This document shows positions 1 to 64,000 of a stretch of 64,000 bases of DNA, piece by piece. The DNA is from Anaerolineae bacterium. GTDB lineage: Bacteria > Chloroflexota > Anaerolineae > JAAYZQ01. Made by a program: the position numbers and the translations under genes. The stretch spans positions 39,023-103,022 of the forward strand of contig DAOTXL010000002.1 of assembly GCA_034435455.1 (NCBI GenBank), read 5' to 3'. A model generated the notes under the pieces. It was given only the letters and a program-made list of their open reading frames with translations. It searched no databases and had not been told where the DNA came from. Each line of letters starts with the position of its first letter. Position 1 is the first letter of the stretch.

Positions 1-1170
1 CAACTGGCGCTGGAAACGGGCTACCGCTTCGGGCAGGGTAAAGGGGGTCATGGCTGCCACCCGCTCGACGCGGACCCCCCGCACCCGCCAGCCGTCCGCC
101 TCCCGGACGATGGTAAAAGCCTCCTCCGCCTCCTCTGCCGGGCGGAAGAGGGCCATCTCCTCGTCGGCCGGTTCGGGTGGGGGCAGGCTTTGCAGCAGAT
201 CGAAGGTACGGCGCATCAGGGCCGGCACCCCCTGCCCGCTGATCGCCGAAATGGCATGGGCTTCCACCCCCCGTTCGCGCATCGCCTCTTGCAACCGCGG
301 CCACCAGGCCTGAGCCGCCGGCAGGTCCATCTTGTTGAGCACCACGATCTGGGGTTTGAGGGCCAGGGGCCGGCTATACTGCGCCAGCTCGGCCCGGATC
401 GTCTCATAGTCGGCCAGCGGGTCAGCTGAGGCGCCATCCAGCAGGTGGAGGAGCAGGCGGGTGCGCTCCACATGGCGCAGGAACCGGAGGCCCAGCCCCG
501 CCCCCTGGCTGGCCCCGGCGATCAGGCCCGGCAGATCGGCCAGGACGAAGCTCTGGTAGCCGTCCAGCGTGACCACGCCCAGGTTGGGTTGGAGGGTGGT
601 GAACGGATAGTCGGCGATTTTGGGCCGGGCGGCGCTGACAACCGAAAGCAGGGTGCTTTTGCCGGCGTTGGGCATGCCGATCAGGCCCACGTCGGCGATG
701 AGCTTTAGCTCCAGGCGCAGCCGGCGTTCCTGGCCCGGTTCGCCATGCTCGGCCAGGTGGGGGGCCTGGTGGGGGGGGGAGGCAAAGGCGGCGTTGCCCC
801 GCCCGCCGCGCCCCCCCCGGGCCACCAGCACGCGCTGGCCTTCTTCCACCAGGTCGCCCAGAAACTCGCCCGAGTCGGCGTCATAGACTACGGTCCCTGC
901 CGGCACGGGGATCAACCGGTCCTCACCCCGCCTGCCCTGTTGGTTTTTGCCGCTGCCCCGTCCGCCCCGGCCGGCTTTAAAGTGCACCTGTTGCTTGAAA
1001 TGGACGAGGGTGTTCAGGTTGCAGTCGGCGACCAGGTACACATTGCCGCCGGCGCCACCGTTGCCCCCGCTGGGGCCACCAAACGGGACGAACTTTTCAC
1101 GGCGAAAGGCAATGCAGCCATCGCCGCCATCGCCCCCTTTGACATAGATCCGGGCTTCGTCGAAAAACAT
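1..1170 (-). CDS. obg: GTPase Obg (CgtA), C-terminal part cut by window edge
   Basis: Minus-strand translation from ATG at 1168-1170 gives MFFDEARIYVKGGDGGDGCIAFRREKFVPFGGPSGGNGGAGGNVYL..., the classic Obg glycine-rich N-domain followed by GxxxxGKST G-domain motifs; ORF continues past position 1 (not in ORF track because no stop in window). Confidence 0.9.
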   Translation of the reverse strand, partial: MFFDEARIYVKGGDGGDGCIAFRREKFVPFGGPSGGNGGAGGNVYLVADCNLNTLVHFKQQVHFKAGRGGRGSGKNQQGRRGEDRLIPVPAGTVVYDADSGEFLGDLVEEGQRVLVARGGRGGRGNAAFASPPHQAPHLAEHGEPGQERRLRLELKLIADVGLIGMPNAGKSTLLSVVSAARPKIADYPFTTLQPNLGVVTLDGYQSFVLADLPGLIAGASQGAGLGLRFLRHVERTRLLLHLLDGASADPLADYETIRAELAQYSRPLALKPQIVVLNKMDLPAAQAWWPRLQEAMRERGVEAHAISAISGQGVPALMRRTFDLLQSLPPPEPADEEMALFRPAEEAEEAFTIVREADGWRVRGVRVERVAAMTPFTLPEAVARFQRQL

Positions 1171-1177
1171 GGGCTGC

Positions 1178-2527
1178 TTATTCCCACCACAGCCTGATTT
1201 CAGCTTCGCCGGTGTTCTCGTAGTATTCCACCACCACCTCGTGGTAGCCGCTGTCCAGGTAGGTGGCCGGGCTGTAGTAGGTCGCCCGGCCATCCTCCCA
1301 CCGGTTCACCAGCAGTTCGCCATCTACCCACAGCCGCACGCCATCGTCGGCAAAGAGGCCAAAGCAATAGCAGCCGGCATGGAAATAACGCTGCCCGGTC
1401 CAGCGGGCGGAAAACCGATCCACAGGCACGGCCGCATAGGGCCGTCCAAACCCCCAGTCGTAAAAGAGCACCGGTTCCTGTTTGGTGGTGAGCGGGAGAC
1501 CGTTCAGGTCCTTGTTGCCATAGTATTCCGCCGTCCACCTGGGTTGGTCCAGGGACTGGATCCACAGACGGGCCTCGGCGAGGCTACCCCGGTCGTGAAA
1601 GTTAAAGGTAATCTGATGCGATTCTGTCGCATCTACCGTCAGATCGTACCGGGCATCTTCACCGCCGCCACCCTGTCCGTCGGCCCAACCGCCCTCCTGA
1701 ACCCGGCTGCCGTCTATGAAAAGCTGATACCCATCGTCGGCATAGATGGAGAAACGATGGCTGCCGGCCTCAAAGAGGGGGGTGGCGCTCCAGGAGATCG
1801 AAAAGCCGTCTGTGGGCAGACCGGTGGGGCTGTCCTCCCCCCAATCGAATTCGATGGTATCGTCGGTCTGGCGATATTTGTCAGGCGACTCGACCCACGG
1901 GTTTTGGTAGTACCGGCCGTACCAGCGCGGATACAGGTCGGTGCGCCGCCAGTGCAGGCGGATGGCCGCCGAGCCATATTCCTCGAAATATTCGAGTGTC
2001 AGGTGGTGCAGGCCCGCCGTACTGACGGTGGCCGTGCCATAATAGTCCTCTCCGCCCGTCTGCCAGCGATCGATCAGCAGCCGGTCATCCAGCCATAGCC
2101 GCACGCCGTCGTCGGCAAAGACAAAAAAGGTGTGCTCGCCTGCTTCAAAATTCCACCAACCTGTCCAGCGGATGGAAAAGAGGTTTTGCGGCAGGCCGGT
2201 GGGAGCGCCGGTACCCCAGGCATAGTCCACCCGCTTTTCTGTGGCCTGGTAGACCGGCATGCCGGCCAGGTTGGGGTTGGAATAGTACTCGGCCTGCCAC
2301 ACGTTAGCGACCGGCATGTGGTGGACCAGCGGCAGGAAAACGGTGGCCGTGACCGCCTGAAGAGCAGGCAATGAGAGATCGCCGGCCGGGTCGCCATGCT
2401 CCAGCAGGGCCGGATCGGTGAGGCCCTGGGCAGGTTCGGCCAGGATAGCCAGGCTCAGGCTCGCCGCAACCAGGGTCAGCAGCGCGCCGATCCCGGCCAG
2501 AGAACCTTTTTCCCTTTGCCCTCCCAT
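1178..2527 (-). CDS. Secreted protein with three tandem PA14 domains, signal peptide
   Basis: ORF 1178..2566; three repeats of the W-AEYY-N-L-G-P...FS-RWTG...F..G.Y.F...DDGVRLW pattern; N-terminal hydrophobic signal; start moved to ATG at 2527 which has GGAGTGAGGAG RBS. Confidence 0.75.
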   Translation of the reverse strand: MGGQREKGSLAGIGALLTLVAASLSLAILAEPAQGLTDPALLEHGDPAGDLSLPALQAVTATVFLPLVHHMPVANVWQAEYYSNPNLAGMPVYQATEKRVDYAWGTGAPTGLPQNLFSIRWTGWWNFEAGEHTFFVFADDGVRLWLDDRLLIDRWQTGGEDYYGTATVSTAGLHHLTLEYFEEYGSAAIRLHWRRTDLYPRWYGRYYQNPWVESPDKYRQTDDTIEFDWGEDSPTGLPTDGFSISWSATPLFEAGSHRFSIYADDGYQLFIDGSRVQEGGWADGQGGGGEDARYDLTVDATESHQITFNFHDRGSLAEARLWIQSLDQPRWTAEYYGNKDLNGLPLTTKQEPVLFYDWGFGRPYAAVPVDRFSARWTGQRYFHAGCYCFGLFADDGVRLWVDGELLVNRWEDGRATYYSPATYLDSGYHEVVVEYYENTGEAEIRLWWE

Positions 2528-2531
2528 CTCC

Positions 2532-2832
2532 TCACTCCCTGCGTAACCGGCGGCGGATCGCTTCACAATGGGGACAGGTGGGCCCCTCGTATTCGGTGCC
2601 GCAGGTGCGGCAAGTGCGGACGTAGCCGGCAGGCCGGTCCTGTTCGATGGGCGCCACGGCCAGGACTAGTTCCTGGCCGGCGTAGCGCGACAGCCACGAT
2701 TCGATCTCGATGTGGCCGACGGTCCAGCGGCCGGCCTCGTTCTGTTCCAGGAGGCCGCGCAGCGCCTCGGCGCCCAGGTCCCGGGCAGTGCCGGCCAACC
2801 TCAGGGCGTCTGCTTTGGGTATGGGTGACATG
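2532..2832 (-). CDS. Hypothetical small protein with C-terminal CxxC...CxxC zinc-ribbon
   Basis: ORF 2532..2930 trimmed to internal ATG (MSPIPKADALRL...); C-terminus RTCRTCGTEYEGPTCPHCEA. Confidence 0.45.
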
Positions 2833-2877
2833 GTCGCTCCTTTCCTGCCCCCGGCCTCTCGTCGCAGCCTCTGCCCC

Positions 2878-3477
2878 TCAGGCGCACAAGGGTTCTCCTC
2901 CCGCGTTGCGCAGGCGTTCCGCCTCGGCAAAGCCGGCGGCCAGGGCTTTCAGGTTCATCTCCTCGGTGCCGGCCGGCACCCGGTCGGCCACCGCCTTTTC
3001 CAGGGCCTCCTTGCTGACCACCCCGCTCAACCCGCTCAAAAAGCCCAGGGCGACCATACTGGCCGTGATCCGCCGCCCGGTCTCCCTTTCGGCTATCTGG
3101 GTGATGGGCACGGCAATGGCCCGGTGGCTGGGCACCCGGCTGACGTGGGTCGAATCCACGATGATGCAGCCGTCGTCCTTCACCTGGGGGTAGAACTTGT
3201 CGCAGGCTTCCTGGCTCATGCACAGCAGCAGGTCGGCGGCCATGACCTTGGGGTAATCGATCTCCCCCCGGGCGATGATCACCTCGGAGCGGCTGGCTCC
3301 CCCCCGTGCTTCAGGGCCGTAGCTCTGGGTCTGGACGGCATTCAGTCCGTCATGCACGGCCGCTGCTTCGGCCAGAATGACGCCGGCCAGGATCATCCCC
3401 TGTCCCCCTTCTCCGGCCAGGCGCACCTCATATCGATCTTCCAGCGCCCGCCGGGCTGCCTCTCGTACCTTGTCCAT
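2878..3477 (-). CDS. 2-oxoacid:ferredoxin oxidoreductase gamma subunit (PorG/KorC-like)
   Basis: Strong family similarity (…GEGGQGMILAG…LGF…); ATG at 3477 with GAGGA 9 nt upstream (ORF track extends to TTG at 3486). Confidence 0.8.
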   Translation of the reverse strand: MDKVREAARRALEDRYEVRLAGEGGQGMILAGVILAEAAAVHDGLNAVQTQSYGPEARGGASRSEVIIARGEIDYPKVMAADLLLCMSQEACDKFYPQVKDDGCIIVDSTHVSRVPSHRAIAVPITQIAERETGRRITASMVALGFLSGLSGVVSKEALEKAVADRVPAGTEEMNLKALAAGFAEAERLRNAGGEPLCA

Positions 3478-3530
3478 ATCCTTCAATCCTCAGATCTTGT
3501 GGGATGGTTCACGGATCGGCAAAAATAAGG

Positions 3531-3650
3531 TGGACCTCACCCCATCCCCCAACCCCCTTCCCCTCCCCTCCGAATTCCGAATTCCGAATTCCGAATTCGG
3601 AAAGGGAAGGGGGCCAGGGGGTAGGGGTGAGGTCAAATCAACAATGTCGA
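3531..3650. repeat. Imperfect palindromic intergenic repeat element (copy A) with (CCGAATT)x4 tandem heptamer in the loop (3570..3599)
   Basis: Arms gacctcaccccatcccccaaccccc / gggggccagggggtaggggtgaggtc flank ccgaattccgaattccgaattccgaattcgg; reverse-complement matches copy B at 43581..43652 including flank tcgacaaTGTTgatttgacctc. Confidence 0.8.
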
Positions 3651-3651
3651 G

Positions 3652-4527
3652 TTAGAACCATCCCCGGCGCACTGCCCGCTTGCGCGGCAACGGCGCGCCG
3701 TGAGCCTTTTCGATCATCTGGTCGTACAGTTCGGTGTATTCCAACCTGTCCTCGTCGCGGAATATGCCGCGCACAATCTGGGTGGCCGGCATCTCCTGTC
3801 CCTGCTCGGCCAGTTTTTTCGCCGCCTGGATGGTGATCGAGTTGTCTTTGAGCTGGCGCATCATCTCGATGGGGGATTTCAGGTTGTTGGCCCGGCCAAA
3901 GGTGGTATGGCAGTAGCTGACCACCTCCAGCAGGGCAAAGCCGCGCTTGCGGATGGCCTGCTCCATCAGCCTGTCCAGTTCGGTCACGTGATAGACCGTG
4001 CTCCGGGCGACAAAGGAGGCGCCGGCGGCCATGGCCAGCTCGCAGATGGGGAAGGGCGGCTCGATGTGGCCGTAGGGGGCCGTGGCCGAAAAGGCCTGCA
4101 GCGGCGTGGTCGGCGACGACTGCCCGCCGGTCATGCCGTAGATGCTGTTGTTCACCACGATGGCCGTCAGATTGATGTTGCGCCGGGCTGCGTGGATAAA
4201 GTGGTTGCCGCCGATGGCCAGGGCGTCGCCATCGCCCATGACGACGATCACCTCCATCTCCGGCCGGGCCAGCTTCAGGCCGGTGGCAAAGGCCAGTGCC
4301 CGGCCGTGGGTGGTGTGCAACGTGTTGAAATCCATGTAAACCGGCATCCGCCCTGTGCAGCCGATGCCCGAGACGACCGCTACGTCGTCCTGGTTCAGTT
4401 CCAGCTTTTGCACCGCACGCAGCAGGCTGCCCATGACGATGCCGATGCCACAGCCGGCACACCAGACGTGCGGGAACTTTTTGTGATGGCGCAGAAGTTC
4501 GTACGTCCCCTGATCGTGTCGTTGCAT
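3652..4527 (-). CDS. 2-oxoacid:ferredoxin oxidoreductase beta subunit (TPP-binding, PorB-like)
   Basis: ORF 3652..4911 trimmed to ATG at 4527 (MQRHDQGTYELLRHHKKFPHVWCAGCGIG…GDGD…); AGGAAGG RBS; the 128-codon upstream extension is GC-rich read-through. Confidence 0.85.
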   Translation of the reverse strand: MQRHDQGTYELLRHHKKFPHVWCAGCGIGIVMGSLLRAVQKLELNQDDVAVVSGIGCTGRMPVYMDFNTLHTTHGRALAFATGLKLARPEMEVIVVMGDGDALAIGGNHFIHAARRNINLTAIVVNNSIYGMTGGQSSPTTPLQAFSATAPYGHIEPPFPICELAMAAGASFVARSTVYHVTELDRLMEQAIRKRGFALLEVVSYCHTTFGRANNLKSPIEMMRQLKDNSITIQAAKKLAEQGQEMPATQIVRGIFRDEDRLEYTELYDQMIEKAHGAPLPRKRAVRRGWF

Positions 4528-4538
4528 TTTTTTCCTTC

Positions 4539-5723
4539 CTATCGGGCCAGTGTCGGTCGGCGCAGCGAGGATTCGGCCTGTGGGGCGCGGATGGCATCCA
4601 GGATTTCGTCGGGGGTTACGAGCTGGCCATCGGCGCGGCCCACCCGCATCACCTTCCTGCGGCCCACCACCCGCTCCACCTCCAGCGCGATCTGCCCCAG
4701 ATTCATCTCGGCGACAATGACCCGCTGCACCCCCTCCGCCAGCCGCTCGACCACCGCCTCGGGGAAGGGCCACAGCGTCTTGAGTCGCAACAGCCCCACC
4801 TTGCGGCCATAGCGGGCCCGGGCCATTTTGATCGCCTGCCGCGCCGAGCGCGCCGTTGCGCCATAGGCCACCACCAGCACCCGGGCATCCTCGATGCCAT
4901 CTTCCTCCCATTGACAGATCTCCTCCAGGTGGCGGTCTATCTTGCGGAACAGCCGCTCCAGCCAGGGCTGGATCTCGTCCAGCCGCTCGGTGGGAAAGCC
5001 GCGCGGATCGTGTAGCAGGCCGGTGATATGATAGCGATAGCCCTCACCAAAGGGGGCTAACGGCGGCACGTCCGAGGGGGGGGTGCCAAACGGTTCGTAC
5101 CATTCGGGCGGCACGCCGGGCATCTGGCGGTTGACCCTCGGCACCGACTCGGGAGCGGGCAGCTCGACCTTTTCGCGCATATGGCCTACCACCTCGTCAG
5201 CCAGAAGGATGACCGGCGTGCGGTACTTTTCGGCCAGGTTGAAGGCCTCCACGGTCAGGTCGAACATCTCCCGCACCGAAGCCGGGGCCAGGGCGATGAT
5301 GGGGTGGTCGCCGTGGGTGCCCCAGCGGGCCTGCATCACGTCGCCCTGCGAGGGGCTGGTGGGCAACCCGGTGCTTGGGCCGGTGCGCATCACGTTGACA
5401 ATGACGCAGGGGATCTCGGCAGCGACGGCATAGCCGATATTCTCCTGCATCAGGGAAAAGCCGGGGCCGCTGGTAGCGGTCATCGCCTTCAGGCCCCCCA
5501 CCGACGCGCCGATCACCGCCGCGATGCTGGCGATCTCATCCTCCATCTGGATGAATTTGCCGCCCAACTTGGGCAGCTCGCGGGCCATGAACTCGGCGAT
5601 CTCGGAAGAGGGGGTAATGGGATAGCCGGCAAAGAAGCGACACCCGGCAGCCAGGGCCCCCAACGCACAGGCGTTGTTGCCCTGGATCAACCGGGGATTG
5701 GGGATGTCCAATGCGGTCGTCAC
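4539..5723 (-). CDS. 2-oxoacid:ferredoxin oxidoreductase alpha subunit (PorA-like)
   Basis: 394 aa, typical PFOR alpha motifs (GYPITPSSEI…TSGPGFSLMQE). Confidence 0.85.
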   Translation of the reverse strand: MTTALDIPNPRLIQGNNACALGALAAGCRFFAGYPITPSSEIAEFMARELPKLGGKFIQMEDEIASIAAVIGASVGGLKAMTATSGPGFSLMQENIGYAVAAEIPCVIVNVMRTGPSTGLPTSPSQGDVMQARWGTHGDHPIIALAPASVREMFDLTVEAFNLAEKYRTPVILLADEVVGHMREKVELPAPESVPRVNRQMPGVPPEWYEPFGTPPSDVPPLAPFGEGYRYHITGLLHDPRGFPTERLDEIQPWLERLFRKIDRHLEEICQWEEDGIEDARVLVVAYGATARSARQAIKMARARYGRKVGLLRLKTLWPFPEAVVERLAEGVQRVIVAEMNLGQIALEVERVVGRRKVMRVGRADGQLVTPDEILDAIRAPQAESSLRRPTLAR

Positions 5724-6043
5724 CGATCACCTCCTGCCGGCAGCACGCCCTGTTTGATCAACTCCTCCACCTCCTCCGGTTCCAGCCGGCGGACGGTGAT
5801 GGCCATGTCAGGGCAATGGGTATCGCACCAGTGGCAGGCCGTGCACCGCTCCAGATGGGCGATCACCGGCCGGCCCTGGCCATTCGCCTCGAACACCTTT
5901 TGTGGACAAAACTCGATGCACAGGCCACAGCCCTTGCACCAGGTGCCAAAGAGCGTCACGTAGCCGTGCGGGCGCGATGGACGGGCCTGAGCCTCTTTAG
6001 AAACTTGAACGGCGGACGGATCCGCCGTTTTCTCGGTCGTCAT
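5720..6043 (-). CDS. 2-oxoacid:ferredoxin oxidoreductase delta subunit, 2x[4Fe-4S] ferredoxin (PorD-like)
   Basis: CKGCGLCIEFCP and CTACHWCDTHCP motifs; 4-nt ATGA overlap with alpha start; RBS GGGAGG. Confidence 0.85.
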   Translation of the reverse strand: MTTEKTADPSAVQVSKEAQARPSRPHGYVTLFGTWCKGCGLCIEFCPQKVFEANGQGRPVIAHLERCTACHWCDTHCPDMAITVRRLEPEEVEELIKQGVLPAGGDR

Positions 6044-6095
6044 CTCCTAACCTCCCAAGACCAACGGGCACCCTGTTGTGCCCGGTACAGGCTTT

Positions 6096-6123
6096 ATTGT
6101 ACCATTGGTTGGGAATGTGTCAA
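6096..6123 (-). promoter_or_regulatory. Sigma70-type promoter for por operon (TTGACA-16-TACAAT on minus strand)
   Basis: Minus-strand reading ttgacacattcccaaccaatggtacaat about 45 nt upstream of porD ATG. Confidence 0.55.
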
Positions 6124-6337
6124 AATTTCAGGGCAGCAGCGTAAGGGGACGGTTCAGTTTGCCGAGAAAATCGGCTGGCGCAGAAAGTGTCAACCAATTT
6201 TGAGCCATCCCGAAAAATGACGGGAAATGCTCATCGGTCGGGTTACAGACGCTGCCGTTGGCCCAAGGCAAGAAGTCAAATGGCACCGCCCGCGGCCTGG
6301 CAGCGCTCATGTGCCACTCGAAGGCCTGGGGAGCCAG

Positions 6338-6368
6338 CGGCTGAACGACAGGGACCCGGCGCCTGAGA
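6338..6368 (-). terminator. Perfect 11-bp GC hairpin (gggacccggcg-N9-cgccgggtccc) downstream of cytochrome-b gene, no U-tract
   Basis: Seen directly in sequence; lies 95 bp after the stop of the gamma subunit gene and upstream of por promoter. Confidence 0.3.
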
Positions 6369-6461
6369 GACGCCGGGTCCCATCGCGAAGAGACTTCCTA
6401 AAACCCTCCGGGGCGAAGGGTCATAGGCGTATTGGACGGCGGGCGCCTGCGCCGGAGCGCC

Positions 6462-7181
6462 CTAGTGCGCTCCTCCCGCTTTATGCTGTTCCCACATCTC
6501 CCTGGCGCGTTTCTCGCCATAGTACCACGCCGCGTGGTGCTCGCGGGCATAGGACTCGGACACGACGCCGTAGCGCATGCTCACCAGGCTCTGCCACATC
6601 ATGGGGTGCACGACGGCCAGGTAAAAGTGGATCAGGAACATGGCAAAGGTGACGATGAACATCAGGTCGTGGAAAAAGACCATCACCAGGTACAGATTCG
6701 TGGGCATGATGCCTTTCAGGAACCACATCGTCAGGCCGGTAATGCCAAAGACGATGGTGCCCAGGACCATGACCAGCGCCGTCAGCCGCTCGCCGGTATT
6801 GAAGCGCGGCTGGGGTGGCATCTCCCCGTGGCGGCCCAACACATAGTAGGGGAACGCCCCCTTCAGCCACAGCAGGTCGTACTTGCTGAAGCTCAGGAAC
6901 TCTCTCAAATTCAGCCACATCCGGCGGGGTTGCACGATGGCGTAGACGATGGGCACGCCGCCAAAGAACACCGCCGCGATGCGGTGGATCAGCCGGATCG
7001 TGGTGCCGGCTTCGCCCTGGGCCAACTGGTGCAGCCAGGGAGCAAAGAGCACGAACCCGGTCAACGCCAGGGGGATGAATGTGGCGGTGTGTACCCAGTG
7101 CAGGAAGCGCTCCAGGGTGGTGTACTTGGGGATCCAGCGGATCTGGATGATCGAGTTGCTGCCTCTTAATCGGACGCTCAT
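6462..7181 (-). CDS. Molybdoenzyme gamma subunit, membrane b-type cytochrome (FdnI/FdoI, Ni/Fe-hydrogenase cytochrome b family)
   Basis: 4 TM helices with conserved His; start at ATG 7181 forming ATGA overlap with beta stop; ORF track extension to 7292 is read-through. Confidence 0.75.
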   Translation of the reverse strand: MSVRLRGSNSIIQIRWIPKYTTLERFLHWVHTATFIPLALTGFVLFAPWLHQLAQGEAGTTIRLIHRIAAVFFGGVPIVYAIVQPRRMWLNLREFLSFSKYDLLWLKGAFPYYVLGRHGEMPPQPRFNTGERLTALVMVLGTIVFGITGLTMWFLKGIMPTNLYLVMVFFHDLMFIVTFAMFLIHFYLAVVHPMMWQSLVSMRYGVVSESYAREHHAAWYYGEKRAREMWEQHKAGGAH

Positions 7182-7927
7182 TCTACTTCCTCCATCTTGA
7201 CGTTGCGCCGGGCGACGAAAAAGGCCGCCAGCGCGCCGACGATGGTCGCGCCAAAGGCCACCTGCCCCACCGGCTGCAGGAGCTTTTGCCACAGCGTGAC
7301 CATGGCCGGGTATTTGGGATCGCTGGGCAGGTCATAAACCTCCGGCTCCTCCTCCAGTACATAGAGCACATGCAGGCCCCCCAGCTCGTGCTCGCCATAG
7401 AGACGGGCCTTGCTCACCCCCTGAGCCTTGAGAGCCTCCACCCGCTCCTTGCCCAGGGCGATCAACTCGTCCCGGTCGCCGTAGTGGATGGCGCCAAAGG
7501 GGCAGGCCAGCGAGCAGGCGGTCGCGCCGCCGTTGGCCGTGCGCTGCACGCAAAAGGTGCACTTGTTGGATTTGGCCTCACCGGTTAGTGGATTGACCAC
7601 ATCCAACTGCGGGATATGGAAGGGGCAGGCCTGGGTGCAGTAGCCGCAGCCGTTGCACTTGCTCTGGTCCAGCACCACAAAGCCATCGGGGTGGTGGTAC
7701 AGCGCGCCGGTGGGGCACACGTCCACGCAGGCCGCCTGGGTGCAGTGGTTGCAGGCCCGCTTGTGGTAATACTGGCGCACATGCGGGTACTGGCCCACTT
7801 CATGGGTGAGCATCTGGGTCCAAAAGATCCCTTTGCCCACCACGATATTGTTCTCCCGCTTGCACTCGACGGTGCAGGCGTTGCAGAACAGGCAGTTCGA
7901 GGTATCAATCAGCATTGCTTTGCTCAT
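7178..7927 (-). CDS. Molybdoenzyme beta subunit, 4x[4Fe-4S] ferredoxin with C-terminal TM anchor (FdnH-like)
   Basis: CLFCNACTVEC, CNHCTQAACVDVCP, CNGCGYCTQACP, CTFC…CSLACP motifs; C-terminal hydrophobic helix; ATG at 7927 with GGAGGAAAG RBS. Confidence 0.8.
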   Translation of the reverse strand: MSKAMLIDTSNCLFCNACTVECKRENNIVVGKGIFWTQMLTHEVGQYPHVRQYYHKRACNHCTQAACVDVCPTGALYHHPDGFVVLDQSKCNGCGYCTQACPFHIPQLDVVNPLTGEAKSNKCTFCVQRTANGGATACSLACPFGAIHYGDRDELIALGKERVEALKAQGVSKARLYGEHELGGLHVLYVLEEEPEVYDLPSDPKYPAMVTLWQKLLQPVGQVAFGATIVGALAAFFVARRNVKMEEVE

Positions 7928-7947
7928 AATCTGCTTTCCTCCGGGAA

Positions 7948-8610
7948 TCAATATGATGACGATGGCAGGGGGACGGCGGCCAGGAGCGGCTCTACCAGCC
8001 GGGCCAGTTCGTGGTAGAAAGGCAGCCGGGCCGCCTGCTCCACACGCTGGCAAAAGGTCGGCAGCCAGGGCCGCACCTGCTGGCTCAAGAACGCCTGCTG
8101 CTGGGCCAGGAGCAACCTGGCTTGTTCCTCGTCGCCGGATTCCTGGGCGGCCAGGGCCTGCTCACCCAGCCAGGCCAGGAACTCCAGCTCGGCGGCGATG
8201 TGGTCGGGCAGGTCGTGGTACTCCTCGGCCAGGGCCAGGCCCGCCAGCCGGTAGGCCGCCAGCGCCGCCTCGGCCGATTCGCCCATCAGCAGCCCCTGGC
8301 CGGTGTAGGCCGAGGCGTAGGGCGGCGCCGGCACATGGGGCACGGCATTGATGAACAGGTAGGTGTATTCCACCTGCAGGGCCTGCAACGCCATCCCTGG
8401 CTCTTCGGGCAATGTTTCTATGGCCCGTCGCACCCCTTCCGCCGAAAGCCCCAGCGGGTTCAGCACCCCGGTCAGGGCTTGCGGCCACTGCCCGTCGAGC
8501 AGCATCTCGACCCAGGCGGCGTCGGGGTAGGTGAAGCCCCGTGCCAGTCCGCGCAGCGCGGCCAGCCAGAGCCGTGTTGATTCCGTCGTCCCTCTTCCGT
8601 TGTCGTTCAC
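7948..8610 (-). CDS. TorD/DmsD-family molybdoenzyme maturation chaperone
   Basis: TorD-like helical protein; only plausible start is GTG overlapping alpha stop (GTGA) with AAGGTG RBS; no ATG before conserved N-terminal helix. Confidence 0.6.
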   Translation of the reverse strand: MNDNGRGTTESTRLWLAALRGLARGFTYPDAAWVEMLLDGQWPQALTGVLNPLGLSAEGVRRAIETLPEEPGMALQALQVEYTYLFINAVPHVPAPPYASAYTGQGLLMGESAEAALAAYRLAGLALAEEYHDLPDHIAAELEFLAWLGEQALAAQESGDEEQARLLLAQQQAFLSQQVRPWLPTFCQRVEQAARLPFYHELARLVEPLLAAVPLPSSSY

Positions 8611-10838
8611 GCCCTGTACACCTTGACGGCCATGTCTTCCCACGCCGTAGTCATGCCAGGGCAACCGATCTCCAACTGCTGAGCGACGGTCAGATTGGGA
8701 ACCAGGTCGCCGTCGTTGCCGCCCTGGCCGTACGCTACAGAAAGGCCGGGGCTCCAGTGGCCGAAGCCATGGTCCACGGCCACGCAGTCGGGGCGGATGC
8801 CGGCCGTCAGGTGGACCCGCACTTTGATCTTGCCGACAGATGACTCGACCCACACAGTTTCGCCCTCACCCACGCCCACCTTTTTCGCCAGTTCCGGATT
8901 CATGGTGGCGCAGTTTTCGGGGCAGAACTCGGCCAGGATGGGGTCGTTCTGGCTCTGGGACATCCGCTCCCACGGCTTGCGCCAGACGAGCAGATGCAGC
9001 GGGTATTGGTCGCTGAGCACGGCACGGGGCTCCTCCCAGCGGGGGAGCGGGTCGTATCCGTTTTTCTCCAGCACGGTCGAATACAGCTCGATCTTTTTGG
9101 ACGGCGTGCCGAACTCGGTCTTGGGCTCAAACGGTTTCTCCTTGCCCCACAACCCACCGTTGCCGCGAATCGCCTCGGCGGTGGTCTCCAACGCCGCCAG
9201 TTGGGCCTCCATGAACGCCTTGCCGCTCATCCCCTCCGGCACATAGTCAGTCAGGCCCATCTTCTTGAGGATGTTGATGGCGATATTGCTGAAACTGCGG
9301 GTATCGTACAGGGCCGGCAGCGCGTCGCGGAGCGCCACCTGGGGGTACATGGCGTGGTACTCGCGGGCCACCAGGCCGCTGGATTCGTAGAAGGTGTTGT
9401 CCGGCAGCACCACGTCGGCCAGTTGCACCATCTCGCTGGGCAGGATGTCGCTCACAGCGATAAAGTCCAGCGTCTTGAGCGCCTCGACCAGGCGGGGCGG
9501 GTTGGGGAAGGCCAGCAGGTTGTGTTTCCACACCAGGGCGACCTTCACCGGGTAGGGGTCCTGGGCCAGGATGCCCTCGGCCAGGGTGCTGAACGATCCC
9601 TTGTTGGTCGGCAGCAGAACGGGGAACTTGTCCAGCCCGTCAATCCGCGGGCCGTGGCCTGTTTCAGGATAATCGGGAAACTGCCAGACATCCCGCAACC
9701 CCGGGAACTTGGGCATGCGGTCCAGGATATGGCCGCCAGGCCGGTCTATGCTGCCCACCAGGGCGTCCAGGATGACGAAGCACTGGGCCGTGCGCCAGGA
9801 GTTGGTATAGTTGGGGCCGCCGGCGTCGCGCTTGTGGTGAGCGACCACCGCCGGCTTGGTCGTGGCGAACTCGCGGGCGATGCGGACGATGGTCTCGGCC
9901 GGCACCTCCGAGATGCCCGCTGCCCACTCGGGCGTGTACTCCTGCACCGCGGCCTTGAGCTGCTCCAGGCCGGTGGTGTAGTTGGCCACGAACTCTTTGT
10001 CGTACAACTCCTCGTTGATGATGGTGCGGATCATGGCCAGCAGCACGGCCAGGTCGGTGCCGGGCTTGATGGGGATCCACTCATTGGCCTTGGCGGCGGT
10101 GATGGACAGGCGTGGGTCAAAGACCACCAGTTTGGCCCCGTTGGCCCGGGCGGTGTTCAGCGAGCGTCCCCAGTGGTTCTTGGACTTGCCCATCCCATCC
10201 CAACCGAAAGCCAGGATGTATTTGGCTTCCTCGTAATCCGCCGTCCAGGTGCGGCCCTTGCCGGTGACCATGGCTCGCCAGACCACCTCGTGGGTGGAGT
10301 AGCAGGTGTTGTTGTGGGAGATCAGGTTGGGCGTGCCGATGGAGTAGGCAAAGTGCTTCTGCCAGGTCTGAGGGCGGGCCACGATCACGATGGCCTGAGG
10401 GCCGTATTGCTCGCGGACCCGGTTGAACTGGGCCGCGATCAGGTCAAACGCCTCGTCCCAGGTGATCTTGACCCAGCCGGGGTCCACGCTGACGCCCTTC
10501 TCCGGGTTGGTGCGTTTCATGGGGTACTTGAGCCGGTCCGGGTCGTAGAGGAGCCGGAGGCCCGAGTAACCCCGGACGCACATTTTGCCCTGGGCAATCT
10601 GGTCTTTGGGATTGCCGCTCAGTCGCACGATGCGCCCATTGCGCAGGTGGGCGATAAAGGCGCAGCCCATGGTACACACGTCGCAGGTGCCGTAGAGGAT
10701 GCCGTCCTCCTCGGGGGCGGCGTAGGCCGGCAGAGGGGCAAAGGCGGTCAACCCGCCGCCGAGCACCGCTGCTGCACCAGTCACCCCGCTCAGTTTGAGA
10801 AACTGCCGTCTGGATAACGTGAGATTCGATTGGCTCAT
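8607..10838 (-). CDS. Tat-dependent molybdopterin oxidoreductase catalytic (alpha) subunit, formate-dehydrogenase-N-like
   Basis: Twin-arginine signal MSQSNLTLSRRQFLKLSGV…; CDVCTMGCAF [4Fe-4S] motif; ATG 10838 with GGAGGAG RBS; no in-frame TGA (Cys-type, not Sec). Confidence 0.8.
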   Translation of the reverse strand: MSQSNLTLSRRQFLKLSGVTGAAAVLGGGLTAFAPLPAYAAPEEDGILYGTCDVCTMGCAFIAHLRNGRIVRLSGNPKDQIAQGKMCVRGYSGLRLLYDPDRLKYPMKRTNPEKGVSVDPGWVKITWDEAFDLIAAQFNRVREQYGPQAIVIVARPQTWQKHFAYSIGTPNLISHNNTCYSTHEVVWRAMVTGKGRTWTADYEEAKYILAFGWDGMGKSKNHWGRSLNTARANGAKLVVFDPRLSITAAKANEWIPIKPGTDLAVLLAMIRTIINEELYDKEFVANYTTGLEQLKAAVQEYTPEWAAGISEVPAETIVRIAREFATTKPAVVAHHKRDAGGPNYTNSWRTAQCFVILDALVGSIDRPGGHILDRMPKFPGLRDVWQFPDYPETGHGPRIDGLDKFPVLLPTNKGSFSTLAEGILAQDPYPVKVALVWKHNLLAFPNPPRLVEALKTLDFIAVSDILPSEMVQLADVVLPDNTFYESSGLVAREYHAMYPQVALRDALPALYDTRSFSNIAINILKKMGLTDYVPEGMSGKAFMEAQLAALETTAEAIRGNGGLWGKEKPFEPKTEFGTPSKKIELYSTVLEKNGYDPLPRWEEPRAVLSDQYPLHLLVWRKPWERMSQSQNDPILAEFCPENCATMNPELAKKVGVGEGETVWVESSVGKIKVRVHLTAGIRPDCVAVDHGFGHWSPGLSVAYGQGGNDGDLVPNLTVAQQLEIGCPGMTTAWEDMAVKVYRA

Positions 10839-11001
10839 AGAGACACACTCCTCCGCCGTCGTTGAACTCTTGGCGACAAGATCCGTCGCCGGGATACCAC
10901 AACGCCCACCAGCAAAGAGGTCGGTGGGCGTCACCCGGCAGGCCAGATTTCGACCACCTCCGGGCAAAGCTCCGCCTTCTCCCTTGCAGGGGCCGTCCTC
11001 C

Positions 11002-11010
11002 ATTGTACCA
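11002..11010 (-). promoter_or_regulatory. Extended -10 (TGgTACAAT) promoter candidate for the FDH-N-like operon, 155-nt structured leader
   Basis: Minus-strand ctggtacaat; leader 10839..10995 contains two GC hairpins (acgcccacc…ggtgggcgt; ggcgac…gtcgcc). Confidence 0.35.
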
Positions 11011-11183
11011 GGAACTGCCTGGCCGCACATCGTGCAAAGTGACATGTTTCACCTGGCACTTTGGGCAGACTATGCGCCGCAGCGACAGGCACACCTGGCG
11101 GAGACACGGACAGGCATTTTGGGCAAAGCCCTAAGCATTTAGCGCCGCCGCCCCACACCTTCCGGTGGAGCAGGGGATCATTT

Positions 11184-11212
11184 TTGCTCTGGCGTCGAGG
11201 ATCGGCTATAAT
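11184..11212 (+). promoter_or_regulatory. Sigma70-type promoter candidate (TTGCTC-17-TATAAT) upstream of plus-strand response regulator
   Basis: tttttgctctggcgtcgaggatcggctataatgg. Confidence 0.4.
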
Positions 11213-11363
11213 GGTTCCATTGAACAGTGGGTTCCTACCACAAGGACCCAAGAGCACAAAGGGCACGAGGCGAAGCAAGCAGATCAAGATTTCGTCTCCC
11301 TGGTGTCCTTTGTGCGCCCGGTTGGATGGTTCTTCAGCCGATCGTATCATCACGGAGAGAGAC

Positions 11364-12083
11364 GTGGGACGCATTCGTATCCTGCTGGCCGACGATCATG
11401 TGCTGGTGCGGGAGGGCACGCGGGAGCTGTTGGAGCGCGAACCGGACCTGGAGGTGGTGGCCGAGGCCGGTGACGGCCAGCAGGCCGTCGCCCTGGCCGC
11501 CGAATTGCGGCCCGACGTGGCCGTGTTGGACGCAGCCATGCCCGGTCTGAACGGCGTCGAGGCAGCCCGCCACATCAGGGCGGCCTGCCCGGACACAGCG
11601 GTGCTCATCCTCAGTGCCTACGACAGCGATGCCTACCTCTTTGCCGCGCTGGAAGCCGGGGCGACCGGCTATCTGCTCAAGAGCAGCCCGGCCCAGGAGC
11701 TGGTCCGCGCCGTGCGCACCCTGCACGCCGGCGGCTCGGCCCTGCATCCCGACATGGCCCGCAAGCTGGTGGACCGCTTCGCCCAACCTGGGGGCCGGGC
11801 GGCTGCTCCATCGCCGTCCCCCAACGGGGTCGAGGCCCTCAGCGATCGCGAGCTGGAGGTGCTGCGGCTCGCCGCCCAGGGCCTGACCAACCAGGACATT
11901 GCCCGCCGGCTGAACATCGGGCGGCGCACGGTCCAGTCGCACTTGGCCAGCATCTTTGCCAAGACCGGCAGCCAGTCGCGCACCGAGGCGGTGGTCGCCG
12001 CGTTGCGTAAGGGCTGGCTCAGCCTGGAGGAGACGGAGGGTGACGCACCCTGTGCTGGGAGACGGCGGCTGGCCGATGGCTGA
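11364..12083 (+). CDS. NarL/FixJ-family response regulator (REC + LuxR-type HTH)
   Basis: RIRILLADDHVLVREG…; C-terminal LuxR HTH; GTG start at 11364 with GGAGAGAG RBS (ORF track 11061..12083 upstream part not protein-like). Confidence 0.8.
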   Translation: MGRIRILLADDHVLVREGTRELLEREPDLEVVAEAGDGQQAVALAAELRPDVAVLDAAMPGLNGVEAARHIRAACPDTAVLILSAYDSDAYLFAALEAGATGYLLKSSPAQELVRAVRTLHAGGSALHPDMARKLVDRFAQPGGRAAAPSPSPNGVEALSDRELEVLRLAAQGLTNQDIARRLNIGRRTVQSHLASIFAKTGSQSRTEAVVAALRKGWLSLEETEGDAPCAGRRRLADG

Positions 12084-13551
12084 AAGCTTGCCTGAAAAAA
12101 CTCGGAGTGACGGCCCTGGTCGTCCGAAGGCGACTGAATTCGCCACTACGAAGGAGAAACTTGGGGGGGGCGCCAGGCTCAAGCTCGCCGTCCGCAGGCG
12201 GGGCTTTTGGGCCTGGCTGTTAATCCTGGCCCTGGCGACGGCCCTGCACTTTGGCGCCGGCAACCCCCTGCGTGCCCTGCTGGCCCAGGCTTCATTGCAA
12301 TTGACTCCCTGCCTGGTGGAACGGCTGCTCTTCCTGGTGCCGGTGGCCTTGGCGGCCTGGTATTTTGGTCCCGCCGCCGGCGCATTGACCATCGCCCTCT
12401 CCCTGGCCGTGATGCTGATCCGGACCATGATCTCCTCGTGCCGACCAGGAAGCGCCCTGGAAGAGATCACCGGCATCCTGGCCTTGGCCCTCCTTCTCAA
12501 CTGGATCCTTTCCCGGCTGCGGGCGGAGCAGCGGGAGCGGGAGCGAGAGCGACAGATCGGCCTGGAGCGGTTGCGTATCTCAGAGAGGCGCTTTCGGGGA
12601 CTATTCGAGAACGCCAGCGACGCCATCTGGCTGCAAGATGAGAGGGGGCGTGTGGTCCAGGCGAACGCCGCCTGCAGCCGGCTCACTGGCTACGGAGCGG
12701 GGGAACTGGTCGGTCAGCCGGTGGAAAAACTCCTGCCAGAACCGCCCACCGAGGGCAGCCAGGAACGGATGCTGCGGCGGAAGGATGGCAGTGAGGTGGT
12801 CGCCGAGGTAGTGGTCAGCGCTATGGCGGGCGACGGCGGCCCGGGTGGCTGGCTGTGCATCGCCCGCGATGTGACCGAGCGCCACCTGCGCGAAGAGTCC
12901 ACCCGCTTCTTTGCCCGCCAGGTGCTCCAGGCCCAGGAGGAGGAGCGGCGGCGCATCGCCCGCGAACTGCACGACAGCACCATCCAAAGCCTGGTGGTCG
13001 TCTCTAACCAACTGGAGGCGCTGGCTCTAAATGGACACGACCTGCCACCAGCCACGGGCGAGCGGGTACGCCAGATGCAGCGCCTGGTGCACCAGGCGCT
13101 GACCGAGGCGCGCCGCTTCAGTCAAAACCTGCGCCCGCCGGCCCTGGATGACCTGGGCCTGCTGCCCAGCCTGGAGGAGCTGGCCGCCGGCCTGCGGCGC
13201 GACGGGGGCCTGGCCGTCGAGGTGCTGGCCCTGGGCCAGGAACGGCGGCTGTCCCCCGAGACCGAGCTGGCTCTGTACCGCATCGTGCAGGAGGCGCTGA
13301 ACAACGTGCGCCGCCACGCCCACGCCACGGAGGCCATCGTCAACCTCCGTTTCTTCCCCGATGCGGTGCGGGTCGTGGTGCGCGACGACGGTCAGGGCTG
13401 CGAGCTGCCCGAATTCCTGGGCGACCTGGTGGCCACCGGGCGGCTGGGCCTGGCCGGCATCTACGAACGGGCGCACCTGCTGGGAGGCCGGGCTGAGATC
13501 CGCTCTGCGCCGGGGCAGGGGACGACGGTCTGCGTGGAGCTGCCGGGGTGA
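12076..13551 (+). CDS. Membrane sensor histidine kinase, PAS + HisKA_3 + HATPase (NarX/UhpB type)
   Basis: TM helices, PAS (RFRGLFENASDAIWLQD), H-box ELHDSTIQSL; ATG 12076 overlaps response regulator stop. Confidence 0.8.
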   Translation: MAESLPEKTRSDGPGRPKATEFATTKEKLGGGARLKLAVRRRGFWAWLLILALATALHFGAGNPLRALLAQASLQLTPCLVERLLFLVPVALAAWYFGPAAGALTIALSLAVMLIRTMISSCRPGSALEEITGILALALLLNWILSRLRAEQRERERERQIGLERLRISERRFRGLFENASDAIWLQDERGRVVQANAACSRLTGYGAGELVGQPVEKLLPEPPTEGSQERMLRRKDGSEVVAEVVVSAMAGDGGPGGWLCIARDVTERHLREESTRFFARQVLQAQEEERRRIARELHDSTIQSLVVVSNQLEALALNGHDLPPATGERVRQMQRLVHQALTEARRFSQNLRPPALDDLGLLPSLEELAAGLRRDGGLAVEVLALGQERRLSPETELALYRIVQEALNNVRRHAHATEAIVNLRFFPDAVRVVVRDDGQGCELPEFLGDLVATGRLGLAGIYERAHLLGGRAEIRSAPGQGTTVCVELPG

Positions 13552-13655
13552 GGCGCCAAACCAGCGCACCCATTGGCAAGCTGTGGTGCAATATCCGTGT
13601 ATGGCGGCGAAGACGTGCGCACCAGCGCATTGGATGCGACATTGCCCGTGGTGTG

Positions 13656-13688
13656 AAAAAAACCGCCGGGGTCTGCCAGACCTCGGCG
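13656..13688 (-). terminator. Rho-independent terminator for the NrfD-type operon (hairpin ccgccgaggtc-tggca-gaccccggcgg followed by U7 on minus strand)
   Basis: Plus strand shows aaaaaaa then ccgccggggtctgccagacctcggcgg; minus-strand transcript ends with hairpin + UUUUUUU 70 bp after NrfD stop. Confidence 0.6.
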
Positions 13689-13760
13689 GTCTCGGCGGCC
13701 GGAGGGGCCGCAGGCCAAAAGCGTGGCGAGCCTACCCCGGCCCCGCGCTTTTTGGCTGGT

Positions 13761-14924
13761 TCAGGCCGCAACCGGTAGCCCGGCGTGTTCCGACTCGCTG
13801 GCAACCTCCTCTTTGAACACCGGGAAGTAGTGGGTGATCAACGTATACGCAACAACACCACTTGCCAGCAGACCGATGGTGACGGCAAACTCCATCCAGT
13901 GGGGGAAGTAGCTCCCCGTAGGCACCATCTGGCCGATGACGCTGACATCAAGGCGGTTAAGAATTAAGCCCCCGACCACCAGTAGCGCCCCCCAGAACAG
14001 CCCGGCAGCGCTCTGTCGTACTTTGGGGATGGCGAACAACACGGCTGGCAACAGCACGCCCCCTACCATTTCGAGCAAGAACAGATTGCTCCGCACACTT
14101 CCTTCGAACATCAATCCGAACTCACCGGCAACCAGCAATTCAACCACCTTGAGCACAAAGTAGATTCCCAGCACGTAGGGTACGGCGCTGGCTAATCCAG
14201 AGAGAAGGTCTTTCTCCAGAGGCCGTTTCAAGGCTTTCGCGCTGACCACCGACTCCAGGATCACCATCGCCAGCCCTACCGCCACCGCGGAGGTGAAAAA
14301 GAACACGGGCAGTAAGGAAGAATACCACAGTGGGTAGAGCCGGTAGCGCAGGAGCAGAAACAGCGAGCCTAACGAGGACTGGTGCAGAGTGGAGAGGATC
14401 ACCCCGATGATCACCAGGGGGATCTGGATGGCACGAATGATACGCAGGGGCACCTGCCAGCCAAAGCGTTCAAAGACCACCGGGCTAAACTCCAGGGCCA
14501 TGACCGTAGTGTAAAGCATCACGCACCAGCCCACCTCAAAGAGCACCGAGTGAAAGTTCCAATAGATAATCAGGTGCCAGATATGATGCGGCTTGGCCAG
14601 GTCGGCCAGCAAGCCCAGGATGACCAGCAGATAGCCCAGGAAGCCGGTCAGCAACGCTGGCCGAACAATGGGGTGATACTTTTTCAGATTAAAGATGTAG
14701 ACGGTCGCAGCCACCACAAACGCTCCGGCGCCCAAGGCCACACCTGAGACTACGTCGAAGCCGATCCACAGACCCCAGGGATAGCTATCGCTCAGATTGG
14801 TGGCACGGCCCAAACCCAGGGCAAACCGGGCTACCCAGATCGCCATGCCGATCACCGCTACGGCTATCAGGATCCATAGTCCCACTGGAAGAGCACGCTT
14901 CTGTACTTTGGTTGCCTTTGTCAT
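13761..14924 (-). CDS. NrfD/PsrC/HybB-family polytopic membrane subunit (quinone-interacting anchor)
   Basis: 387 aa, 8-10 TM helices, typical NrfD-family pattern. Confidence 0.75.
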   Translation of the reverse strand: MTKATKVQKRALPVGLWILIAVAVIGMAIWVARFALGLGRATNLSDSYPWGLWIGFDVVSGVALGAGAFVVAATVYIFNLKKYHPIVRPALLTGFLGYLLVILGLLADLAKPHHIWHLIIYWNFHSVLFEVGWCVMLYTTVMALEFSPVVFERFGWQVPLRIIRAIQIPLVIIGVILSTLHQSSLGSLFLLLRYRLYPLWYSSLLPVFFFTSAVAVGLAMVILESVVSAKALKRPLEKDLLSGLASAVPYVLGIYFVLKVVELLVAGEFGLMFEGSVRSNLFLLEMVGGVLLPAVLFAIPKVRQSAAGLFWGALLVVGGLILNRLDVSVIGQMVPTGSYFPHWMEFAVTIGLLASGVVAYTLITHYFPVFKEEVASESEHAGLPVAA

Positions 14925-14925
14925 G

Positions 14926-15687
14926 TTACCCCTCCTTCGCTTCAGGGTGAGCAGCGCTTTCTTTCTGCAGTCGCTCCCGACGCTGGAAGAACCAATAGAA
15001 TCCGCTCAGGACCACTGCCAATCCCCCGATCCCGTAAGGCACGTAGGAGACCACCTGCTCACTCAACTTCGTGACCGGCTCCGTGCCCACCGTCGGGAAG
15101 CCTAGCTCCTCGAAGGGCACCGGGGAGATGTACAACCAGGAAGTCCCTCCCACTTCATGTTCCCCGTAGATGTGTTGCACGTACTTGCCGCTACTGGCCT
15201 GAATGCGCTGCTTGGCCTCAAGCAGCAGAGCGTCGCGCTCTCCGAACTTGAGGGCACCCGAGGGGCAGTCAGAGACACACGCTGGCTCTAATCCGGCTGC
15301 CTGGCGATCTGCACAGAAGGTACACTTTTGTATAGAGGGCAAGAGCGCGTCCCAGTTGAGCTTTGGCACACCGAACGGGCAGGCCGTCATGCAGTAGCGA
15401 CAGCCGATGCATTTATGGGCGTCGTATACGACCGGTCCATTGGCCGTCTTTTGCAAGGCACCCACCGGGCAGGCTGAGACGCAGGCCGGGTGCTCGCAGT
15501 GCATACATTGCCGCTTGGTAGTGAACAAGCGTACACCGGGGAATAGGCCCATCTCAAAGCTGTGAATGCGGGTCCACAAGACCCTCTTCTCCTCCACCGG
15601 CACCCCCCGGTTTAGCGTACAGGCTGCCGTACAGGTCTCACAGCCAATGCAGCGGCCGATATCTACCAACATCGCAGATGTGCTCAT
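14926..15687 (-). CDS. 4x[4Fe-4S] ferredoxin electron-transfer subunit (PsrB/HybA-like) with C-terminal TM helix
   Basis: CIGCETCTAAC, CMHCEHPACVSACP, CIGCRYCMTACP, CTFC…CVSDCP; ATG 15687 with AAGGAGGAG RBS. Confidence 0.8.
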   Translation of the reverse strand: MSTSAMLVDIGRCIGCETCTAACTLNRGVPVEEKRVLWTRIHSFEMGLFPGVRLFTTKRQCMHCEHPACVSACPVGALQKTANGPVVYDAHKCIGCRYCMTACPFGVPKLNWDALLPSIQKCTFCADRQAAGLEPACVSDCPSGALKFGERDALLLEAKQRIQASSGKYVQHIYGEHEVGGTSWLYISPVPFEELGFPTVGTEPVTKLSEQVVSYVPYGIGGLAVVLSGFYWFFQRRERLQKESAAHPEAKEG

Positions 15688-15724
15688 TCTGGCACTCCTC
15701 CTTTCACTGTCCTCAACGCCCGGC

Positions 15725-18220
15725 TCACACGCGCTCCACCCGGCACTTGGCCGTTTTCCAGCCAGGCATCTCGGTATGCTCACCAGGATCGTCCAAGGTG
15801 AGGGCATTGGGCCTGGTCGTCCGCAATCCCTGGGTCGGAGAACTGGGGCCAGCGTGCGTCGGGATGTTCACGACCTTGGGATGAATCCGCTCCGTCAGCA
15901 CTGCGTGCATGACCACCGCCCCCCGGGGCGTGCTGACCTGGACCTGATCTCCGCTGGATAGGCCCAGATGGGCCGCCGTCTGGGGGTGCAATTCCACGAA
16001 CACCTCCGGTTCGATGGCCCTCGAAAGAACATCCCAGCGCGTCGCCCAGTGCATGTGGACGGCCGTGGGCTTGTTGGTGGTCATGATCAGTGGGTATTCC
16101 TCGCTCCAGTTGATGTTCTCGCTCTTGTCTTCGGGTTCCTCCTGGACGTCACGGAACTCGGGCAGGCCGGCGTGATGCCAGTTTTCGCCTATATCCACGT
16201 GGACCTTACCGTCAGGGGTCATGAACTTGGGCACCTCCGGGTCATCCGGGTTCATGAACAGGAAGGGCATGCCACCTTTGTCGGCCATCATCGGTGGGCA
16301 GGGGAAAGTGACGCCGCCCTTGGGACTCCATGCTTTCACGTTGTCCAGGGTCATCCCGGCATAGGGGTTCATTTGCGGCCCCATCTCTTGGGCTTTCGCC
16401 ATGGCCGTGGCCTCGTCCAGGCCCTGCTGCATTAACTGCGCCTTGACCGTCATGATCTGCATGTTGGTCATCATCATGCTGGTGACGGTCATGTAATAGT
16501 TGTAAATGGCTTCCGGCCCTTGAGAGAACATCTCGTACGGCCACAACGGTTTCTGGTACTCCGGGTTGTCCATGCCGTTCCCCGTGGTGGTCTCGGTGCA
16601 GAGTTCATCGCCGTAGACCCGCCGCCCCAATTCGTTCCAGATCCACCAGTAGGGCCTGGATTCGCCCAGGGACTCGATGGCCTTTTCCTTCCAGCGCACG
16701 GCCCCATTGCTGCCAGCCATCAGGTTGGAGCCCCCCTCCTCAAACTCGCTGCAAATCGGCAGGATGTAATGGGCATAGTCCGCCGTTCCGTCGTGGAACA
16801 TGGTGAGGTGAACCACCAGGCCCTCGGCCTTGAGCCGTTCCAGGCCCTGACGGAGGGCGTCGGAATTGGGCGTTCGGGCCAGCAGGCTGCCGCTGGCGAA
16901 GAGGACTTTGACGCGCCCCGCCACCATCCCTTCACGGGTCACGCTGGGGGGTTGGTCGCCGGGGTCATAGATGTCATCCACCTTGCCCGGGCCGAAGCGC
17001 CACCACTCGACCTTCATGCCGGTGGTGGGCAAATTCATCACCCCCACGACGCCGGGCTTGCCGTGGATGCCGCCGCCGGGCAGACCAAAAGCGCCCAACA
17101 CGACCGGGATGAGCATCACCGCCCGGCCGGCCTGGTAGCCGTTCGATTGAGCGCTCAACGCCGAACCCAAGACGAAAGCGGTCTTGCGCCCGGCCGCAGC
17201 CATCTCTCGGGCCAACTGGCGGATGGTATCGGCCGGCACCCAGGTGATCTGGGACACCGTCTCGGGATCATACTGGCTGACCAACTGCTTCAGCTTGTCC
17301 ACGTCGCCTTCCACCACATAGTCATTCAGGCGCGGATAGGTCAGGTTCTCGGCAAAGAGGACGTGGAGGATGCCCAGGGCCAGCGCCCCATCGGTGGCCG
17401 GGCGGATGGGGATGTACTGGTCGGCGCGGGCCGCCGAGGGAGTATAGCGCGGGTCGATGCAGACCACCTTGGCGCCATTGTCCTGGGCTTCCAGGATGAA
17501 TTGGAAAGCGACAGGCATGGTGCTGGCCCAGTTGCTGGCCCAGATCACGACGTATTTGGACTGCGGCAAGTCGGTGTCCAGGTTGCTGCGGAACATGTAG
17601 CCGAACAGCGATTTCGCCGCCCGCAAAAAGTTCCCCCCGCAGGCCTGGCAGCCCCCGTAGTGCGGCCGGGCGCTGAACGCCCGCTTGAAGCGATAGAGCA
17701 TGGCTAATCCCTCCGCCCGCACCCGGGGGGTCGTGTAGAAGGCCACCAACTCTTTCTCTTCCTCCGTCTGCTGGCCGACGCCGCCGCGATCCATCCAAGG
17801 CTGGCGCAGCTCTCGCAGCCGGGCGGCGATCTCGTCCAACGCCTGCTCCCAGCTCACCTGCACCCAGCCTTGCCCTTCTCGCTTCAGGGGATACAGGATG
17901 CGATCGGGGTTGTACGTGTCCCCCACGGCCGTCAGGCCTTTGACGCACAGCTTGCCCCCGGTGAAGCGGTCAGTGGCCAGGCCTTCCGCGTGGACGATCC
18001 GCCCGTCCTTCACGTAGACTGTCCGACCGCAGTGGTGCGTACAAGGGTTGTCGCAGAACGAGAGGCGTGGCTCGCCCTCCGCCCAGGAAGGGGCAACACC
18101 AGACTCCGTTGTGCGTGCAAACACCTCATCCGGCGAGCCGAACGTCTCCAGCAACGTCAAGCCTGTGACACCGGCTCCGGCGGCTTTCAGAAACTGCCTT
18201 CTGGTCATCTCGTGGCTCAT
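15725..18220 (-). CDS. Tat-dependent molybdopterin oxidoreductase catalytic subunit (PsrA/PhsA/ArrA-like) with unusual CX3CX3C motif and Met-rich insertion
   Basis: Tat signal MSHEMTRRQFLKAAGAG; FCDNPCTHHCGRT…KLCVKG; ATG 18220 with GGGGGAGG RBS; residues ~594-688 of ORF contain 17 Met. Confidence 0.8.
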   Translation of the reverse strand: MSHEMTRRQFLKAAGAGVTGLTLLETFGSPDEVFARTTESGVAPSWAEGEPRLSFCDNPCTHHCGRTVYVKDGRIVHAEGLATDRFTGGKLCVKGLTAVGDTYNPDRILYPLKREGQGWVQVSWEQALDEIAARLRELRQPWMDRGGVGQQTEEEKELVAFYTTPRVRAEGLAMLYRFKRAFSARPHYGGCQACGGNFLRAAKSLFGYMFRSNLDTDLPQSKYVVIWASNWASTMPVAFQFILEAQDNGAKVVCIDPRYTPSAARADQYIPIRPATDGALALGILHVLFAENLTYPRLNDYVVEGDVDKLKQLVSQYDPETVSQITWVPADTIRQLAREMAAAGRKTAFVLGSALSAQSNGYQAGRAVMLIPVVLGAFGLPGGGIHGKPGVVGVMNLPTTGMKVEWWRFGPGKVDDIYDPGDQPPSVTREGMVAGRVKVLFASGSLLARTPNSDALRQGLERLKAEGLVVHLTMFHDGTADYAHYILPICSEFEEGGSNLMAGSNGAVRWKEKAIESLGESRPYWWIWNELGRRVYGDELCTETTTGNGMDNPEYQKPLWPYEMFSQGPEAIYNYYMTVTSMMMTNMQIMTVKAQLMQQGLDEATAMAKAQEMGPQMNPYAGMTLDNVKAWSPKGGVTFPCPPMMADKGGMPFLFMNPDDPEVPKFMTPDGKVHVDIGENWHHAGLPEFRDVQEEPEDKSENINWSEEYPLIMTTNKPTAVHMHWATRWDVLSRAIEPEVFVELHPQTAAHLGLSSGDQVQVSTPRGAVVMHAVLTERIHPKVVNIPTHAGPSSPTQGLRTTRPNALTLDDPGEHTEMPGWKTAKCRVERV

Positions 18221-18263
18221 TGCATTGCCTCCCCCTTCTGTACTATGGTACGAAAAGATATGC

Positions 18264-18917
18264 TCAGTGGTTTCCTCCTGCATCCAATTGCTGCGCCAGG
18301 GTCGTCAGCAGCCCATCGGCGAGCCGGGCGACCGGCTTGTAGAACCGGGCGGCGTCCAGGGCGTACAGCTCGGTGCAAAACCGGGGCCCCCAGGCCAGCA
18401 AGTGCTCCTGAAGAAAGCGCCGGGCTATGTCCAGATATTGCTCTTCCCCGGTCTCCAGGAATACTCGCCCCAGGTAAGCCATGAAGCCCAGCTCCAGGCC
18501 AAAGTGATCGGGCGGGTAGTTACAGGCATGGATGCTCTGCACGCCGGATTCGGCCCAGAAGGCGCGAACCTGGTCCACCGACTCGCCCATCAGTAGTCCC
18601 TGGAACGTCTGCCCTCCCACGGTCAGGCGATCCCGATAAACCGACTCGTAGGGATGAACGGTCCGAGGTTGCGGCCCGACGAACAACGCGGCGAATTCCC
18701 GGCGCAGTTCGCCGTGCAGATCGGCCGCATCCCGCCCCCGTTGGGCTCGGGCGAACGCCCGCAGAGCCTCCAGCCCGTGGACCAGTTTGCCGTTGCTGCC
18801 CGGTGGCGCTGGCAGGTCCAGCTCTCCCTGCACCATCTCTGTGGCCAGGGCGAGAGGGGGCTCCTCCAAAAAGAGGGCCGCAACCATCCATTCCAACGAA
18901 ACCAGCGTTGGATCCAC
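18264..18917 (-). CDS. TorD/DmsD-family molybdoenzyme chaperone
   Basis: 217 aa, TorD-family helical pattern; immediately upstream of alpha subunit. Confidence 0.65.
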   Translation of the reverse strand: MDPTLVSLEWMVAALFLEEPPLALATEMVQGELDLPAPPGSNGKLVHGLEALRAFARAQRGRDAADLHGELRREFAALFVGPQPRTVHPYESVYRDRLTVGGQTFQGLLMGESVDQVRAFWAESGVQSIHACNYPPDHFGLELGFMAYLGRVFLETGEEQYLDIARRFLQEHLLAWGPRFCTELYALDAARFYKPVARLADGLLTTLAQQLDAGGNH

Positions 18918-19099
18918 TATCCTCCCCCATGCCTATTATACCGCAGGCGAGTACGGTCCGTCTATCGAGAAACTTCGACAGTTTCTGTAGGGAAGATACG
19001 GACAAGAAGGACAGGGGCCTGGTTCGACCGGACAACGGGCCGGCGGCCAGGCGCACGGTCGTCAGAACCAAGCGGTTTGCGTGGGGGAGGGGGAGTTGA

Positions 19100-19753
19100 T
19101 CAGCCCGGTGGGGTCAATCGGTGCTGGATAGCGAACTTGATGAGGCTGGGGAAATCGCTGATGCTCAGCTTTTTCATCAGGCGCTCGCGGTAGGTATCAA
19201 TGGTCCTCGGCGAAAGAAAGAGGATGTCGGCAATCTCGGCCCTCGATTGGCCCTCGACGAGGAGTTGCAGGACCTGGCGCTCGCGCGAGCTCAATCGCTC
19301 CAGCGGACTCTTGCTTGCGGCGGTTTCGTACCGGCCCACGTGGCTGTCGAGCAACGCGTCCACGGCATTCTCACTCAGGTATCGTCGTCCAGCATAGACG
19401 GCACGGACAGCGTTGACTACCTCGGTGCCGGCGGACTCTTTCAACAGGTAGCCGTAGGCTCCGGCGTGCAGCGCCTGGGTGATATCCTCGCTGGTGGAAT
19501 ACATGGAGAGGATGACGGTCCGCGCCGACGGGCAGAGCTGGCGGATCTGGCGCGTCGCTTCAAAGCCGTTCAGTTCGGGCATGGCCAGGTCCATGATGAC
19601 GACGTCGGGGCAGAGCCGTGCCACCTCGTCTACCGCCTCCTGCCCGTTGGCCGCATCCCCGACTACCTTGATGGTGCCCTGCGCCTCCAACAGCAGCCGC
19701 AACCCGTCGCGAACCACGGCATGATCATCGGCCAGGAACACGGTAATGGTCAT
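19100..19753 (-). CDS. NarL/FixJ-family response regulator
   Basis: MTITVFLADDHAVVRDG…LuxR HTH; ATG 19753 in ATGA overlap with kinase stop. Confidence 0.8.
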   Translation of the reverse strand: MTITVFLADDHAVVRDGLRLLLEAQGTIKVVGDAANGQEAVDEVARLCPDVVIMDLAMPELNGFEATRQIRQLCPSARTVILSMYSTSEDITQALHAGAYGYLLKESAGTEVVNAVRAVYAGRRYLSENAVDALLDSHVGRYETAASKSPLERLSSRERQVLQLLVEGQSRAEIADILFLSPRTIDTYRERLMKKLSISDFPSLIKFAIQHRLTPPG

Positions 19754-21363
19754 CGCGGCACCTCCACAACGACTCGCGTGCCATGCCCGGGGCGAGATTC
19801 GACGTGGCAATGACCGCCCACGGCCCGGGCCCGCTCGGCCATGCTCAACAGCCCCCAGCCGTGGTGGTCTTCCGGCACGGCCAGATGGGCGGGGTCAAAG
19901 CCGATGCCGCTATCCGCGACGGTCAGGCGCACGGTGCTGCTGTCTGTCTCCAGGGTCACCGTCACCTGTGTAGCCTGCGCGTACTTGGCGACGTTGGTCA
20001 ATGCCTCCTGGGCGATGCGAAACAGGGCGGTCTCAACCAAAGTGCTCAGGCGGGGGGCTGGTTCCTCACCCTGTACACCGACGGCAACGCCCACCCTCGA
20101 GGCAACCTGCGCCCCGTACCAACGCAAGGCTGCGACGATTCCGTGGTTGTCCAAAACCGGCGGCCGCAGATCGGCCATCACGTTGCGGATACACAAACCT
20201 GTCTGCCCGACGAGGGCCAGCGAGTCCTCCAGGCGGGAGCGGAGCGGAGCGACTGCCTCCCCGGTCATCTGCATCCGCACGTAACTCAGGTTGATGCTGA
20301 GCGCAGTCAGATTCCGGCCCACCTGATCGTGTAATTCGCGCGCCAGCCGCTGCCGTTCGGTCTCTTCGGCCTCCGCCAGCCGCATGGCCAGTGCTCGCAG
20401 TCGCTCACCCTGCCGCCCGACTATCTCAAATAACCGGGCGTTCTCGATAGCCAGCGCAGCCTGGTCGGCCAGGATGGAAAAAAGCTGCCGGTCATCCTGG
20501 CCAAAGGCGTCTAGCCTGGCGCTCTCGGCGTTGAGCACCCCGATGACCTGTTCGCCTGCTTTGAGCGGCACGCACAATTCGGAACGCGTCCCGGAGTGAG
20601 CGCTCACGTAGCGCGCCTCCCGGCTCACGTCGGGCAGGTAGATGGCCTCGCCGCTGTGGGCCACGGCCGTGGTGATGCCCCGTGCGCCATCGATGGGCAG
20701 CCGGGAGATCTTGGGTGGTTCGTCTGCTGGCGCATAAGCCTGGCATACCAATTCCTTCCCTTCCTCATCTATCAGCCACAGGTGGCACAACTGGAACTCT
20801 AGCACATGTTCGGCGGCGTTCACCACGGCCTGGGCGATCCATGACTTTTCCCGAGAAAGCACCAGTTCCCGACTCAGGAAACCGATGGCCGCCAGTTTCG
20901 CCTCCAACCGCCGTTCTGCGGTCACATCGTGGCAGATTGCGATGATCTGGGCGACCTGACCCTGTTCATCGTGCAGCGGGAAAGCAGAGACGTCAAAGAA
21001 GAAAGGTCTCTCTTCCAGGCCACGGAGGACGTGGGATGCCCGGATCGGTTCGCCCTTCTCCCAAACCTGATGCAGAGGACAAACGACCTCCAGTTCAGCG
21101 CGAGGTTCACAGAGCTGGTAAACCACTTCGTAACATCGGCGGCCGATCACTTCCCCTCGCGTGTATCCCATCTGGCGCAGAAAGGCTGAATTCACATCTC
21201 TTACACGATAGTCGCGATCAATGACCATCACCTGGTCTTGCATGCCATTGACCATGCACCGAAAGTACTCGCACACCCTGTTCAAGCGATCGTCTGACAT
21301 GGCATCCTCGACAGACTCCATCAAGTGCTCTGCCAAGGCAGTATTTACTGTCTTCACAGCCAT
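19750..21363 (-). CDS. Cytoplasmic sensor histidine kinase PAS-GAF-HisKA_3-HATPase
   Basis: No TM; PAS then GAF then H-box ELHDQVGRNLTAL and HATPase; ATG 21363 with GGAGGT RBS. Confidence 0.75.
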   Translation of the reverse strand: MAVKTVNTALAEHLMESVEDAMSDDRLNRVCEYFRCMVNGMQDQVMVIDRDYRVRDVNSAFLRQMGYTRGEVIGRRCYEVVYQLCEPRAELEVVCPLHQVWEKGEPIRASHVLRGLEERPFFFDVSAFPLHDEQGQVAQIIAICHDVTAERRLEAKLAAIGFLSRELVLSREKSWIAQAVVNAAEHVLEFQLCHLWLIDEEGKELVCQAYAPADEPPKISRLPIDGARGITTAVAHSGEAIYLPDVSREARYVSAHSGTRSELCVPLKAGEQVIGVLNAESARLDAFGQDDRQLFSILADQAALAIENARLFEIVGRQGERLRALAMRLAEAEETERQRLARELHDQVGRNLTALSINLSYVRMQMTGEAVAPLRSRLEDSLALVGQTGLCIRNVMADLRPPVLDNHGIVAALRWYGAQVASRVGVAVGVQGEEPAPRLSTLVETALFRIAQEALTNVAKYAQATQVTVTLETDSSTVRLTVADSGIGFDPAHLAVPEDHHGWGLLSMAERARAVGGHCHVESRPGHGTRVVVEVPR

Positions 21364-21526
21364 TGTGTACCTCCGTCCTCTCCTCACCATCAGAACACCT
21401 CCACCAGGAGTGTCCAGTGGCCGATGCTATAGCCCAAGTCCAGCGCCGTCCAGGCCAGGGCAGGCCTGAAGGCGTAAGGCATCCCGCAGTGTATCATTCA
21501 TCACCACCTTGCCTTGTCGCATCGCC

Positions 21527-22771
21527 TCAGGGGCACAGGATGATCCCCTGCGCCCACAAGCAATCCCCGCACGCGGGGAACTCGTTGCCGAAGCAGTCTT
21601 CCTCGTTCGATTCAGAGTACTGGCAGCCACCACAGTCGACGCAGGGCGAAAAGTCGAATTCCACGACCCGCCGGCGGAACTGCTGGTATTTGGTGTGCTG
21701 CCAGACACGCGTGATGGCCTCGTCGTTGACATCGCCCACGACATAGCGCCGGATCGCTTTCTCCCGGCCGAGGATGTAGCAGGTGTAAGAGTGCATGAGG
21801 GCGATGCATGGACTCACCCCACCGTCCCAGGCTACAGCTACGGCGCCTTCGCGCACAAAGCGGCAGTAGCCCTTGAGACTGCCAGAGTGCTCAAGAAGAG
21901 GGTCGATCGTTCCACCATGCCGCAGGAGCCCTAACAGAGGTTCCAGGACTTCAGGGCGAGCATCAATCCGCGGCAGCACAATCTCCGGATACCACCGCGA
22001 GCGTGTCCGGGGATGCGGGCTGCCCGCTGCCAAAGAGTACAGGATCTCCTCGCTGAACTCTTGAGCGTAGGGCAGTACGTTGGTCACGACGATGAAACTG
22101 GCCTCCAGCGAGTGGGCCAGGCGCCGGAGGTTCGGCAGCTCCGACAGGTTACGCCGCGTGACCACGAACTCCAGGCCAATCTCCGGATTGCCACGAGGGT
22201 TCATGCGCCGCAGCGCCAGCAGGTGGCCGACATTTCGCTGTACCAGGTGCAGGTCCGTGCCTGCCCTGATGCCTGCGTTACTTTCCGGCGAGGCCCCGTC
22301 GACCGAGATGACCAGCGTGCCCAACCCAGCCTGAACCAACCCTTCGGCCATCCCCTGGTCCAGGAGTAGCCCGTTGGTGATCAACTCCGTCCTGGCCCCC
22401 AGCTCCCCGGCCAGAGCCACCATCTCCACGATGTCGGGGTGCAGCAACGGCTCGCCCAGCCCCCAGAAGGCCACGGTCTGTAGCGCAGGCGTCTCTCGCA
22501 GGCCCTCGACAAGCCGCCGATAGGTGTCCGTCGCCATGGTCCCGCCCGGCTCATCCCAGGAGCGACGGATGCAGATGGGGCAGTTCAGATTGCAGGCCGT
22601 GGTCGGTTCGACGTAGACCTGGCGCAGCGGCGGATCGGCCGGGCGGAGCAGTAACCCGTCTGCTGTCTCTTCGATCTGGAACCCGGTGCCGGGTGTCAGT
22701 CCCCAGCGGCGCCGCTCTTCCTCCGGTAACCACAGCGCCCCGTCCCGGCCTACGACCTGCTCTTCGCTCAT
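21527..22771 (-). CDS. Radical SAM / SPASM-domain enzyme with N-terminal AbrB/MazE-like swapped-hairpin domain (paralog 1)
   Basis: N-term GALWLPEEERRRWGLTPGTGFQIEETADGLLLRP fits AbrB-N pattern; CNLNCPIC radical SAM triad; C-terminal Cys-rich SPASM (CVDCGGCQYSE…CGDC). Confidence 0.8.
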   Translation of the reverse strand: MSEEQVVGRDGALWLPEEERRRWGLTPGTGFQIEETADGLLLRPADPPLRQVYVEPTTACNLNCPICIRRSWDEPGGTMATDTYRRLVEGLRETPALQTVAFWGLGEPLLHPDIVEMVALAGELGARTELITNGLLLDQGMAEGLVQAGLGTLVISVDGASPESNAGIRAGTDLHLVQRNVGHLLALRRMNPRGNPEIGLEFVVTRRNLSELPNLRRLAHSLEASFIVVTNVLPYAQEFSEEILYSLAAGSPHPRTRSRWYPEIVLPRIDARPEVLEPLLGLLRHGGTIDPLLEHSGSLKGYCRFVREGAVAVAWDGGVSPCIALMHSYTCYILGREKAIRRYVVGDVNDEAITRVWQHTKYQQFRRRVVEFDFSPCVDCGGCQYSESNEEDCFGNEFPACGDCLWAQGIILCP

Positions 22772-22780
22772 GCGCTTCCC

Positions 22781-24679
22781 CTATACCAACGCCACCACCA
22801 GCCAGCCGGCCAGCAGGACGAACAGCCCGGCGGTGAGCAGCTTGACCGCCGCCGCCCGGCGGTTGATGAACTGCGCCAACTGCTCCGAGGTGGTGCCCAG
22901 GTAGGCCAGCACAAAGACCACCACCAGCGGCAGGATGAACATCAGATTGTAGAGCAGCAGGTAGGCAGCAGCCCGTGCTTTCAGGTTGGGCACGCCCAAC
23001 ACGAAAATGATGGTCGGCAGGTAGACCTGGCCGGTGCAGGCCAGCTCGATGAACGAGATGACCATGCCCGTGACCAAGGCTACCGGCACAAAGGCGCGCA
23101 ACCCGGCTCCCTCGCGGATGACACGGTTGATCCACCGGCGCAGGCGCAGCGGCAGCTTGAGCCGCATCTCCTCCGGCCGGCCACGGCGGGCCTGCCACCA
23201 GTCGTACAGGCTGCCGGCAGCCAGGAAGAGGCACAGGACCGCCGTCAGGCCGTACACCCAGCGGCTGATGGCGCTCAGGAAGGGCAGCGAGGCCAGGAAC
23301 TTGAGCAGGCCAAAGCCGACCCCCAGGTAGGTGAGGAACACGCCCAGGGCAAAGGCCGCGCCCACGGCCAGTACCTCGCGCCGGCCACGGCCGACGAAAG
23401 CCAGGTAGGAGATGAAAAAGACGATGGTGGCAAAGGCACAGGGGTTCAACCCGTCCACCAGCCCGGCGGCCAGCACGGTGAGCACCCCGAAGGAGCGGAA
23501 GCGCTCCACGATGCTGCCCGCGGCCTGGTCCTGGGCGGCCTCCCAGCCCTCCCAGGCAGGCTCGGCCCCGGTCGCGGCGTAGCGAGCGACGAGCGCCTCC
23601 AGGGCCTGGGCGGTCAGTTCCTGGTCCACCAGCGCCTCGTCGCCGACGAACACCGCTGGGGCGATCAGGCGTTTCGCCTCCGGCACGCCGGCCTGTGCCC
23701 CCAGCCACTCGCACAGCGCCGCCTCGGCCTTGACATCGAACTCGTGGACGACGAGCTGCGGATACTGCCCCTGCAAGTAGTTCAGGTCCAGGCTCACCCG
23801 GTCGCATTCACGGCAGCCGGGTTGGTAAAAGTAGGCCAGGTGGATGGGAGGCGCGTCCTCGACGACGGTGGCTGCCGGCGTTGGGGTGGGTAGTTCTACC
23901 TGGGGCAGGTCCACGCCCCCCTGGGCCAGATAGAAGTCGATCAACTCCTCCAACCGGGCCTCGATCTCCGCATTGCCCAGGAGGGCATAGTCGCCGATGA
24001 AAATCTCGGGCATATCGCCGTACTCGAGGCCGTACTGAGCCTCGAGGGCCAGCATCTCTTCGTAGTAGCCCTTTTCCAGATCGAACTCATAGATCTCGAC
24101 CTGGCCTTTCTCGTACTTGTCCAGGATCGGTGGCAGGATCTCCTCTTTCAGCACCAGGCAGGAGTCGCAGTTGCTGTCGTAGAACAGCCAGAAGCGTACC
24201 ACCGCCTCGGCGCCCGCTTCCGGCGTGGGTGTAGGCGGCGGAACCGTGGGTGTGGCAGTGGTGTCCAGCCAGGCCTCCAGGCCGGGGATGGCTGGATAAT
24301 CCAGGCCGCCGGCCGCCAGGTGCTGTTCGATCAGCCCCGGCAACTGCTGGGGGATGTCGTAAGAGCCGACCAGCACCCGGTCGCCGATGAACAGCATCGG
24401 CACGCCACGCTGATCGTCGGGCACGCGCTGGGCTTCCATGGCCGCCCGCCACAACTCATAGCCTGCCGGGTCCGACACCTCGATGGCCACCACCTGGAGT
24501 TGGTCGCCATACTTTTCCTGCAGCGGCGGCAGGGTCTCGGTCAGCACCACGTGGCAATGGGGGCAGGTTTCGGCCCAGAACAACACGGCGCGCACCACAG
24601 GCTCCTCGGCGTGGGCAGCCGGCAACGCCGGGAGCAGCAGGAGCAGCGGCAACAACAGCCATCTCATATTTCGTTCCAT
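22781..24679 (-). CDS. Signal-peptide protein with three thioredoxin-fold domains (CPHC, CDSC, CREC) fused to C-terminal CcdA/DsbD-type transmembrane domain
   Basis: Cleavable signal MRWLLLPLLLLLPALPAAHA; three Trx-like units separated by Pro/Thr linkers; C-terminal 6 TM with CcdA Cys motifs GLNPCAF and ELACTGQ. Confidence 0.75.
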   Translation of the reverse strand: MERNMRWLLLPLLLLLPALPAAHAEEPVVRAVLFWAETCPHCHVVLTETLPPLQEKYGDQLQVVAIEVSDPAGYELWRAAMEAQRVPDDQRGVPMLFIGDRVLVGSYDIPQQLPGLIEQHLAAGGLDYPAIPGLEAWLDTTATPTVPPPTPTPEAGAEAVVRFWLFYDSNCDSCLVLKEEILPPILDKYEKGQVEIYEFDLEKGYYEEMLALEAQYGLEYGDMPEIFIGDYALLGNAEIEARLEELIDFYLAQGGVDLPQVELPTPTPAATVVEDAPPIHLAYFYQPGCRECDRVSLDLNYLQGQYPQLVVHEFDVKAEAALCEWLGAQAGVPEAKRLIAPAVFVGDEALVDQELTAQALEALVARYAATGAEPAWEGWEAAQDQAAGSIVERFRSFGVLTVLAAGLVDGLNPCAFATIVFFISYLAFVGRGRREVLAVGAAFALGVFLTYLGVGFGLLKFLASLPFLSAISRWVYGLTAVLCLFLAAGSLYDWWQARRGRPEEMRLKLPLRLRRWINRVIREGAGLRAFVPVALVTGMVISFIELACTGQVYLPTIIFVLGVPNLKARAAAYLLLYNLMFILPLVVVFVLAYLGTTSEQLAQFINRRAAAVKLLTAGLFVLLAGWLVVALV

Positions 24680-25062
24680 ATCATTTCCTCCATTGTCTCG
24701 CTATCGATCCAATCGTCACAAACGTTCTGGATAGATAGCGAAAGCTTTGGAGGAGGAGGCGCGGGCGCCAGCCACGTGGATAGGTCGTGGATGACTGGCA
24801 GGGCAACAGCCAGGATCAGAATCGGAGGGATGGGCATTCCCAGAGCGCCGGGCAGCCCGGTACAGCAGAACAGGCTGCAGCCGGGCATCTGAGCTTGCGG
24901 TTCCGGCGTGGTGTCCGGCTGGCAGCAGCGCTGGCAGCCGGAGACGGACCGCGCCGTCTGAGCGCGAAGGCAGAGGGGGCCGGCCACGAGGTGCAGGGTT
25001 AGCCCACCCAAAATGGCGACGACGCACAAGACGACGAACAGGCGCAGGATGCCGTATCTCAT
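24664..25062 (-). CDS. Small Cys-rich membrane protein (N-terminal TM; CLRAQTARSVSGCQRCCQPD…GCSLFCCTG)
   Basis: ATGA overlap with upstream gene stop (25059-25062) and 16-nt overlap with downstream gene start support expression; 2 hydrophobic segments; 9 Cys. Confidence 0.5.
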   Translation of the reverse strand: MRYGILRLFVVLCVVAILGGLTLHLVAGPLCLRAQTARSVSGCQRCCQPDTTPEPQAQMPGCSLFCCTGLPGALGMPIPPILILAVALPVIHDLSTWLAPAPPPPKLSLSIQNVCDDWIDSETMEEMIWNEI

Positions 25063-25589
25063 GGCATGAGCTCCGCCAACCGCCGCCCGCCCTCGGCATA
25101 CTCCGGCTCCGCCAGGTGGGGACAGGCCGCCAGGCCCAGTTCGCCGAACAGCAATCGGAAGGCAAAGGCCAGGCAGGTCCGTTCGCCGCAGTCACCGCAG
25201 TTGAGCCGGGGCAGCAGCCGGTAGGCGTCCAACGGCCCCAACTGTTGCCGCCGCTCGTAACAGGGCTCGATCTCGGCCCGGCGACGCCAGGTGTCGTTGC
25301 ACAGCTCCTGGAACCAGCGCAGTTGGGCCTCGGCGTCCTCCTCGCCGTCCACTTTGGCCATCACTGCCACGTGCGGGTAAAAGGTCAGGATGCGCCCGCC
25401 CCGCTTGACGGTCACGGTGCCGGCGCCGGGGTTGTACATCAGGTTGGGCACGACGGCGTTCAGGTAGGGGAACACCTCCCCTACCTGATCCCACAGCTCG
25501 GCAATGATCCGGTTCTTGGTCGGGTCGGCAATGCAGTCCATCACCTGGATGATGGTAAAGCCGCGCAGCAGTACGCCGTCGTCGCTCAT
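25059..25589 (-). CDS. DUF3786-like protein with C-terminal CODH/ACS-type Fe-S cluster domain (paralog 1)
   Basis: C-terminal LLPRLNCGDCGERTCLAFAFRLLFGELGLAACPHL matches the CX2CX4C…CP Fe-S domain of corrinoid FeS protein N-termini; paralog of 31585..32136. Confidence 0.65.
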   Translation of the reverse strand: MSDDGVLLRGFTIIQVMDCIADPTKNRIIAELWDQVGEVFPYLNAVVPNLMYNPGAGTVTVKRGGRILTFYPHVAVMAKVDGEEDAEAQLRWFQELCNDTWRRRAEIEPCYERRQQLGPLDAYRLLPRLNCGDCGERTCLAFAFRLLFGELGLAACPHLAEPEYAEGGRRLAELMP

Positions 25590-25598
25590 GGTCCTTTT

Positions 25599-26777
25599 CT
25601 ACGGGCAGCGGATGATGCCCTGCGCCCACAGGCAATCGGCGCAGGAAGGCACGTTGCCCAGGCAATCCTCGTTGTTCTCGGCATAGTCGCAGGCCAGGCC
25701 ACAGTCCACGCAGTACATGAAGCGAAAATCGCGCACCCTGGCCCGAAAACGCACATATTCTTCCGACTGCCAGATGTCGGCCAGCGCCTGCTCGTTCACG
25801 TTGCCCAACAGGTAGCGGCTCACATTTTTGCGCCGGCCATAGATGTAGTAGGGGTAGCTGTGCATCAGGGGGTAGCAGGGGCTGACCCCGCCATCCCAGC
25901 CGATGACCACGGCCCGGTCCTCGACGAAGCGGCACTGCCGCCAGGCCCCCCACTTCATGCGCGGCAGGTCCATCCGCCCCCAGCCGATACCGCCTGCCTC
26001 TTTCACCGGCCAGCTCAGGGGCAGGCCCAGCGGCTCATCGCTGTCGTACAGGATCTCATCGCCCATGGCTTCGGTGTGGGGCAACAGATTGCTGACCAAC
26101 ACTTTGGAGGCTCCCAACCCGGCGGCGATCTCCCGCAGGTGCGGCAGATGGTCCCGGTTGGAGCGGGTGGCGACGAACTCCAGCCCCAGGTTGAGGGGCA
26201 ACCCGCCGCGCTGTTCGGCCAGGCGCATCAGGCGGCGGGCATTGTCCAGCACCCGCTCCAACCCGCCGACGATGCGCGCCCCGTCGTAGGCCTGGGTATG
26301 CACCGTGTCCAGGGAGATAACCACCCAATCCACCGCTGCCGCCAGCAGGCAGTTGGCCATCGCTTCGTCCAGCAGCAGGCCGTTGGTCGTCACCGTCAGC
26401 GGCACCCCCAGCGTCGAGGCCAGGGCCAGCATCTCCGGCAGGCGGGGGTGGACCAGCGGTTCGCCGTAGCCGCCCAAAACCAGGCGCCGTAGGTCCGGCA
26501 GAGCACGCAACCCGGTGATGGTCGCCTCGAACGTCTCCCAGGCCATGTCGCCAGGTGGGTCACTCCATACCTGGCGGACACACACAGCACAGTTCAGGTT
26601 GCAGCGGGTTGTCACCTCCAGGTAGGCCTTGCGGGTGTCGGGGCGGACGCGGTGCAGTCGCAACCCGTCCTCAAACGATTCGACGACGACCCGGGCCCCT
26701 GGCTCCAGCCCCAGACGGGCCACCTGCTCAGCCGGCAGAATCAGCCGTCCATCCACCTCTATTGTCAATTCAGGCAT
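25599..26777 (-). CDS. Radical SAM / SPASM-domain enzyme with N-terminal AbrB/MazE-like domain (paralog 2)
   Basis: LTIEVDGRLILPAEQVARLGLEPGARVVVESFEDGLRLHRV; CNLNCAVC; SPASM Cys cluster; colinear with 21527..22771 protein. Confidence 0.8.
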   Translation of the reverse strand: MPELTIEVDGRLILPAEQVARLGLEPGARVVVESFEDGLRLHRVRPDTRKAYLEVTTRCNLNCAVCVRQVWSDPPGDMAWETFEATITGLRALPDLRRLVLGGYGEPLVHPRLPEMLALASTLGVPLTVTTNGLLLDEAMANCLLAAAVDWVVISLDTVHTQAYDGARIVGGLERVLDNARRLMRLAEQRGGLPLNLGLEFVATRSNRDHLPHLREIAAGLGASKVLVSNLLPHTEAMGDEILYDSDEPLGLPLSWPVKEAGGIGWGRMDLPRMKWGAWRQCRFVEDRAVVIGWDGGVSPCYPLMHSYPYYIYGRRKNVSRYLLGNVNEQALADIWQSEEYVRFRARVRDFRFMYCVDCGLACDYAENNEDCLGNVPSCADCLWAQGIIRCP

Positions 26778-26783
26778 TTCTCT

Positions 26784-27584
26784 TTAGAACCCCAACCGCG
26801 CCTGCAAGGCGTCGGCGCCGGCCCTGGCCTTGTTCACCGCTTCGATGAACAGGGCTCTTGCTTCGGCCTCCCGCAGCGGCTGGAGCGGGGTCAGGGCCAT
26901 CAGCGCCGCCGGCGACTGGCCGGTTTCCAGCACCAGCGCCCCACTGCCCCGCACCACCCCGGCGGCCAGCCGCAGCGCCACTTCGCGTTCCAGGCCCCCC
27001 TCCACGCCGGCCTGGGCCAGGGCGGCAATCAGCGGAAAGAAATAGGTCGGCGCCGCCGCCGTCAGCCCCACACACAGGTTCATCTGCGCTTCCGGGACCT
27101 CCACCCCTTCGCCCCAGCAGGCCAGCAGCCGCTCGACCAGGGCGCGCGCCTCCGGTGTGACTGCCCGGCCATAGCATACCGGCGTCACCCCCTGGCCGAC
27201 CAGGGCGGGCGAGTTGGGCAGTGTCCGGACCACCGGCACGCCGTCGCCCGCTGCCCGCTCCATGGCTGCCAGGGGCACGGCTGCCGCCGTCGAAACGACC
27301 AGGTGTTCCGGCGTCAACCGGGGAGCCAGCGCCTCCAGCACGGGGATGACCTGGCCCGGTGGCACGGCCAGGATGATCACGTCCGCTTCGGCGGCGCGCA
27401 GGTTGTCGTCGGTGGCCATCACCCCGGCCCACTCGGCGATCTCGGCCCGGCGTTCTGCGTTCGGCTCGCAGGCGATGATCTGCCCCCGGCTGCACTCGCC
27501 GCAGGTCAGCAGCCGGTCTACAAGCAGGCCCCCCAACAGGCCTACCCCCACAACGGCCAGTCGGCACTCTCCAAGCCTTTTCAT
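26784..27584 (-). CDS. Pyrroline-5-carboxylate reductase family NAD(P)H oxidoreductase (ProC-like)
   Basis: Rossmann LAVVGVGLLGG, P5CR dimerisation region; ATG 27584 with AAGGAGGTG RBS. Confidence 0.6.
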   Translation of the reverse strand: MKRLGECRLAVVGVGLLGGLLVDRLLTCGECSRGQIIACEPNAERRAEIAEWAGVMATDDNLRAAEADVIILAVPPGQVIPVLEALAPRLTPEHLVVSTAAAVPLAAMERAAGDGVPVVRTLPNSPALVGQGVTPVCYGRAVTPEARALVERLLACWGEGVEVPEAQMNLCVGLTAAAPTYFFPLIAALAQAGVEGGLEREVALRLAAGVVRGSGALVLETGQSPAALMALTPLQPLREAEARALFIEAVNKARAGADALQARLGF

Positions 27585-27588
27585 CGGT

Positions 27589-27897
27589 TCACCTCCTTTT
27601 CTCCTCTGGCCGGCCTGCGCCGGCCCTTGCCTGCCAATAGGCTGTGTACTCGCGCAACAGCGCCTCTTTATAGTCCTGCTCCGAGCCACGGGCGACCCAG
27701 TTGCGCGTTTGAATCATGGCCAGTAGCTCTTCCGCCGTCTCCGGGCCCGGCTGGCGGTCCAGCAGGTAGAGTTGCTTCAGGACATCATCCAGCCCGACAA
27801 TGCCTACCGGTACGCCGCCGATCTGGATCTGCCGCACCCGGGCATCCAGGTTACAACTACAGGACTGCCTCCACATATCCGGTCCTCGTCCGGGCAT
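27589..27897 (-). CDS. Small uncharacterised 'IxIGG/E' domain protein (paralog of N-terminus of 31003..31578)
   Basis: …QIQIGGVPVGIVGLDDVLKQL…YKEALLREYTAYWQ aligns with FRQILIGEQMVGLWGLQELFDEL…YEEALLREYRRYWK. Confidence 0.45.
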   Translation of the reverse strand: MPGRGPDMWRQSCSCNLDARVRQIQIGGVPVGIVGLDDVLKQLYLLDRQPGPETAEELLAMIQTRNWVARGSEQDYKEALLREYTAYWQARAGAGRPEEKRR

Positions 27898-27978
27898 TTT
27901 CTCACCTCCTCAATCCCGGTTCAGTGTCGGAGATTCCTTTGCCCCAAGGTGCCTGGCACCTGAGCAGTTGCCTGTCCG

Positions 27979-28917
27979 TCATCCTGCAAGCATCCCTCGC
28001 ACGATCACGTCCACGGCCGTCTCTTCGTCCAGCCCGCGGGCCATCAGCGTCTCCAGCTCCTTCTTGTCCACCGTGCCGATGGCCGCCTCGTGGGTGACGT
28101 AGGCCCGTGGGTCAGTCACCCTGACCACCGGCACGGCGTTGGCCACGGCCTGATCGCGCACAATCTCCACGCAGTCTACATGCCCCCGGGCAAAGGGGGC
28201 GTGTCCCTCCGTCGTGCCGATGACCTCGGCCGTCGCCCGGTCGCGCACGGCGATGCGCGATTTCGCCAGGCCGCGCGCCCCCTCGCCGTTGAGCCGGATC
28301 GTCTCCCTGACCGAGATGGCGTCGTCTCCGTAGCCGTAGGCCTTGGTGACCAACTCGGCCACGCCTCGGGCGGCTACATCCACCACGTAGTCGAATTCCA
28401 GTTTGCCCACCCGGCCTGTGGTCAGGGCGAACTCGGTGACGAATTGCCCGCCTTCCTCCACCGTGACCTGGGCCCTGGGGATCACCGCGACGCCCCCACC
28501 TTCGCCGTGGTAGTGGGTTTCGCGATACTTCATGGCCGCCCCCCGGCCGATGTGGACCGTGGCCTCCATGAAGTGTACTACCTGCTCGGCGTTGGGGAAG
28601 GTGCAGTGGGCAATGAACTCGGCCCGCGCCCCGTCGCCGATCTCGAACTCGGACAGGATGCGCTGCACCCCCTCCCTGGGGATGACGCCAAAGCAGAGGT
28701 GGGCCGGCGTGTCCAAACGGACCCCAGGCTCAACGACCACCCTGGCCCGCACCCCGTCGGGCAGCTCCTCGGAGGTCAGGTGCACGCCGGCCACCTCATT
28801 GCTGCCCAGCACCCGGTTGCCGCTGACCACCAGGCTGGCCACCCGGGGCGAGCGCAAAAAATGGGGATCGCCTCCTGAACGCTCGTAGGCCTGCAAAATC
28901 GCCTCAAGGTCGCTCAT
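27979..28917 (-). CDS. SufB/SufD-family Fe-S assembly scaffold-like protein (short form)
   Basis: 312 aa beta-helix SufBD-family pattern; overlaps SufC-like gene by 14 nt. Confidence 0.6.
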   Translation of the reverse strand: MSDLEAILQAYERSGGDPHFLRSPRVASLVVSGNRVLGSNEVAGVHLTSEELPDGVRARVVVEPGVRLDTPAHLCFGVIPREGVQRILSEFEIGDGARAEFIAHCTFPNAEQVVHFMEATVHIGRGAAMKYRETHYHGEGGGVAVIPRAQVTVEEGGQFVTEFALTTGRVGKLEFDYVVDVAARGVAELVTKAYGYGDDAISVRETIRLNGEGARGLAKSRIAVRDRATAEVIGTTEGHAPFARGHVDCVEIVRDQAVANAVPVVRVTDPRAYVTHEAAIGTVDKKELETLMARGLDEETAVDVIVRGMLAG

Positions 28918-29659
28918 AAGCTCCTCCGGCCGGCTCCACCGACCCCGCCACCTCGCACGGCCGGCAGCGCCGGGCGTAGTGATGGCGGACCTCTGCCGGT
29001 TCGCCCACGCGCACGACCTCCCCCTCGCACATCAGGGCCGCCACGTCGGCCACCGGTACCATCTCGTCGCGGTGGGTGATGAGCAACACCGCCGTGCCCC
29101 GCTCCGCCAGGCGGCGGATGAGGCCGGCGATGTCATCCAGCGACAGCACATCAATGCCCGAATCCGGTTCGTCCAGGATGGCCAGTTTGGGCTGCATGGC
29201 GTACACCGCCGCCAGCTCGATCCGCTTCCGCTCGCCGCCGGACAGGGCATCGTTGACCGTGCGGCCCAGGTAAGCGGAGGGGGAGAGGGCCACGGCGGCC
29301 AACGCTTCTTCCATCTGCCCCCGCGAGGGGTCCTTCATACCCAGGCGCAAATAGTCCGCGACCTTGAGCCCCTCGAAACGGGCCGGGTCTTGCCAGGCCA
29401 GGGTCAGCCCCAGCCGGGCCCGATCGGTGATCGGCAGGCTGGTGATCTCCTGCCCATTGAACAGAATGCGCCCTCTGGAAGGGGTATAGCCGGCGCAGCC
29501 CATCAGGGTGTAGGCCAGGGACGACTTGCCGGAGCCGTTGCGGCCCAGCAGGCCGTACACCTGGCCGGGCGCGACCGCCAGGTCCACCCCGCGCAGGATC
29601 TCCTGCCCGCCGCGTTCCAGGTGCAGGCCGTTCACCTGCAGAATGTGACCGTCGTTCAT
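28904..29659 (-). CDS. sufC: SufC-like ABC ATPase
   Basis: Walker A GRNGSGKSS, signature LSGGERKR, Walker B ILDEPDSG; ATG 29659; unusual C-terminal RRCRPCE extension. Confidence 0.65.
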   Translation of the reverse strand: MNDGHILQVNGLHLERGGQEILRGVDLAVAPGQVYGLLGRNGSGKSSLAYTLMGCAGYTPSRGRILFNGQEITSLPITDRARLGLTLAWQDPARFEGLKVADYLRLGMKDPSRGQMEEALAAVALSPSAYLGRTVNDALSGGERKRIELAAVYAMQPKLAILDEPDSGIDVLSLDDIAGLIRRLAERGTAVLLITHRDEMVPVADVAALMCEGEVVRVGEPAEVRHHYARRCRPCEVAGSVEPAGGAYERP

Positions 29660-29832
29660 TCTCCTCAGCTCCTCGTTGTCCCATACCTCCGCAAGAACTC
29701 GTCGGCCGACATCCAGACCTCTGTCTGGCGTAGCGCGGTAGGTCGCCGGCGGCGCAGGCTTGTAAACCCACATGATCCACCAGGTGTAGAAATTCTCCCA
29801 GAATTTGCCAAACAGCTACGCAACCATTCAAA

Positions 29833-30609
29833 TTAGCTATCCCCGCCCCTGCCCTCCAGGCCCAGGGCCCGCGGCCGACCCGTCCCACCGTAGCGCACCT
29901 GGACGACCTCGGCCAGGATGGCCAGGGCGATCTCTTCCGGGCTACGCCCGCCCAGGTCCAGCCCGATGGGGGCGCGGACCTGCGCCAGCCGCTCCTCGGG
30001 CACGCCATCAGCCCGAAGGTGACCAAAGATGGTCTGCACTTTGCGCCGGCTGCCGATCATGCCCACGTAGGCCGCCGGCGTGTCCAGCACCTGACGCAGC
30101 GTCTGCTCGTCGGTGAGGTGGGTCTGGGTGATGATGACCACGTACGTCCAGGGTGTGATCGCCGTCGGGTCGAACTGCGGCACGGTCGCCCGCTCCGGCT
30201 GCACGTCCACCACCTGGACGTGAAAGCCAACGATGCGCCCCATCTCGGCCAGGGGGCAACCCAGGTGTCCGCCGCCGACGATGAGCAGGGTGGGGATGGG
30301 ATTATAGACTTCGATGAAAAAGGTCACATCCCCACCGCACAGCGTCCCCAGCGCATCCGGCCCCTCCTCGCGCAGCGTGGAGTGAAACAGCCGCGACCGG
30401 CCCTCCTCCAGGGCAGCCACGGCCTCCTCACGCACCCGCTGCTCCAGTTCGCCCCCGCCGACGTTGCCCACGGCGTCGCCATTGAGCCGCACCAACAGTT
30501 TAAAGCCCACCTGCGCCGGCGACGCCCCCGTCACGTCTACCACTGTCGCCAGGGCCACCGGCTCGTTGCGCTCCAGCGCCTCGTTCAGCGCAGCAATCAC
30601 GTCTCTCAC
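29833..30609 (-). CDS. XdhC/CoxI-family molybdenum-cofactor insertion/sulfuration accessory protein
   Basis: Two-domain XdhC pattern (…ATVVDVTGASP… and …LLIVGGGHLG…YVGMIGSRRK). Confidence 0.7.
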   Translation of the reverse strand: MRDVIAALNEALERNEPVALATVVDVTGASPAQVGFKLLVRLNGDAVGNVGGGELEQRVREEAVAALEEGRSRLFHSTLREEGPDALGTLCGGDVTFFIEVYNPIPTLLIVGGGHLGCPLAEMGRIVGFHVQVVDVQPERATVPQFDPTAITPWTYVVIITQTHLTDEQTLRQVLDTPAAYVGMIGSRRKVQTIFGHLRADGVPEERLAQVRAPIGLDLGGRSPEEIALAILAEVVQVRYGGTGRPRALGLEGRGGDS

Positions 30610-30657
30610 AGTCCCTCCCTCATCTCCAATGGACGATGTCCCCCACCTTTACGCCCC

Positions 30658-30888
30658 TCAAGACAGCTCCTTGAGATAGCGGATCGGCACGTCGAACTCG
30701 ATCCGGAACCGTCCATAGTCCTGGATATAGAACGTGAACTCCTGGCTGGCGGGTCGCAGGGCGTTCCAGAGGTCCCACGGCACATAAATGGTGCCGTAGC
30801 GCCGGGCGAACTCGCCGATCTGGATGGCCAGATAGTCCTCTGGATTGTCAGGTTGGCCCAACCGACCGGTTGGGACCTCGGCAGCCAC
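30658..30888 (-). CDS. Small protein with weak 'IQIGE' domain similarity, GTG start
   Basis: AIQIGEFARRYGTIYVPWDLWNAL resembles the domain in 27589..27897 and 31003..31578; GTG start directly after TGA-TGA of upstream mini-ORF. Confidence 0.35.
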   Translation of the reverse strand: MAAEVPTGRLGQPDNPEDYLAIQIGEFARRYGTIYVPWDLWNALRPASQEFTFYIQDYGRFRIEFDVPIRYLKELS

Positions 30889-30891
30889 TCA

Positions 30892-30990
30892 TCAATCTAC
30901 GACCAGCAATTGGCGGGTGATGGTCAGCGCCCCCCCCTGTTCTTTCAGGTACTGCTTGAGCCAGTTGGATTTGGTCTTGGCCAGAATCAT
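30892..30990 (-). CDS. Possible 32-aa leader mini-ORF (MILAKTKSNWLKQYLKEQGGALTITRQLLVVD) containing a G8 homopolymer
   Basis: GAGGAGG 4 nt upstream of ATG; ends with tandem TGA TGA then in-frame GTG of next gene; contains C8/G8 run 30930..30937. Confidence 0.25.
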   Translation of the reverse strand: MILAKTKSNWLKQYLKEQGGALTITRQLLVVD

Positions 30991-31002
30991 CCATCCTCCT
31001 CG

Positions 31003-31578
31003 TCACCGGCCCAGCCGGGCCAGCGTCTCCCGGGGTGGGAAGCGGATGGCCCCCCGCCTGCACACCTTCACACAGGCATCGCAGCCAACCAGGCAGTTGA
31101 AGGGAGCGACGACGATGGCCTGGTGGCCGGCCTCGTCCAGTTCGTATACCCCGTAAGTGCAGAAGGTCAGGCAGTCACCGCAGCCATCGCAGCGGTCGGG
31201 ATAGATAGTCGGGTACCACGGTATCTGCTCGCGGGGTTTGCCCTGCCAGGTGCGGGGCGGCAGCGTCTGGGGGCGCTTCTCCGCCCCCTGGCCCTCCTTC
31301 TCTCGCTCCTTCCAGTAGCGGCGATACTCCCGGAGCAGCGCCTCCTCGTACAGCGGCCGGGCTTTGGGAAAGACATAATTCTCCCGCTCGACCCTCTCCA
31401 GCAGCAGCGGGGCCAGGCCCGGCTCCGGGGCGCGACCCTGGCTGCGCAGCTCGTCGAACAGCTCCTGCAGCCCCCACAGCCCCACCATCTGCTCGCCGAT
31501 CAGGATCTGCCGGAAACTCAATTGCGCCACCGAACCGCCTCCTCTCCCGCCCGACAGCTCCCTCTCTGCCGGCGGCAC
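31003..31578 (-). CDS. Fusion of 'IxIGE' domain with C-terminal 2x[4Fe-4S] ferredoxin
   Basis: N-term FRQILIGEQMVGLWGLQEL…ALLREYRRYW; C-term CDGCGDCLTFC and CLVGCDACVKVC. Confidence 0.6.
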   Translation of the reverse strand: MPPAERELSGGRGGGSVAQLSFRQILIGEQMVGLWGLQELFDELRSQGRAPEPGLAPLLLERVERENYVFPKARPLYEEALLREYRRYWKEREKEGQGAEKRPQTLPPRTWQGKPREQIPWYPTIYPDRCDGCGDCLTFCTYGVYELDEAGHQAIVVAPFNCLVGCDACVKVCRRGAIRFPPRETLARLGR

Positions 31579-31584
31579 ATTTCC

Positions 31585-32136
31585 TTACCCCTCCCGCCGG
31601 CCAATGGCCGGCAGATCGACCGCCAGCAGGTCTGCCAGTTGCGCCTGTTGTTCGGCATATTGGGGTTCGCTCAGCAACGGGCAGTCCTGCAACTGCACCT
31701 GGCCGGCTACCAGCTTGTTGGCAAAGACAAAGCAGGTAGCCTGGCCGCAGGCCTTGCAGTTGGTGCGGGGCAGCAGCTTATAGACCTCCATCAACCCCGG
31801 CCGGCGGCGCACCTCGTAGCTCGGTTCGATCTCGGCCCGCTGCTCCCAGGTGCGGTTGACCAGTCGGATCAGCCCTTCGACCTCCTGGATGGCTGCGTCC
31901 CGGTCAGGAACATTGCTGACGGCGATTTCGTAAGGGTGAAACGCAATGTTGTGCCCGCCCTTCTTCCAGGTCAGAGCAGGGGCAGCGACATTATAGACCG
32001 CGCCGCGCAGGGTCGCGTTCAGGTAAGGCAACACCTCGCGGATGTCGGTCACCAACCGGGCGACGGCGCTGAACCGCTCTGCCCCCGGATCACAGGGTGG
32101 GGTGGACACTTCCAGGTCGTACTTTTCGATCAACAT
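31585..32136 (-). CDS. DUF3786-like protein with CODH/ACS-type Fe-S cluster domain (paralog 2)
   Basis: LLPRTNCKACGQATCFVFANKLVAGQVQLQDCPLL; ATG 32136 with GGGAGGAAAG RBS; ORF-track N-extension is read-through. Confidence 0.65.
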   Translation of the reverse strand: MLIEKYDLEVSTPPCDPGAERFSAVARLVTDIREVLPYLNATLRGAVYNVAAPALTWKKGGHNIAFHPYEIAVSNVPDRDAAIQEVEGLIRLVNRTWEQRAEIEPSYEVRRRPGLMEVYKLLPRTNCKACGQATCFVFANKLVAGQVQLQDCPLLSEPQYAEQQAQLADLLAVDLPAIGRREG

Positions 32137-32140
32137 CAGA

Positions 32141-33379
32141 CTATCTTTCCTCCCACGAGTTCTCCTCAAACACCGGCACCCGGCCCTCGGCCACGCAGCG
32201 GTGGGCGAAGAGGTACATCCCCGCCGACCAGGCCTGGTGCGGATATCCCATCGGCCGACCTGTGCGGCCGTGGCACCACTCGTTGAACTCCCACTCTTCC
32301 TCGATCCCCAGCCGATTGACCTCGGCCAGCCTCTCCAGTTGTCGCCGCGCCTCCTCCAGGCGCCCGGCCTTGACCAGCGCAGCGACGTAAAAGCCGCCGA
32401 CAAAGGGCCAGATGCCGCCGTTGTGATACTGCTCGGGCAGGTTCAGGTTGTTGTTGCGATAGTACTCGCGCCAGTCTTTGTTGCCCGGATGGATGACCGG
32501 GTGCAGCACCCGCACCGGGTACGGTTCGGCGATGCCCACCTGGTGTAGATAGTCCAGGATGCGCCGCTCCTGGGCCGGGTTAGCCACGCCGAACAGCACC
32601 GCCAGCAGGTTGCCGAATACGTCGCAATAGTCGCCATAGTCGCGAAAGGCGACGTAGGGCAGGAAGAAGGGTCGCTTGACCAGCACCGGGTCCACCTGGC
32701 TAAGAGTGTGCCGCCACTCGCCATGGCCCGGGCAGGTCGGCCCCCATTCTTCGGCGTTCTCCGGCCCCACCCACAGCACGATACGCAGCTTGTGCCGCAC
32801 GTCGGCGGCCATCTCGGCATAACGCGATCCATCCTTCTCCAGGGTGTCAGCCATGACGGTCATGGCCCGCAGCGCCGCATACCACAGGACATTATCGTAC
32901 AGGATATTGAAGCGGTTGGCAAGCAGGTCGGCCCAGTCGGCGGCCTCGTGCACCTCCAGCAGGCCGCAGCCGTTCGAGTCCTGGTAGCGCAGCCACAGCA
33001 GCGCCCGCTCCAGAGAGGGCCAGTGCGCCCGCAGGGAATCGGCGTCGCCGGTCATCTGGTGGTTGATATAGTGGCCGACGATGTACCACAGGTTCGAGTC
33101 CACCGAGCCGGCATTGGTGTGGTCCAGCCGGCCCGTGGCGACGCTGACGTTGTTGGGGATGGCCCCCAGTTCCGACTGCTGACCGGCCAGGGTGTGCAGC
33201 GAGGTGCGCAGGCAACCCTCGTGACCGGCGGTCAGGCTGGCTCCCAGGCCGGTAATGACGCTGTCCCGCGCCCAGACGTGGGGGTAACCCTCCGGCGAGG
33301 CCATCAATCCCAGCGGGCTGCATTCGCGGCCCAGCACGTCCTCGGCTTTTTCTAACGCCATTTCAGTCAAGTTGCTCAT
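32141..33379 (-). CDS. Six-hairpin glycoside hydrolase, GH100 (neutral/alkaline invertase) / amylo-1,6-glucosidase-like
   Basis: 412 aa, family pattern (…NLWYIVGHY…HEAADWAD…GGIWPF…). Confidence 0.55.
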   Translation of the reverse strand: MSNLTEMALEKAEDVLGRECSPLGLMASPEGYPHVWARDSVITGLGASLTAGHEGCLRTSLHTLAGQQSELGAIPNNVSVATGRLDHTNAGSVDSNLWYIVGHYINHQMTGDADSLRAHWPSLERALLWLRYQDSNGCGLLEVHEAADWADLLANRFNILYDNVLWYAALRAMTVMADTLEKDGSRYAEMAADVRHKLRIVLWVGPENAEEWGPTCPGHGEWRHTLSQVDPVLVKRPFFLPYVAFRDYGDYCDVFGNLLAVLFGVANPAQERRILDYLHQVGIAEPYPVRVLHPVIHPGNKDWREYYRNNNLNLPEQYHNGGIWPFVGGFYVAALVKAGRLEEARRQLERLAEVNRLGIEEEWEFNEWCHGRTGRPMGYPHQAWSAGMYLFAHRCVAEGRVPVFEENSWEER

Positions 33380-33599
33380 GTTCTTGCCACCCTTGCGGCT
33401 CCTCGCCGGGGTCAGGCGCTGGCTGTTCTCCCCGGTAACGGCGCTTCATGGCCCGCAGGGCCAGGACCATCGCCGCCAGCGGCCAGAAATGCAGGATCAT
33501 CGGCGCGCCGCAGTCAGGGCAGGGCAGCATCCCCACCCCCAGCAAGGCCCCGGCGGCCAACCACCACTTGGCCGTGGATGCTGCGAGCCGTTTGCGCAT
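33363..33599 (-). CDS. Hypothetical small membrane protein
   Basis: Two hydrophobic helices, CPDCG motif; start chosen at internal ATG (MRKRLAAS…). Confidence 0.3.
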   Translation of the reverse strand: MRKRLAASTAKWWLAAGALLGVGMLPCPDCGAPMILHFWPLAAMVLALRAMKRRYRGEQPAPDPGEEPQGWQEHEQLD

Positions 33600-33691
33600 T
33601 CGCTCGATCACAGATTCTCCTCCTCGCGACGACCCGGTCGCGCAGGCTACGCCGTCGGTCCCCACCACGATGTGGGCCGGATCGGATTCCT

Positions 33692-34009
33692 TTACCCCTG
33701 CATCCAGGCCGGGTTCCAGGGCTCATCGAGCAGGGTTACTTTGGCCTCCTTCACCCCCGGCACGGCGGCCACCGCCCGCCGAGCCTGCTCGGTGATGAAT
33801 CCGGCCAGCGGGCAAAAGGGCGCCGTCAATACCATCTTGACCTCGACGTTGCCTTCGTCGTCCAGCTCGATGTGACGAACCATCCCCATGTCCACCACGC
33901 TCATGCCGATTTCTGGGTCTATCACCGGCCGCAGGGCCTCACGAATTTGTGCTTCTGTTACCATATCACTCTCCTTTATAACTACCTCGACAATGGTGGC
34001 AAATTCCAT
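33692..34009 (-). CDS. DUF59 (MIP18-family) Fe-S cluster carrier/assembly protein
   Basis: …VRHIELDDEGNVEVKMVLTAPFCPLAGFI… DUF59 motif; start TGATG-coupled to OsmC stop (alternative ATG at 33964 with AAGGAGAG RBS). Confidence 0.65.
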   Translation of the reverse strand: MEFATIVEVVIKESDMVTEAQIREALRPVIDPEIGMSVVDMGMVRHIELDDEGNVEVKMVLTAPFCPLAGFITEQARRAVAAVPGVKEAKVTLLDEPWNPAWMQG

Positions 34010-34443
34010 CAATCCTGGTCTCCCTTCGCCAGCTCGCCCTGCACCGCCACGCCGTCGAGCAAGGTGTTGGTCACCGTGCCCCACTTGAAAGCCACCTCGT
34101 GCAGTTTCTCCAGCCTGTCCGGCGGTTCGGGGCTATCCAGCAGCAGGCGATAGCGAATCTGGACGAGGCCCGGCGGTTCGTCGCGGCGGTCGCCCTCGAC
34201 CTCGACGCGCACGCCGTCCACCTGCAGGCGCATCTTGGCCGCCAGGGCGTTGACGTTGGTGACCAGGCACACCCCCAGCGCAGCCAGCAACGTCTCGGCG
34301 GCGTTGAAACCGGCCCTCGGGTCGCCGCGGCGCACGCCCAGCGTCAGCGTGTGGCCATGGGACGAGGCCTGGGCATGGGCCTCGTCCTGGCGTTCTATGC
34401 TCACTCGATAGGTACGGAAGGGATCGGCCTTTTTCCTGTCCAT
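34009..34443 (-). CDS. OsmC/Ohr-family peroxiredoxin-like protein
   Basis: 144 aa, OsmC fold pattern with conserved Cys (…LGVCLVTNV…). Confidence 0.65.
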   Translation of the reverse strand: MDRKKADPFRTYRVSIERQDEAHAQASSHGHTLTLGVRRGDPRAGFNAAETLLAALGVCLVTNVNALAAKMRLQVDGVRVEVEGDRRDEPPGLVQIRYRLLLDSPEPPDRLEKLHEVAFKWGTVTNTLLDGVAVQGELAKGDQD

Positions 34444-34527
34444 TTGCTTGTTTCTTTGCCCCAGCGCGGTGCGAACCGCTGCGTTGGCTGGCCCGGCAGC
34501 CAGGAAAACGGAGTAAGAACGATAGGC

Positions 34528-34986
34528 TTAGCGAATGACCATCACCGGGCAGGGCGCGTGCTTGGTCACGTTCTCCACCGTGTTGCCCAGCAGCAAGGCC
34601 CTCACCCCCCGTTTGCCGTGGGCGCCCAGGACGATCATGTTTACGTCCAGCTCCTCGGCCGCGGCCACGATCTGGCGCCAGGGCACACCGATCCGCACCA
34701 CCGGTTCGACCTCCACACCGGCGGCACGGATCGCGGCGATTTCCCCGGCCAACCGCTCCCGTACCACCTCAGTTAACCGGGCTTCCGTCCAGGCTTCGGC
34801 CTCGGCCAGATCGGCCCCGCTGACCTCCGGCGTCACTACATCGGCCAGCACGGGCACGTCGGCCACGTCTACCACGGCCAGAGCGAACAGCTTGCCGCTG
34901 CTGCACTGCGCGCAGTGGATCGCCCAGTCCCGAGCATGGGTCGCATGTTCGGAAAAGTCGGTTGCCCACAGGATACGCTTGAACAT
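34528..34986 (-). CDS. Universal stress protein UspA family
   Basis: ILWATDFSE…VLGAHGKRG…PCPVMVIR. Confidence 0.8.
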   Translation of the reverse strand: MFKRILWATDFSEHATHARDWAIHCAQCSSGKLFALAVVDVADVPVLADVVTPEVSGADLAEAEAWTEARLTEVVRERLAGEIAAIRAAGVEVEPVVRIGVPWRQIVAAAEELDVNMIVLGAHGKRGVRALLLGNTVENVTKHAPCPVMVIR

Positions 34987-35051
34987 CGTCCACCTCGGGT
35001 TTCACCACGATGTGCCAGCCCACCCTGGCTTCGCCGCACGGGCTGGCACGT

Positions 35052-36035
35052 TCACGCTACCTCTTTGCGCGGCCTGACCACGGCGGCCGGCGCCGCCTGG
35101 CGGATGAGATAGCGGTAGAAGGCGCTGGCGGTGAGCATCTGCAGGATGAAGGCCAGCGCCACCGGCAGGCCGACGAGCGGCTGCCCCCGGAAACTGGCCA
35201 TGGCCAGCCCCACCGCGATGGGCAGGTTCTTCATACCCGACGAATAGGTCACGGCGACCCGCTGCGGCCAGCCAAAGGCGAACCGGCCCAGCCAGTGCGG
35301 CACCAGGAACCCCAGCGGGAAGATGAGCACCACCGCCCCCAGCAGCGCCGGCACCAGCGACCAGCGCTCCCGAATCAGCGGAACGTTGACGTTGCAGATG
35401 GCGAACATCAGCAGCACCGCCGTCAGCGCCGACAGCGCCGGCAGGAGCGACAGATAGGGCTGGGGATTCCAGAAGCGGTTGGCCAGCCAGCGCCCGCCGA
35501 TGCCCAGCGCCAGCGGGATGAGCAGGATGACGGCCAACTGCTGGAACATGGCCCAGGGGTTGATCTGCACGCTCGACCCGGCCAACAGCACCATCAGCGG
35601 CGGGATGAGGAACGGCCCTAGGACCATCGTCAGGGCGTTGATGGCCATCCCCAGCGGCACGTCCCCCTTGAGCAGTGCCGTCCACACCGCCGCCATGCCG
35701 GCGCAGGGCACCATGCCGACCAGGATGATGCCTGTCGCCAGTTGGGGGTCGCTCACCAGCAGGCGGGCCAGCGCCCAACACAGCAGCGGCATGTAGGCAA
35801 AGTTCAGGATCAGACCGGCCACCACCGCAACGGGCTGGCGCGCCACCAGCGCGAACTGGCGCGGGGTGATGGTCAGGCTGATGAACAGGATCATCAGAAA
35901 CGTCAGGGCCTGCGAATAGCGCTGCACCGCCTTGCCTGGGGCCGTCGTCCACAGCCCCAACAGCAGCCCGACGATCACCGTAGCGATGATGATCGTCTGA
36001 TAGTTCTTGCGGATAAGCTCGGCGAATCGGATCAT
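35052..36035 (-). CDS. BASS/ACR3-superfamily (sodium/bile-acid symporter fold) transporter
   Basis: 327 aa, ~10 TM, SBF-like pattern. Confidence 0.65.
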   Translation of the reverse strand: MIRFAELIRKNYQTIIIATVIVGLLLGLWTTAPGKAVQRYSQALTFLMILFISLTITPRQFALVARQPVAVVAGLILNFAYMPLLCWALARLLVSDPQLATGIILVGMVPCAGMAAVWTALLKGDVPLGMAINALTMVLGPFLIPPLMVLLAGSSVQINPWAMFQQLAVILLIPLALGIGGRWLANRFWNPQPYLSLLPALSALTAVLLMFAICNVNVPLIRERWSLVPALLGAVVLIFPLGFLVPHWLGRFAFGWPQRVAVTYSSGMKNLPIAVGLAMASFRGQPLVGLPVALAFILQMLTASAFYRYLIRQAAPAAVVRPRKEVA

Positions 36036-36050
36036 GAGATGCCCCCCTCC

Positions 36051-36224
36051 CTATTTCTGACCCGCCTCCAGGTGGCAGCGCAACCCCTTGCGACCCACCG
36101 CCTGCACCTGGGTCCAGACCCCTTCTTTCAAAAAGCGCAGCGCAGCCGCCCCATCCCTATCGGTCAGGATCATCTGCACATCTTGCTGTTCTTGTTCGCC
36201 CAACACCACGGAGATTCTGGCCAT
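36051..36224 (-). CDS. Hypothetical small protein
   Basis: ORF 36051..36281 trimmed to MARISVVLGEQE…; no recognisable motif. Confidence 0.25.
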   Translation of the reverse strand: MARISVVLGEQEQQDVQMILTDRDGAAALRFLKEGVWTQVQAVGRKGLRCHLEAGQK

Positions 36225-36247
36225 AGCTCTTTCCTCAACAGCACTCC

Positions 36248-36583
36248 CTAGATCGCTCCCTCTACAAACTCGATGCTGCAATCACCCGGCAAAAAGATGC
36301 CGGCGGTCACCTCCATCGCCTTCAGGATGGCGGCGGGCACGATGCAACTGTTGCGACAGACATGCTCGACGGCCAGCCGGTAGACCCGGGTCTCGTCCAG
36401 CCGGCAGGCCATATCATGCGCCACGTCCACCTTGCCCAGCGCCTCGGCCAGCGCCTGGACGTGCTCGCAGGTGGTCGTGATCTCGAACGTGACGTGCGTC
36501 GGATTGGTCTTGCGGGCTTCGATGCTCGATTCATGCCCACACACGCCCGCCTTTACCCAACATAGGGCCATATCAATCTCCAT
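36248..36583 (-). CDS. Hypothetical Cys-rich protein (7 Cys; CWVKAGVCGH…C…C…CRNSC)
   Basis: ORF 36248..36595; possible metal-binding; no family recognised. Confidence 0.35.
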   Translation of the reverse strand: MEIDMALCWVKAGVCGHESSIEARKTNPTHVTFEITTTCEHVQALAEALGKVDVAHDMACRLDETRVYRLAVEHVCRNSCIVPAAILKAMEVTAGIFLPGDCSIEFVEGAI

Positions 36584-36607
36584 GGTTCCAGGCAACTTGA
36601 TCGTCGT

Positions 36608-37036
36608 TCAGCTCCCGCCATGTCGTTTTTCTCCCCAGTGCCAGCCCACACCCAGGACCTCTTCGGCATTCCTTACACGTTGTCTCCAACGGCGGCACCA
36701 CGCCCGGAACCATTCCACCATCGTTCGCCCCGGCTCTTGGTCGCTCAACCGGTAAAAATCCGCCTGCGCCTCCCGGACCTCCTGGCGCACGATGATTCGT
36801 TGCTCCAGCAAACAGCCCAACGCTGCCTGCAGCTCATCTTCCGCGCATTCGGACCAGGCCAACAGGTCAGAGAAGGTGATGGCCTGAGCAGGCATCGAAT
36901 CCAGGAAATGGATCAGATGCAGACAGAGAGGCTGCGCCAGCCATTGCTGCACCAGGGGCCAGATTTCCGGCCTCTCCTCACAAAGCTCATCCAGCATCTC
37001 CTGGAGGAGCGGGTTTCCAGCCTTACTCTCACTCAT
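36608..37036 (-). CDS. Hypothetical protein
   Basis: 142 aa ORF, co-directional, no recognisable motif. Confidence 0.35.
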   Translation of the reverse strand: MSESKAGNPLLQEMLDELCEERPEIWPLVQQWLAQPLCLHLIHFLDSMPAQAITFSDLLAWSECAEDELQAALGCLLEQRIIVRQEVREAQADFYRLSDQEPGRTMVEWFRAWCRRWRQRVRNAEEVLGVGWHWGEKRHGGS

Positions 37037-37048
37037 GGCTTCCAGTTC

Positions 37049-37942
37049 TCAACCTCCGCCCACGCACACCACGGACCCCTGCCCGCAACTTTCGCACTCG
37101 AACTGGATGGTGGTGTGCTCGATGTCAAACGCCTCGGCCAACGTCTGCTTCAGGCCTGCCATCACCTCCTGCGTCTGGCTCAGCACCTGGTCGGCCAGCA
37201 GCACATGGGCGCTGAGGGCCACGTAGCCGGGACTGACGGTCCAGATGTGCAGGTCGTGCACATCCATCACCCCAGGCACCTGGCCCATGGCCTCCGCCAC
37301 CTGGCTTGACGTCAGATGCAGGGGCACGCCCTCGGCCAGGATGTGCACCGATTCGCGCAGCGCGCGCCCCGACCCCAGCAGGATGATCACCCCGATCAGC
37401 ACGCTGATCAACGGGTCAGCCAGGGCCCAGCCGGTGAACAGGATGACCACACCGGCGACGATGACGCCTATCGAGGCCAGCGCGTCGCCCAGGACGTGCA
37501 GGAAGGCGCTGCGTACGTTCAGGTCGTGGTGGTCGTGCTCGCGCAACACCAGCGCCACCAAGAGGTTAACCGTCAGACCGGCCACAGCCACGGCCAGCAT
37601 CGGACCAGCCAGGACAGGGGCCGGGTGCTGGAAGCGCTGCCAGGCTTCGCGCCAGATCTCAAAGGCCACCAGCAGGAGGGTCGCCCCGTTGGCCAGCGCA
37701 GCCAGCACCTGCATGCGGTGAAAGCCGTAGGTATGGCGGTCATCGGGCGGCAGCGCGGCAAGGCGCAGGGCGACATAGCTCATCCCCAGGGCGAACAGAT
37801 CCAGGAAGACGTGAGCCGCATCGGAGAGCAGGGCCAGGCTGCCGGTCCACAACCCGCCAGCGACCTCGGCGACCAGGATCAGGCCGGTCAGGGTCAGCGA
37901 CAGGAGGAAGCGGTGCTCGACACGATGCGTGTCTCGTTGCAT
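37049..37942 (-). CDS. Cation diffusion facilitator (CzcD/ZitB-like) metal efflux transporter
   Basis: 6 TM with HxxxD motifs and C-terminal cytoplasmic domain; histidine-rich loop EHDHHD. Confidence 0.8.
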   Translation of the reverse strand: MQRDTHRVEHRFLLSLTLTGLILVAEVAGGLWTGSLALLSDAAHVFLDLFALGMSYVALRLAALPPDDRHTYGFHRMQVLAALANGATLLLVAFEIWREAWQRFQHPAPVLAGPMLAVAVAGLTVNLLVALVLREHDHHDLNVRSAFLHVLGDALASIGVIVAGVVILFTGWALADPLISVLIGVIILLGSGRALRESVHILAEGVPLHLTSSQVAEAMGQVPGVMDVHDLHIWTVSPGYVALSAHVLLADQVLSQTQEVMAGLKQTLAEAFDIEHTTIQFECESCGQGSVVCVGGG

Positions 37943-38349
37943 CAGTGCAACCACTCTGTGTGATCCACCAGTCGCCCCTCCAGGTAGCTCCGGACCGCCT
38001 CGTCAATGACCGGGATGTCGGTGACCACCGGACGGATGCCGGCCTGGGCCATGCTCTGATAAGCGCCGGCGCCCATCCCCCGCGCCAGGAGCACCTGGCA
38101 ATCGGCGATGGCGGCAGCCATGCGCGCGTGGCGGGACTGGGCGCCGGCGTCAAAACCGTGGCCGCGTGGGTCGGCCCCGTGGGCCTCCTCGGTGTGCGGC
38201 TCAGCGGCGAACTGGGCATGACCCATCTTGTCCCGCATCTCACGAGAAACGATCCTTCCTTCTTCCACGGTGATAACGACATAAAACGGGGCGCGGCCAA
38301 AGTGCTGGCTGATGGTCACGCCATCTTCAGATACGGCTGCGATTTTCAT
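37942..38349 (-). CDS. NifX/NafY-type dinitrogenase FeMo-cofactor-binding domain protein
   Basis: MKIAAVSEDGVTISQHFGRAPFYVVITVEEG…; ATG 38349 with GAAGGAGAAAC RBS. Confidence 0.7.
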   Translation of the reverse strand: MKIAAVSEDGVTISQHFGRAPFYVVITVEEGRIVSREMRDKMGHAQFAAEPHTEEAHGADPRGHGFDAGAQSRHARMAAAIADCQVLLARGMGAGAYQSMAQAGIRPVVTDIPVIDEAVRSYLEGRLVDHTEWLH

Positions 38350-38771
38350 CCTGTTTCTCCTTCGGTTTCTTGAATCTTGGCGATGATGGCCTCCACCGCT
38401 CGCTCCAGGTCTTCCGGGGAATAGGCCAGCGGCTTGAAGGGGCCGATCTTTTTGATTTTCAGGTCCTTGCCCAGGTTGACGTAGCCGTCCATCCGTGCCC
38501 CGGTCTGCTCTACGATCTTGCGTACGCAGGAGTTGGGGCAGCCATCTATGACGACCACTTTTTCCAGGCTTTGCATGGTCCGAAAGTGCTTGGGGATACC
38601 AGCCGCCAGAGCCGACACGCAACCCATCCCAACCTCCTGTGGCCCCAGCCGTTTCATCACCTCGAACGCGGCCACGCCGGTCAGTTCGCCGGCGCTCGAC
38701 ATGGCCCCGCCGCAGTAAAGGATGCCGACGCGCGGCTTTTCTTCGTCCTCGTGCTCTGAACTCATCTTCAC
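38346..38771 (-). CDS. DGC-domain putative metal-binding protein (copy 1)
   Basis: ILYCGGAMSSAGELTG…VVIDGCPNSC. Confidence 0.6.
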   Translation of the reverse strand: MKMSSEHEDEEKPRVGILYCGGAMSSAGELTGVAAFEVMKRLGPQEVGMGCVSALAAGIPKHFRTMQSLEKVVVIDGCPNSCVRKIVEQTGARMDGYVNLGKDLKIKKIGPFKPLAYSPEDLERAVEAIIAKIQETEGETG

Positions 38772-38819
38772 ATACCTCTTTCAGACTCCATTCTCTCTAA
38801 TTGGCGAAATGGGTGTGCC

Positions 38820-39215
38820 TCAGACGTCTGCTTCGATGGCCGCGATCAGAGCATCGACTGCTGCCTGGACTTCCTGGTCCGTGAACTCCAGGCTCGTGAA
38901 GGGGCCGCTCTTGGCGATCCCCAGGTCCTGTTCCAGGTTCAGGTACACAGCGGGCGTGATCCCGACGCCCGTCAGCAACTCCCTCGCGCAGGCGTTGTGA
39001 CAGCCATCTATGACGACGATCTTGCCGATTTTCTTCACCAGGGCAGACTGCCGGGGCACCTGGTTCAGGACGGCCGGCAACGAGCAGATGCCCACCCGCT
39101 CACCGCCCAGGCGTCGCACGACCTCCAGCGCGGCCAGCCCGGCCAGCGAACCGGTGTTGGAGCCGCCGCTGAAGCAGGCAAAGAGTCCCACCTGGGGAAG
39201 CGTCGCCTTTTCCAT
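38820..39215 (-). CDS. DGC-domain putative metal-binding protein (copy 2)
   Basis: LFACFSGGSNTGSLAG…VVIDGCHNAC; ATG 39215 with GGAGAGGAGG RBS. Confidence 0.6.
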   Translation of the reverse strand: MEKATLPQVGLFACFSGGSNTGSLAGLAALEVVRRLGGERVGICSLPAVLNQVPRQSALVKKIGKIVVIDGCHNACARELLTGVGITPAVYLNLEQDLGIAKSGPFTSLEFTDQEVQAAVDALIAAIEADV

Positions 39216-39229
39216 CCGTTCCTCCTCTC

Positions 39230-40303
39230 CTACCTGGGCTGCAACGGCGAGCGGCGCGGTTCGGGAGCCGTCTGGACCAGGGCGCGCGCCACGGGTACAA
39301 AGGCCTCCGCCGGATACTCTTCGACGCTGCCCGCATCGCACAACTCCGAGATGCGCGGGTCCAGGGGCAGCCGGCCCAGGAACGGCACGCCCAGCCGTCG
39401 GGCCATCTCCTCGCCGTGGCTGGGGCCAAAGATCTCGTATCGTCGGCCACTCTCCGGGCAAACAAAGTAACTCATGTTTTCCACCAGGCCCAGCAGAGGG
39501 ACCTGCATCACGAGGGCCATGCGGGCCGCCTTGCGCACGACCATCTCCGCCAGGTCCTGGGGTGAACTGACCAACACCACCCCGGAGAGCGGCAGCGCCT
39601 GCATCACCGTCAGCGCGGCGTCGGAGGTACCGGGCGGCAGGTCCACCACCAGCCAGTCCAGGTCACCCCAGAAGACGTCGCCCCAGAACTGTTTGATGGC
39701 GGCGCTGATGAGTGGTCCGCGCCAGATGACGGCCTCGTCCTCGCCGGGCAGGAGCAGATTGATGGACATCACCTTGATGCCAGTGCGGGTCTGGGCGGGC
39801 ACGATGCCGAGGGGACTCATCGGCGGTGCGCCGTGCAGCCCGAACATCTTGGGGATGCTGGGGCCAGTGATGTCGGCGTCGAGCACGCCGACGCGCTGGC
39901 CATCTTGCCGGAGGGCGACGGCCAGCAGGGCCGTCACCAGCGACTTGCCCACGCCGCCCTTGCCGCTCATCACCGCCACTACGCGGCGAATGTCGTTGAG
40001 ATGCTCGGCCACGCCCGGCTCGCCCATCCCGCCGAGACCGATCTGGCGCCTCTCCTCGTCCGTCATCTGGGTCAGATCAACCTGCACCTCCTGGACGCCG
40101 TCCAGGGCCAGCACGGCGGCCCTGGCCTCGGCCACGATCTGGTCTTTCAGCGGGCATTCGGGAACGGTCAGCGCCAGGGTGAAGGTCACCTCGCCGTCCT
40201 GGACGCGCACGTCGCGCACCATCCCCAGTTCCACCAGGCTGCGATGCAACTCAGGATCTATCACCCCGGCCAGCGCCTCCATGATTTGTTCTTCCGTAAC
40301 CAT
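39230..40303 (-). CDS. Mrp/NBP35 (ApbC) P-loop ATPase Fe-S cluster carrier with N-terminal DUF59
   Basis: DUF59 N-term, SGKGGVGKS P-loop, CPxC-like …CPESG; ATG 40303 with GAGGAGAAAAC RBS. Confidence 0.8.
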   Translation of the reverse strand: MVTEEQIMEALAGVIDPELHRSLVELGMVRDVRVQDGEVTFTLALTVPECPLKDQIVAEARAAVLALDGVQEVQVDLTQMTDEERRQIGLGGMGEPGVAEHLNDIRRVVAVMSGKGGVGKSLVTALLAVALRQDGQRVGVLDADITGPSIPKMFGLHGAPPMSPLGIVPAQTRTGIKVMSINLLLPGEDEAVIWRGPLISAAIKQFWGDVFWGDLDWLVVDLPPGTSDAALTVMQALPLSGVVLVSSPQDLAEMVVRKAARMALVMQVPLLGLVENMSYFVCPESGRRYEIFGPSHGEEMARRLGVPFLGRLPLDPRISELCDAGSVEEYPAEAFVPVARALVQTAPEPRRSPLQPR

Positions 40304-40317
40304 GCCTTGTTTTCTCC

Positions 40318-40746
40318 TCAACTTTGCCGTACCTGTCGCCAGGCGCCCAGAAAGACGGCAAAAGCCGGCATCCCGGCCACCGGGATGATGGTGAAGGCCG
40401 TCTCCAGCAACTCCTGCTCACTGGCGCCGGCGTGCAGCGCGCCGGTGATGTGCATGGCCGTCGCCTCGCGGTCATGCTGGGCGGCGGTGATCGCAGCGTG
40501 GATGAGGAATTTGTGCTTCTTGGACACCGCGCCTTCGTTCAGCGTCAGTTCGTGCAGCCGCAGAAAGGCGGCGCACAGCTCGGGGTTCTTCTCGTTCAAG
40601 AAGGCCACCGGGTCCAGCACCTTGCCGAATTCTTGCCCAAAGGCGGCCAGGCTTTCGTTGACCTGGCCTCGGCTGTGGTCCACTTTGTACCTCCTATCTT
40701 GGACGGTTTTTTCACTCCTTGTTTGTGCGTTGGGTCCTGCTCCCAT
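40318..40746 (-). CDS. Carboxymuconolactone decarboxylase / AhpD-like family protein
   Basis: AhpD-core-like helical pattern with Cys (…ELCAAFL…); start uncertain (no RBS). Confidence 0.5.
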   Translation of the reverse strand: MGAGPNAQTRSEKTVQDRRYKVDHSRGQVNESLAAFGQEFGKVLDPVAFLNEKNPELCAAFLRLHELTLNEGAVSKKHKFLIHAAITAAQHDREATAMHITGALHAGASEQELLETAFTIIPVAGMPAFAVFLGAWRQVRQS

Positions 40747-40758
40747 CTGTGGTTGGGG

Positions 40759-41379
40759 TTAGCGTTCCACGAGCACGGACTTTTCGTAGCCGGAGCAGGG
40801 GATGCACATCGGCTGCCCATCCTTCATGCGCACGTAGCGGTCAAAGACATACTCGCCACAGACACTGCATTTCGTCTTGTTGAACGAGCCTTTGACCGGG
40901 GCATACTTGAAATCCGGCCTGGCTTCCACCTTGAAGATGGCCTCATCGGGCTGCTCATAGGTCCACTGGATCACCTCCCGCCGCACCTCCAGCGGAATGT
41001 GCGATGGCTCAACGCCTCTCTTGCGGTAGGCAAAGAACTCGAATTTCCCCATCGCGTCCACAAAGTCGGGCAGCAGCGAATAGCGCACCGCACCCTTTTG
41101 CGGATGATAGAACGTGGCCGCCAGTTTGCCGTAGAAGGTCTTGGCCATCAGCACCTTGCCGTAGGTGGCGCCGGTGGCGATCTGGATGCCGTCCATCATG
41201 CAGGTTTGCGGGTGGCCCTCGCCCAGTTCGGGAAAGACAAAGAACCCGTGGTCGGCTTCCTTCTCGACGCCCAGATAGGCGAGTGCCAGCCTGCCCATGC
41301 GGTAGCCCAGGGGCATGAACGGGCACTCGTGTCCATGAAACTCAAAGGCCCACTCCGGGGGAATATACCTGGTCATCAT
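40759..41379 (-). CDS. FmdE/FwdE-family protein with C-terminal zinc ribbon
   Basis: FHGHECPFMPLGYRMG motif; C-term CSVCGEY…CIPC. Confidence 0.7.
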   Translation of the reverse strand: MMTRYIPPEWAFEFHGHECPFMPLGYRMGRLALAYLGVEKEADHGFFVFPELGEGHPQTCMMDGIQIATGATYGKVLMAKTFYGKLAATFYHPQKGAVRYSLLPDFVDAMGKFEFFAYRKRGVEPSHIPLEVRREVIQWTYEQPDEAIFKVEARPDFKYAPVKGSFNKTKCSVCGEYVFDRYVRMKDGQPMCIPCSGYEKSVLVER

Positions 41380-41394
41380 TGTTTTCTCCTGTTG

Positions 41395-42150
41395 TTATTT
41401 GATCAGGTCAAAGATCATCTTGGCGGCGATCAGCCACAGCAGCACGCCGATGATCTTTTTCAGTTGGGCACTGGACAATTTGGTCTTCATCACCTGCGAG
41501 CCGACGATGGAGCCCGCCCCCGCCATCACGGCCATCAGCCCGACGAACAGGGGGTCCAGCCGGCTCATCGTCGCGTGTCCCAGAAAGCCGGAGAGCGACG
41601 AAAAGACCACGACCAGGGACGTCGTCCCGGCGGCGACTTTGGGGTCCAGCCCGATCCAGTTGAGCACCGGCAGGACAAAGTTCCCCCCGCCGACGCCCAG
41701 CAGGCCGCCCAGGAATCCGGCCACGGCGCCCACCCCCACGCCCGCGCCGACTTCCGTTCCCCGGCCCAGAGACTGCTCCCGTGCCTTTGCCCGGTAGAAG
41801 AGCATCATAAAGCCCGCGAAGACCAGGAAAGCCGCAAAGAGGCCGAGCAGCAGACGCTTGTTCACGTGGGGCGTCAGTCGGGCACCGACCGGCGAGAGGA
41901 TGACCGCTGCCACCAGCACCGGCAGTCCCACGCGCCAGTTGACCAACCTCCCCCGCCAGTAGTTGATGGCGGCCAGCAGCAGGCTCACGACGTTCAACAG
42001 CAGGGCCGTCGGCGTGGCCTCCGCCAGCGGAACGCCCAGGTAGTAGAAGAAGGGCACAAACAGAAACGCCGCACCGATGCCCGCCATGGCCAGCAGGCCG
42101 GAGAAGAGAAAGACCACCAGCGCGCTGAGGACGTAAAAAACGGGACTCAT
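41395..42150 (-). CDS. TauE/SafE-family (DUF81) sulfite/anion exporter (paralog 1)
   Basis: 251 aa, 7-8 TM, glycine-rich GGLLGVGGG repeats. Confidence 0.75.
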   Translation of the reverse strand: MSPVFYVLSALVVFLFSGLLAMAGIGAAFLFVPFFYYLGVPLAEATPTALLLNVVSLLLAAINYWRGRLVNWRVGLPVLVAAVILSPVGARLTPHVNKRLLLGLFAAFLVFAGFMMLFYRAKAREQSLGRGTEVGAGVGVGAVAGFLGGLLGVGGGNFVLPVLNWIGLDPKVAAGTTSLVVVFSSLSGFLGHATMSRLDPLFVGLMAVMAGAGSIVGSQVMKTKLSSAQLKKIIGVLLWLIAAKMIFDLIK

Positions 42151-42560
42151 TGGGGGTCTCCCCCCTGCGCCCGGCGTTGCCGCGCGGCACGAACTTTGCC
42201 CGGCATCAGTTCCGGGAACAGGCTGGCATACCCACCCGGCATAATGCGGATATTCTCAAAGCCCTGGGCGTGCAGATAGGCAAAGGCCACATTGGCGCGG
42301 TCGCCGCCGGAGCAGAAAGTGACCACCAGTTTATCGCGCGGAATCTCGTTCAGCCGTGCCGGCAACTCGTTGATGGGAATCTCCAGAGCAAAGGGGAAAG
42401 CGACGAACTCCTTCTCCTCCGGAGTTCGCACATCCAGCAGGACCGCTTCGCCCTTTGCCCATTTCTCAAAAAAGACGGATGGTTCAACCTTGTGCTGACC
42501 GGTGCTCCAGTAGTCAAAGTCCAGCCCGCTCAGCCACTGAGAGAAGAGATCGTTGGACAT
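42147..42560 (-). CDS. Single-domain rhodanese-like sulfurtransferase
   Basis: Active-site loop FCSGGDRA; 4-nt overlap with tauE start; GGAGGTG RBS. Confidence 0.75.
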   Translation of the reverse strand: MSNDLFSQWLSGLDFDYWSTGQHKVEPSVFFEKWAKGEAVLLDVRTPEEKEFVAFPFALEIPINELPARLNEIPRDKLVVTFCSGGDRANVAFAYLHAQGFENIRIMPGGYASLFPELMPGKVRAARQRRAQGGDPQ

Positions 42561-42588
42561 TGTTCACCTCCAAAGAATGAGATTGGGG

Positions 42589-42643
42589 GGTAGCCGAAGG
42601 CATTGCCTTCGGCTACCCTGAAACTTCGGCTACCCTGAAACTT
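42589..42643. repeat. 12-bp perfect GC hairpin (ggtagccgaagg-cattg-ccttcggctacc) followed by 17-bp direct repeat x2 (cggctaccctgaaactt) overlapping tauE stop
   Basis: Seen directly; lies between tauE (42642..43562) stop and rhodanese RBS. Confidence 0.7.
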
Positions 42644-43562
42644 ACCAGATGTGAACCCCGAAGTAGTTCAGGACGAACTTGAGGGCGACGTACAGGAAGT
42701 AGAGGCCGAAGATGAATTTGAGGGTGTGGGGCTTGAAGCGCTTGATGATGGCCGCGCCGACCTGGGCGCCGATGATCGTCCCGCCGCCCAGCAGGCCACC
42801 CGCCACCAGTGCCACAAAGCCCTGGGCCACTTTGATCAGCCCGCCCACCAGCGCCAGCGGGACCATCACCGCCAGCGAGGTGCCCATGGTGATGTAGACG
42901 GGAGCGGAGAAGAGGTAGATGAGACCGGGCACCAGCGCGTAGCCGCCGCCCAGCCCGGCGACGCCGGTGGCGATGCCCACGATGAAGCCAAAGAGGGCCA
43001 TCCCCCAGCCACTGCCGGGGATCTCATGGCCCTCCTTCTTCGCCGGCCCCCTGCCGGTGAAGCCCTGGACCCCCTCCCAGATCATGCGGATGGCCGGCCA
43101 GAGGAAGAGCAGGCCCAGAACTAGCCCCAGCAGGGCTTGTTGGTTGGCGATGAGGGTGAAAATCCAGGAACCCAGGAGGACGCCCAGGACGCCTCCCCCA
43201 CCCAGCCATAGGGTCGCCCGCCGGTCCAGGTTGCGCCGCACCAGATGCCCCCACGCCCCGGAGGTGGCGGTAAAGATGACGGCAAAGAGGGTCGTGCCCA
43301 CTGCCAGCGAGGCCGGGAAGCCCATCCAGAAGTGGATGATGGGCAGCATCACACTACACCCGCCGGTGCCGATGAGACCACCTAGAAGACCGGCGAAGAA
43401 GCCCACTATCAGCAGGAGGATCACCTGCCCGACGCCAATGGACGGTTGACCCTCGGCCGTCTGACCGGCCAGCGCAGCCCAGACGACAATGACGGCCACG
43501 ATGGCCAGCAGCACCAGGGTGACGATTTGGGTCCGATACCACGGAGTCTTTTCAGCAGCCAT
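42642..43562 (-). CDS. TauE/SafE-family (DUF81) sulfite/anion exporter (paralog 2)
   Basis: 306 aa, 8 TM, GGLIGTGGC / GLGGGY motifs; GAGGAGGTG RBS. Confidence 0.75.
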   Translation of the reverse strand: MAAEKTPWYRTQIVTLVLLAIVAVIVVWAALAGQTAEGQPSIGVGQVILLLIVGFFAGLLGGLIGTGGCSVMLPIIHFWMGFPASLAVGTTLFAVIFTATSGAWGHLVRRNLDRRATLWLGGGGVLGVLLGSWIFTLIANQQALLGLVLGLLFLWPAIRMIWEGVQGFTGRGPAKKEGHEIPGSGWGMALFGFIVGIATGVAGLGGGYALVPGLIYLFSAPVYITMGTSLAVMVPLALVGGLIKVAQGFVALVAGGLLGGGTIIGAQVGAAIIKRFKPHTLKFIFGLYFLYVALKFVLNYFGVHIW

Positions 43563-43580
43563 ATTTCACCTCCTCATATA

Positions 43581-43652
43581 ACTCGACAATGTTCGATTTG
43601 ACCTCTCCCCTACCCCCTGGCCCCCTTCCGGGTTGGGGGATGGGGTAAGGTC
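43581..43652. repeat. Palindromic intergenic repeat element (copy B), same family as 3531..3650 but without heptamer expansion
   Basis: tcgacaatgttcgatttgacctctcccctaccccctggcccccttccgggttgggggatggggtaaggtcc; near-identical to reverse complement of copy A arms. Confidence 0.8.
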
Positions 43653-43771
43653 CATCTTGTTGTCATTAAGGCGTAGCCGCCGGTGGCGGACGCGAGGTCC
43701 AGGGTTCGCATCCGCCCATGCACAGGCAGCGGGTTAGCTGGCGATAACATCTTTGCTTCACCTTCCTGCCT

Positions 43772-43936
43772 CTATCCACAGCGCATCCGCAGCGCCGCCT
43801 CGACCCGTTTGGCAATCACCTCTTTCACAAACTCGTAGATCGCTTCCGGGTCATTCTGCTGCGCCAGCCGCATCACCTGACGCACCTCGTCTTCCTCCAG
43901 GATGATCAGCGTCTTTTCGATCGGTTCTTTGCCCAT
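43772..43936 (-). CDS. Hypothetical 54-aa protein (MGKEPIEKTLIILEEDEVRQVMRLAQQNDPEAIYEFVKEVIAKRVEAALRMRCG)
   Basis: Not in ORF track (<60 aa); ATG immediately follows TAG of cysteine desulfurase; paralogous to 45054..45272. Confidence 0.4.
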   Translation of the reverse strand: MGKEPIEKTLIILEEDEVRQVMRLAQQNDPEAIYEFVKEVIAKRVEAALRMRCG

Positions 43937-45073
43937 CTACAACGCCTGCTGCAGGGCATCCACAGCATACTCGATCTCCTCTGCTGTGGTGAAATAACCG
44001 GGGCTGAAGCGCAGCGCGCCACACTCCAGCGTGCCGGCGGTACGGTGGGCCTGGGGCGCGCAGTGCAGCCCGGCCCGCGTGGCCACGTCGAACACTTTGT
44101 CCAGCACGGCGGCCAACTGGTCGGGGAAATAGCCCTCGACGGTGAGCGACACCACCGCCGTGCGCTGCTCCAGGTCGTGCGGCCCCAGGATCGTCAGGTC
44201 GGGGATGGCCTGCAACCCCTCGATGAGCAGGCGGGTCATGGCCATCTCGTGGGCACGGATGCGCTCCACACCCTGCTCCAGCACAAAGCGCACCCCGGCC
44301 AGCAGCCCGGCGATGCCGGCTGCGTTCTGCGTGCCGGCCTCCAGCCGGGCAGGTAACTCCTCCGGCATCGTCTCTGGCCGTGACAGAATGCCCGATCCAC
44401 CCTCGATCCAGGTCTCCAACGCAATGCCAGGCCGGACCACCAGGCCGCCCGTGCCATGAGGGCCGAACAGCCCCTTGTGGCCGGCAAAGGCCAGCAGGTC
44501 AATGCCCATCGCCTCCATGTCAATGGGCACCGCGCCCGCCGTCTGGGCGGCATCCACCAGGAACGACACCCCGCGATCCCGGCAGATCGCGCCCACCTCA
44601 GCGATGGGCAGCACCGTGCCCAGGACGTTGGAGGCATGCAGCATGGCCACCAGCCGCGTGTTCGGGCGCAACGCCGCCGCCACGTCCGCCGGGTCCAGCG
44701 TCCCGTCAGGGGCACAGGCCACGGCGGTCAGTTCCACGCCGCGCCGTTCCAGCGCCTTGAGCGGTCGCCACAGCGCGTTGTGCTCGATGGAGGAGGTCAC
44801 GACATGGTCGCCCGGCCGCAGCAGCCCCTTGAGCGCCAGGTTGAGCGCCTGGGTGGCGTTCAGGGTAAAGGCCACGCCCTGGGGATCGGGGGCGCGGAAC
44901 AGTTCAGCCAGGGCGGCACGGGCCTCATCGGCCAGGCGCTGCGCCTCCTCCTCGCGGCGGTGACCGCCCCGTCCTGGGGTGGCGCCCACCTGGCGCATGA
45001 AATGGTCCACGGCCCGGTAGACCGCCTCCGGCTTGGGCCAGCTCGTGGCCGCGTTATCCAGGTACACGCCCAT
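43937..45073 (-). CDS. Class V aminotransferase-fold cysteine desulfurase (NifS/CsdA/SufS-like)
   Basis: PLP lysine in GHKGLFGPHGTG; C-terminal …AGLHCAPQAH active-site Cys; ATG 45073 with GAGGAAAAGG RBS. Confidence 0.8.
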   Translation of the reverse strand: MGVYLDNAATSWPKPEAVYRAVDHFMRQVGATPGRGGHRREEEAQRLADEARAALAELFRAPDPQGVAFTLNATQALNLALKGLLRPGDHVVTSSIEHNALWRPLKALERRGVELTAVACAPDGTLDPADVAAALRPNTRLVAMLHASNVLGTVLPIAEVGAICRDRGVSFLVDAAQTAGAVPIDMEAMGIDLLAFAGHKGLFGPHGTGGLVVRPGIALETWIEGGSGILSRPETMPEELPARLEAGTQNAAGIAGLLAGVRFVLEQGVERIRAHEMAMTRLLIEGLQAIPDLTILGPHDLEQRTAVVSLTVEGYFPDQLAAVLDKVFDVATRAGLHCAPQAHRTAGTLECGALRFSPGYFTTAEEIEYAVDALQQAL

Positions 45074-45272
45074 CCTTTTCCTCGATGCTTCCGTCTTGGC
45101 CAGGCAGGAGGCCGCGACGGCGTGCGGCCTCTCGCACACGGGGGACCACGGTCCGCCGAAAGAAGGCCACCGCGCCCGCGGGATCGCGGTCCAGGACCAC
45201 CTGTTTCATCTCAACGACATCCGGCCCCTCCAGGGTCAACCAGATGCGGCGCGGCTGACTCATCGGTTCCAT
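45054..45272 (-). CDS. Hypothetical 72-aa protein paralogous to 43772..43936
   Basis: IWLTLEGPDVVEMKQVVLDRDPAGAVAFFRRTVVPRVREAARR aligns with KTLIILEEDEVRQVMRLAQQNDPEAIYEFVKEVIAKRVEAALR; 20-nt overlap with desulfurase start. Confidence 0.4.
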   Translation of the reverse strand: MEPMSQPRRIWLTLEGPDVVEMKQVVLDRDPAGAVAFFRRTVVPRVREAARRRGLLPGQDGSIEEKDGRVPG

Positions 45273-45276
45273 CCGT

Positions 45277-45954
45277 TCACGCGATCCACAAAAAGTACAA
45301 ACCCACGCCGATGATGATCACACCGCTGACCCGTTCAATGACCGACGACCAGCGGCCCAGCGCCTGAAACTGCTTGAGAGCGCCGGTAAAGGTCCCGGCG
45401 AGCACAATCGGCACGCCGCGCCCCAGGGCATAGATGAACAGCAGCGCTGCGCCATAGACCAGCGCCCCCTCCTGGCTCATCACGTAGGTCAGGATGGCGG
45501 CCAGCACCGGCGTGGCGCACTGCGAGGCCACCAGTCCCGAGACCAGCCCCAGGGCCAGCGCCCCGGGCAGTCCCCGCAGCCGGATCCGCTCCCGCAGGCG
45601 GCCCACGCCCGGCACTTCCGGCAGGTGGAACGCGCCCAGCATGGACAGGCCGATCAGCAGGCAGACGACGGCCACGACATAGTACCACACCCGCGACGTG
45701 CCGCCGATCAGCCCGCCGACCAGGCTGGCCACCACGCCCAGCAGCATGAAGGTGATCGCCAGGCCGACGGCGAAGGTCAGCGACAGGGCCAGCGACCGGC
45801 CGCGAGACAGGTTGTGGGATCCCCCCACATAGCCGATGACCAGCGGGATCATGGCCACATTGCAGGGGCCGATGCTGGTCACGATTCCTCCCAGGAAGAC
45901 GAGCAAGCAGGCCAGCAGCGAACTGGCCCGCAGGACCGAGGGATCAAAGTCCAT
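45277..45954 (-). CDS. ccdA: Cytochrome c biogenesis / thiol-disulfide transporter CcdA (DsbD beta-domain)
   Basis: GPCNVAM and ASQCATP Cys motifs, 6 TM; ATG 45954. Confidence 0.8.
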   Translation of the reverse strand: MDFDPSVLRASSLLACLLVFLGGIVTSIGPCNVAMIPLVIGYVGGSHNLSRGRSLALSLTFAVGLAITFMLLGVVASLVGGLIGGTSRVWYYVVAVVCLLIGLSMLGAFHLPEVPGVGRLRERIRLRGLPGALALGLVSGLVASQCATPVLAAILTYVMSQEGALVYGAALLFIYALGRGVPIVLAGTFTGALKQFQALGRWSSVIERVSGVIIIGVGLYFLWIA

Positions 45955-45956
45955 GC

Positions 45957-46565
45957 TTACTGTCCCCCCGCCAGTTTCTGCATCTGCTCGCGGAACTGGT
46001 CCGGCGTCATGGCCCCCATGACCACCCAACCCTGCCCGGTCCGGTCGAAAAAGATCTGGGTCGGGATGGCACGAATGCGGGCACGCTGTAACAGGCTGGC
46101 GTTGGCTTTGTCATAGACGTTGACATCAACCAGCGCCACCGACTCGGCGAACTCGGGATAGACCTGTTGGACGACCTCCATCATCTTGATGCACTGCACG
46201 CAGTTGTTCGAGTGGAAAAAGGCCAGCGTCGGCTGGCCGGCTGCCAACAGCCGCTCCAGTTGTGCTTCCGGCAGGTCGTCGGCCAGGGCGGACCTCTGGG
46301 CTGCCGGGGCGGTGGCCGTCGCCTGACTGCCGGCCGGCTCCAATTCGGCGGTTGCCCGGGTCTGGCCCACGGCCTCGGGCAGGGTGGCGGTCGCCTGCGG
46401 CTCGCTTTCGGCCACAGCCGGCGGCTCAGTGGGCCGGTTCTTGAGGATCAGAACGGCGGCCACCAACAGCGCCACCCCGCCCAGGATGGCCAGTTGGGGC
46501 CAGCGCGCCCTTGGCGTCGGCTGTGGTTTTGGCGAGGGCCGTGCCCTGCGGTGTCTCTTGGTCAT
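45957..46565 (-). CDS. Membrane-anchored TlpA/ResA-like thioredoxin (NNCVQC active site)
   Basis: N-terminal TM, Ala/Thr-rich linker, thioredoxin fold with CxxC. Confidence 0.75.
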   Translation of the reverse strand: MTKRHRRARPSPKPQPTPRARWPQLAILGGVALLVAAVLILKNRPTEPPAVAESEPQATATLPEAVGQTRATAELEPAGSQATATAPAAQRSALADDLPEAQLERLLAAGQPTLAFFHSNNCVQCIKMMEVVQQVYPEFAESVALVDVNVYDKANASLLQRARIRAIPTQIFFDRTGQGWVVMGAMTPDQFREQMQKLAGGQ

Positions 46566-46711
46566 GGCGGTTTCCTCTTCTATCTCGCTTCTCTTCTGCT
46601 CCCCACCTGCCCTGCCGGATAGGCCAGGGTGCCCGCCGTGGGCCGGTGAGGCCGAGACCCCCGGCTCTCACCGGCCACGAGGGCGGGCGCCGTTGCTTGC
46701 CCGGCACACGG

Positions 46712-47098
46712 CTACGCGGTGCTCGCCACGGCCTCGTGGATGGCCTTGATCGCCACCTGGAGCTCCTCGTCGCCATACTGCATCGGCGGGCCTTTTCGCA
46801 GACTACAATCCTGCACCAGGTTGATGGCCCGGTCGGGCGTGAAGCCGGCCCGCTCGACGATCTTGCGGGCGCAGTTCAGCGGACAGCCGTCCACGGTGAT
46901 GATCCGCTGGGCGGCGCGCGTCTTGTCCAGCACCATCCGGGCCTCGGTGGCCAGCCCACCCAGGCAAAAGATGCCGGCCTTCTGCGGCCCGACCTGTCGA
47001 ATCACCTCCAGGCCGGCCAGGCCGGTCAGCGTGCCCACGTTGGACAAACAGCCGAAACAGACAAACAAGGCGTTCTCGGGTACATTGTCGGTAGTCAT
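46712..47098 (-). CDS. DGC-domain putative metal-binding protein (copy 3)
   Basis: LFVCFGCLSNVGTLTG…ITVDGCPLNC. Confidence 0.6.
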   Translation of the reverse strand: MTTDNVPENALFVCFGCLSNVGTLTGLAGLEVIRQVGPQKAGIFCLGGLATEARMVLDKTRAAQRIITVDGCPLNCARKIVERAGFTPDRAINLVQDCSLRKGPPMQYGDEELQVAIKAIHEAVASTA

Positions 47099-47110
47099 GG
47101 CCTGCTCCCG

Positions 47111-48271
<1,161 letters not shown>

Positions 48272-48310
48272 CTTTGAAACCCTCCTTAATTTAGAATTTT
48301 TGTAGATTTT

Positions 48311-49210
48311 CTAAGCATCTGCCCGAGGCTGTCGTACCACCAACACCGGTTGGCGGCTGAGACGCAAGACATTCTCGAGAGTGCTCCCCGCCAACAATTC
48401 CCGCAGCGCGCTGCGCCCTTGCGAACCGAGGATGATCAGGCACACCTCTTGCTCATCGGCCACCTTCAACGTCTCGCGAAAGGGGATGCCATGGCGGATC
48501 ATCACCGTGCTGGGCAGTCCATAGAGCAGCAGGTCGCGCTGCATCCGCTCCAGCCGTCGCCTGTCCTCCCGGTCAAAGATGGTGATCTGCTCTTCCGACC
48601 GGTGCTTCATCAACCGCTCATCCTGCACATGCAACAGGATCACCTCTTCGGTGCCGACGGCTTTCAGCCGTTTGACGATCTGAAAAGCGGCGTTGGCACA
48701 CTCGGAAAAGTCGGTCGGGTGCAACACCCGCCTGAACATCGTCCCACACACTCGCCGGCACTCGACATGGCCCAGCTTGCGCACCACATCAAATTTCTGG
48801 ATCAGCACCGGCACGGGGGCGCGGCGCACCACCTCGTGAGCCACACTGCCCAAGAGAAGCTCCTGAGCGACCGTCTTGCCCTGCGCCCCCATGACGATCA
48901 GGTCCACCCGTTCCTCCCCCGCGACCCGCACGATCTGCGCCGCCGGAGATCCGTATTCAACCCGGCTGACCACCCGCAATCCCTGGCCTTCCAGGGCCAT
49001 CCGCGCGATGTGCAACTGTTCTTCAGCACTCCAGCGCACCCGTTCCAGGCTCTCCCGGTTCACCGTCTCAGGAAGAGGCACATCGCTCTCACGGATAGTG
49101 AACAACAACACGACAACGCCCATGCCGGCTACCTTGAGCTCCGGCAGGCAGGCAAACACGGCGTTGGCATAGGCCGAAAAGTCGGTCGGGAAAAGCACCC
49201 GCGCAAACAT
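48311..49210 (-). CDS. Tandem universal stress protein (two UspA domains)
   Basis: Two repeats of …LFPTDFS…VMGAQGK…PVPVL / …LHPTDFSE…ILGSQGRS…PVLVV; ATG chosen at M11 of ORF track. Confidence 0.75.
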   Translation of the reverse strand: MFARVLFPTDFSAYANAVFACLPELKVAGMGVVVLLFTIRESDVPLPETVNRESLERVRWSAEEQLHIARMALEGQGLRVVSRVEYGSPAAQIVRVAGEERVDLIVMGAQGKTVAQELLLGSVAHEVVRRAPVPVLIQKFDVVRKLGHVECRRVCGTMFRRVLHPTDFSECANAAFQIVKRLKAVGTEEVILLHVQDERLMKHRSEEQITIFDREDRRRLERMQRDLLLYGLPSTVMIRHGIPFRETLKVADEQEVCLIILGSQGRSALRELLAGSTLENVLRLSRQPVLVVRQPRADA

Positions 49211-49224
49211 ATCCCACCGGTCGG

Positions 49225-49599
49225 TTATCCCTGCCGGCACTCCGGGCAGATGCAGTCGGGATGGTGACGGGGTCTGCCCGCCGGTCCCAGGACGGCATCC
49301 AGCACCCGCATCACCTGTGGGTCGCTCAGCCGGTAGTAGATGTACAGGCCCTCGCGGCGGCTATCCACCAGGCCGGCATCCCGCAGGGCGCGCAACTGCT
49401 GGGAAACATAGGGCTGGCGCTGCTTCAGCACCGTCTGCAGATGGCAGACGCAGGCTTCCTCCCGCCGCCGCAGCGCATCCAGGATGCACAGCCGCGCCGG
49501 ATGGGACAGGAGACGCAACAACTGCGCCATCTGCTGATAGGAGCTCGTATTGCTTTCCACCTCACACCTCCCGGCAGGTAAAGCGTCAGCCTGCCCCAT
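49225..49599 (-). CDS. arsR: ArsR/SmtB-family metalloregulator with CVCH metal site
   Basis: HTH …EEACVCHLQTVL…VSQQLRALRDAGLV; extra C-terminal Cys pair CICPEC; start uncertain (49599 or 49530). Confidence 0.8.
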   Translation of the reverse strand: MGQADALPAGRCEVESNTSSYQQMAQLLRLLSHPARLCILDALRRREEACVCHLQTVLKQRQPYVSQQLRALRDAGLVDSRREGLYIYYRLSDPQVMRVLDAVLGPAGRPRHHPDCICPECRQG

Positions 49600-49609
49600 T
49601 CCCGCACCC

Positions 49610-49864
49610 TTACACTTCCTCCGCCATCAGGGCATTGACCAGCCAGGTTGTCACCTCGGCCCTGGTCGGAATGCGCCCGGCGCTGACAACCTTTCCATTG
49701 ACAACCAATCCCGGTGTGAACATGACGTTATAGGCCATGATTTCGTCCAGGTCGGTCACTTTGCTGAGCGTGGCCTCTATGTCCATCTCCAGGATCACGT
49801 CGCGCACCAGCCTGTATAAGCGGTGACAATTGGCACATTCTGCCCCCAAAACCTTGACGTCCAT
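49610..49864 (-). CDS. Small thioredoxin-fold redox-active disulfide protein (CANC active site)
   Basis: 84 aa, MDVKVLGAECANCHRL…; family commonly adjacent to arsenical permeases. Confidence 0.7.
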   Translation of the reverse strand: MDVKVLGAECANCHRLYRLVRDVILEMDIEATLSKVTDLDEIMAYNVMFTPGLVVNGKVVSAGRIPTRAEVTTWLVNALMAEEV

Positions 49865-49960
49865 TTGAACAACCCTTTCTTGTATTTGTTTACTGCAGAG
49901 ACGCAGAAGCCTCCATTACGGTTCTCCCCAGCGTTCTCTGCGTCTCTGCGGTGTATCTGA

Positions 49961-51439
49961 TCACTCGCCGGCAGAAGCCTCGGCCGGGGCCACGACCCGC
50001 CGGGTGTGCCGCTCCACCAGCGTGAGGCCCAACACCAGTACGGCCACAAAGCCGGCCAGGTAGAGCGCGATCCAGCCGATGCCCATCCCATCCTTCCACA
50101 GGCCGTACAGCAGCCCGGCGATGGTGCTGAACAGGGCCACCCAGACGACGTAGGTCCAGGCCTTGCGCCGGCCGATGATGACCGAGATCATCAGGATGCT
50201 CTGCAGGCTCAGCTCCGGGTCGGCCATCAGATAGGCCAGCAGCGGCCCGGGGTGCATCCCCAGGCTGAGGAACATGTTGGCGATCGGCACCTCGACCAGC
50301 GTCGGAAAGTACATGAACACGCCAAAAGCCACACCGGCCAGGGCGCCCAGGACGGTGTTCCGCCCGGCCAGCGCCTCGATCCACTCCGGCTTGATGAGCT
50401 GCCGGATGACGCCCACGCCAAAGACGCCGACGACCAGCAGCGGAAAGATCTGCCTGACAAAGCGCCACGACTCCCACAGCCACTCCTGAATCTTGTCCGC
50501 CTCCAAATGGCGCCGCGCCACGTAGCCCAGCGCCAGCAGCGCCCCGGCCACGGCAAAGAACTTGCCCGGGAAGCGCACCTCCAGCCCGGCAGCGGTGGCC
50601 TGCATCCCGGTCGCGGCCACCAGCAGCGTCAGGACGATCAGCCCCAGCGTCACCCATGTCCAGCGGTTGAACTTTTCGTCCACATGGTTCAGCCCGAACC
50701 AGGCGCTCACCCCGATCAGGATCAGCAGGCCGATCAGGATGAGTCCCTGGACGCTGACCCCCTCTTCCCCCTTGCTGGCGTCAAAGGGCACCACCTGGTT
50801 GAGAAAGCCCTGCAGGCTGTCGGCGCCGCCAAACGGCAGCGTCACCCGGGCATAGGAGTTGAGCAGCACCGGCAGCTTGAGGGTGCCGAACAGCAACAAC
50901 GCCACCAGCAGCAGCACAAAGACCCAGTTCTGGGTGGGCACCCGCCCCTTGACGGCAAAGGGGTCGTTGGTCGCCTCGTCGTGGCGGGCGTCTTCCCGCC
51001 TGAAAATGAGGGCCATGATCAGGCCGATGCCGATGCCGAAGGTCAGCGACAAGAGCAGCCGGGCGATGGCCAGGTCCAGGCCGATGGCCACACCGGTATA
51101 GGCCAGGGCCAGGATGTTGGCTGCCGGGGCAAAAAACAGGAAGGTGATGGCCGGCCCCAGCCCGGCGCCCTTTTTGTAGATGCCGGCGAACAGGGGCACG
51201 ATGGTGCAGGAACAGACGGCCAGCACCGAGCCGGCCAGGGCTGCCGCCGGGTAGGAAACCCACTTGGGCGCATTCCGCCCCAGGAAGCGGGTGATGGCTT
51301 CCTTGGGGATCAGCGCTGCCAGCGCCCCGGCGATGAAAAAGGCCGGCAGCAGGCACAAAAGCACGTGGGCCGCCAGGTAAGCGGCCAGGTTGCCCAGGCC
51401 ACCCTGCAGCAGCCTGGTTAAGAACGATACGATCTCCAT
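49961..51439 (-). CDS. DUF318-family permease, ArsP-like (conserved CSC motif in TM region)
   Basis: 492 aa polytopic; …SVLAVCSCTIVPLFAGI…; GGAGGAAG RBS. Confidence 0.65.
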   Translation of the reverse strand: MEIVSFLTRLLQGGLGNLAAYLAAHVLLCLLPAFFIAGALAALIPKEAITRFLGRNAPKWVSYPAAALAGSVLAVCSCTIVPLFAGIYKKGAGLGPAITFLFFAPAANILALAYTGVAIGLDLAIARLLLSLTFGIGIGLIMALIFRREDARHDEATNDPFAVKGRVPTQNWVFVLLLVALLLFGTLKLPVLLNSYARVTLPFGGADSLQGFLNQVVPFDASKGEEGVSVQGLILIGLLILIGVSAWFGLNHVDEKFNRWTWVTLGLIVLTLLVAATGMQATAAGLEVRFPGKFFAVAGALLALGYVARRHLEADKIQEWLWESWRFVRQIFPLLVVGVFGVGVIRQLIKPEWIEALAGRNTVLGALAGVAFGVFMYFPTLVEVPIANMFLSLGMHPGPLLAYLMADPELSLQSILMISVIIGRRKAWTYVVWVALFSTIAGLLYGLWKDGMGIGWIALYLAGFVAVLVLGLTLVERHTRRVVAPAEASAGE

Positions 51440-51506
51440 GTAAGTCTTCCTCCATTATCTGTTATCTGTTCATGACCTTTATCGAATATTCAAAATTATG
51501 GATATA

Positions 51507-51534
51507 TTGTACACCGGGACACCACCTTTGTCAA
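51507..51534 (-). promoter_or_regulatory. Sigma70 promoter (TTGACA-17-TACAAT) for arsP-trx-arsR operon with downstream direct repeat CAGATAA x2 (51457..51472) as candidate operator
   Basis: Minus-strand reading ttgacaaaggtggtgtcccggtgtacaat; repeat ttatctgttatctgtt between -10 and RBS. Confidence 0.6.
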
Positions 51535-51950
51535 ATCGAGGGGGTGCCAATGCACGCTGCGGGGAGGGGCTATCCCGGCGGTGTGGCAATGCCCCAACCG
51601 CCGGCCACCGTCTCGGCGCCGGGTCACCTGTCCTGAGCGGAGCGAAGGATACCGGCGCGCGCCCATGTGGTACAGGCCCAGGGCCTCCTCCCGGCGTTGC
51701 CCGGTGTAGCGAGAAAAGGAGTATTAGGTTTCCACGACGATCGACAAGGGTCATGGGTGCCTGGAAACCCGCATCCTGGAGAGCAGCCCCACGCTGTCAG
51801 GCTCCCTGGACCGGCCTGGCGTGGGCCAGGTGATGCGCCGCCGCTGCAAGCACGTGATCGTCAAGTCAGCACCGAAAGGATGGTCCAACTGGCTGACTTT
51901 GACAGGGCCCTACCAGCCGGGGGGTGCCACTACCCTTTTTGCCCAAAACC

Positions 51951-51959
51951 TGGTATAAT
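51951..51959 (+). promoter_or_regulatory. Extended -10 promoter candidate (TGgTATAAT) upstream of moxR
   Basis: cctggtataatcgtgaatcgc 40 nt upstream of ATG 51999. Confidence 0.4.
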
Positions 51960-51998
51960 CGTGAATCGCAAATCGTAAAGCGTAAAGCGAGGCGGGGT

Positions 51999-52955
51999 AT
52001 GGAAGAGGTCAAAGCTGTCGCCGGCAAAATTATCGAAAATGTGGAGAAGGTGATCGTCGGCAAGCATGAAGCGGTGCAACTCACCGTCATTGCCCTGTTG
52101 TGCGAAGGGCACCTGCTCATCGAAGATGTGCCCGGCACCGGCAAGACGGTGCTGGCCAAGTCGGTAGCCCGGTCGTTGGGCTGCACCTTCCGCCGCATCC
52201 AGTTCACCCCTGACATGCTGCCCAGCGACGTGACCGGCGTCTCGGTGTTCAACCAAAAGACACGGGAGTTCGAATTCCGGCCCGGCCCGGTCATGGCGCA
52301 GATCGTCCTCACCGACGAGATCAACCGGGCGACCCCTAAGACCCAGTCGGCCCTGCTGGAGGCGATGGAGGAACGGCAGATTACGGTGGATGGCGTAACC
52401 TATCCCATGGAAAGGCCGTTTTTGGTGCTGGCCACCCAAAACCCCATCGAGTATGAGGGCACCTTTCCTCTGCCCGAGGCTCAACTCGACCGGTTCATGA
52501 TGCGCATCGGCCTGGACTATCCCACCGCGGAGGAGGAGATGGTCATGCTGGACCGGCAGCGGTATTTCCACCCCGTCACCCGGCTCGAACAGGTGGTGAC
52601 CGCCGAAGAGCTGATCCGGGCCCAGGAGCGCATCAAAGAGGTGTATCTGGACGATCTGGTCAAGGAGTATATCGTCAAGCTGGTCAAAGCCACCCGCAAG
52701 CATCCGGACATCTACCTGGGAGCCAGCCCGCGCGGCAGCATCGCCCTTTACAAGACCGTCCAGGCCCGCGCGGCCATCCTGGGGCGCGACTATGTCATCC
52801 CCGACGATGTCAAAGCCCTGGCCATGGCCACCCTGGCCCACCGCCTGATCGTCAGCCCCTCGGCCCGGATCAAAAATATAGACCCCCGCGCCGTAATCCA
52901 GGAGATTCTGGACAGCACCCCCGTGCCGGGGGCGCGGGTGCGACCTACTGTCTGA
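51999..52955 (+). CDS. MoxR-family AAA+ ATPase
   Basis: Walker A PGTGKT, Walker B LTDEINRA, sensor motifs; ATG 51999 inside ORF 51924..52955. Confidence 0.85.
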
Positions 52956-52978
52956 CCCTTTCTACAAGAGAGAGAACG

Positions 52979-54751
52979 ATGCCTCAAAGTGACCTGGTCT
53001 TGCTGCACGCCCCCAGCGTGTACGACTTTCGACGGGAATCGATCCTCTACGGGCCGGTGAGTGATCTGGTGCCCAGCACCCCGGTCTTTGAGATGTATCC
53101 CATCGGCCTGACGACCATAGCCGAGTACCTGGAGCGCCACGGCCTGCGGGTGCGCATCATCAACCTGGCGGTGCGGATGCTCAACGACAGCCGCTTCGAC
53201 CCGGAGGCGCTCATCCGCAAGCTCCGCCCGGCAGCCTTTGGCATTGACCTGCACTGGATGCCCCACGCCCACGGCGCGATCGAGGTGGCGCGGTTGTGTA
53301 AAAAGCATCACCCAGACGTGCCGGTGATGATGGGCGGGTTTTCGGCCACCTTCTTTCACGAGGAGCTGATCCGACGCCCCGAAGTGGACCTGGTGGTGCG
53401 CGGCGACTCGACCGAGGAACCGGTATTACAACTGATGCGCCACCTGACCGGCCGGCCAGGCGCGCCGGCACTGGCCGACATCCCCAACCTGACCTGGCGG
53501 GAGCCCGACGGGACCGTCCACGTCAACGACCTGACCTGCTGCCCGGCCAACCTGGACCACCTGCTCCTGGATTATAGCTACGTGGTGCGGGCGGTGGCCC
53601 GCTACCGCGATCTGGCCGGTCTTGTCCCGTTCAAAGGCTGGTTGGGGTATCCCATCACGGCGGCGCTGAGCGTGCGGGGTTGTACCTACAACTGCCGCAC
53701 CTGCGGCGGTTCGGCGGCAGCCTTTGCCGCCCTGCACCGCCGATCCCGCCCGGCCTACCGCGCCCCGGAGGACCTGGCCCAGGATATCCGCAACATCGCC
53801 CGTTTCAGCCGTGGCCCGGTGTTCATCCTGGGCGACATCCGCCAGCCGGGTGCGGACTATGCCGACCGCTTCCTGCGGGCCATCCACGGTTTCCAGGGGC
53901 CGGTCATCGTCGAACTGTTCGACGCGGCCGACCGGACCTTCATCCGGCGCCTGGCCGAGGCCATGCCCAACTGGACGCTGGAGATTTCGCTGGAATCCCA
54001 CAGCGAGGAGGTGCGGGCGGCCTTTGGCCGGCCCTACAAAAACGCCGCCATCGAAGATACCATGCGCTACGCCCTGGCAGCCGGCGTCAGGCGGCTGGAC
54101 ATCTTTTTCATGATCGGCCTGCCCAAACAGGACTACCGCTCGGTGATGGATACCGTGGAGTACTGCGAATTCCTGATGCGCGACCTGGACGGGGGGGCGA
54201 AGCGCCGGCTGATCCCCTTCATCTCGCCCCTGGCCCCTTTCCTCGATCCCGGCAGCCCGGTCTTTACCGAACCGGAGCGCTATGGCTACCGCCTTCTGGC
54301 CCGCACGTTGGAGGAGCATCGCCAGGCCCTGGTGCAGCCCAGTTGGAAATATGTGCTCAACTATGAAACCGAATGGCTGAATCGGGACCAGATCGTGGAC
54401 AGCACCTACGAGGCCGGGCTGCGGTTGAACCGCCTCAAGGCGCGCTACGGCCTGGTAGACCCGGCCCAGGCGGAACGCACCGAGGCGCGCATCCTCAAGG
54501 CGCGGCGGCTCATCGCCCAGGTGGATGACATTCTGAGCGTGCAGGATGCCGGACGGCGCGCCCGGCTATTGCAGGCTCTCAAACCCCAGGTGGATGAAGC
54601 CAACCTGTCCACCGTGTGCGACAAGGCTGAACTGAACGTGCCCTTGCGCGGCCTCAAGCTGAACCTGCCGCAGGCCGCCCTCCTGTCCCTTCGGCAAACG
54701 GCCCGGCGCACGCTGCCTCAAACCCAGCGCAAAGGGGGAGCCCTTGAATAA
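52979..54751 (+). CDS. B12-binding-domain radical SAM protein (class B)
   Basis: N-terminal cobalamin-binding Rossmann-like region; CTYNCRTC radical SAM triad; 590 aa. Confidence 0.7.
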   Translation: MPQSDLVLLHAPSVYDFRRESILYGPVSDLVPSTPVFEMYPIGLTTIAEYLERHGLRVRIINLAVRMLNDSRFDPEALIRKLRPAAFGIDLHWMPHAHGAIEVARLCKKHHPDVPVMMGGFSATFFHEELIRRPEVDLVVRGDSTEEPVLQLMRHLTGRPGAPALADIPNLTWREPDGTVHVNDLTCCPANLDHLLLDYSYVVRAVARYRDLAGLVPFKGWLGYPITAALSVRGCTYNCRTCGGSAAAFAALHRRSRPAYRAPEDLAQDIRNIARFSRGPVFILGDIRQPGADYADRFLRAIHGFQGPVIVELFDAADRTFIRRLAEAMPNWTLEISLESHSEEVRAAFGRPYKNAAIEDTMRYALAAGVRRLDIFFMIGLPKQDYRSVMDTVEYCEFLMRDLDGGAKRRLIPFISPLAPFLDPGSPVFTEPERYGYRLLARTLEEHRQALVQPSWKYVLNYETEWLNRDQIVDSTYEAGLRLNRLKARYGLVDPAQAERTEARILKARRLIAQVDDILSVQDAGRRARLLQALKPQVDEANLSTVCDKAELNVPLRGLKLNLPQAALLSLRQTARRTLPQTQRKGGALE

Positions 54752-55595
54752 CCGCCGATGTCCCGACATCGTCATCGTCGGCCACGTCTGCCAGGACCTG
54801 CAGCCTGACGGCAGCCTGAGCTTGGGGGGGTCGGTTTCCTACGCCGCCACCACCGCCCTGCGGATGGGATACCGGGTGGGCGTGGTCACCAGCGCCGGGC
54901 CGGACCTGGATGTGGCCCATGCCTTTCCCGGTGCCCAGGTCGTCTGTCACCCCTCGGCGGCCACCACCCTGTTCGAGAACATCTATCTGGACGGGGGGCG
55001 CCGGCAGATCCTCCACCGCCGCGCCACCGCCATCACCTGCGCGCAGATCCCGGCTGCCTGGCGTGCCCCCTCGATGGTCTATCTGGGCAGCATTGACCAG
55101 GAGATCGCCCCCGATCTGTTCTACTGCTTTGAGGAGGCGGCCCTGCTCGCCGTCATGCCCCAGGGTTTTTTTCGGTGCTGGAATGAACAGGGCCTGGTCT
55201 CCTTTGTCGAGTGGCGGCCGCCGGAGGCGGTGCTGCGGCGCATCCAGGTGCTGATCATCAGCGAATTGGATGTGCCCAACCCCGATGAACTGGCCCGCGA
55301 CTGGGGGCGGTTCACCCGCATCATCGTCGTAACCCGCGCCGAACGGGGCGCAACCGTGTACCAGGCCGGCCAGGTATGCCACTATCCGGCCCGGCCGGCT
55401 CACCAGGTGGACCCCACGGGCGCAGGGGATGTGTTCGCCGCCGCCTTCCTGATCCGCCTGGCCGAGACAGGCGATCCATGCCAGGCTGCCCGCTTTGCCA
55501 ATGCCGTGGCCTCCTTTTCCGTCGAGGGGCCGGGAGTGACCGGCATCCCGCTGCGCCGGCAGGTGGACGCCTATCTGAATACCGCTCAGAGCTGA
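54744..55595 (+). CDS. PfkB-family carbohydrate/nucleoside kinase
   Basis: DPTGAGDVFAAAF motif; 8-nt overlap with preceding gene. Confidence 0.75.
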   Translation: MNNRRCPDIVIVGHVCQDLQPDGSLSLGGSVSYAATTALRMGYRVGVVTSAGPDLDVAHAFPGAQVVCHPSAATTLFENIYLDGGRRQILHRRATAITCAQIPAAWRAPSMVYLGSIDQEIAPDLFYCFEEAALLAVMPQGFFRCWNEQGLVSFVEWRPPEAVLRRIQVLIISELDVPNPDELARDWGRFTRIIVVTRAERGATVYQAGQVCHYPARPAHQVDPTGAGDVFAAAFLIRLAETGDPCQAARFANAVASFSVEGPGVTGIPLRRQVDAYLNTAQS

Positions 55596-55945
55596 GGACC
55601 CCTGCCCGGTTCCGCCCGACTTGCCAATGCCCGCCCAGGCCGCGCCGGTCCCCGCCCACGAACCCACCCTGGCTCGATTCGGGTCAAACGGTGTCCGGTT
55701 CTACCCCCGGTAATTAGTGGTCCGAATCGAATTGGCCACTATATCTGGCACCCGACCTCCGTGCCTCTACCGCCTCAGGCGGGCGCCGAGGCCAGCGGCA
55801 GCCCGGTTGTGGTTCACCGCCAGCCTATTCCGTTTGTTTGGTCTTTATGAAAAGCTATGGTAAAATCGGTGATTGCCAATCTTGTAGGACAACTGCTAGC
55901 AGTTGTCTAACGAACCTGTGTGGTTGGAGGATGAGAGGGGGGACC

Positions 55946-56818
55946 ATGAGAGAAGAGATTCAGCAATTTCTGGATTATATCACTCGAGAGAAAAGGTATA
56001 CGCAAAACACGTTGGCCGCCTACCGCAACGATCTGACCCAGTTTGTTGCCTTTCTGGAAGGTCGCGTCACCGGCTGGGATGAGGTGAAGAGCAGTACCAT
56101 TGTGGACTATATCATGATCATGAAGGCGGAGCGGGAGTATGTCTCTTCCACCGTCGCCCGGAAAGTGGCGGCCATCAAGTCGTTCTTCCACTACCTGACG
56201 AACCAGGGGATCCTGGAGGACGACCCGACCGCCACGCTGGACTCGCCCAAAGTGCGCAAACGGCTGCCGAAGGCCATTTCGGTGGAAGAGATGGAACGGC
56301 TGCTGAGCGAACCGGCCCGGGAAGAGACGGCCAAGGCGCTGCGCGACCGGGCCCTGTTGGAACTGCTCTATGCCGCGGGCCTGCGGGTGACAGAACTGGT
56401 GTCGCTCAATGTGGACGACCTCAACCTGGCTTCGGCCACGGTCCGGATCGTGCGCGCCAAGGACAAACGGGAGCGGATCGTGCCGATTCACCACCGGGCC
56501 ATCGAGCCGTTACAGGAGTATCTGGAGCGAGGGCGGATGCAACTGCTGCGCAATCCGCAAGAAACGGCCCTGTTCCTGAACCACCGGGGGGAGCGGTTGA
56601 CCCGTCAGGGCCTGTGGCTGATCGTCAAGTATTATGTGCGGGAGATCGGGATAGCCGAGGAGGTGACGCCCCACACTCTGCGGCACACCTTCGCCGCCCA
56701 CCTGCTCGACAAAAAGGCAGACCTGGAGTATGTGCAGGAACTGTTGGGGCATGCCAGCATTTCGACCACCCAGGTCTATACCCAGATCGGCAGGAATCAG
56801 GCACCTGACGTAGAGTAG
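55946..56818 (+). CDS. Tyrosine site-specific recombinase XerC/XerD family
   Basis: SAM-like N-domain + catalytic RHxxR…HTLRHTFA…LLGHASISTTQVYT (Tyr nucleophile); ATG 55946 with GGAGG RBS. Confidence 0.85.
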   Translation: MREEIQQFLDYITREKRYTQNTLAAYRNDLTQFVAFLEGRVTGWDEVKSSTIVDYIMIMKAEREYVSSTVARKVAAIKSFFHYLTNQGILEDDPTATLDSPKVRKRLPKAISVEEMERLLSEPAREETAKALRDRALLELLYAAGLRVTELVSLNVDDLNLASATVRIVRAKDKRERIVPIHHRAIEPLQEYLERGRMQLLRNPQETALFLNHRGERLTRQGLWLIVKYYVREIGIAEEVTPHTLRHTFAAHLLDKKADLEYVQELLGHASISTTQVYTQIGRNQAPDVE

Positions 56819-56858
56819 GCTGCTCCCGGTTCCACCGAGAGGCAAGGGGGAGAAACAA

Positions 56859-57743
56859 ATGGGGTATGTAGAAAAGGTGATGGGAGACCACGAGCACGCG
56901 ATCTACCGCACCCACCTGCATTTCATCGTCCTGCTACAACGGATCGCCGGCTCACTTTTTGCCTTCGCCGTGTTCCTCGGCACCGGCCTGATCGTCCTCT
57001 TGACGCCGGAGGACGAGGCCGGGGACAAGGCCCGGTTCGTCGTCGGCCTGATCGTGCTGTTCAGTGCCGTGTTGCCCCTGTATGTGATCGGGGCCCCCTG
57101 GCTGCGGGGCCGGCGCGGCCGCGAATTCCTGGAGCAGGCTTGGAAGCCGGCGCTGGCCCTCCTTCTGATCCTGGTTGTGGCTTTGGCGTTGATGATCGCC
57201 CCCGATTTCCAGGCCACAGGCTGGGCCGCGATCGCCCTGGCCCTCGCCCCTCTGTTTGAGATGATCCACGAGCTTCTCGACTGGCTGAACGAGCGGTATA
57301 TCATCACCAACCGGCGGGTCATGGAGGTGCGGGGCATCATCAACAAGCATATCCGCGACTCGGCGCTGGAAAAGGTCAACGACGTGGACATGACCCAATC
57401 GATCCTCGGCCGCCTCCTGGGCTACGGCACGGTCCAGATCATCACCGGCTCCGACATCGGGGTCAACATGTTCCGCCGCATCGCAAACCCGGTCCGCTTC
57501 AAACGGGAGATGCTGAACGCCAAGGAACAGTTGCATGGCACGGTATTGGCCGAAGATAGGGGGCCGGTCGTTGCGCCGGCCGCGCCGACCGGCGGGGCCG
57601 AATCGGAAGCAGCCGGGGCGGCTCCCTCGGCCAGGGCCAGCATCGCCGATCTCCTTGTCGAGCTGGCGGAGCTTCGGCAGAAGGGGATCATTTCCGAAGA
57701 AGAGTTCCAGACCAAGAAGAAAGAGTTGCTGGATCGGCTATGA
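56859..57743 (+). CDS. Membrane protein with bacterial PH (YdbT-like) domain and C-terminal SHOCT domain
   Basis: TM helices, PH-like …YIITNRRVMEVRGII…, SHOCT …LRQKGIISEEEFQTKKKELL. Confidence 0.6.
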   Translation: MGYVEKVMGDHEHAIYRTHLHFIVLLQRIAGSLFAFAVFLGTGLIVLLTPEDEAGDKARFVVGLIVLFSAVLPLYVIGAPWLRGRRGREFLEQAWKPALALLLILVVALALMIAPDFQATGWAAIALALAPLFEMIHELLDWLNERYIITNRRVMEVRGIINKHIRDSALEKVNDVDMTQSILGRLLGYGTVQIITGSDIGVNMFRRIANPVRFKREMLNAKEQLHGTVLAEDRGPVVAPAAPTGGAESEAAGAAPSARASIADLLVELAELRQKGIISEEEFQTKKKELLDRL

Positions 57744-57768
57744 TGTCCGGACCGCAGACCGCTGTGCC

Positions 57769-58614
57769 ATGACAACACCATTTTACACCCGTGAGCAATA
57801 CGAAGAGGCGGCCGACTATATCCGGCAGCGAACCCTTCACCGGCCCCGCGTGGGGCTGGTCCTCGGTTCGGGGCTGAATGCGCTGGCCGAGGCGGTGGAA
57901 GGGGCCGCCACGATCCCATACCAGGAAGTGCCTTACTTTCCGACCACGACGGTGATGGGGCACGTGGGGCGGCTGATCCTGGGCCGGCTGGAGGGGGTGC
58001 CGGTGATCACCATGCAAGGCCGGGCCCACTTTTACGAGGGCTACCCGATGCAGCAGATCGTGTTCCCCATCCGGGTCATGCAGGTGCTGGGGGTGGAAAC
58101 GCTGATCGTCACCAACGCGGCCGGGGGCCTCAACCCCGCCTTCCGGCCCGGCGACCTGATGCTGATCGCCGATCATCTCAACCTGCCGGGCATGGCCGGG
58201 CTGAACCCGCTGGTAGGGCCGAACGACCCAACGTTGGGGCCGCGCTTCCCCGATATGTCCCAGGCCTATGACCTCAGCCTGCGCCATCTCGCCCGCCAGG
58301 TGGCCCGCGAACAGGGGATCCCCCTGCACGAGGGGGTCTATGTCGGGTTGGGCGGGCCCTCGTTCGAGACCCCGGCTGAAATCCGGTTCCTGCGGCTGAT
58401 GGGCGCCGACGCGGTGGGCATGTCGACCGTCTCTGAAGTGACGGTGGCGCGCCACGGAGGGCTGCGGGTGCTGGGCATCTCAGGGATCAGCAACGTGGCC
58501 ACGGGCGAACCGACGGCCGGCCAGGAGACCAGCCACGAAGAGGTGCTGGCTGCCGGTCAGCAGATCGTCCCCCGCCTGACGGCCCTGGTCCGGGGGGTTC
58601 TGGCCCGGATGTAG
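57769..58614 (+). CDS. Purine nucleoside phosphorylase (PNP/MTAP family)
   Basis: …VMGHVGRLILGRLEGVPV…GGPSFETPAE…MSTVSEV; ATG 57769 inside ORF 57535..58614. Confidence 0.85.
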   Translation: MTTPFYTREQYEEAADYIRQRTLHRPRVGLVLGSGLNALAEAVEGAATIPYQEVPYFPTTTVMGHVGRLILGRLEGVPVITMQGRAHFYEGYPMQQIVFPIRVMQVLGVETLIVTNAAGGLNPAFRPGDLMLIADHLNLPGMAGLNPLVGPNDPTLGPRFPDMSQAYDLSLRHLARQVAREQGIPLHEGVYVGLGGPSFETPAEIRFLRLMGADAVGMSTVSEVTVARHGGLRVLGISGISNVATGEPTAGQETSHEEVLAAGQQIVPRLTALVRGVLARM

Positions 58615-58637
58615 CCGTGGTCGCTGCGGAGTGAGGC

Positions 58638-59387
58638 ATGGAAGCGGTCTTGGAATTTGTCGCCGACTACCAGGGGTGGATCTATGGGCTGCTGGGCCTT
58701 ATCCTGCTTTTCTATCTGCGCCGCGCGCTGCTGGCCCGCCGCGAGGGAGCCCGCTCGATCTTTAAGCTGGAGAAGGAACAGGCCCGGGCCCGCTATAGCC
58801 GCAGCGTCACCGTGCTGGCCATTACCCTGATCCTGATGGCCGCCGTGTTCCTGGTGAGCAACCCCCTGCAGGTCCGTTCAGAGCCGACCCCCGAACCAAG
58901 CCCGACGGTCACCACCGGGCCGCTGGTCGAGCCGACGCTGACCTACACCCCGTTGCCGCCGACCATCACGCCGACGGCCAGCGCCACGCCGACTCGACCG
59001 GTATTGCCCCCCCGGCCCTCGCCCACGTCCGCCGTAGCCGTGACCGATACACCGGTAGTCAGGCCGGCGGCCTGCCCCGATCCCAATGTGCGGATCACCT
59101 CGCCGGGTGTCAACCAGGTGGTGCGGGGCAATTTCCCGGTGCGCGGTACGGCCAACATCCCCTCGTTCCAGTACTACAAGATCGAAGTGGGGCCGGGGAC
59201 CAACCCGAAGGACCAGGAATGGGTGGTTGTCGGGCAGTTGCGCTACAGCGCGGTGGTCAACGGGGTGCTGGAAAGTTTCAACAGCACGGCCTATGCCCCC
59301 GGCACCTATACCCTGCGGCTGGTAGTGGTGGACCAGACCGGCAACTATCCCGAACCTTGCCGGGTGACGATCGTCGTCGAGCACTAG
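58638..59387 (+). CDS. Hypothetical membrane-anchored protein with Pro/Thr-rich linker and C-terminal beta-rich domain
   Basis: N-terminal TM, PT-rich linker, C-terminal domain. Confidence 0.45.
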   Translation: MEAVLEFVADYQGWIYGLLGLILLFYLRRALLARREGARSIFKLEKEQARARYSRSVTVLAITLILMAAVFLVSNPLQVRSEPTPEPSPTVTTGPLVEPTLTYTPLPPTITPTASATPTRPVLPPRPSPTSAVAVTDTPVVRPAACPDPNVRITSPGVNQVVRGNFPVRGTANIPSFQYYKIEVGPGTNPKDQEWVVVGQLRYSAVVNGVLESFNSTAYAPGTYTLRLVVVDQTGNYPEPCRVTIVVEH

Positions 59388-59402
59388 CGGGCCTGGGGCC
59401 TC

Positions 59403-61001
59403 GTGAGCCAGCCGGTTTCTCCCTCCCCCACTCAAGGGTCAGGCGGCCTTGCCCGGGCAGCGGGCATCCTCGCCCTGGGCAGTATCGTCGGGCGGGTGCT
59501 GGGCCTGGTCCGGGAGCAGATCATCGCCTACTTTTTCGGCGCCAGCGGGCTGGTCAGCGTCTTTGGCATCGCCGACACGATCCGCAAGATGGTCTTTGAG
59601 TTGCTCATCGGCGGGATGCTCAGCGCTGCGCTGGTGCCGGTGTTCAGTGAGGTGGCGGAACGCGAGGGGCGTCCGGCCCTGTGGGCGCTGTTCAGCCGGG
59701 TGCTGAGCCTGGCCGCCGCGGTTCTGGCCCTCCTGGTGTTGCTGTTGGAACTGCTGGCCCCCCAGGTGGCCTGGCTGCTGGGCGGCGGCTTTGGCCCGGA
59801 GTTGCAGGCAGCCCTGGCCCGGATGATCCGCATCATCGCCCCGGCCATTTTGCTCGTCGGCCTGTCGGGGGTGGTGACGGGCCTGCTCTACACCCTCAAA
59901 CGGTTTACCTTGCCGGCCTTTGGGGCAGCGGCCTTTAATTTGGGGATCATCCTGGCCGCCCCCATCCTGGCCGGCCGCCTCGATGCCTACAGCCTGGCGG
60001 TGGGCGTGCTCCTGGGGTCGCTGCTGCAACTGCTCATCCAGGCTCCGGACCTGCGCTCTGGGCGCTTTCGTTTCCACCTGGACCTTGCCCATCCGGCCCT
60101 GCGGCGCCTTCTCCTCCTCTACCTGCCCATCGCCGCCGGGTTGATCGTCAGCAACCTCCAGATCGCCATAGACCGGCGGCTGGCATCGTCCACCGGCGAG
60201 AGCAGCATCGCCTGGATGGATCGGGCCACGACCCTGATCCAACTGCCCCACGGGCTGGTGGCGGTGGCCATTTCCCTGGCCGTGCTGCCGACCCTGTCGC
60301 GCTTTAGCGCCGCGGGCGATCCGGAGGGTTTCCGCCGGACCCTGGGCCAGGGGCTGCGGTTGGTGCTGGTGCTGATCCTGCCCGCCACGCTGGGCCTGCT
60401 GGTGCTGGCCGGGCCGGCCATCTCCCTCCTGTTTGAACATGGCCGGTTCACGGCGCACGACACCTTTTGGACCACCTGGGCGCTGCGCTACTACCTGGTG
60501 GGCCTGGTCTTTGCAGCCATAGACTGGCCGCTGAATTATGCCTTCTATGCCCGGCAGGACACCCTGACCCCGGCGCTGGTCGGCGTGGTCAGTGTGGGGG
60601 TGTACCTGGCGGTGGCCCTGCTCCTCGTCCGGCCTCTGGGGATGCGGGGGCTGGTCCTGGCCGATTCGGCCAAACATTTCAGCCACGCTGTGACCATGCT
60701 CCTTCTGACGGAACGGCGCATCGGTCGGCTGGCCGACCTGCGCCTGGGTCGCACCGCTGGCAAAGCCCTGCTGGCTGCTGGCGCGATGGCCGGTCTGATG
60801 GCCCTGGTGCTGGCCGGCCTGAACCGCCTGGCTGCTTCCTGGCCGGTGGACGGCGTGATGGCCAGGCTGCTCCTCGTGGGCCTGCCGGCCGGGGTGGGCC
60901 TGGCGGCCTACTGGGTCCTGGTCACCTTGCTGCGGGTGGAGGAGGTGTCTCACCTGAGGGCCACCCTCCGGCTGCGGTTGGGGCATAGGCGCCTTGACTA
61001 A
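59403..61001 (+). CDS. murJ: Lipid II flippase MurJ (MviN)
   Basis: 532 aa, 14 TM, MurJ signature N-terminus …GSIVGRVLGLVREQIIAYFFGAS…. Confidence 0.85.
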   Translation: MSQPVSPSPTQGSGGLARAAGILALGSIVGRVLGLVREQIIAYFFGASGLVSVFGIADTIRKMVFELLIGGMLSAALVPVFSEVAEREGRPALWALFSRVLSLAAAVLALLVLLLELLAPQVAWLLGGGFGPELQAALARMIRIIAPAILLVGLSGVVTGLLYTLKRFTLPAFGAAAFNLGIILAAPILAGRLDAYSLAVGVLLGSLLQLLIQAPDLRSGRFRFHLDLAHPALRRLLLLYLPIAAGLIVSNLQIAIDRRLASSTGESSIAWMDRATTLIQLPHGLVAVAISLAVLPTLSRFSAAGDPEGFRRTLGQGLRLVLVLILPATLGLLVLAGPAISLLFEHGRFTAHDTFWTTWALRYYLVGLVFAAIDWPLNYAFYARQDTLTPALVGVVSVGVYLAVALLLVRPLGMRGLVLADSAKHFSHAVTMLLLTERRIGRLADLRLGRTAGKALLAAGAMAGLMALVLAGLNRLAASWPVDGVMARLLLVGLPAGVGLAAYWVLVTLLRVEEVSHLRATLRLRLGHRRLD

Positions 61002-61010
61002 GGGGCCGGT

Positions 61011-62012
61011 ATGGGGTATAATAGTTTTGTAAAAAGCGGTGAAGCAGAGCCGGGAACTATGCCTGATCGGCGGACCGTAGATGAACTGACAATCGAAGAG
61101 CTGGAGCAGATCCTCCTCATCAAGCGGCGAGAAGCGCGCGCCGAGCGGATGCGCCGCCTGCAGGAGATCGGCCGCCTGCCGGCCGAAGCGGGCCTGCCCC
61201 ATGAAGACCTGGCGGCCGTCGGCTTTCAGAGCGAGGAGCAGGGGGAGGCCCCGGCAGTGGGGACCGGCCGGCAGCGCCCCTTTGACCTGGAACCGCTGCA
61301 CGGCCGTAAACGGCAACGAAAGCAGCGGGCCCGGCCGACCCCTTCCCGCTGGGGGCGGCTCCGCGACCGCCTGTTGCTCGTCCTGGAGGTCGGTGCGCTG
61401 TTGGGCCTGGTGGTCATCCTGGGCCTTTCGCTCTGGAACCTGCGGTCCCTCAATAACGAGTATGTGGAGGCCGGGTTACTGCCCACCCCGACGCCGACCC
61501 CTTTGGCGGGCGGCGTTCTGCCGGGCGGGCACGCTCCCCCTGAGGAGGCAGGCAGCGTGCCCAGCCACCTGCGCGATCTGGTGGAGGGAGAAGCCCCGCC
61601 GGCGGTGGCCATCCCCACGCCGGGGCCGGAAGCGCCGACGCGGATCGTCATCCCGGCCATTGGCGTGGATGCCCTCGTCGTGCCGGGGGATTCGTGGGAA
61701 CAGTTGAAGCGGGGAGTAGGGCATCACCTGAATTCGGCCAATCCGGGCGAACGGGGCAACATGGTCCTCTCGGCCCACAACGACATCTATGGCGAGATCT
61801 TTCGGCACCTGGACGACCTGGAATTGGGGGACGAGATCATCGTCTATGCCGGTGAACTGCCCTATCGTTACGTGGTCAAGGCCAAGCAGATTGTCGAACC
61901 CACGGAGGTCAGCGTGCTGGCTTCGACGACCCGGCCGGTGGTGACCCTGATCTCCTGCTATCCATACATGGTGGATTCCCATCGGATTGTAGTCATTGGC
62001 GAATTGCAGTAA
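61011..62012 (+). CDS. Sortase-family transpeptidase (class E-like, TLISC active site) with N-terminal cytoplasmic/TM extension
   Basis: …HHLNSANPGERGNMVLSAHND… His, TLISCYPY Cys, TM helix LLVLEVGALLGLVVILGL. Confidence 0.75.
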   Translation: MGYNSFVKSGEAEPGTMPDRRTVDELTIEELEQILLIKRREARAERMRRLQEIGRLPAEAGLPHEDLAAVGFQSEEQGEAPAVGTGRQRPFDLEPLHGRKRQRKQRARPTPSRWGRLRDRLLLVLEVGALLGLVVILGLSLWNLRSLNNEYVEAGLLPTPTPTPLAGGVLPGGHAPPEEAGSVPSHLRDLVEGEAPPAVAIPTPGPEAPTRIVIPAIGVDALVVPGDSWEQLKRGVGHHLNSANPGERGNMVLSAHNDIYGEIFRHLDDLELGDEIIVYAGELPYRYVVKAKQIVEPTEVSVLASTTRPVVTLISCYPYMVDSHRIVVIGELQ

Positions 62013-62063
62013 ACAGGAACCGGGCGTGGGACCGGTTATCTTGAACGAGAAAGGAAGGCAAGA

Positions 62064-62282
62064 ATGTCCAAAAAATCACAGCGGACCCGCCGCCAGGCCC
62101 CGGTGGTCGCCCAGCCGGTACGGGTGCCCCGGCCCGTCCGGCCCCCGGTCACCCAGAACAAAGTCAAGGAGGTGAACTTTGCCGAGGAGTACCACTATGT
62201 CGTTGAGGATCTAAAGCGCATTGCGGTCATTGCCCTGCTCCTCCTGGCGCTGCTGATCATCCTGGCCCTCCTCCTCGGCTGA
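62064..62282 (+). CDS. Hypothetical small tail-anchored membrane protein
   Basis: GAAAGGAAGG RBS; Arg/Pro-rich N-term, C-terminal TM IAVIALLLLALLIILALLLG. Confidence 0.4.
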   Translation: MSKKSQRTRRQAPVVAQPVRVPRPVRPPVTQNKVKEVNFAEEYHYVVEDLKRIAVIALLLLALLIILALLLG

Positions 62283-62312
62283 AAAAAAGTTGTGTTTTCG
62301 GCCCTTCAGGTC

Positions 62313-62341
62313 TTGACAAGGGGCGAGTCTTTTGGTATAAT
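62313..62341 (+). promoter_or_regulatory. rRNA promoter P1 (TTGACA-17-TATAAT)
   Basis: tcttgacaaggggcgagtcttttggtataat, perfect consensus hexamers. Confidence 0.7.
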
Positions 62342-62464
62342 AGAAGTAGATGGAAGAACTTTAACCGATAGGCAGCCGGCGAACCAGATTCGCAGGGCAG
62401 CGGCCAGCAGATTGAACGGCGATCTGCTGGTCGCTTTGTCGCCTGATCACAGGCGAGGTCAAAT

Positions 62465-62493
62465 TTGACAGGCGTTTCGAGTTGTGGTAAAGT
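62465..62493 (+). promoter_or_regulatory. rRNA promoter P2 (TTGACA-17-TAAAGT)
   Basis: atttgacaggcgtttcgagttgtggtaaagt. Confidence 0.55.
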
Positions 62494-62529
62494 GTGGCCT
62501 CGCTGGAGTGGTCACAAAGGGGTTGCGAT

Positions 62530-62558
62530 TTGACAAGGGAATAGAGGTATGCTATACT
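62530..62558 (+). promoter_or_regulatory. rRNA promoter P3 (TTGACA-17-TATACT)
   Basis: atttgacaagggaatagaggtatgctatact. Confidence 0.6.
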
Positions 62559-62649
62559 GCGGCCCCTGTAGTGGACAGGACCTTAACAACTGAAGAGTGA
62601 TAGGAAGACAAGCGGACGCTTTGGGCCCAAACTCAAAACGTGAATTTAC

Positions 62650-64000
<1,351 letters not shown>

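Follow-up and report, generated by a model that had tools for sequence, protein, structure and literature searches.

An imperfect palindrome of more than 100 nt, its centre filled by four tandem CCGAATT heptamers, separates two genes of a 2-oxoacid:ferredoxin oxidoreductase operon in an Anaerolineae bacterium. Is it a mobile element, an RNA structure that serves the operon, a length-variable switch or an accident of sequence? The palindrome was noted in a 64,000-nt stretch of DNA (the window), and the original prediction likened it to REP sequences, to MITEs and to structural RNAs. Here, we report that the two copies of this element in the window are, with a probability of roughly 0.8, decayed and probably immobile members of an Anaerolineae family of non-autonomous DNA transposons (MITEs). 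The family is not described for Anaerolineae or Chloroflexota in the literature that we searched, through both targeted and broader repeat searches.

The setting is a run of four consecutive minus-strand genes whose NCBIfam matches identify them as the delta (5720–6043), alpha (4539–5723), beta (3652–4527, with its TAA stop codon at 3652–3654) and gamma (2878–3477, with its ATG at 3477–3475) subunits of a 2-oxoacid:ferredoxin oxidoreductase. Both genes that flank the palindrome therefore lie on the minus strand, which corrects the earlier description. That description had named them porB and porG: the junction is indeed a beta/gamma junction, but the pyruvate-specific name does not hold, as alpha alone clears a curated cut-off, that of a generic 2-oxoacid:acceptor oxidoreductase, and beta and gamma match best to 2-oxoglutarate or generic 2-oxoacid types. 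A near-consensus sigma-70-type site (6123–6096, minus strand; TTGACA, 16 nt, TACAAT, with an extended TG) lies upstream of delta and, from its sequence, is likely to be the operon promoter. Given this strong promoter-like site and the consecutive genes, it is reasonable to place the palindrome inside an operon, as had been proposed. The beta–gamma spacer measures 174 nt in the window. Its gamma-proximal part (3478–3525, minus strand) contains the gamma ribosome-binding site GGATTGAAGGAT and is found with identical sequence in relatives without copy 1 (L123, L129 and L126); on this comparison, it is native intergenic DNA and not part of the element.

The remainder of the spacer is the element, which we denote copy 1, a 126-nt segment on the minus strand (3526–3651) with borders set by an nhmmer profile and by the orthologous empty site of L123. 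Read in the direction of transcription, it opens with a left terminal inverted repeat, CTCGACATTGTTGATTT (3635–3651), that matches the left terminal repeat of the full-length copies described below. A 102-nt imperfect palindromic hairpin core follows, GACCTCACCCC...GGGGTGAGGTC (3533–3634), found both by an inverted-repeat search and by folding. The segment ends with CACCTTA (3526–3532), which comparison with the full-length consensus (...GGTCCAYCYTGNYNGCCATTTATGTTAATYTAACATTGTCGAG) and with the empty site identifies as what is left of an internal right-hand segment; nothing more of it, nor of the right terminal repeat, is present. On the other side, alignment to the empty site places the insertion target, CTAA, at 3652–3655 (minus strand), where it holds the TAA stop of the beta gene.

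The inverted repeat that had been described is real, although imperfect: its arms (3533–3564 and 3603–3634) are 32 nt each and 78% complementary. At the apex is the heptamer tract, (CCGAATT)x4 followed by CGG (3569–3602), which Tandem Repeats Finder scores as period 7, 4.9 copies and 96% matches. Of the four or five GAATTC sites that had been counted there, four are present (3572, 3579, 3586 and 3593), and a fifth is not. Folding, which had been suggested as a check, gives a very stable hairpin for the transcribed (minus) strand, at −87.8 kcal/mol against −62.3 ± 4.1 kcal/mol for shuffled sequences (z = −6.3; 0 of 200 shuffles as stable). The same fold overturns the idea that the heptamers sit in an open loop: they are self-complementary, pair with one another and lengthen the stem up to a 3-nt apical loop. 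A regex scan of both strands singles out the G-run arm on the transcribed strand, GGGGAGGGGAAGGGGGTTGGGGG (3546–3568), as the one quadruplex-type motif of the window in which four runs of four or more G are joined by loops no longer than 3 nt. Judged by sequence, the core arms have the potential to form quadruplex and i-motif structures.

Copy 2 lies on the plus strand (43582–43669, about 88 nt by nhmmer) and has a short core and a lost right end. Its left terminal inverted repeat, CTCGACAATGTTCGATTT (43582–43599), is directly preceded by ATAA and leads into a 53-nt short-form hairpin core (43600–43652) that lacks the apical CCCCTCTCCG...CGGAGAGGGG module. Copy 1 aligns to 43579–43654 in opposite orientation over 51 nt at 94% identity (E = 9e-15) and 25 nt at 96%, and its central 49 nt are missing from copy 2. 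A second, oppositely oriented copy without heptamers, as first reported, is thus present. The similarity common to both copies exceeds the palindrome: one flank includes CTCGACAWTGTT(C)GATTT and the opposite flank CAYCTTRTT. The neighbours of copy 2, a 54-codon open reading frame and a TauE-family gene whose ATG is 19 nt downstream of the element, are both on the minus strand, so the two copies are oppositely oriented relative to transcription. Neither a similarity search nor the nhmmer profile found copies beyond these two in the 64-kb window. A terminal-repeat-like match, CTCGACAATGG, with CTAC before it, occurs at 33986–33996 (plus strand), just upstream of the start of a minus-strand gene; it may be the relic of a third copy or a chance match and, as an 11-nt remnant at best, is not counted.

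A palindrome read from one assembly could be a chance structure or an assembly artefact, and two short-read Logan contigs do end inside copy 1. Such breaks are, however, expected of a dispersed repeat. An independent metagenome-assembled genome (MAG) of the same species (GCA_964559445.1; L003 and L001) contains both copies without a single base difference, the four heptamers included. Together with the significant match between the two window copies and at least 89 verified family sites elsewhere, this refutes both alternatives as the earlier account had framed them, and we consider such an explanation barely conceivable.

Those further sites define the family. A scan with a core pattern built on the C-run arm, covering one genome per prokaryotic species, returned at least 111 stretches, mostly in Anaerolineae MAGs; many of these family members are placed at contig ends. 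An nhmmer profile of 134 positions, built from seven full-length copies and run on the retrieved loci, recognized at least 89 distinct sites in at least 15 assemblies. The copy search that had been called for therefore locates the family in numerous assemblies of Anaerolineae and of other Chloroflexota. Among the matches listed, 36 of the 42 sites in MAG H23_320 (which has at least 42) and six of the eight in A05DMB24 bear terminal inverted repeats.

Full copies from A05DMB24 and H23_320 show that the intact element is about 134 nt long. Its parts are arranged in the order CTCGACAATGTTARATT, a hairpin GACCTCACCCCTACCCCCTGGCCCCCTTCCCCTCTCCG-NNN-CGGAGAGGGGAAGGGGGTTGGGGGATGGGGTGAGGTC, then CAYCYTGNYNGCCATTTATGTTAAT and finally YTAACATTGTCGAG, with a short, AT-richer segment adjoining the right terminal repeat. 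The terminal inverted repeats, CTCGACAATGTTARATT and YTAACATTGTCGAG, are 13–17 nt, and nine full copies have CTCGACAATGTTA... at the left end and ...TAACATTGTCGAG at the right end. Full copies are 128–135 nt long, apart from one of 153 nt and one of 250 nt that contains a nested insert. They are flanked by 4-bp target-site duplications, perfect in seven of the nine (among them CTAT, GTAG, CTAA, CTTG and GCTG) and with one mismatch in the other two. A tetramer of the form NTAN abuts 33 of the 44 terminal-repeat ends, and the stop codon of an open reading frame of at least 80 codons abuts 8 of the 44. Against this standard, both window copies are incomplete. Copy 1 corresponds to profile positions 1–105 of 134 (window 3651–3524, E = 3.3e-23) and copy 2 to positions 1–113 of 134 (E = 2.6e-19), so both lack the right terminal repeat; each retains a left terminal repeat and core, with no second copy of the target site. 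We infer the transposition history of these two copies from that of the family.

These properties are those of bacterial MITEs, of which Nezha in cyanobacteria, ERIC/YPAL, NEMIS/Correia, RUP and MITEAba12 are examples. Like them, the elements are small and non-coding (128–135 nt in full copies; 126 and about 88 nt in the window), are bounded, in full copies, by terminal inverted repeats with short target-site duplications of fixed length, fold as long hairpins, are co-transcribed with their neighbours and occur as many dispersed intergenic copies in both orientations, two of them oppositely oriented within the 64-kb window; their presence, too, varies between close relatives. They differ from these MITEs in that their sequence is unrelated to that of any MITE found in the literature searched, in the unusually G/C-pure C-run/G-run hairpin core with two conserved internal mismatches, and in that both window copies are one-ended remnants.

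Variation between relatives is clearest at the beta/gamma junction itself, for which we traced homologues of the gamma subunit to their contigs and compared the beta–gamma spacers. Among relatives with gamma subunits 89–97% identical to that in the window, the junction exists in six states. The spacer is 8 nt, without an element, where gamma is 96%, 95% or 92% identical (L117–L120 and L131–L132), and 10 nt, again without an element, where it is 89% identical (L121–L122). In L123–L125 (95%), it is 63 nt and consists of native spacer only; in the window, it is 174 nt and consists of native spacer plus copy 1. It reaches 192 nt in L129–L130 (95%), with the native spacer and an unrelated inverted-repeat element, and 499 nt in L126–L128 (97%), where a composite contains the same hairpin core with an element of about 190 nt nested in its apex. 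The 63-nt spacer, TAA-GAAAGTGTCAACCGG-TTTTTGCCGATCC...GAGGATTGAGGGATATG, equals the window spacer minus the element; the latter reads TAA-(CTCGAC...GGTCCACCTTA)-TTTTTGCCGATCC..., with the insert in brackets. Positions 3526–3651 are hence a 126-nt insert directly after the beta stop codon, and some 15 nt of native sequence have been lost there. Gamma retains its native ribosome-binding site unaltered, at a distance of about 40 nt downstream from the border of the insert. We considered whether the TTTTTGCCGATCC... that follows copy 1 is a decayed right terminal repeat, and rejected this reading because it is native spacer in relatives without the element.

As close orthologues have the 8-nt junction or the native 63-nt junction, copy 1 is a recent insertion. 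With family matches, terminal inverted repeats, 4-bp duplications and an empty beta/gamma site in close relatives, the suggestion of a mobile element is borne out. In the closest relatives, beta and gamma are only 8 nt apart and probably translationally coupled. Copy 2 offers no such clean empty site, because the closest relatives of its TauE-family neighbour (94–96% identical) have a different gene upstream; they contain no element there. The unrelated element in L129 (1345–1500) and L130 is about 130 nt long, GTCTGAAAAGCTTACCAC...GTGGTTTTCAGAC, and is flanked by a duplication of about 19 nt that comprises the ribosome-binding site and ATG, CTGAGGATTGAGGG(G)GATATG. In L119 (3100–3663; a 95% relative), 562 nt separate gamma from the next gene, compared with 46 nt in L117; the operon region has thus received a further insertion, in which the MITE profile gives no match.

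How might copy 1 have come to its present state? We propose that a DDE-type transposase, acting in trans and making 4-bp staggered cuts at NTAN targets, would move the MITE, and that in a genome of 64% G+C such targets would often be supplied by stop codons. The NTAN preference would offer a simple reason why MITEs lie exactly at stop codons in high-G+C genomes. A full element would have landed on CTAA or TTAA with the beta stop, inside the delta–alpha–beta–gamma operon, and a later deletion of about 50 nt would have removed its right end, the second target copy and the roughly 15 nt of native spacer, while leaving the gamma gene's own ribosome-binding site intact.

Insertion sequences of the IS5 group and of the IS701 type generate 4-bp duplications at YTAR- or CTAG-like targets, and the family resembles them in duplicating 4 bp at targets that have TA in the middle (NTAN). 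Unlike these insertion sequences, however, the family yielded no transposase gene or autonomous copy. No pair of terminal repeats 0.5–3.5 kb apart with matching duplication was present in the retrieved DNA or the window; searches of viral contigs gave 41 single, unrelated matches for the terminal repeat and two unrelated matches for the core pattern; and the full element had no match among plasmids. With no autonomous partner of the same terminal repeats in the retrieved DNA, the viral contigs or the plasmids, the assignment to a DDE-type transposase is tentative.

An insertion between co-transcribed genes could nevertheless have acquired a role. REP hairpins set the expression ratio in malE–malF, and the hairpin of copy 1 could in the same way have been co-opted as a structural RNA of the operon: a protector of the mRNA 3′ end, a site of processing or an attenuator controlling how much delta–alpha–beta is expressed relative to gamma. 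The extreme stability of the transcript hairpin would suit such a role, as would its position inside an operon with a strong promoter-like site upstream of delta and a U-rich run, UUAUUUUU, that begins 4 nt past the stem. That run is, however, mostly native spacer, and a terminator scan makes no call at copy 1; copy 2 has no U-run and lies the other way round relative to transcription. The closest relatives do without the element, their beta and gamma genes being 8 nt apart, and enzymes of the 2-oxoacid:ferredoxin oxidoreductase type need their subunits in equal amounts, which sits poorly with a device that would alter their ratio. Nor does Rfam recognize a family: the only match at the gathering score in the window is the 16S rRNA, and a permissive search on the element returned only sub-threshold eukaryotic miRNA-precursor hairpins, which signify a long hairpin and nothing more. 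With the element absent from the nearest relatives, oriented both ways relative to transcription and without an Rfam match at the gathering score, the structural RNA named in the original prediction is not supported, and we judge such a function quite improbable.

A plain intrinsic terminator was also considered and rejected, as the consensus scan calls neither copy on the transcribed (minus) strand; one terminator is called near copy 2, on the plus strand (43637–43658). On present evidence, the element is ordinary selfish DNA rather than a regulatory device. Copy 1 is probably neutral at the beta/gamma locus, and it may incidentally alter the stability of the mRNA or the extent of read-through.

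If copy 1 is a MITE remnant, its heptamers should be understood as a variant of the family's hairpin apex. Three apex types occur: the standard CCCCTCTCCG-NNN-CGGAGAGGGG with a variable loop triplet; the short form, seen in copy 2, L025, L060, L080 and L109; and the heptamer form. Beyond copy 1, the heptamer apex is found in at least five copies, three in H23_320 (L111, L066 and L039) and two in JGI metagenome contigs (L140 and L149), with two to four or more units that differ in orientation and in which CCGAATT is mixed with CGGAATT. Because it recurs in other copies, the tract is real and prone to expansion. A metagenome scan for the heptamer apex gave, among the matches listed, no orthologue of the beta/gamma insertion; the matches were mostly unrelated GAATTC repeats, and L140 and L149 were the only family members among them. 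The tract may have arisen as an apex variant in which CCG-AATT-CGG replaces CCGCNGCGG, a self-complementary unit that could then expand by slipped-strand or hairpin-templated mispairing.

The four tandem heptamers reported at 3569–3602 are identical in the independent MAG, so the idea that the tract is prone to slippage is supported between copies, where the unit number varies, but not at the copy 1 locus, where the two assemblies that span it have four units each. This bears on whether the tract could be a contingency locus, a phase-variable switch of gamma expression. Perfect tandem heptamers and a unit number that varies between paralogous copies are what such a locus would show. The tract, however, occupies a hairpin apex rather than a reading frame or promoter spacer; gamma still has a ribosome-binding site of its own, some 40 nt past the border of the insert; the same type of tract recurs in copies at unrelated sites; and, on the two assemblies that can be compared, the number of units at the locus is constant. 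We regard a switch as very improbable, and take the heptamers to be an expanded apex of the MITE.

The apex has accommodated other DNA as well. The nested element of about 190 nt in L126 (716–1216; also in L127 and L128), GAAGTTTGGCCTTTTTCAGA...GCCAAAGTTGAG, is likewise seen in L035 (1–20), L012 (3240–3330) and L066. Its junction with the apex is shared by two or more contexts, which would follow from the spread of a composite form or from a preference of this element for the apex as its target. A full MITE copy in L065 (246–495) has an unrelated insert of about 115 nt in its hairpin apex and is a further case of the apex as a hot spot of insertion or expansion. In L080 (1–230), three short-core hairpins follow one another in tandem every 70 nt, separated by an unvarying 15-nt spacer, AAACGCAACTTTCCT; as the spacers are identical, this is a minisatellite-like amplification and not a CRISPR array.

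On each strand of the hairpin core, the C-run arm comes first and the G-run arm second, and across the family the arms are never exact complements: two internal mismatches, CTAC versus GATG (TA/AT) and TGG versus TT, are conserved. In an alignment of 22 diverse copies, 95% of cells are paired, compared with 56–69% when the partner is slid by 1–3 columns. Five pairs have changed on both sides, a value reached in 1 of 500 shuffles, and most core columns are simply conserved.

Alternatively, the unit that moves or is maintained could be the C-run/G-run hairpin alone, a REP- or REPIN-like sequence handled by a structure-specific enzyme such as a RAYT or an IS200/IS605-type Y1 transposase; the MITE with its terminal repeats would then be only one of the vehicles to have captured it. 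In several assemblies, most copies have no terminal repeats: hairpin-only copies prevail in KM4338-54 (at least 15 sites) and H25_343 (at least 10 sites), and they turn up one at a time in MAGs labelled Chloroflexia, Caldilineae, Ardenticatenia and others; MAGs labelled Thermoflexus contain them too. Both internal mismatches are conserved, as in imperfect hairpins that are recognized by proteins, compensatory changes preserve the pairing of the stem, and at some loci the hairpins are arranged in clusters or in tandem (L027 and L080). Some of the occurrences across classes could be binning errors, however, since the MAG names KM4338-10 and KM4338-54 suggest one sample, and both window copies have the left terminal repeat of the MITE.

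RAYT-type single-strand transposition makes neither terminal repeats nor target-site duplications, and full copies of the element have both. REP sequences are palindromes of 20–40 nt with a GTAG or CGTC tag at one end, the mark of the large REP superfamilies (Di Nocera et al. 2013, PMC3733652). The hairpins share with the REPs and REPINs associated with RAYTs (PMC3733652; Bertels and Rainey 2011, PMC3116915) their palindromic form, their abundance outside genes, an occasional clustered or tandem arrangement and the stable stem-loops that arise in mRNA. The element is nevertheless much longer, with a core of 53–102 nt that starts with GACCTC and has no GTAG or CGTC head; we therefore do not count it as a REP or REPIN in the defined sense (PMC3733652), and an independent hairpin of that kind is an unlikely account of the window copies. 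GTAG-tagged REP palindromes do adjoin hairpin cores in mosaic clusters (L007, L013 and L093 in H25_343; L071 and L089 in H23_320); examples are GTAGGGGCAATTCATGAATTGCCCCTAC and GTAGGACAACTGCGAGCAGTTGTCCTAC, with sequences that differ from the core.

A second comparison is with the BoxC or TM_ECO triplex motif, defined by the pattern CCCTCNCCC-N3-6-GGGNGAGGG-N3-GGGNGAGGG, at which loci are unusually rearranged between strains (PMC4666352). The family resembles it in being made of dispersed intergenic G/C-rich imperfect palindromes with blocks of the types CCCTCTCC, GGAGAGGG and GGGTGAGG (PMC4666352), and the beta/gamma junction, with its spacers of six different lengths among relatives whose gamma subunits are 89–97% identical, recalls the rearranged loci. 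In contrast to that motif, the element is a two-armed hairpin of 53–102 nt bounded by terminal inverted repeats with target-site duplications. Membership was rejected, as the regex matches neither strand of the window nor the family consensus; it does match the unrelated loci L086, L199 and L247.

What the MITE reading leaves over is the core that stands without terminal repeats in many assemblies, which may have a life of its own beyond what the transposon model explains. It is conceivable, although we hold it to be rather doubtful, that the core is a distinct module present in much of the Chloroflexota, self-spreading or maintained, that destabilizes nearby DNA through apex expansions, nested apex insertions and flanking deletions. 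If so, instability driven by the core would explain the diversity of the beta/gamma junction between near-identical relatives, and an independent, structure-driven instability would add a Chloroflexota case to the question raised by BoxC and the triplex motif.

For annotation and assembly, the MITE family matters because its elements break short-read contigs and could be mistaken for regulatory RNAs or terminators. They also point to an active traffic of small transposons in uncultured Anaerolineae, and could serve as strain-level markers. Two further features of the window were recorded. A bacterial 16S rRNA gene (62645–64000, plus strand; 1315 bits) is cut by the end of the window; it could help to place the organism, whose protein neighbours all bear the label Anaerolineae. 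The short spacer between the TauE-family gene and a rhodanese gene contains a perfect 17-nt tandem repeat, CTTCGGCTACCCTGAAA (42607–42643, plus strand), in 2.2 copies with 100% matches.

Follow-up and report, generated by a model that had tools for sequence, protein, structure and literature searches.

A cluster of 14 co-directional minus-strand genes at positions 21527–32136 of the window (the whole 64-kb stretch of DNA analysed here), in which most junctions are overlaps or gaps of 4–16 nt, encodes two radical SAM enzymes (rSAM-A and rSAM-B) together with Fe–S and redox proteins, and raises the question of whether these genes form one system and what that system acts on. The preliminary description of the locus recognized the co-directional and largely coupled arrangement. 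Sub-sets of the cluster recur in dozens of Chloroflexota and Armatimonadota genomes, which marks it as a conserved system, undescribed by experiment, and no chance juxtaposition. The gene cluster is real, but was partly mis-parsed at first reading: the partners conserved across lineages are a TBP-like/FeS protein and a predicted di-selenocysteine (UU) protein, the latter having been missed.

Gene content and relation to known families

The features are collected in Table 1. As first described, the two radical SAM enzymes (42% identical, rSAM-A being the divergent paralog) and the two FeS proteins (41% identical) are paralogs, but their pairing in each copy did not hold. Only rSAM-B and FeS-1 are adjacent, while about 9 kb separate FeS-2, which heads a conserved FeS–UU–rSAM triad, from rSAM-A. 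The DUF3786-like identity initially given to the FeS proteins was dropped, as both join a TBP-like N-domain to a [4Fe-4S] domain of PF04060.

Table 1. Features of the cluster and its immediate upstream neighbour.
Feature	Position	Strand	Length (aa)	Matches and remarks
rSAM-A, AbrB-like N-domain + radical SAM (CNLNCPIC) + SPASM	21527..22771	−	414	PF04055, PF13186
Trx3-CcdA, exported triple thioredoxin (CPHC, CDSC, CREC) + DsbD/CcdA-type membrane domain	22781..24679	−	632	
Cys-rich small membrane protein (CQRCC, CSLFCCTGLPG, PPPP)	24664..25062	−	132	
FeS-1, TBP-like N-domain + [4Fe-4S] domain	25059..25589	−	176	PF04060, E 6.5e-10
rSAM-B, AbrB-like N-domain + radical SAM (CNLNCAVC) + SPASM	25599..26777	−	392	PF04055, PF13186
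P5CR-like NAD(P)H oxidoreductase	26784..27584	−	266	PF03807, PF14748
small-1, N-terminal CxC + beta-hairpin/three-helix domain (IxIGG...ALLREY)	27589..27897	−	102	
SufB/D-like divergent scaffold protein	27979..28917	−	312	PF01458
SufC-like ABC ATPase	28904..29659	−	251	TIGR01978; public gene call, from locus L003
XdhC-family pterin-cofactor chaperone	29833..30609	−	258	PF02625, PF13478
Predicted di-selenocysteine (UU) protein	30658..30990	−	110	32 aa, TGA-TGA (30889-30894), then 76 aa
SECIS-like hairpin CCCAACC-GGUC-GGUUGGG	30857..30874	−		begins 20 nt past first TGA
small-2/Fdx, small-1-type domain + 2x[4Fe-4S] ferredoxin	31003..31578	−	175-191	Fer4_7, Fer4_9
FeS-2, TBP-like N-domain + [4Fe-4S] domain	31585..32136	−	183	PF04060
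GDE_C/GH100-like glycoside hydrolase	32141..33379	−		Pfam matches; 4 nt upstream of FeS-2

The radical SAM enzymes had been thought to fit nothing described. TIGR04317, the ‘tungsten cofactor oxidoreductase radical SAM maturase’, is nevertheless the top family for both, at 312.9 bits for rSAM-A and 366.8 bits for rSAM-B (covering profile positions 2–349 of 349) against a cutoff of 380; the family is defined by genome context, and its name rests on context only. Many of the 794 homologs of rSAM-B carry this name in public records, and the runner-up family is TIGR04311, a ‘putative metalloenzyme maturase’. With TIGR04317 the cluster enzymes share the CX3CX2C and SPASM architecture, matched end to end by rSAM-B, and have homologs of 47–67% identity beside AOR and MoaD-like genes. 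They differ in scoring below the curated cutoff, in their duplication, in partners (TBP-like/FeS protein, Sec-Sec protein, XdhC and Trx3-CcdA) and in an extra AbrB/SpoVT-like N-domain. The latter, proposed earlier as AbrB/MazE-like, is modestly supported by a Pfam MazE match below cutoff (E 0.0055) and by profile matches to 2glw (2.5e-4) and SpoVT (0.013). We take TIGR04317 to correspond to ‘cmo’, a gene described in 1995 as a neighbour of aor in Pyrococcus furiosus. A literature search returned no experimental paper on the function of this enzyme family.

The SPASM domain had been taken to imply a peptide or protein substrate. This step is unsafe because the solved structures nearest to the cluster enzymes by sequence, BtrN, GDGT-MAS and BlsE, all ahead of PqqE, are small-molecule or lipid enzymes. 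Described SPASM maturases (AnSME, QhpD, PqqE, MftC, GeoRSP) share the domain pair and a small conserved protein alongside, but the cluster enzymes reach only 35–68 bits against their cutoffs of 265–400, and the candidate substrate would be a folded selenoprotein instead of a short peptide.

Profile matches bear out the SufC/SufD-like pair, XdhC and the P5CR-like protein. The last scores 170.5 against TIGR00112 proC (cutoff 196.75), and its pairing with small-1 is kept in L009, L089 and L095. Minimal SUF/SMS systems likewise combine a SufC-like ATPase (here 165.9, TIGR01978 cutoff 212.8) with a SufB/D-core protein (top NCBIfam match SmsB, 70.6 bits, far under cutoff), and a SufT-like protein and class-V desulfurase lie nearby; in contrast to those systems, the window proteins are all under cutoffs, SufS/E/U are absent from the module, and synteny is with FeS-1, not with housekeeping suf genes. 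The pair itself is syntenic in L005, L009 and L090. XdhC scores 204 against NF045664, the ‘XdhC family aldehyde oxidoreductase maturation factor’ (cutoff 350), and lies directly upstream of a radical SAM gene in two further, differently arranged loci (L012, L091). Like XdhC/PaoD-type Moco chaperones and the XdhC-like YqeB of selenium-dependent molybdenum hydroxylases, it has XdhC_CoxI and XdhC_C domains and chalcogen-handling genes alongside (PMC2997495, PMC2432076); unlike them, it adjoins a radical SAM gene and has no xanthine-oxidase-family enzyme nearby.

The signal-peptide fusion of three thioredoxins to CcdA stood up to analysis: its three CxxC repeats lie in domains with weak profile matches, and its membrane domain, which Pfam DsbD_TM did not detect directly, aligns with the DsbD_TM protein of the window (27% identity, E 6e-9) with both Cys aligned. 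Trx3-CcdA thus shares with DsbD/CcdA transporters the two conserved membrane-domain Cys and a fusion to exported thioredoxin modules, and differs in its three tandem domains and in standing repeatedly beside a cytoplasmic radical SAM enzyme. Such adjacency is seen in 7 of the 80 genome loci and, with rSAM-A orthologs, in L092 and L095; a further rSAM-A ortholog adjoins ArsR–XdhC (L091). The Cys-rich membrane protein, whose reported ATGA overlap is found at 25059–25062, matched no family in family searches. Its orthologs, which keep the motif CSLFCC(T/S)GLPG, are limited to very close relatives (L089, L009, L095), a distribution that speaks against it as the substrate favoured earlier.

A predicted di-selenocysteine protein

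Three carriers of the IxIGE...ALLREY domain were originally counted. Only small-1 and small-2/Fdx (41% identical over 81 aa) carry it, since the third, a 76-aa ORF, is the C-terminal portion left when an in-frame TGA-TGA splits a 110-aa reading frame. Judged from its sequence, the 110-aa product is a predicted Sec-Sec selenoprotein, previously overlooked, and a distant member of NF041239, the ‘CC/Se motif (seleno)protein’ family. The NF041239 profile, with UU swapped for CC, aligns across the TGA-TGA site at 19.2 bits (E 9.5e-4) for the window copy and 42.6 bits for the L011 ortholog (cutoff 40). In-frame TGATGA occurs in 16 of 16 other loci checked, and an HMM search gave 18 instances, all with adjacent UU. 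Many orthologs keep the C-x-x-U of the family, which is listed as CxxU with one Sec (PMC13188914); the differences are the two adjacent Sec codons and, in the window copy, the lack of the upstream Cys. No description linking NF041239 to a radical SAM/SPASM enzyme or a PF04060 protein was found in the literature.

The SECIS-like hairpin is 97.8% paired over the cells of its alignment, against at most 51.6% with partners slid. Two pairs show compensatory changes, and all 13 distinct sequences have the loop GGUC; an Rfam search matched no family.

Recurrence across related loci

Context was counted over 80 genome loci anchored on radical SAM homologs. Tungsten AOR adjoins the radical SAM gene in 24 of them (all sharing at least 54% identity with that of L007), and MoaD-like genes occur in 22, mostly accompanying AOR. 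The UU selenoprotein is found near the radical SAM gene in 15 loci, 11 of which also hold the FeS protein. In the radical SAM tree, AOR-linked and FeS/UU-linked enzymes are interleaved, and AOR-linked sisters of rSAM-B are 62–67% identical to it. Mixed loci join both settings: L017 carries FeS-2, UU, TauE, rSAM, AOR and MoaD as a single array, L007 reads FeS–rSAM–AOR–MoaD, and L090 combines FeS-2–MoeA–PIG-L–Fdx–AOR with SufC–SufBD–CysDes–FeS-1–SufT. Orthologs of small-2/Fdx adjoin AOR in L015 and L090, and FeS-1 homologs adjoin the radical SAM gene in L005, L007, L009, L012 and L095. The GDE_C/GH100-like gene is also upstream of module genes in L005, L089 and L090.

The neighbouring molybdoenzyme operon with its two-component system was correctly described: DMSO-reductase-family enzymes flank the module, as do TorD-like proteins, NrfD proteins and two-component systems. 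Enzymes of that family adjoin the radical SAM gene in four Thermoflexus loci, and the window, L009 and L095 each have such enzymes near the module. The downstream flank also carries arsenic-resistance genes missed earlier (ACR3, ArsR and an ArsP-type permease), of which ACR3 is bona fide at 463 bits (cutoff 283).

Candidate functions

Service to the neighbouring Mo/FeS enzymes, originally a fallback idea, is better supported than a peptide or protein substrate. We tentatively read the cluster, with a probability of about 0.4, as the maturase system for pyranopterin (W/Mo) enzymes that is linked to AOR, here in an expanded variant assisted by selenium and set in a metalloid-stress island. Its two TIGR04317-lineage enzymes are encoded with XdhC, a private SufC/SufBD-like scaffold, two TBP-like/[4Fe-4S] proteins, a ferredoxin fusion and the predicted Sec-Sec protein, and tungsten AOR and MoaD-like genes are immediate neighbours of their close homologs. 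The radical SAM enzymes would carry out one step by which the pyranopterin cofactor or its enzymes are matured or repaired, with the FeS and ferredoxin proteins supplying low-potential electrons to their clusters and XdhC holding the cofactor. Chalcogen (Se/S) or metal could be carried to this step by the Sec-Sec protein in the window, or by MoaD-like proteins in AOR operons, while exported Trx3-CcdA may maintain cysteines outside the cytoplasm in the reduced state, either for the benefit of exported targets or during metalloid stress. MoaD-like genes of AOR operons are already viewed as putative W-cofactor maturation factors (PMC6365974), and XdhC-family proteins act in Moco binding, sulfuration and insertion (PMC2997495). 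Against this reading count the below-cutoff TIGR04317 scores, the absence of AOR and MoaD genes from the 64-kb window, solitary radical SAM homologs (L001/L032), and the usual setting of the FeS–UU–rSAM triad among ArsR, ArsP-type permease, TauE, ACR3 and ChrA rather than among pterin genes. Moreover, we know of no chemistry of the AOR cofactor that needs a radical SAM step.

A rival reading is an ArsR-controlled module for handling As, Sb, Se or related oxyanions, without a pterin link, in which the Sec-Sec and CxC small proteins would bind metalloids, the radical SAM enzymes would make, break or repair metalloid–carbon or metalloid–chalcogen bonds, and Trx3-CcdA and permeases would remove or detoxify the products. 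ArsR lies within 17 of the 80 loci; arrays such as ArsR–ArsP_1–rSAM–Trx3CcdA (L041, L045, L048, L061) and ArsR–Trx–ArsP_1–Trx–rSAM (L002) recur, L089 reads rSAM–ArsR–ArsC(LMWP)–ACR3, and L010 reads ACR3...FeS-2–UU–rSAM...ChrA. The window adds ArsP_1, three DGC-domain genes and a SclA-like desulfurase to its ACR3 and ArsR, the small-1-type domain is found fused to DGC domains, and the review PMC13188914 implicates many recently discovered selenoproteins in resistance to metals or metalloids. We consider metalloid handling somewhat unlikely, however: it does not account for how tightly closely related radical SAM enzymes are associated with AOR, MoaD, XdhC and MoeA, no module protein matched an arsenic-specific enzyme family (ArsM, ArsI, ArsL/ArsS-type) in a family profile search, and the ars genes of the window are about 15 kb from the module.

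RiPP-like or QhpD-like maturation, by which the radical SAM/SPASM enzymes would modify the Cys-rich membrane protein or turn the Sec-Sec protein, via a selenoether or heterocycle, into a protein-derived redox centre, appears unlikely. In the PQQ, mycofactocin and QhpC/D systems the precursor gene lies immediately upstream of the radical SAM gene, and the UU gene holds the same position in most of its 18 instances. SPASM maturases that pair with Sec-containing peptides have been catalogued before, e.g., GeoRSP (TIGR04303, among the weak matches of the module enzymes), contacts between substrate Sec and auxiliary clusters are on record (PMC10177961), and the Cys-rich gene is translationally coupled between those for FeS-1 and Trx3-CcdA. 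Such maturation is nonetheless at odds with the absence of PqqD/RRE domains from module proteins in a Pfam/NCBIfam profile search, with AOR-linked sisters that have no UU or CC homolog, with the narrow range of the Cys-rich protein and the small-molecule relatives noted above, and with a UU protein that resembles a conserved folded 100-aa domain, not a leader–core peptide. It is highly improbable that no functional unit exists and that unrelated redox and Fe–S genes merely gathered in one MAG lineage, with TGA-TGA dividing two small ORFs. The full 14-gene order is indeed confined to the source lineage and near relatives (L003, L004, L009, L095), and a start codon always follows 11 codons past the TGAs, but sub-modules recur across distinct radical SAM clades and phyla, the NF041239 profile runs through the TGA-TGA site, and tandem TGA and hairpin, with compensatory changes, are kept at 18 of 18 sites. 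The cluster offers a testable handle on the TIGR04317-type enzyme family, which is otherwise found beside tungsten enzymes.

Gene organization and domain content

The 14 genes of the cluster (21527–32136) all lie on the minus strand, and most of their junctions are overlaps or gaps of 4–16 nt, among them an ATGA overlap (25059–25062), a 16-nt overlap (24664–24679), and a 14-nt overlap (28904–28917), in agreement with the coupled, co-directional arrangement of the preliminary description. A promoter and terminator scan returned sites no more numerous than in shuffled sequences. Most of the domain assignments made beforehand were borne out by HMM searches against Pfam and NCBIfam. The two radical SAM enzymes (rSAM-A and rSAM-B, 42% identical) each contain PF04055 and PF13186, and the two iron–sulfur proteins (FeS-1 and FeS-2, 41% identical) each carry a PF04060 Fe-S domain at the C-terminal end. 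The SufC-like and SufB/D-core proteins, XdhC, the P5CR-like reductase, and the ferredoxin fusion are all present, as is the exported thioredoxin–CcdA fusion (Trx3-CcdA; 632 aa), with a signal peptide, three CxxC repeats, and a DsbD_TM-like membrane domain. By BLASTP, this last domain aligns with the PF02683 (DsbD_TM) protein of the window (NPC/GPC, ACTG/QCAT) and keeps both transmembrane Cys found at conserved positions in DsbD/CcdA proteins.

Other parts of the earlier picture changed. The FeS proteins had been called DUF3786-like; neither matches PF12654 even at E ≤ 10, so that assignment was rejected, and their N-terminal domain is modeled as TBP-like. The IxIGG...ALLREY small domain is common to two proteins rather than three. 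The proposed duplication of an rSAM–FeS pair describes the adjacent rSAM-B and FeS-1 genes, but some 9 kb separate FeS-2 from rSAM-A, which has Trx3-CcdA as its neighbor. Likewise, the downstream flank is not solely a cofactor-trafficking array, since ACR3, ArsR, and an ArsP-type permease are also located there, together with three DGC-domain genes, TauE permeases, a CDF transporter, and a SclA-like desulfurase.

XdhC shows clear XdhC_CoxI and XdhC_C domains and reaches neither family cutoff (NF045664, 204 vs 350; TIGR02964, 97 vs 162). Unlike a SUF system, the module pair falls short of the equivalog scores (SufC, 165.9 vs 212.8; SufD, 39.9 vs 222), and SufS/E/U were not found in the module.

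Features of the cluster and of its surroundings in the window
Feature	Position	Strand	Remarks
DMSO-reductase-family operons (two)	8607–11045; 13761–18917	−	One with Tat signal, PhsA/Psr/ArrA-like; the other nearest formate-dehydrogenase alpha, with NrfD and TorD-like chaperone
rSAM-A	21527–22771	−	
Trx3-CcdA	22781–24679	−	
Cys-rich membrane protein	24664–25062	−	
FeS-1	25059–25589	−	
rSAM-B	25599–26777	−	
P5CR-like reductase	26784–27584	−	
Small-domain protein (small-1)	27589–27897	−	
SufB/D-like	27979–28917	−	
SufC-like	28904–29659	−	
XdhC	29833–30609	−	
UU gene	30658–30990	−	Predicted Sec-Sec product, 110 aa
Ferredoxin fusion (Fdx)	31003–31578	−	
FeS-2	31585–32136	−	
GDE_C/GH100-like glycoside hydrolase	32141–33379	−	
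SufT-like protein	33692–34084	−	
CDF transporter	37049–37954	−	
DGC-domain genes (three paralogs)	38346–38771; 38832–39227; 46712–47098	−	Putative metal-binding
Mrp/NUBPL-type Fe-S carrier	39230–40321	−	Nearest MrpORP, under cutoff; FeS_assembly_P domain 49% identical to that of the separate SufT-like protein
Class-V desulfurase	43937–45139	−	Over TIGR01977 cutoff; 391 bits vs selenocysteine lyase SclA (cutoff 525)
Arsenic-resistance set	47111–51439	−	ACR3 (463 bits, over equivalog cutoff), tandem-Usp protein, ArsR, ArsP_1-type permease (nearest SO_0444/SaoE efflux families)
MoxR AAA ATPase, then B12-binding radical SAM protein	51924–54751	+	Latter of TIGR04190 (636 bits, over cutoff)

Families of the radical SAM enzymes and their partners

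By far the best NCBIfam match of both rSAM enzymes is TIGR04317, "tungsten cofactor oxidoreductase radical SAM maturase", although the curated cutoff of 380 bits is missed (rSAM-B, 366.8; rSAM-A, 312.9). TIGR04311 ranks second, and scores for PqqE, MftC, AhbD, and the sactipeptide maturases stay below 70 bits. The view that the module maps to nothing described therefore has to be revised, as its rSAM enzymes are closest to a catalogued family, if under its cutoff; homologs are counted in the hundreds, and many bear this name at NCBI or JGI. The CX3CX2C motif of TIGR04317 is present as CNLNCAVC in rSAM-B and CNLNCPIC in rSAM-A, and the C-terminal SPASM domain is likewise shared. A literature search retrieved no paper naming TIGR04317, no experimental paper on the family, and none giving an rSAM a role in maturation of the tungsten aldehyde oxidoreductase (AOR); nor is the family mentioned in a 2023 review of molybdoenzyme maturation.

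For the N-terminal domain, an AbrB/SpoVT-like fold has modest support from a Pfam MazE match (E 0.0055), from PF04014 in several homologs, and from profile matches to 2glw (2.5e-4) and SpoVT (0.013). The 76-aa ORF at 30658–30888, considered as a free-standing AbrB-like partner of this domain, was rejected in that role (hhalign probability 0.4%). Among the closest solved structures, which align with the rSAM core only, enzymes acting on small molecules or lipids predominate, and BtrN, GDGT-MAS, and BlsE come before PqqE and MoaA in the ranking. Therefore, the SPASM domain does not imply a peptide or protein substrate, and the earlier deduction to that effect is unsafe.

The FeS-2 family is large (2397 matches, of which the best 120 are all 71–100% identical). 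The JGI name among the matches listed is "ArsR family metal-binding transcriptional regulator", a putative label; the protein may just as well be a redox partner as a regulator. The small-domain family comprises 196 clusters when grouped at 50% identity. It carries a CxC/CC motif at the N-terminal end and occurs alone or fused to ferredoxin, Trx_3, OsmC, or, in other loci, to a DGC domain. Its core, confidently modeled by AF2 as a β-hairpin and three helices, gave no strong match in the PDB.

A predicted di-selenocysteine gene

The supposed third small-domain protein (30658–30888) is the downstream part of a predicted selenoprotein gene, termed the UU gene. It is in frame with a 32-codon ORF beginning at 30990, and the sole separator is a TGA-TGA pair (30889–30894); in public annotation the gene appears as two "hypothetical" micro-ORFs. 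The tandem TGA is in frame in 16 of the 16 other loci with the downstream ORF, and HMM and covariance models bring the instances to 18 altogether, with UU in every one. With UU replaced by CC, the NF041239 profile ("CC/Se motif family (seleno)protein") spans the TGA-TGA site; the window copy scores 19.2 bits (E 9.5e-4) and orthologs score 29.2, 37.0, and 42.6 bits, the last of these (from L011) exceeding the cutoff of 40. The family has a Cys/Sec pair at the motif position, where TGA-TGA aligns in all 18 instances. Because a 2026 review describes NF041239 as a family with one Sec (CxxU) and no known function (PMC13188914), the constant Sec-Sec form of this predicted selenoprotein is a new variant. 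Adjacent Sec-Sec motifs appear uncommon.

Bacterial SECIS elements are hairpins located shortly downstream of the UGA, with a G in the apical loop. Such a hairpin is found here 20 nt beyond the first TGA, with a 7-bp stem and an invariant GGUC loop; pairing is retained in 97.8% of cells, the maximum in slid controls being 51.6%, and compensatory changes occur at two pairs. Its position and loop resemble the E. coli fdhF SECIS. An Rfam scan of the TGA region gave no SECIS family (the single match was a spurious lncRNA), and the hairpin covariance model retrieved nothing but UU genes from 1.26 Mb of loci. A candidate start codon invariably follows 11 codons past the TGAs, and the codon-position substitution test downstream of them gave 308/323/353. 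Searches with UU-protein profiles against PDB sequences yielded only noise, no Cys-Cys homologs were found by HMM search in AOR-type loci, and the window contains no tRNA.

When the window was scanned for further genes interrupted by TGA, no credible one emerged. The Cys-rich tail of the CDF transporter, CESCGQGSVVCVGGG, ends at a TGA with an in-frame, coding-like ORF behind it, which is probably just the next gene.

Genomic neighborhoods and possible roles

Related loci were collected by an rSAM-alignment scan with one genome per species (80 loci), onto which all window proteins and the AOR and MoaD of locus L007 were mapped. An AOR neighbor is expected for TIGR04317; the window has no AOR or MoaD match, but an AOR at least 54% identical to that of L007 adjoins the rSAM gene in 24 of the 80. 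MoaD-like genes occur in 22, ArsR in 17, the UU gene in 15 (11 of them also with FeS-2), and Trx3-CcdA and the small domain in seven each.

Gene arrangements at selected related loci
Locus	Arrangement
L007	FeS-rSAM-AOR-MoaD
L017	FeS-2-UU-TauE-rSAM-AOR-MoaD
L090	SufC-SufBD-CysDes-FeS-1-SufT; also FeS-2-MoeA-PIG-L-Fdx-AOR
L089	FeS-2-Fdx-UU-ArsR-small-1-P5CR...rSAM-ArsR-ArsC-ACR3
L010	ACR3, BcrAD-type activase set, FeS-2-UU, patatin, rSAM, ABC transporter, ChrA
L012, L091	XdhC immediately 5' of rSAM
Four Thermoflexus loci	rSAM adjoins DMSOR-family enzyme

In a neighbor-joining tree, AOR/MoaD-linked and FeS/UU/ArsR-linked rSAMs interleave, and the sister of the rSAM-B clade is AOR-linked (62–67% identical to rSAM-B). 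Orthologs of rSAM-A are rarer and neighbor Trx3-CcdA (L092, L095) or ArsR-XdhC (L091). The Cys-rich membrane protein is limited to very close relatives. L010 is the closest simple relative; directly 5' of its FeS-2-UU-rSAM genes (at 4732–7697), two DUF2229/HGD-D-like proteins and an ATPase of the BcrAD/BadFG type make up an "activase" set for low-potential electrons, driven by ATP. In L005, a 72% identical relative, a 48-aa ORF (11233–11379) separates the rSAM and FeS genes. The GDE_C/GH100-like hydrolase is repeatedly found beside module genes (also in L005, L089, and L090), often with a PIG-L deacetylase, company that could be a hint of sugar-thiol metabolism.

Across genomes, the signal is strongest for a link of the rSAM lineage with enzymes that use pyranopterin and with the handling of their cofactor (AOR, MoaD-like, XdhC, MoeA, DMSOR). 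MoaD paralogs in AOR operons are putative W-cofactor maturation factors (PMC6365974), and XdhC proteins are Moco-binding, sulfurating chaperones (PMC2997495). Because of this association and these reports, the cluster is read, with a probability of about 0.4, as an expanded variant of an AOR-linked maturase system. In such a system, the FeS proteins and the ferredoxin fusion would donate electrons to the rSAM enzymes, the SufC/BD-like pair would assemble Fe-S clusters as a private scaffold, and the Sec-Sec protein here, like the MoaD-like proteins in other loci, would carry a chalcogen or metal. The class-V desulfurase could be a S/Se source for the module.

The same loci also admit other readings. 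The FeS-UU-rSAM triad may, more tentatively, constitute a previously undescribed Se-dependent rSAM system, in which the enzyme would use or remodel the diselenol site either to deliver a chalcogen or metal ligand to W/Mo-pterin enzymes or to transform metalloids. A metalloid-handling role for the whole module, a less likely rival, is supported by the ArsR/ArsP/ACR3/ChrA/Trx-CcdA context, which is equally recurrent; this context may also mean that cofactors sensitive to metalloids are kept up by the system. Somewhat less likely again, the selenoprotein or the Cys-rich protein could be modified in RiPP-like fashion. No PqqD/RRE recognition domain or partner, as expected of a RiPP-type SPASM maturase, was detected by Pfam or NCBIfam in any module protein. 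That the genes are juxtaposed by chance is highly improbable: across genomes the triad is kept, and the XdhC, AOR, and ArsR contexts recur.

The cluster is real, and at its core stand two families that are catalogued but uncharacterised. Its most valuable new facts are the triad, the mis-annotated predicted di-Sec gene, and the recurring contexts. For the rSAM gene beside tungsten AORs, a catalogued family for which the literature search found no experimental report of function, the cluster and its relatives define candidate partners: an electron-donor-like FeS protein, XdhC, MoaD-like proteins, and a predicted Sec-Sec protein. If true, the Se-dependent reading would bring to light a long-unknown chemistry, that of the AOR-associated "cmo" enzymes, which we take to be those of TIGR04317. 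Finally, the ArsR/ACR3/ArsP island setting suggests an unexplored link in Chloroflexota between metalloid stress and the maintenance of pterin or Fe-S enzymes.

What the first reader, a model, noticed from the sequence alone, without database searches (positions are those of the whole stretch)
21527..22771. Radical SAM-SPASM enzymes carrying an N-terminal AbrB/MazE-like domain (two paralogs)
Both rSAM proteins (21527..22771 and 25599..26777) begin with roughly 45 residues matching the AbrB-N/MazE/SpoVT swapped-hairpin pattern: GxLxLPxExxxRxGLxPGxxxxxExxxDGLxLxxV. This precedes the CNLNCxxC radical SAM motif. Known peptide-modifying rSAMs usually recruit their substrates through PqqD-like recognition elements. 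An AbrB-type domain in this position would be a different substrate- or DNA-binding solution. It could also make the enzyme autoregulatory.
Basis: partly seen in the sequence, partly recalled or inferred. Interest (0 to 1): 0.8.

Follow-up and report, generated by a model that had tools for sequence, protein, structure and literature searches.

The report
AbrB-like domain on radical SAM maturases
Two radical SAM/SPASM enzymes in this window do start with a small AbrB/MazE/SpoVT-type domain, but hundreds of relatives in the known "tungsten cofactor oxidoreductase maturase" family share this unannotated feature, and what the domain does is still unknown.

Summary
Both minus-strand ORFs (21527..22771, 414 aa; 25599..26777, 392 aa) are radical SAM + SPASM proteins. 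Their first ~46 residues form an AbrB/MazE/SpoVT-type beta-beta-alpha-beta-beta unit. Three lines of evidence agree: Pfam PF04014 matches across the family, reciprocal profile hits to standalone PF04014 proteins, and an AlphaFold model whose top 18 PDB matches are all AbrB-superfamily chains.

The fusion is not special to this window. It is present in about 80 of 94 relatives examined, across Chloroflexota, Armatimonadota, Thermodesulfobacteriota, Spirochaetota, Bacillota and one archaeon. These include proteins that pass NCBIfam TIGR04317, whose model starts just after this domain.

The enzymes are not evident peptide (RiPP) maturases. The 25599 paralog is sister to a clade embedded in AOR–rSAM–MoaD–MoaD operons, several behind Moco/tungsten riboswitches. 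The 21527 paralog belongs to a subfamily found in arsenic-type islands (ArsR, ACR3, ArsM, ArsC, thioredoxins).

No PqqD-like element is present. My best reading is that the domain is an accessory module that pairs two enzyme chains and offers a docking face. DNA binding, as in a trigger enzyme, remains a serious rival. I found no paper describing this fusion. Interest is moderate.

The parts
22634..22771 (-). N-terminal AbrB/MazE/SpoVT-like unit (residues 1-46) of rSAM paralog 1. It contains LPEEERRRWGL, which matches the AbrB helix motif ExRRxLG.
   Evidence: translation; PF04014 E=0.037 at residues 6-47; seven listed homologs carry a precomputed PF04014 hit; R19/R20/R21/W22/G23 conserved at 75/64/87/90/96% in this subfamily.
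21527..22633 (-). Radical SAM core (CNLNCPIC) and SPASM domain of paralog 1, which belongs to the subfamily found in arsenic-type islands.
   Evidence: Radical_SAM 54-174, SPASM 303-383; TIGR04317 312.9 bits, cutoff 380; neighbourhoods.
26640..26777 (-). N-terminal AbrB/MazE/SpoVT-like unit (residues 1-46) of rSAM paralog 2.
   Evidence: PF04014 E=0.0055 on the full protein, 8e-5 on the isolated domain; helix 16-22, strands 29-35 and 38-44; fold matches to AbrB, SpoVT and MazE.
25599..26639 (-). Radical SAM core (CNLNCAVC) and SPASM domain of paralog 2, sister to the AOR-linked TIGR04317 clade.
   Evidence: TIGR04317 366.8 bits over residues 47-392, cutoff 380; invariant C59/C63/C66 plus C282, C356, C359, C363, C372, C379, C382, C391; nearest solved folds are SPASM/twitch enzymes.
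25059..25589 (-). 176-aa protein with a C-terminal PF04060 Fe-S domain; a recurrent neighbour of these rSAM genes.
   Evidence: PF04060 E=6.5e-10; weak match to the NF011065 MobB/FeS protein; present in 9 loci.
24664..25062 (-). It overlaps both neighbouring genes by a few bases.
   Evidence: no family; homolog only in L012, 56% identity.
22781..24679 (-). 632-aa protein with thioredoxin-like domains and a membrane region resembling DsbD or ArsG, lying between the two paralogs.
   Evidence: (homologs in 7 loci).

Best explanation
What it is (high confidence, about 0.9): each protein is a radical SAM/SPASM enzyme of the TIGR04317/TIGR04311 "metalloenzyme maturase" lineage. Its first ~46 residues are one AbrB/MazE/SpoVT-type beta-beta-alpha-beta-beta unit, joined to the catalytic core by only ~5 conserved residues (R-P-D-x-R).

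How it most likely works (inferred, about 0.45): one such unit cannot close the swapped-hairpin barrel on its own. I therefore expect the domain to pair with a second copy, giving a homodimer, or a heterodimer where two paralogs sit together, as they do here. The barrel would hold two catalytic units together. Its conserved Arg-rich helix face would dock an acidic partner, either the protein being matured or a companion such as the PF04060 Fe-S protein. It would not act as a free DNA-binding arm.

The domain is accessory, not catalytic. Several lineages have lost it or deleted its helix while keeping an intact enzyme.

Shown: the fold assignment, the spread of the fusion, and the genomic contexts. 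Inferred: dimerisation, from established knowledge of the fold. Guessed: the identity of the binding partner.
For: Fold and family.

Conserved fusion: the top 120 hits of each paralog are nearly all full length. 80 of 94 family ORFs in the fetched loci carry the domain by HMM, and members span several phyla.

Short, conserved junction: R45 81%, P46 80%, D47 96%. In the full-length model the domain is predicted with pLDDT 83-89 and overall pTM 0.89.

Accessory nature:
- The Sporomusa malonica protein (362 aa, no N-domain) still scores 424.8 bits on TIGR04317.
- Armatimonadota versions lack 7 residues covering the helix.
- No standalone AbrB-like gene lies near the members that lack the domain.

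Against a dedicated regulator role:
- Both window genes are operon-internal, with 6 and 9 nt upstream.
- AOR-linked relatives sit mid-operon (AOR-rSAM-MoaD-MoaD). In three of the loci scanned, that operon lies behind a Moco/tungsten riboswitch upstream of AOR.
- Arsenic-type relatives already have ArsR genes beside them.
- The paralog-2 subfamily has a net negative N-domain (mean -2.1) and weak Arg conservation.
- In P0155 the domain is internal, between an ArsM domain and the rSAM core.

Paralog pairs recur in L060, L095, L116, L125, L155 and L163.
Against: - Nearly all characterised AbrB-superfamily domains bind DNA, which sets a prior in favour of nucleic-acid binding.
- Basic residues at the positions of AbrB R23/R24 are strongly conserved in the paralog-1 subfamily (R-R-R-W-G). 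An RR pair and the G-R of the first hairpin are conserved in the AOR-linked clade.
- No dimer was modelled, and no partner was identified computationally.
- The ArsM fusion is a single metagenomic gene call with an internal Met at the junction. It could be a read-through artefact.
Confidence: 0.45

Rival explanations
1. Trigger enzyme. The AbrB-type barrel formed by two chains binds DNA as in AbrB, SpoVT and MazE, so the maturase also represses or activates its own operon. This would resemble PutA with its N-terminal ribbon-helix-helix domain, or SpoVT with its AbrB domain plus a sensor domain. The Fe-S/SAM state of the enzyme would act as the signal.
For: - The closest relatives of the domain outside the family are standalone PF04014 proteins, and the fold matches are DNA-binding domains.
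- R19/R20/R21 are conserved at 75/64/87% in the paralog-1 subfamily, similar to standalone AbrB-like proteins (76/31/56%).
- The AOR-linked clade keeps DExGR...RR, resembling AbrB/SpoVT VDELGRVVIPxExRR (the AbrB sequence is recalled from memory).
- The domain is present in some lineages and absent in others, as with the PutA DNA-binding domain (the PutA comparison is from my own knowledge).
Against: - The genes are operon-internal.
- Several AOR operons have a riboswitch, and the arsenic-type islands have ArsR.
- The position matching AbrB R15 is Glu in 37% of the paralog-1 subfamily. The paralog-2 subfamily is acidic with degenerate Arg positions.
- The helix is deleted in Armatimonadota versions.
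- The linker is only 5 residues long.
- I did not search upstream regions systematically for a conserved operator.
Confidence: 0.3
2. Substitute for an RRE. The half-barrel recognises a peptide or protein substrate by beta-strand complementation and replaces the PqqD-like recognition element. On this reading the enzymes modify a ribosomal peptide or protein encoded nearby.
For: - The domain occupies the N-terminal position that the RRE has in SuiB-type SPASM enzymes, which are among the nearest solved folds.
- No PqqD-like match is present.
- Small conserved ORFs lie beside some family members: the 48-50 aa and 65-76 aa families.
Against: - No small ORF is conserved across the family. The commonest neighbours are AOR and MoaD-like genes, or arsenic-type genes.
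- The 132-aa candidate is a membrane protein restricted to the closest relative.
- Members without the domain keep the same neighbourhoods.
Confidence: 0.12
3. Binder of a small anionic ligand or RNA. The Arg-rich face binds an oxyanion or phosphate-bearing molecule (tungstate, molybdate, arsenate, or a pterin phosphate), or an RNA. That would link the AOR/Moco contexts and the arsenic contexts.
For: - Both kinds of context involve oxyanion-forming elements.
- The Arg cluster is conserved.
- The GLxxG(D) cradle-loop motif is shared with the pterin-binding double-psi barrel of molybdopterin enzymes. The weak cross-hits to PF01568 are not significant.
Against: No AbrB-fold domain that I know of binds such ligands. 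The cross-hits are at chance level (E about 0.2-1).
Confidence: 0.08

Closest known systems
NCBIfam TIGR04317 'tungsten cofactor oxidoreductase radical SAM maturase' and its sister model TIGR04311 (the Cmo-type gene next to aor)
   Same: These are the best-scoring families for both proteins (366.8 and 312.9 bits). Both proteins have the same rSAM + SPASM core and the Cys-rich C-terminus ending in CxDCLWAQxIxxCP. Members that pass the cutoff carry the same N-terminal domain: Anaerolinea thermophila at 467.6 bits, plus Levilinea, Bellilinea and a Methanomassiliicoccales archaeon.
   Different: Both window proteins fall below the 380-bit cutoff. No AOR gene lies in the 64-kb window. The family model starts after the N-domain, so the domain is not part of the family definition. 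As far as I could find, the family has no experimentally shown reaction.
AbrB / Abh / SpoVT / MazE swapped-hairpin DNA-binding domains (Pfam PF04014)
   Same: Same ~46-residue beta-beta-alpha-beta-beta unit, the same G-x-hydrophobic-x-hydrophobic-P ... R-x-x-G-L ... G motif, and structural superposition at TM 0.7-0.83. SpoVT also joins this domain to a larger C-terminal domain.
   Different: Here the partner domain is a complete radical SAM/SPASM enzyme joined by a 5-residue linker. DNA binding and dimerisation are untested. The basic contact residues are only partly kept.
RRE-dependent SPASM maturases (SuiB, CteB, and PqqE with PqqD)
   Same: An rSAM-SPASM core with an extra N-terminal small domain in the same position. 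SuiB and PqqE are among the nearest solved structures.
   Different: The N-domain here is not a PqqD-like winged helix. No conserved precursor peptide is present, and the contexts point to a Mo/W enzyme or to arsenic metabolism rather than RiPPs.
Trigger enzymes with a small N-terminal dimeric DNA-binding domain, such as PutA with its ribbon-helix-helix (from my own knowledge)
   Same: A ~45-residue domain of a type typical of antitoxins, which needs a partner chain to fold. It sits at the N-terminus of a large enzyme and is present in only part of the family.
   Different: A different fold (AbrB versus RHH). There is no evidence of DNA binding here, and the genes are not at the operon start.

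Membership tests
AbrB/MazE/SpoVT superfamily (Pfam PF04014) | The window sequences themselves reach the Pfam gathering score (24.7 bits) | tested here: not met
   Full proteins score 17.1 and 14.4 bits. The isolated N-domain of the 25599 protein scores 22.9 bits, E=8e-5. These are just below threshold, and PF04014 is the only family matched in that region.
AbrB/MazE/SpoVT superfamily (Pfam PF04014) | Homology at profile level, in both directions | tested here: met
   51 of 69 family N-termini hit PF04014, best 4e-10. The N-terminus profile retrieves 1417 proteins, mostly 60-130 aa. Six of seven such short hits sampled match PF04014 at E<=0.001, five above the gathering score. PDB hits are 2glw at E=7e-5 and the SpoVT N-domain.
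AbrB/MazE/SpoVT superfamily (Pfam PF04014) | beta-beta-alpha-beta-beta topology that superposes on solved members | tested here: met
   The model has pLDDT 83, with helix 16-22 and strands 30-35 and 38-43. The top 18 Foldseek PDB matches are all AbrB, Abh, SpoVT, MazE, Sso7c4 or C68, with TMq 0.59-0.83. The first hairpin is only weakly formed in the monomer model.
AbrB/MazE/SpoVT superfamily (Pfam PF04014) | Barrel closed by two interdigitating units (dimer) | not testable with these tools
   Only monomer prediction was available. Dimerisation is inferred from what is known about the fold.
AbrB/MazE/SpoVT superfamily (Pfam PF04014) | DNA binding through basic residues of the first loop and helix | tested here: inconclusive
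   Column statistics: the paralog-1 subfamily has R19/R20/R21 at 75/64/87%, but Glu in 37% at the position matching AbrB R15. The paralog-2 subfamily has R19 24%, R21 44% and net charge -2.1. Binding itself cannot be tested here.
NCBIfam TIGR04317 (W_rSAM_matur, equivalog) | Score at or above the curated cutoff of 380 bits | tested here: not met
   366.8 bits (25599 protein) and 312.9 bits (21527 protein). Relatives with the same N-domain do pass: 384-467.6 bits.
NCBIfam TIGR04317 (W_rSAM_matur, equivalog) | CxxxCxxC radical SAM motif plus a SPASM auxiliary-cluster domain | tested here: met
   Pfam Radical_SAM and SPASM match in both proteins. The alignment has invariant C59/C63/C66 and C282, C356, C359, C363, C372, C379, C382, C391.
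NCBIfam TIGR04317 (W_rSAM_matur, equivalog) | Gene next to an aldehyde:ferredoxin oxidoreductase (AOR-family tungsten enzyme) | tested here: not met
   No AOR homolog lies anywhere in the window (phmmer). By contrast, 51 of 87 related loci have AOR within 6 kb, mostly as AOR-rSAM-MoaD-MoaD.
RRE-dependent RiPP radical SAM maturases | PqqD-like recognition element | tested here: not met
   No PqqD-like Pfam match at E<=0.1. The N-domain fold is AbrB-like, not a winged helix.
RRE-dependent RiPP radical SAM maturases | Conserved precursor peptide gene beside the enzyme | tested here: not met
   The 132-aa ORF is a Cys-rich membrane protein found only in the window and L012. No small ORF is shared across the family.

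The most novel reading that the evidence does not exclude
The most novel reading has two parts.

(1) The AbrB-type unit could turn a radical SAM/SPASM enzyme into a DNA-binding trigger enzyme, or it could pair two different paralogs into a heterodimeric maturase.

(2) The subfamily of the 21527 protein could be an undescribed oxygen-independent enzyme of arsenic metabolism. It sits in arsR-arsP-trx-acr3-arsM-[rSAM]-arsC rows, and one gene call fuses it to ArsM. Possible chemistry includes forming or cleaving a C-As bond.
Probability: 0.25. Interest if true: 0.8.

Novelty: new variant of a known kind. Interest (0 to 1): 0.5.

Why it matters
SPASM radical SAM enzymes are usually thought to find their substrates through PqqD-like elements or through the core itself. 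This work shows that a whole named but uncharacterised family carries an AbrB-type domain in that position.

That gives a concrete handle on what these "tungsten cofactor oxidoreductase maturases" bind and how they assemble. It also shows that the current family model and genome annotations miss the domain.

If the domain binds DNA, these would be the first radical SAM trigger enzymes of this kind. If it binds a protein, it would be a new kind of recognition module.

The side observation may be the more useful lead. One subfamily lives in arsenic-resistance operons of anaerobes. To my knowledge, the only known C-As lyase (ArsI) needs oxygen, so an oxygen-independent candidate would be of interest.

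Tried and rejected
- Literature. Searches for AbrB or SpoVT with radical SAM/SPASM, for TIGR04317/TIGR04311, for AOR with cmo, and for arsenic with SPASM or radical SAM found nothing relevant. ArsS and ArsL are different radical SAM enzymes. I could not compare sequences with them.
- Split-gene test. I looked for standalone AbrB-like genes next to family members that lack the N-domain and found none.
- The 132-aa ORF as substrate. Rejected as a general partner, because it occurs only in the closest relative and looks like a membrane protein.
- Riboswitch or other RNA in the window. Only a partial 16S rRNA reached threshold.
- Upstream operator motif. I extracted 260 nt upstream of AOR in 39 loci. 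The visible shared element turned out to be the Moco riboswitch. I did not go on to a systematic palindrome search.
- Net charge as a proxy for DNA binding. It does not discriminate: standalone AbrB-like proteins average about 0.
- Long multi-stretch hits of the N-domain profile, such as P0246 and P0299. These are repetitive beta-sandwich proteins and are spurious.
- Domain placement in the full-length model. I could not inspect how the N-domain packs on the core, because coordinates and PAE are not returned.

Full report
**The observation**

The window carries two minus-strand ORFs, 21527..22771 (414 aa, "paralog 1") and 25599..26777 (392 aa, "paralog 2"). They are 42% identical over their whole length, including the first 50 residues. 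Both have Pfam Radical_SAM and SPASM domains and the CNLNCxxC motif.

The only Pfam family touching the first ~46 residues is PF04014 (MazE_antitoxin / SpoVT-AbrB). It is sub-threshold on the full proteins (E=0.0055 and 0.037). No PqqD-like family was reported.

**Is the N-terminus really AbrB-like?**

I collected homologs of both paralogs: 798 and 1284 proteins at E<=1e-10. The best 120 of each are nearly all full length, so the N-terminus is conserved. The evidence then runs as follows:
- I aligned 69 N-termini (A1). Scanned one by one, 51 of the 69 hit PF04014 (best 4e-10), 14 hit AbrB-like and 9 hit MraZ. The isolated N-terminus of paralog 2 gives E=8e-5.
- A profile of A1 finds the tandem AbrB-like protein 2glw (E=7e-5) and the SpoVT N-domain in the PDB.
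- Against 1.84 billion representative proteins the same profile finds 1417 hits at E<=1e-3, mostly proteins of 60-130 aa. Six of seven such short hits sampled match PF04014 at E<=0.001, five above the gathering score. Hits of 190-300 aa are fragments of the same rSAM family.
- AlphaFold gives helix 16-22 and strands 29-35 and 38-44. The domain has pLDDT 83-89, both alone and within the full protein, whose overall pLDDT is 86 and pTM 0.89.
- Foldseek of the 50-residue model returns AbrB, Abh, SpoVT, MazE, Sso7c4 and C68 as its 18 best PDB matches, with query TM 0.59-0.83.

**What the enzymes are**

The best NCBIfam models are TIGR04317 ("tungsten cofactor oxidoreductase radical SAM maturase"; 366.8 and 312.9 bits, cutoff 380) and TIGR04311. 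The TIGR04317 match starts at residue 47, so the family model does not cover the N-domain.

Relatives that pass the cutoff carry the same N-terminal extension:
- Anaerolinea thermophila, 467.6 bits
- Levilinea saccharolytica, 422 bits
- Bellilinea caldifistulae, 402 bits
- a Methanomassiliicoccales archaeon, 405 bits

The Sporomusa malonica protein passes at 424.8 bits without the domain. The nearest solved structures are SPASM/twitch enzymes (DesII, SkfB, BlsE, SuiB, PqqE, MoaA, anSME) at TM of only about 0.5.

**Distribution**

A scan of one genome per species found 537 relatives. The best 80 come from Chloroflexota, Armatimonadota, Syntrophaceae/Thermodesulfobacteriota, Spirochaetota, Bacillota/Halanaerobiales and one archaeon.

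An HMM of the N-domain detects it in 80 of 94 family ORFs in the fetched loci. A few more have a divergent version that is visible by alignment.

The domain is missing or truncated in Sporomusa, Coprothermobacterota, Fusibacter and some other Bacillota. Armatimonadota versions lack seven residues covering the helix. No standalone AbrB-like gene lies near the members that lack it.

**Genomic context**

Among 87 non-redundant loci, 51 have an AOR gene and 46 a MoaD-like gene within 6 kb. The usual order is AOR-rSAM-MoaD-MoaD on one strand with short gaps. In 7 of 11 loci scanned, a Moco/tungsten riboswitch (RF01055) lies directly upstream of AOR.

The window has no AOR and no riboswitch. Paralog 2 lies in a block also seen in relatives L003 and L012: SufC, SufD-like, a P5C-reductase-like gene, rSAM, and a 176-aa PF04060 Fe-S protein.

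Paralog 1 belongs to a subfamily found in arsenic-type islands:
- Of 32 such metagenome loci of 5 kb or more, 21 carry ArsR, ACR3/SBF, ArsP_1, Thioredoxin_3, ArsC (LMWPc), ArsM or DsbD genes.
- One gene call (P0155) has ArsM (350 bits, cutoff 263) fused in front of the AbrB-like unit and the rSAM core. It sits in an arsR-arsP-trx-acr3-[arsM-rSAM]-trx-arsC row.
- The window itself has ACR3 (463 bits), ArsR, Trx3 and an ArsP_1-like permease at 46.7-51.4 kb.

The window also holds two TAT-exported molybdopterin oxidoreductases with TorD-like chaperones and an XdhC gene.

**What the domain does**

This part is inference. A single AbrB-type unit cannot close the barrel, so pairing with a second unit is expected from what is known of the fold.

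Points favouring a protein-level, accessory role:
- the five-residue conserved junction
- loss of the domain, or of its helix, in lineages that keep the enzyme
- the operon-internal position of the genes
- the presence of other regulators, namely a riboswitch or ArsR
- the acidic, Arg-poor paralog-2 subfamily
- the internal position of the domain in the ArsM fusion

Points favouring DNA binding:
- the superfamily prior, since nearly all characterised members bind DNA
- the strongly conserved R-R-R-W-G in the paralog-1 subfamily
- GR...RR in the AOR-linked clade, at or near AbrB's contact positions

I rate dimerisation plus docking at about 0.45, trigger-enzyme DNA binding at about 0.30, an RRE-like substrate-recognition role at about 0.12, and other ligands at about 0.08.

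**Novelty**

I found no paper on this fusion, nor on SPASM enzymes in ars operons. However, precomputed Pfam annotations already flag PF04014 on some members, and the enzyme family itself is named. I file this as a new variant of a known kind, of moderate interest. The arsenic link is the more promising side lead.

Noticed in passing
window 21527..22771; loci L008, L011, L101, L111, L113, L124, L130, L133, L144, L148, L149, L161, L163; protein P0155: The subfamily of the 21527 protein sits in arsenic-type operons (ArsR, ACR3, ArsP_1, Thioredoxin_3, ArsC, ArsM, DsbD) in 21 of 32 metagenome loci of 5 kb or more. One gene call fuses ArsM directly to it. I found no literature on a SPASM enzyme in ars operons.
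   Followed up: partly
window 46715..51454 (minus strand): An arsenic-type gene row within the window itself: a DGC-domain protein, ACR3 arsenite efflux transporter (47111..48271, TIGR00832 463 bits), ArsR, Thioredoxin_3 and an ArsP_1-like permease.
   Followed up: partly
L013 7334-7451, L078 7380-7499, L084 7306-7436, L088 7302-7425, L031 158-268, L075 3675-3785, L050 3905-4014: Moco/tungsten riboswitches (RF01055) lie directly upstream of the AOR gene in the AOR-rSAM-MoaD operons of relatives. None is present in the window.
   Followed up: yes
window 30658..30888 (minus strand): A 76-aa ORF with no Pfam match has homologs lying directly upstream of the rSAM gene in L008, L025 and L026, and downstream of it in L027. 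Conserved motifs are GR-x-G-x-P-[ED]-x-PE and FY-x-x-x-YG-[RK]-F. Its function is unknown.
   Followed up: partly
window 25059..25589 and 31585..32403 (minus strand): Two proteins with a C-terminal PF04060 Fe-S domain. The 176-aa one recurs beside these rSAM genes in 9 loci. It weakly matches the C-terminal half of NF011065 ('MobB/FeS domain protein'), which hints at a link to Mo/W cofactor handling. JGI names one cluster member 'ArsR family metal-binding transcriptional regulator'.
   Followed up: partly
window 21527..26777; loci L060, L095, L116, L125, L155, L163: Two family paralogs lie next to or near each other in several unrelated loci. This raises the possibility that they work as a pair.
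   Followed up: no
window 62645..64000 (plus strand): A bacterial 16S rRNA gene (RF00177, 1315 bits) is cut off by the end of the window. The closest protein relatives point to an uncultured Anaerolineaceae bacterium (L012, 83% identity).
   Followed up: no
window 7951..18932 (minus strand): Two TAT-signal molybdopterin oxidoreductases (8607..11045 and 15725..18283), each preceded by a TorD-like chaperone gene. The second also has 4Fe-4S and NrfD-like subunits (13761..15807). A histidine kinase/response regulator pair (19100..21390) lies between this block and the rSAM cluster. These enzymes are possible targets of the maturation genes.
   Followed up: no
window 24664..25062 (minus strand): A 132-aa Cys-rich ORF with predicted membrane segments overlaps both neighbouring genes by a few bases. 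It is conserved only in the closest relative, L012, at 56% identity, compared with 83% for the adjacent rSAM.
   Followed up: yes
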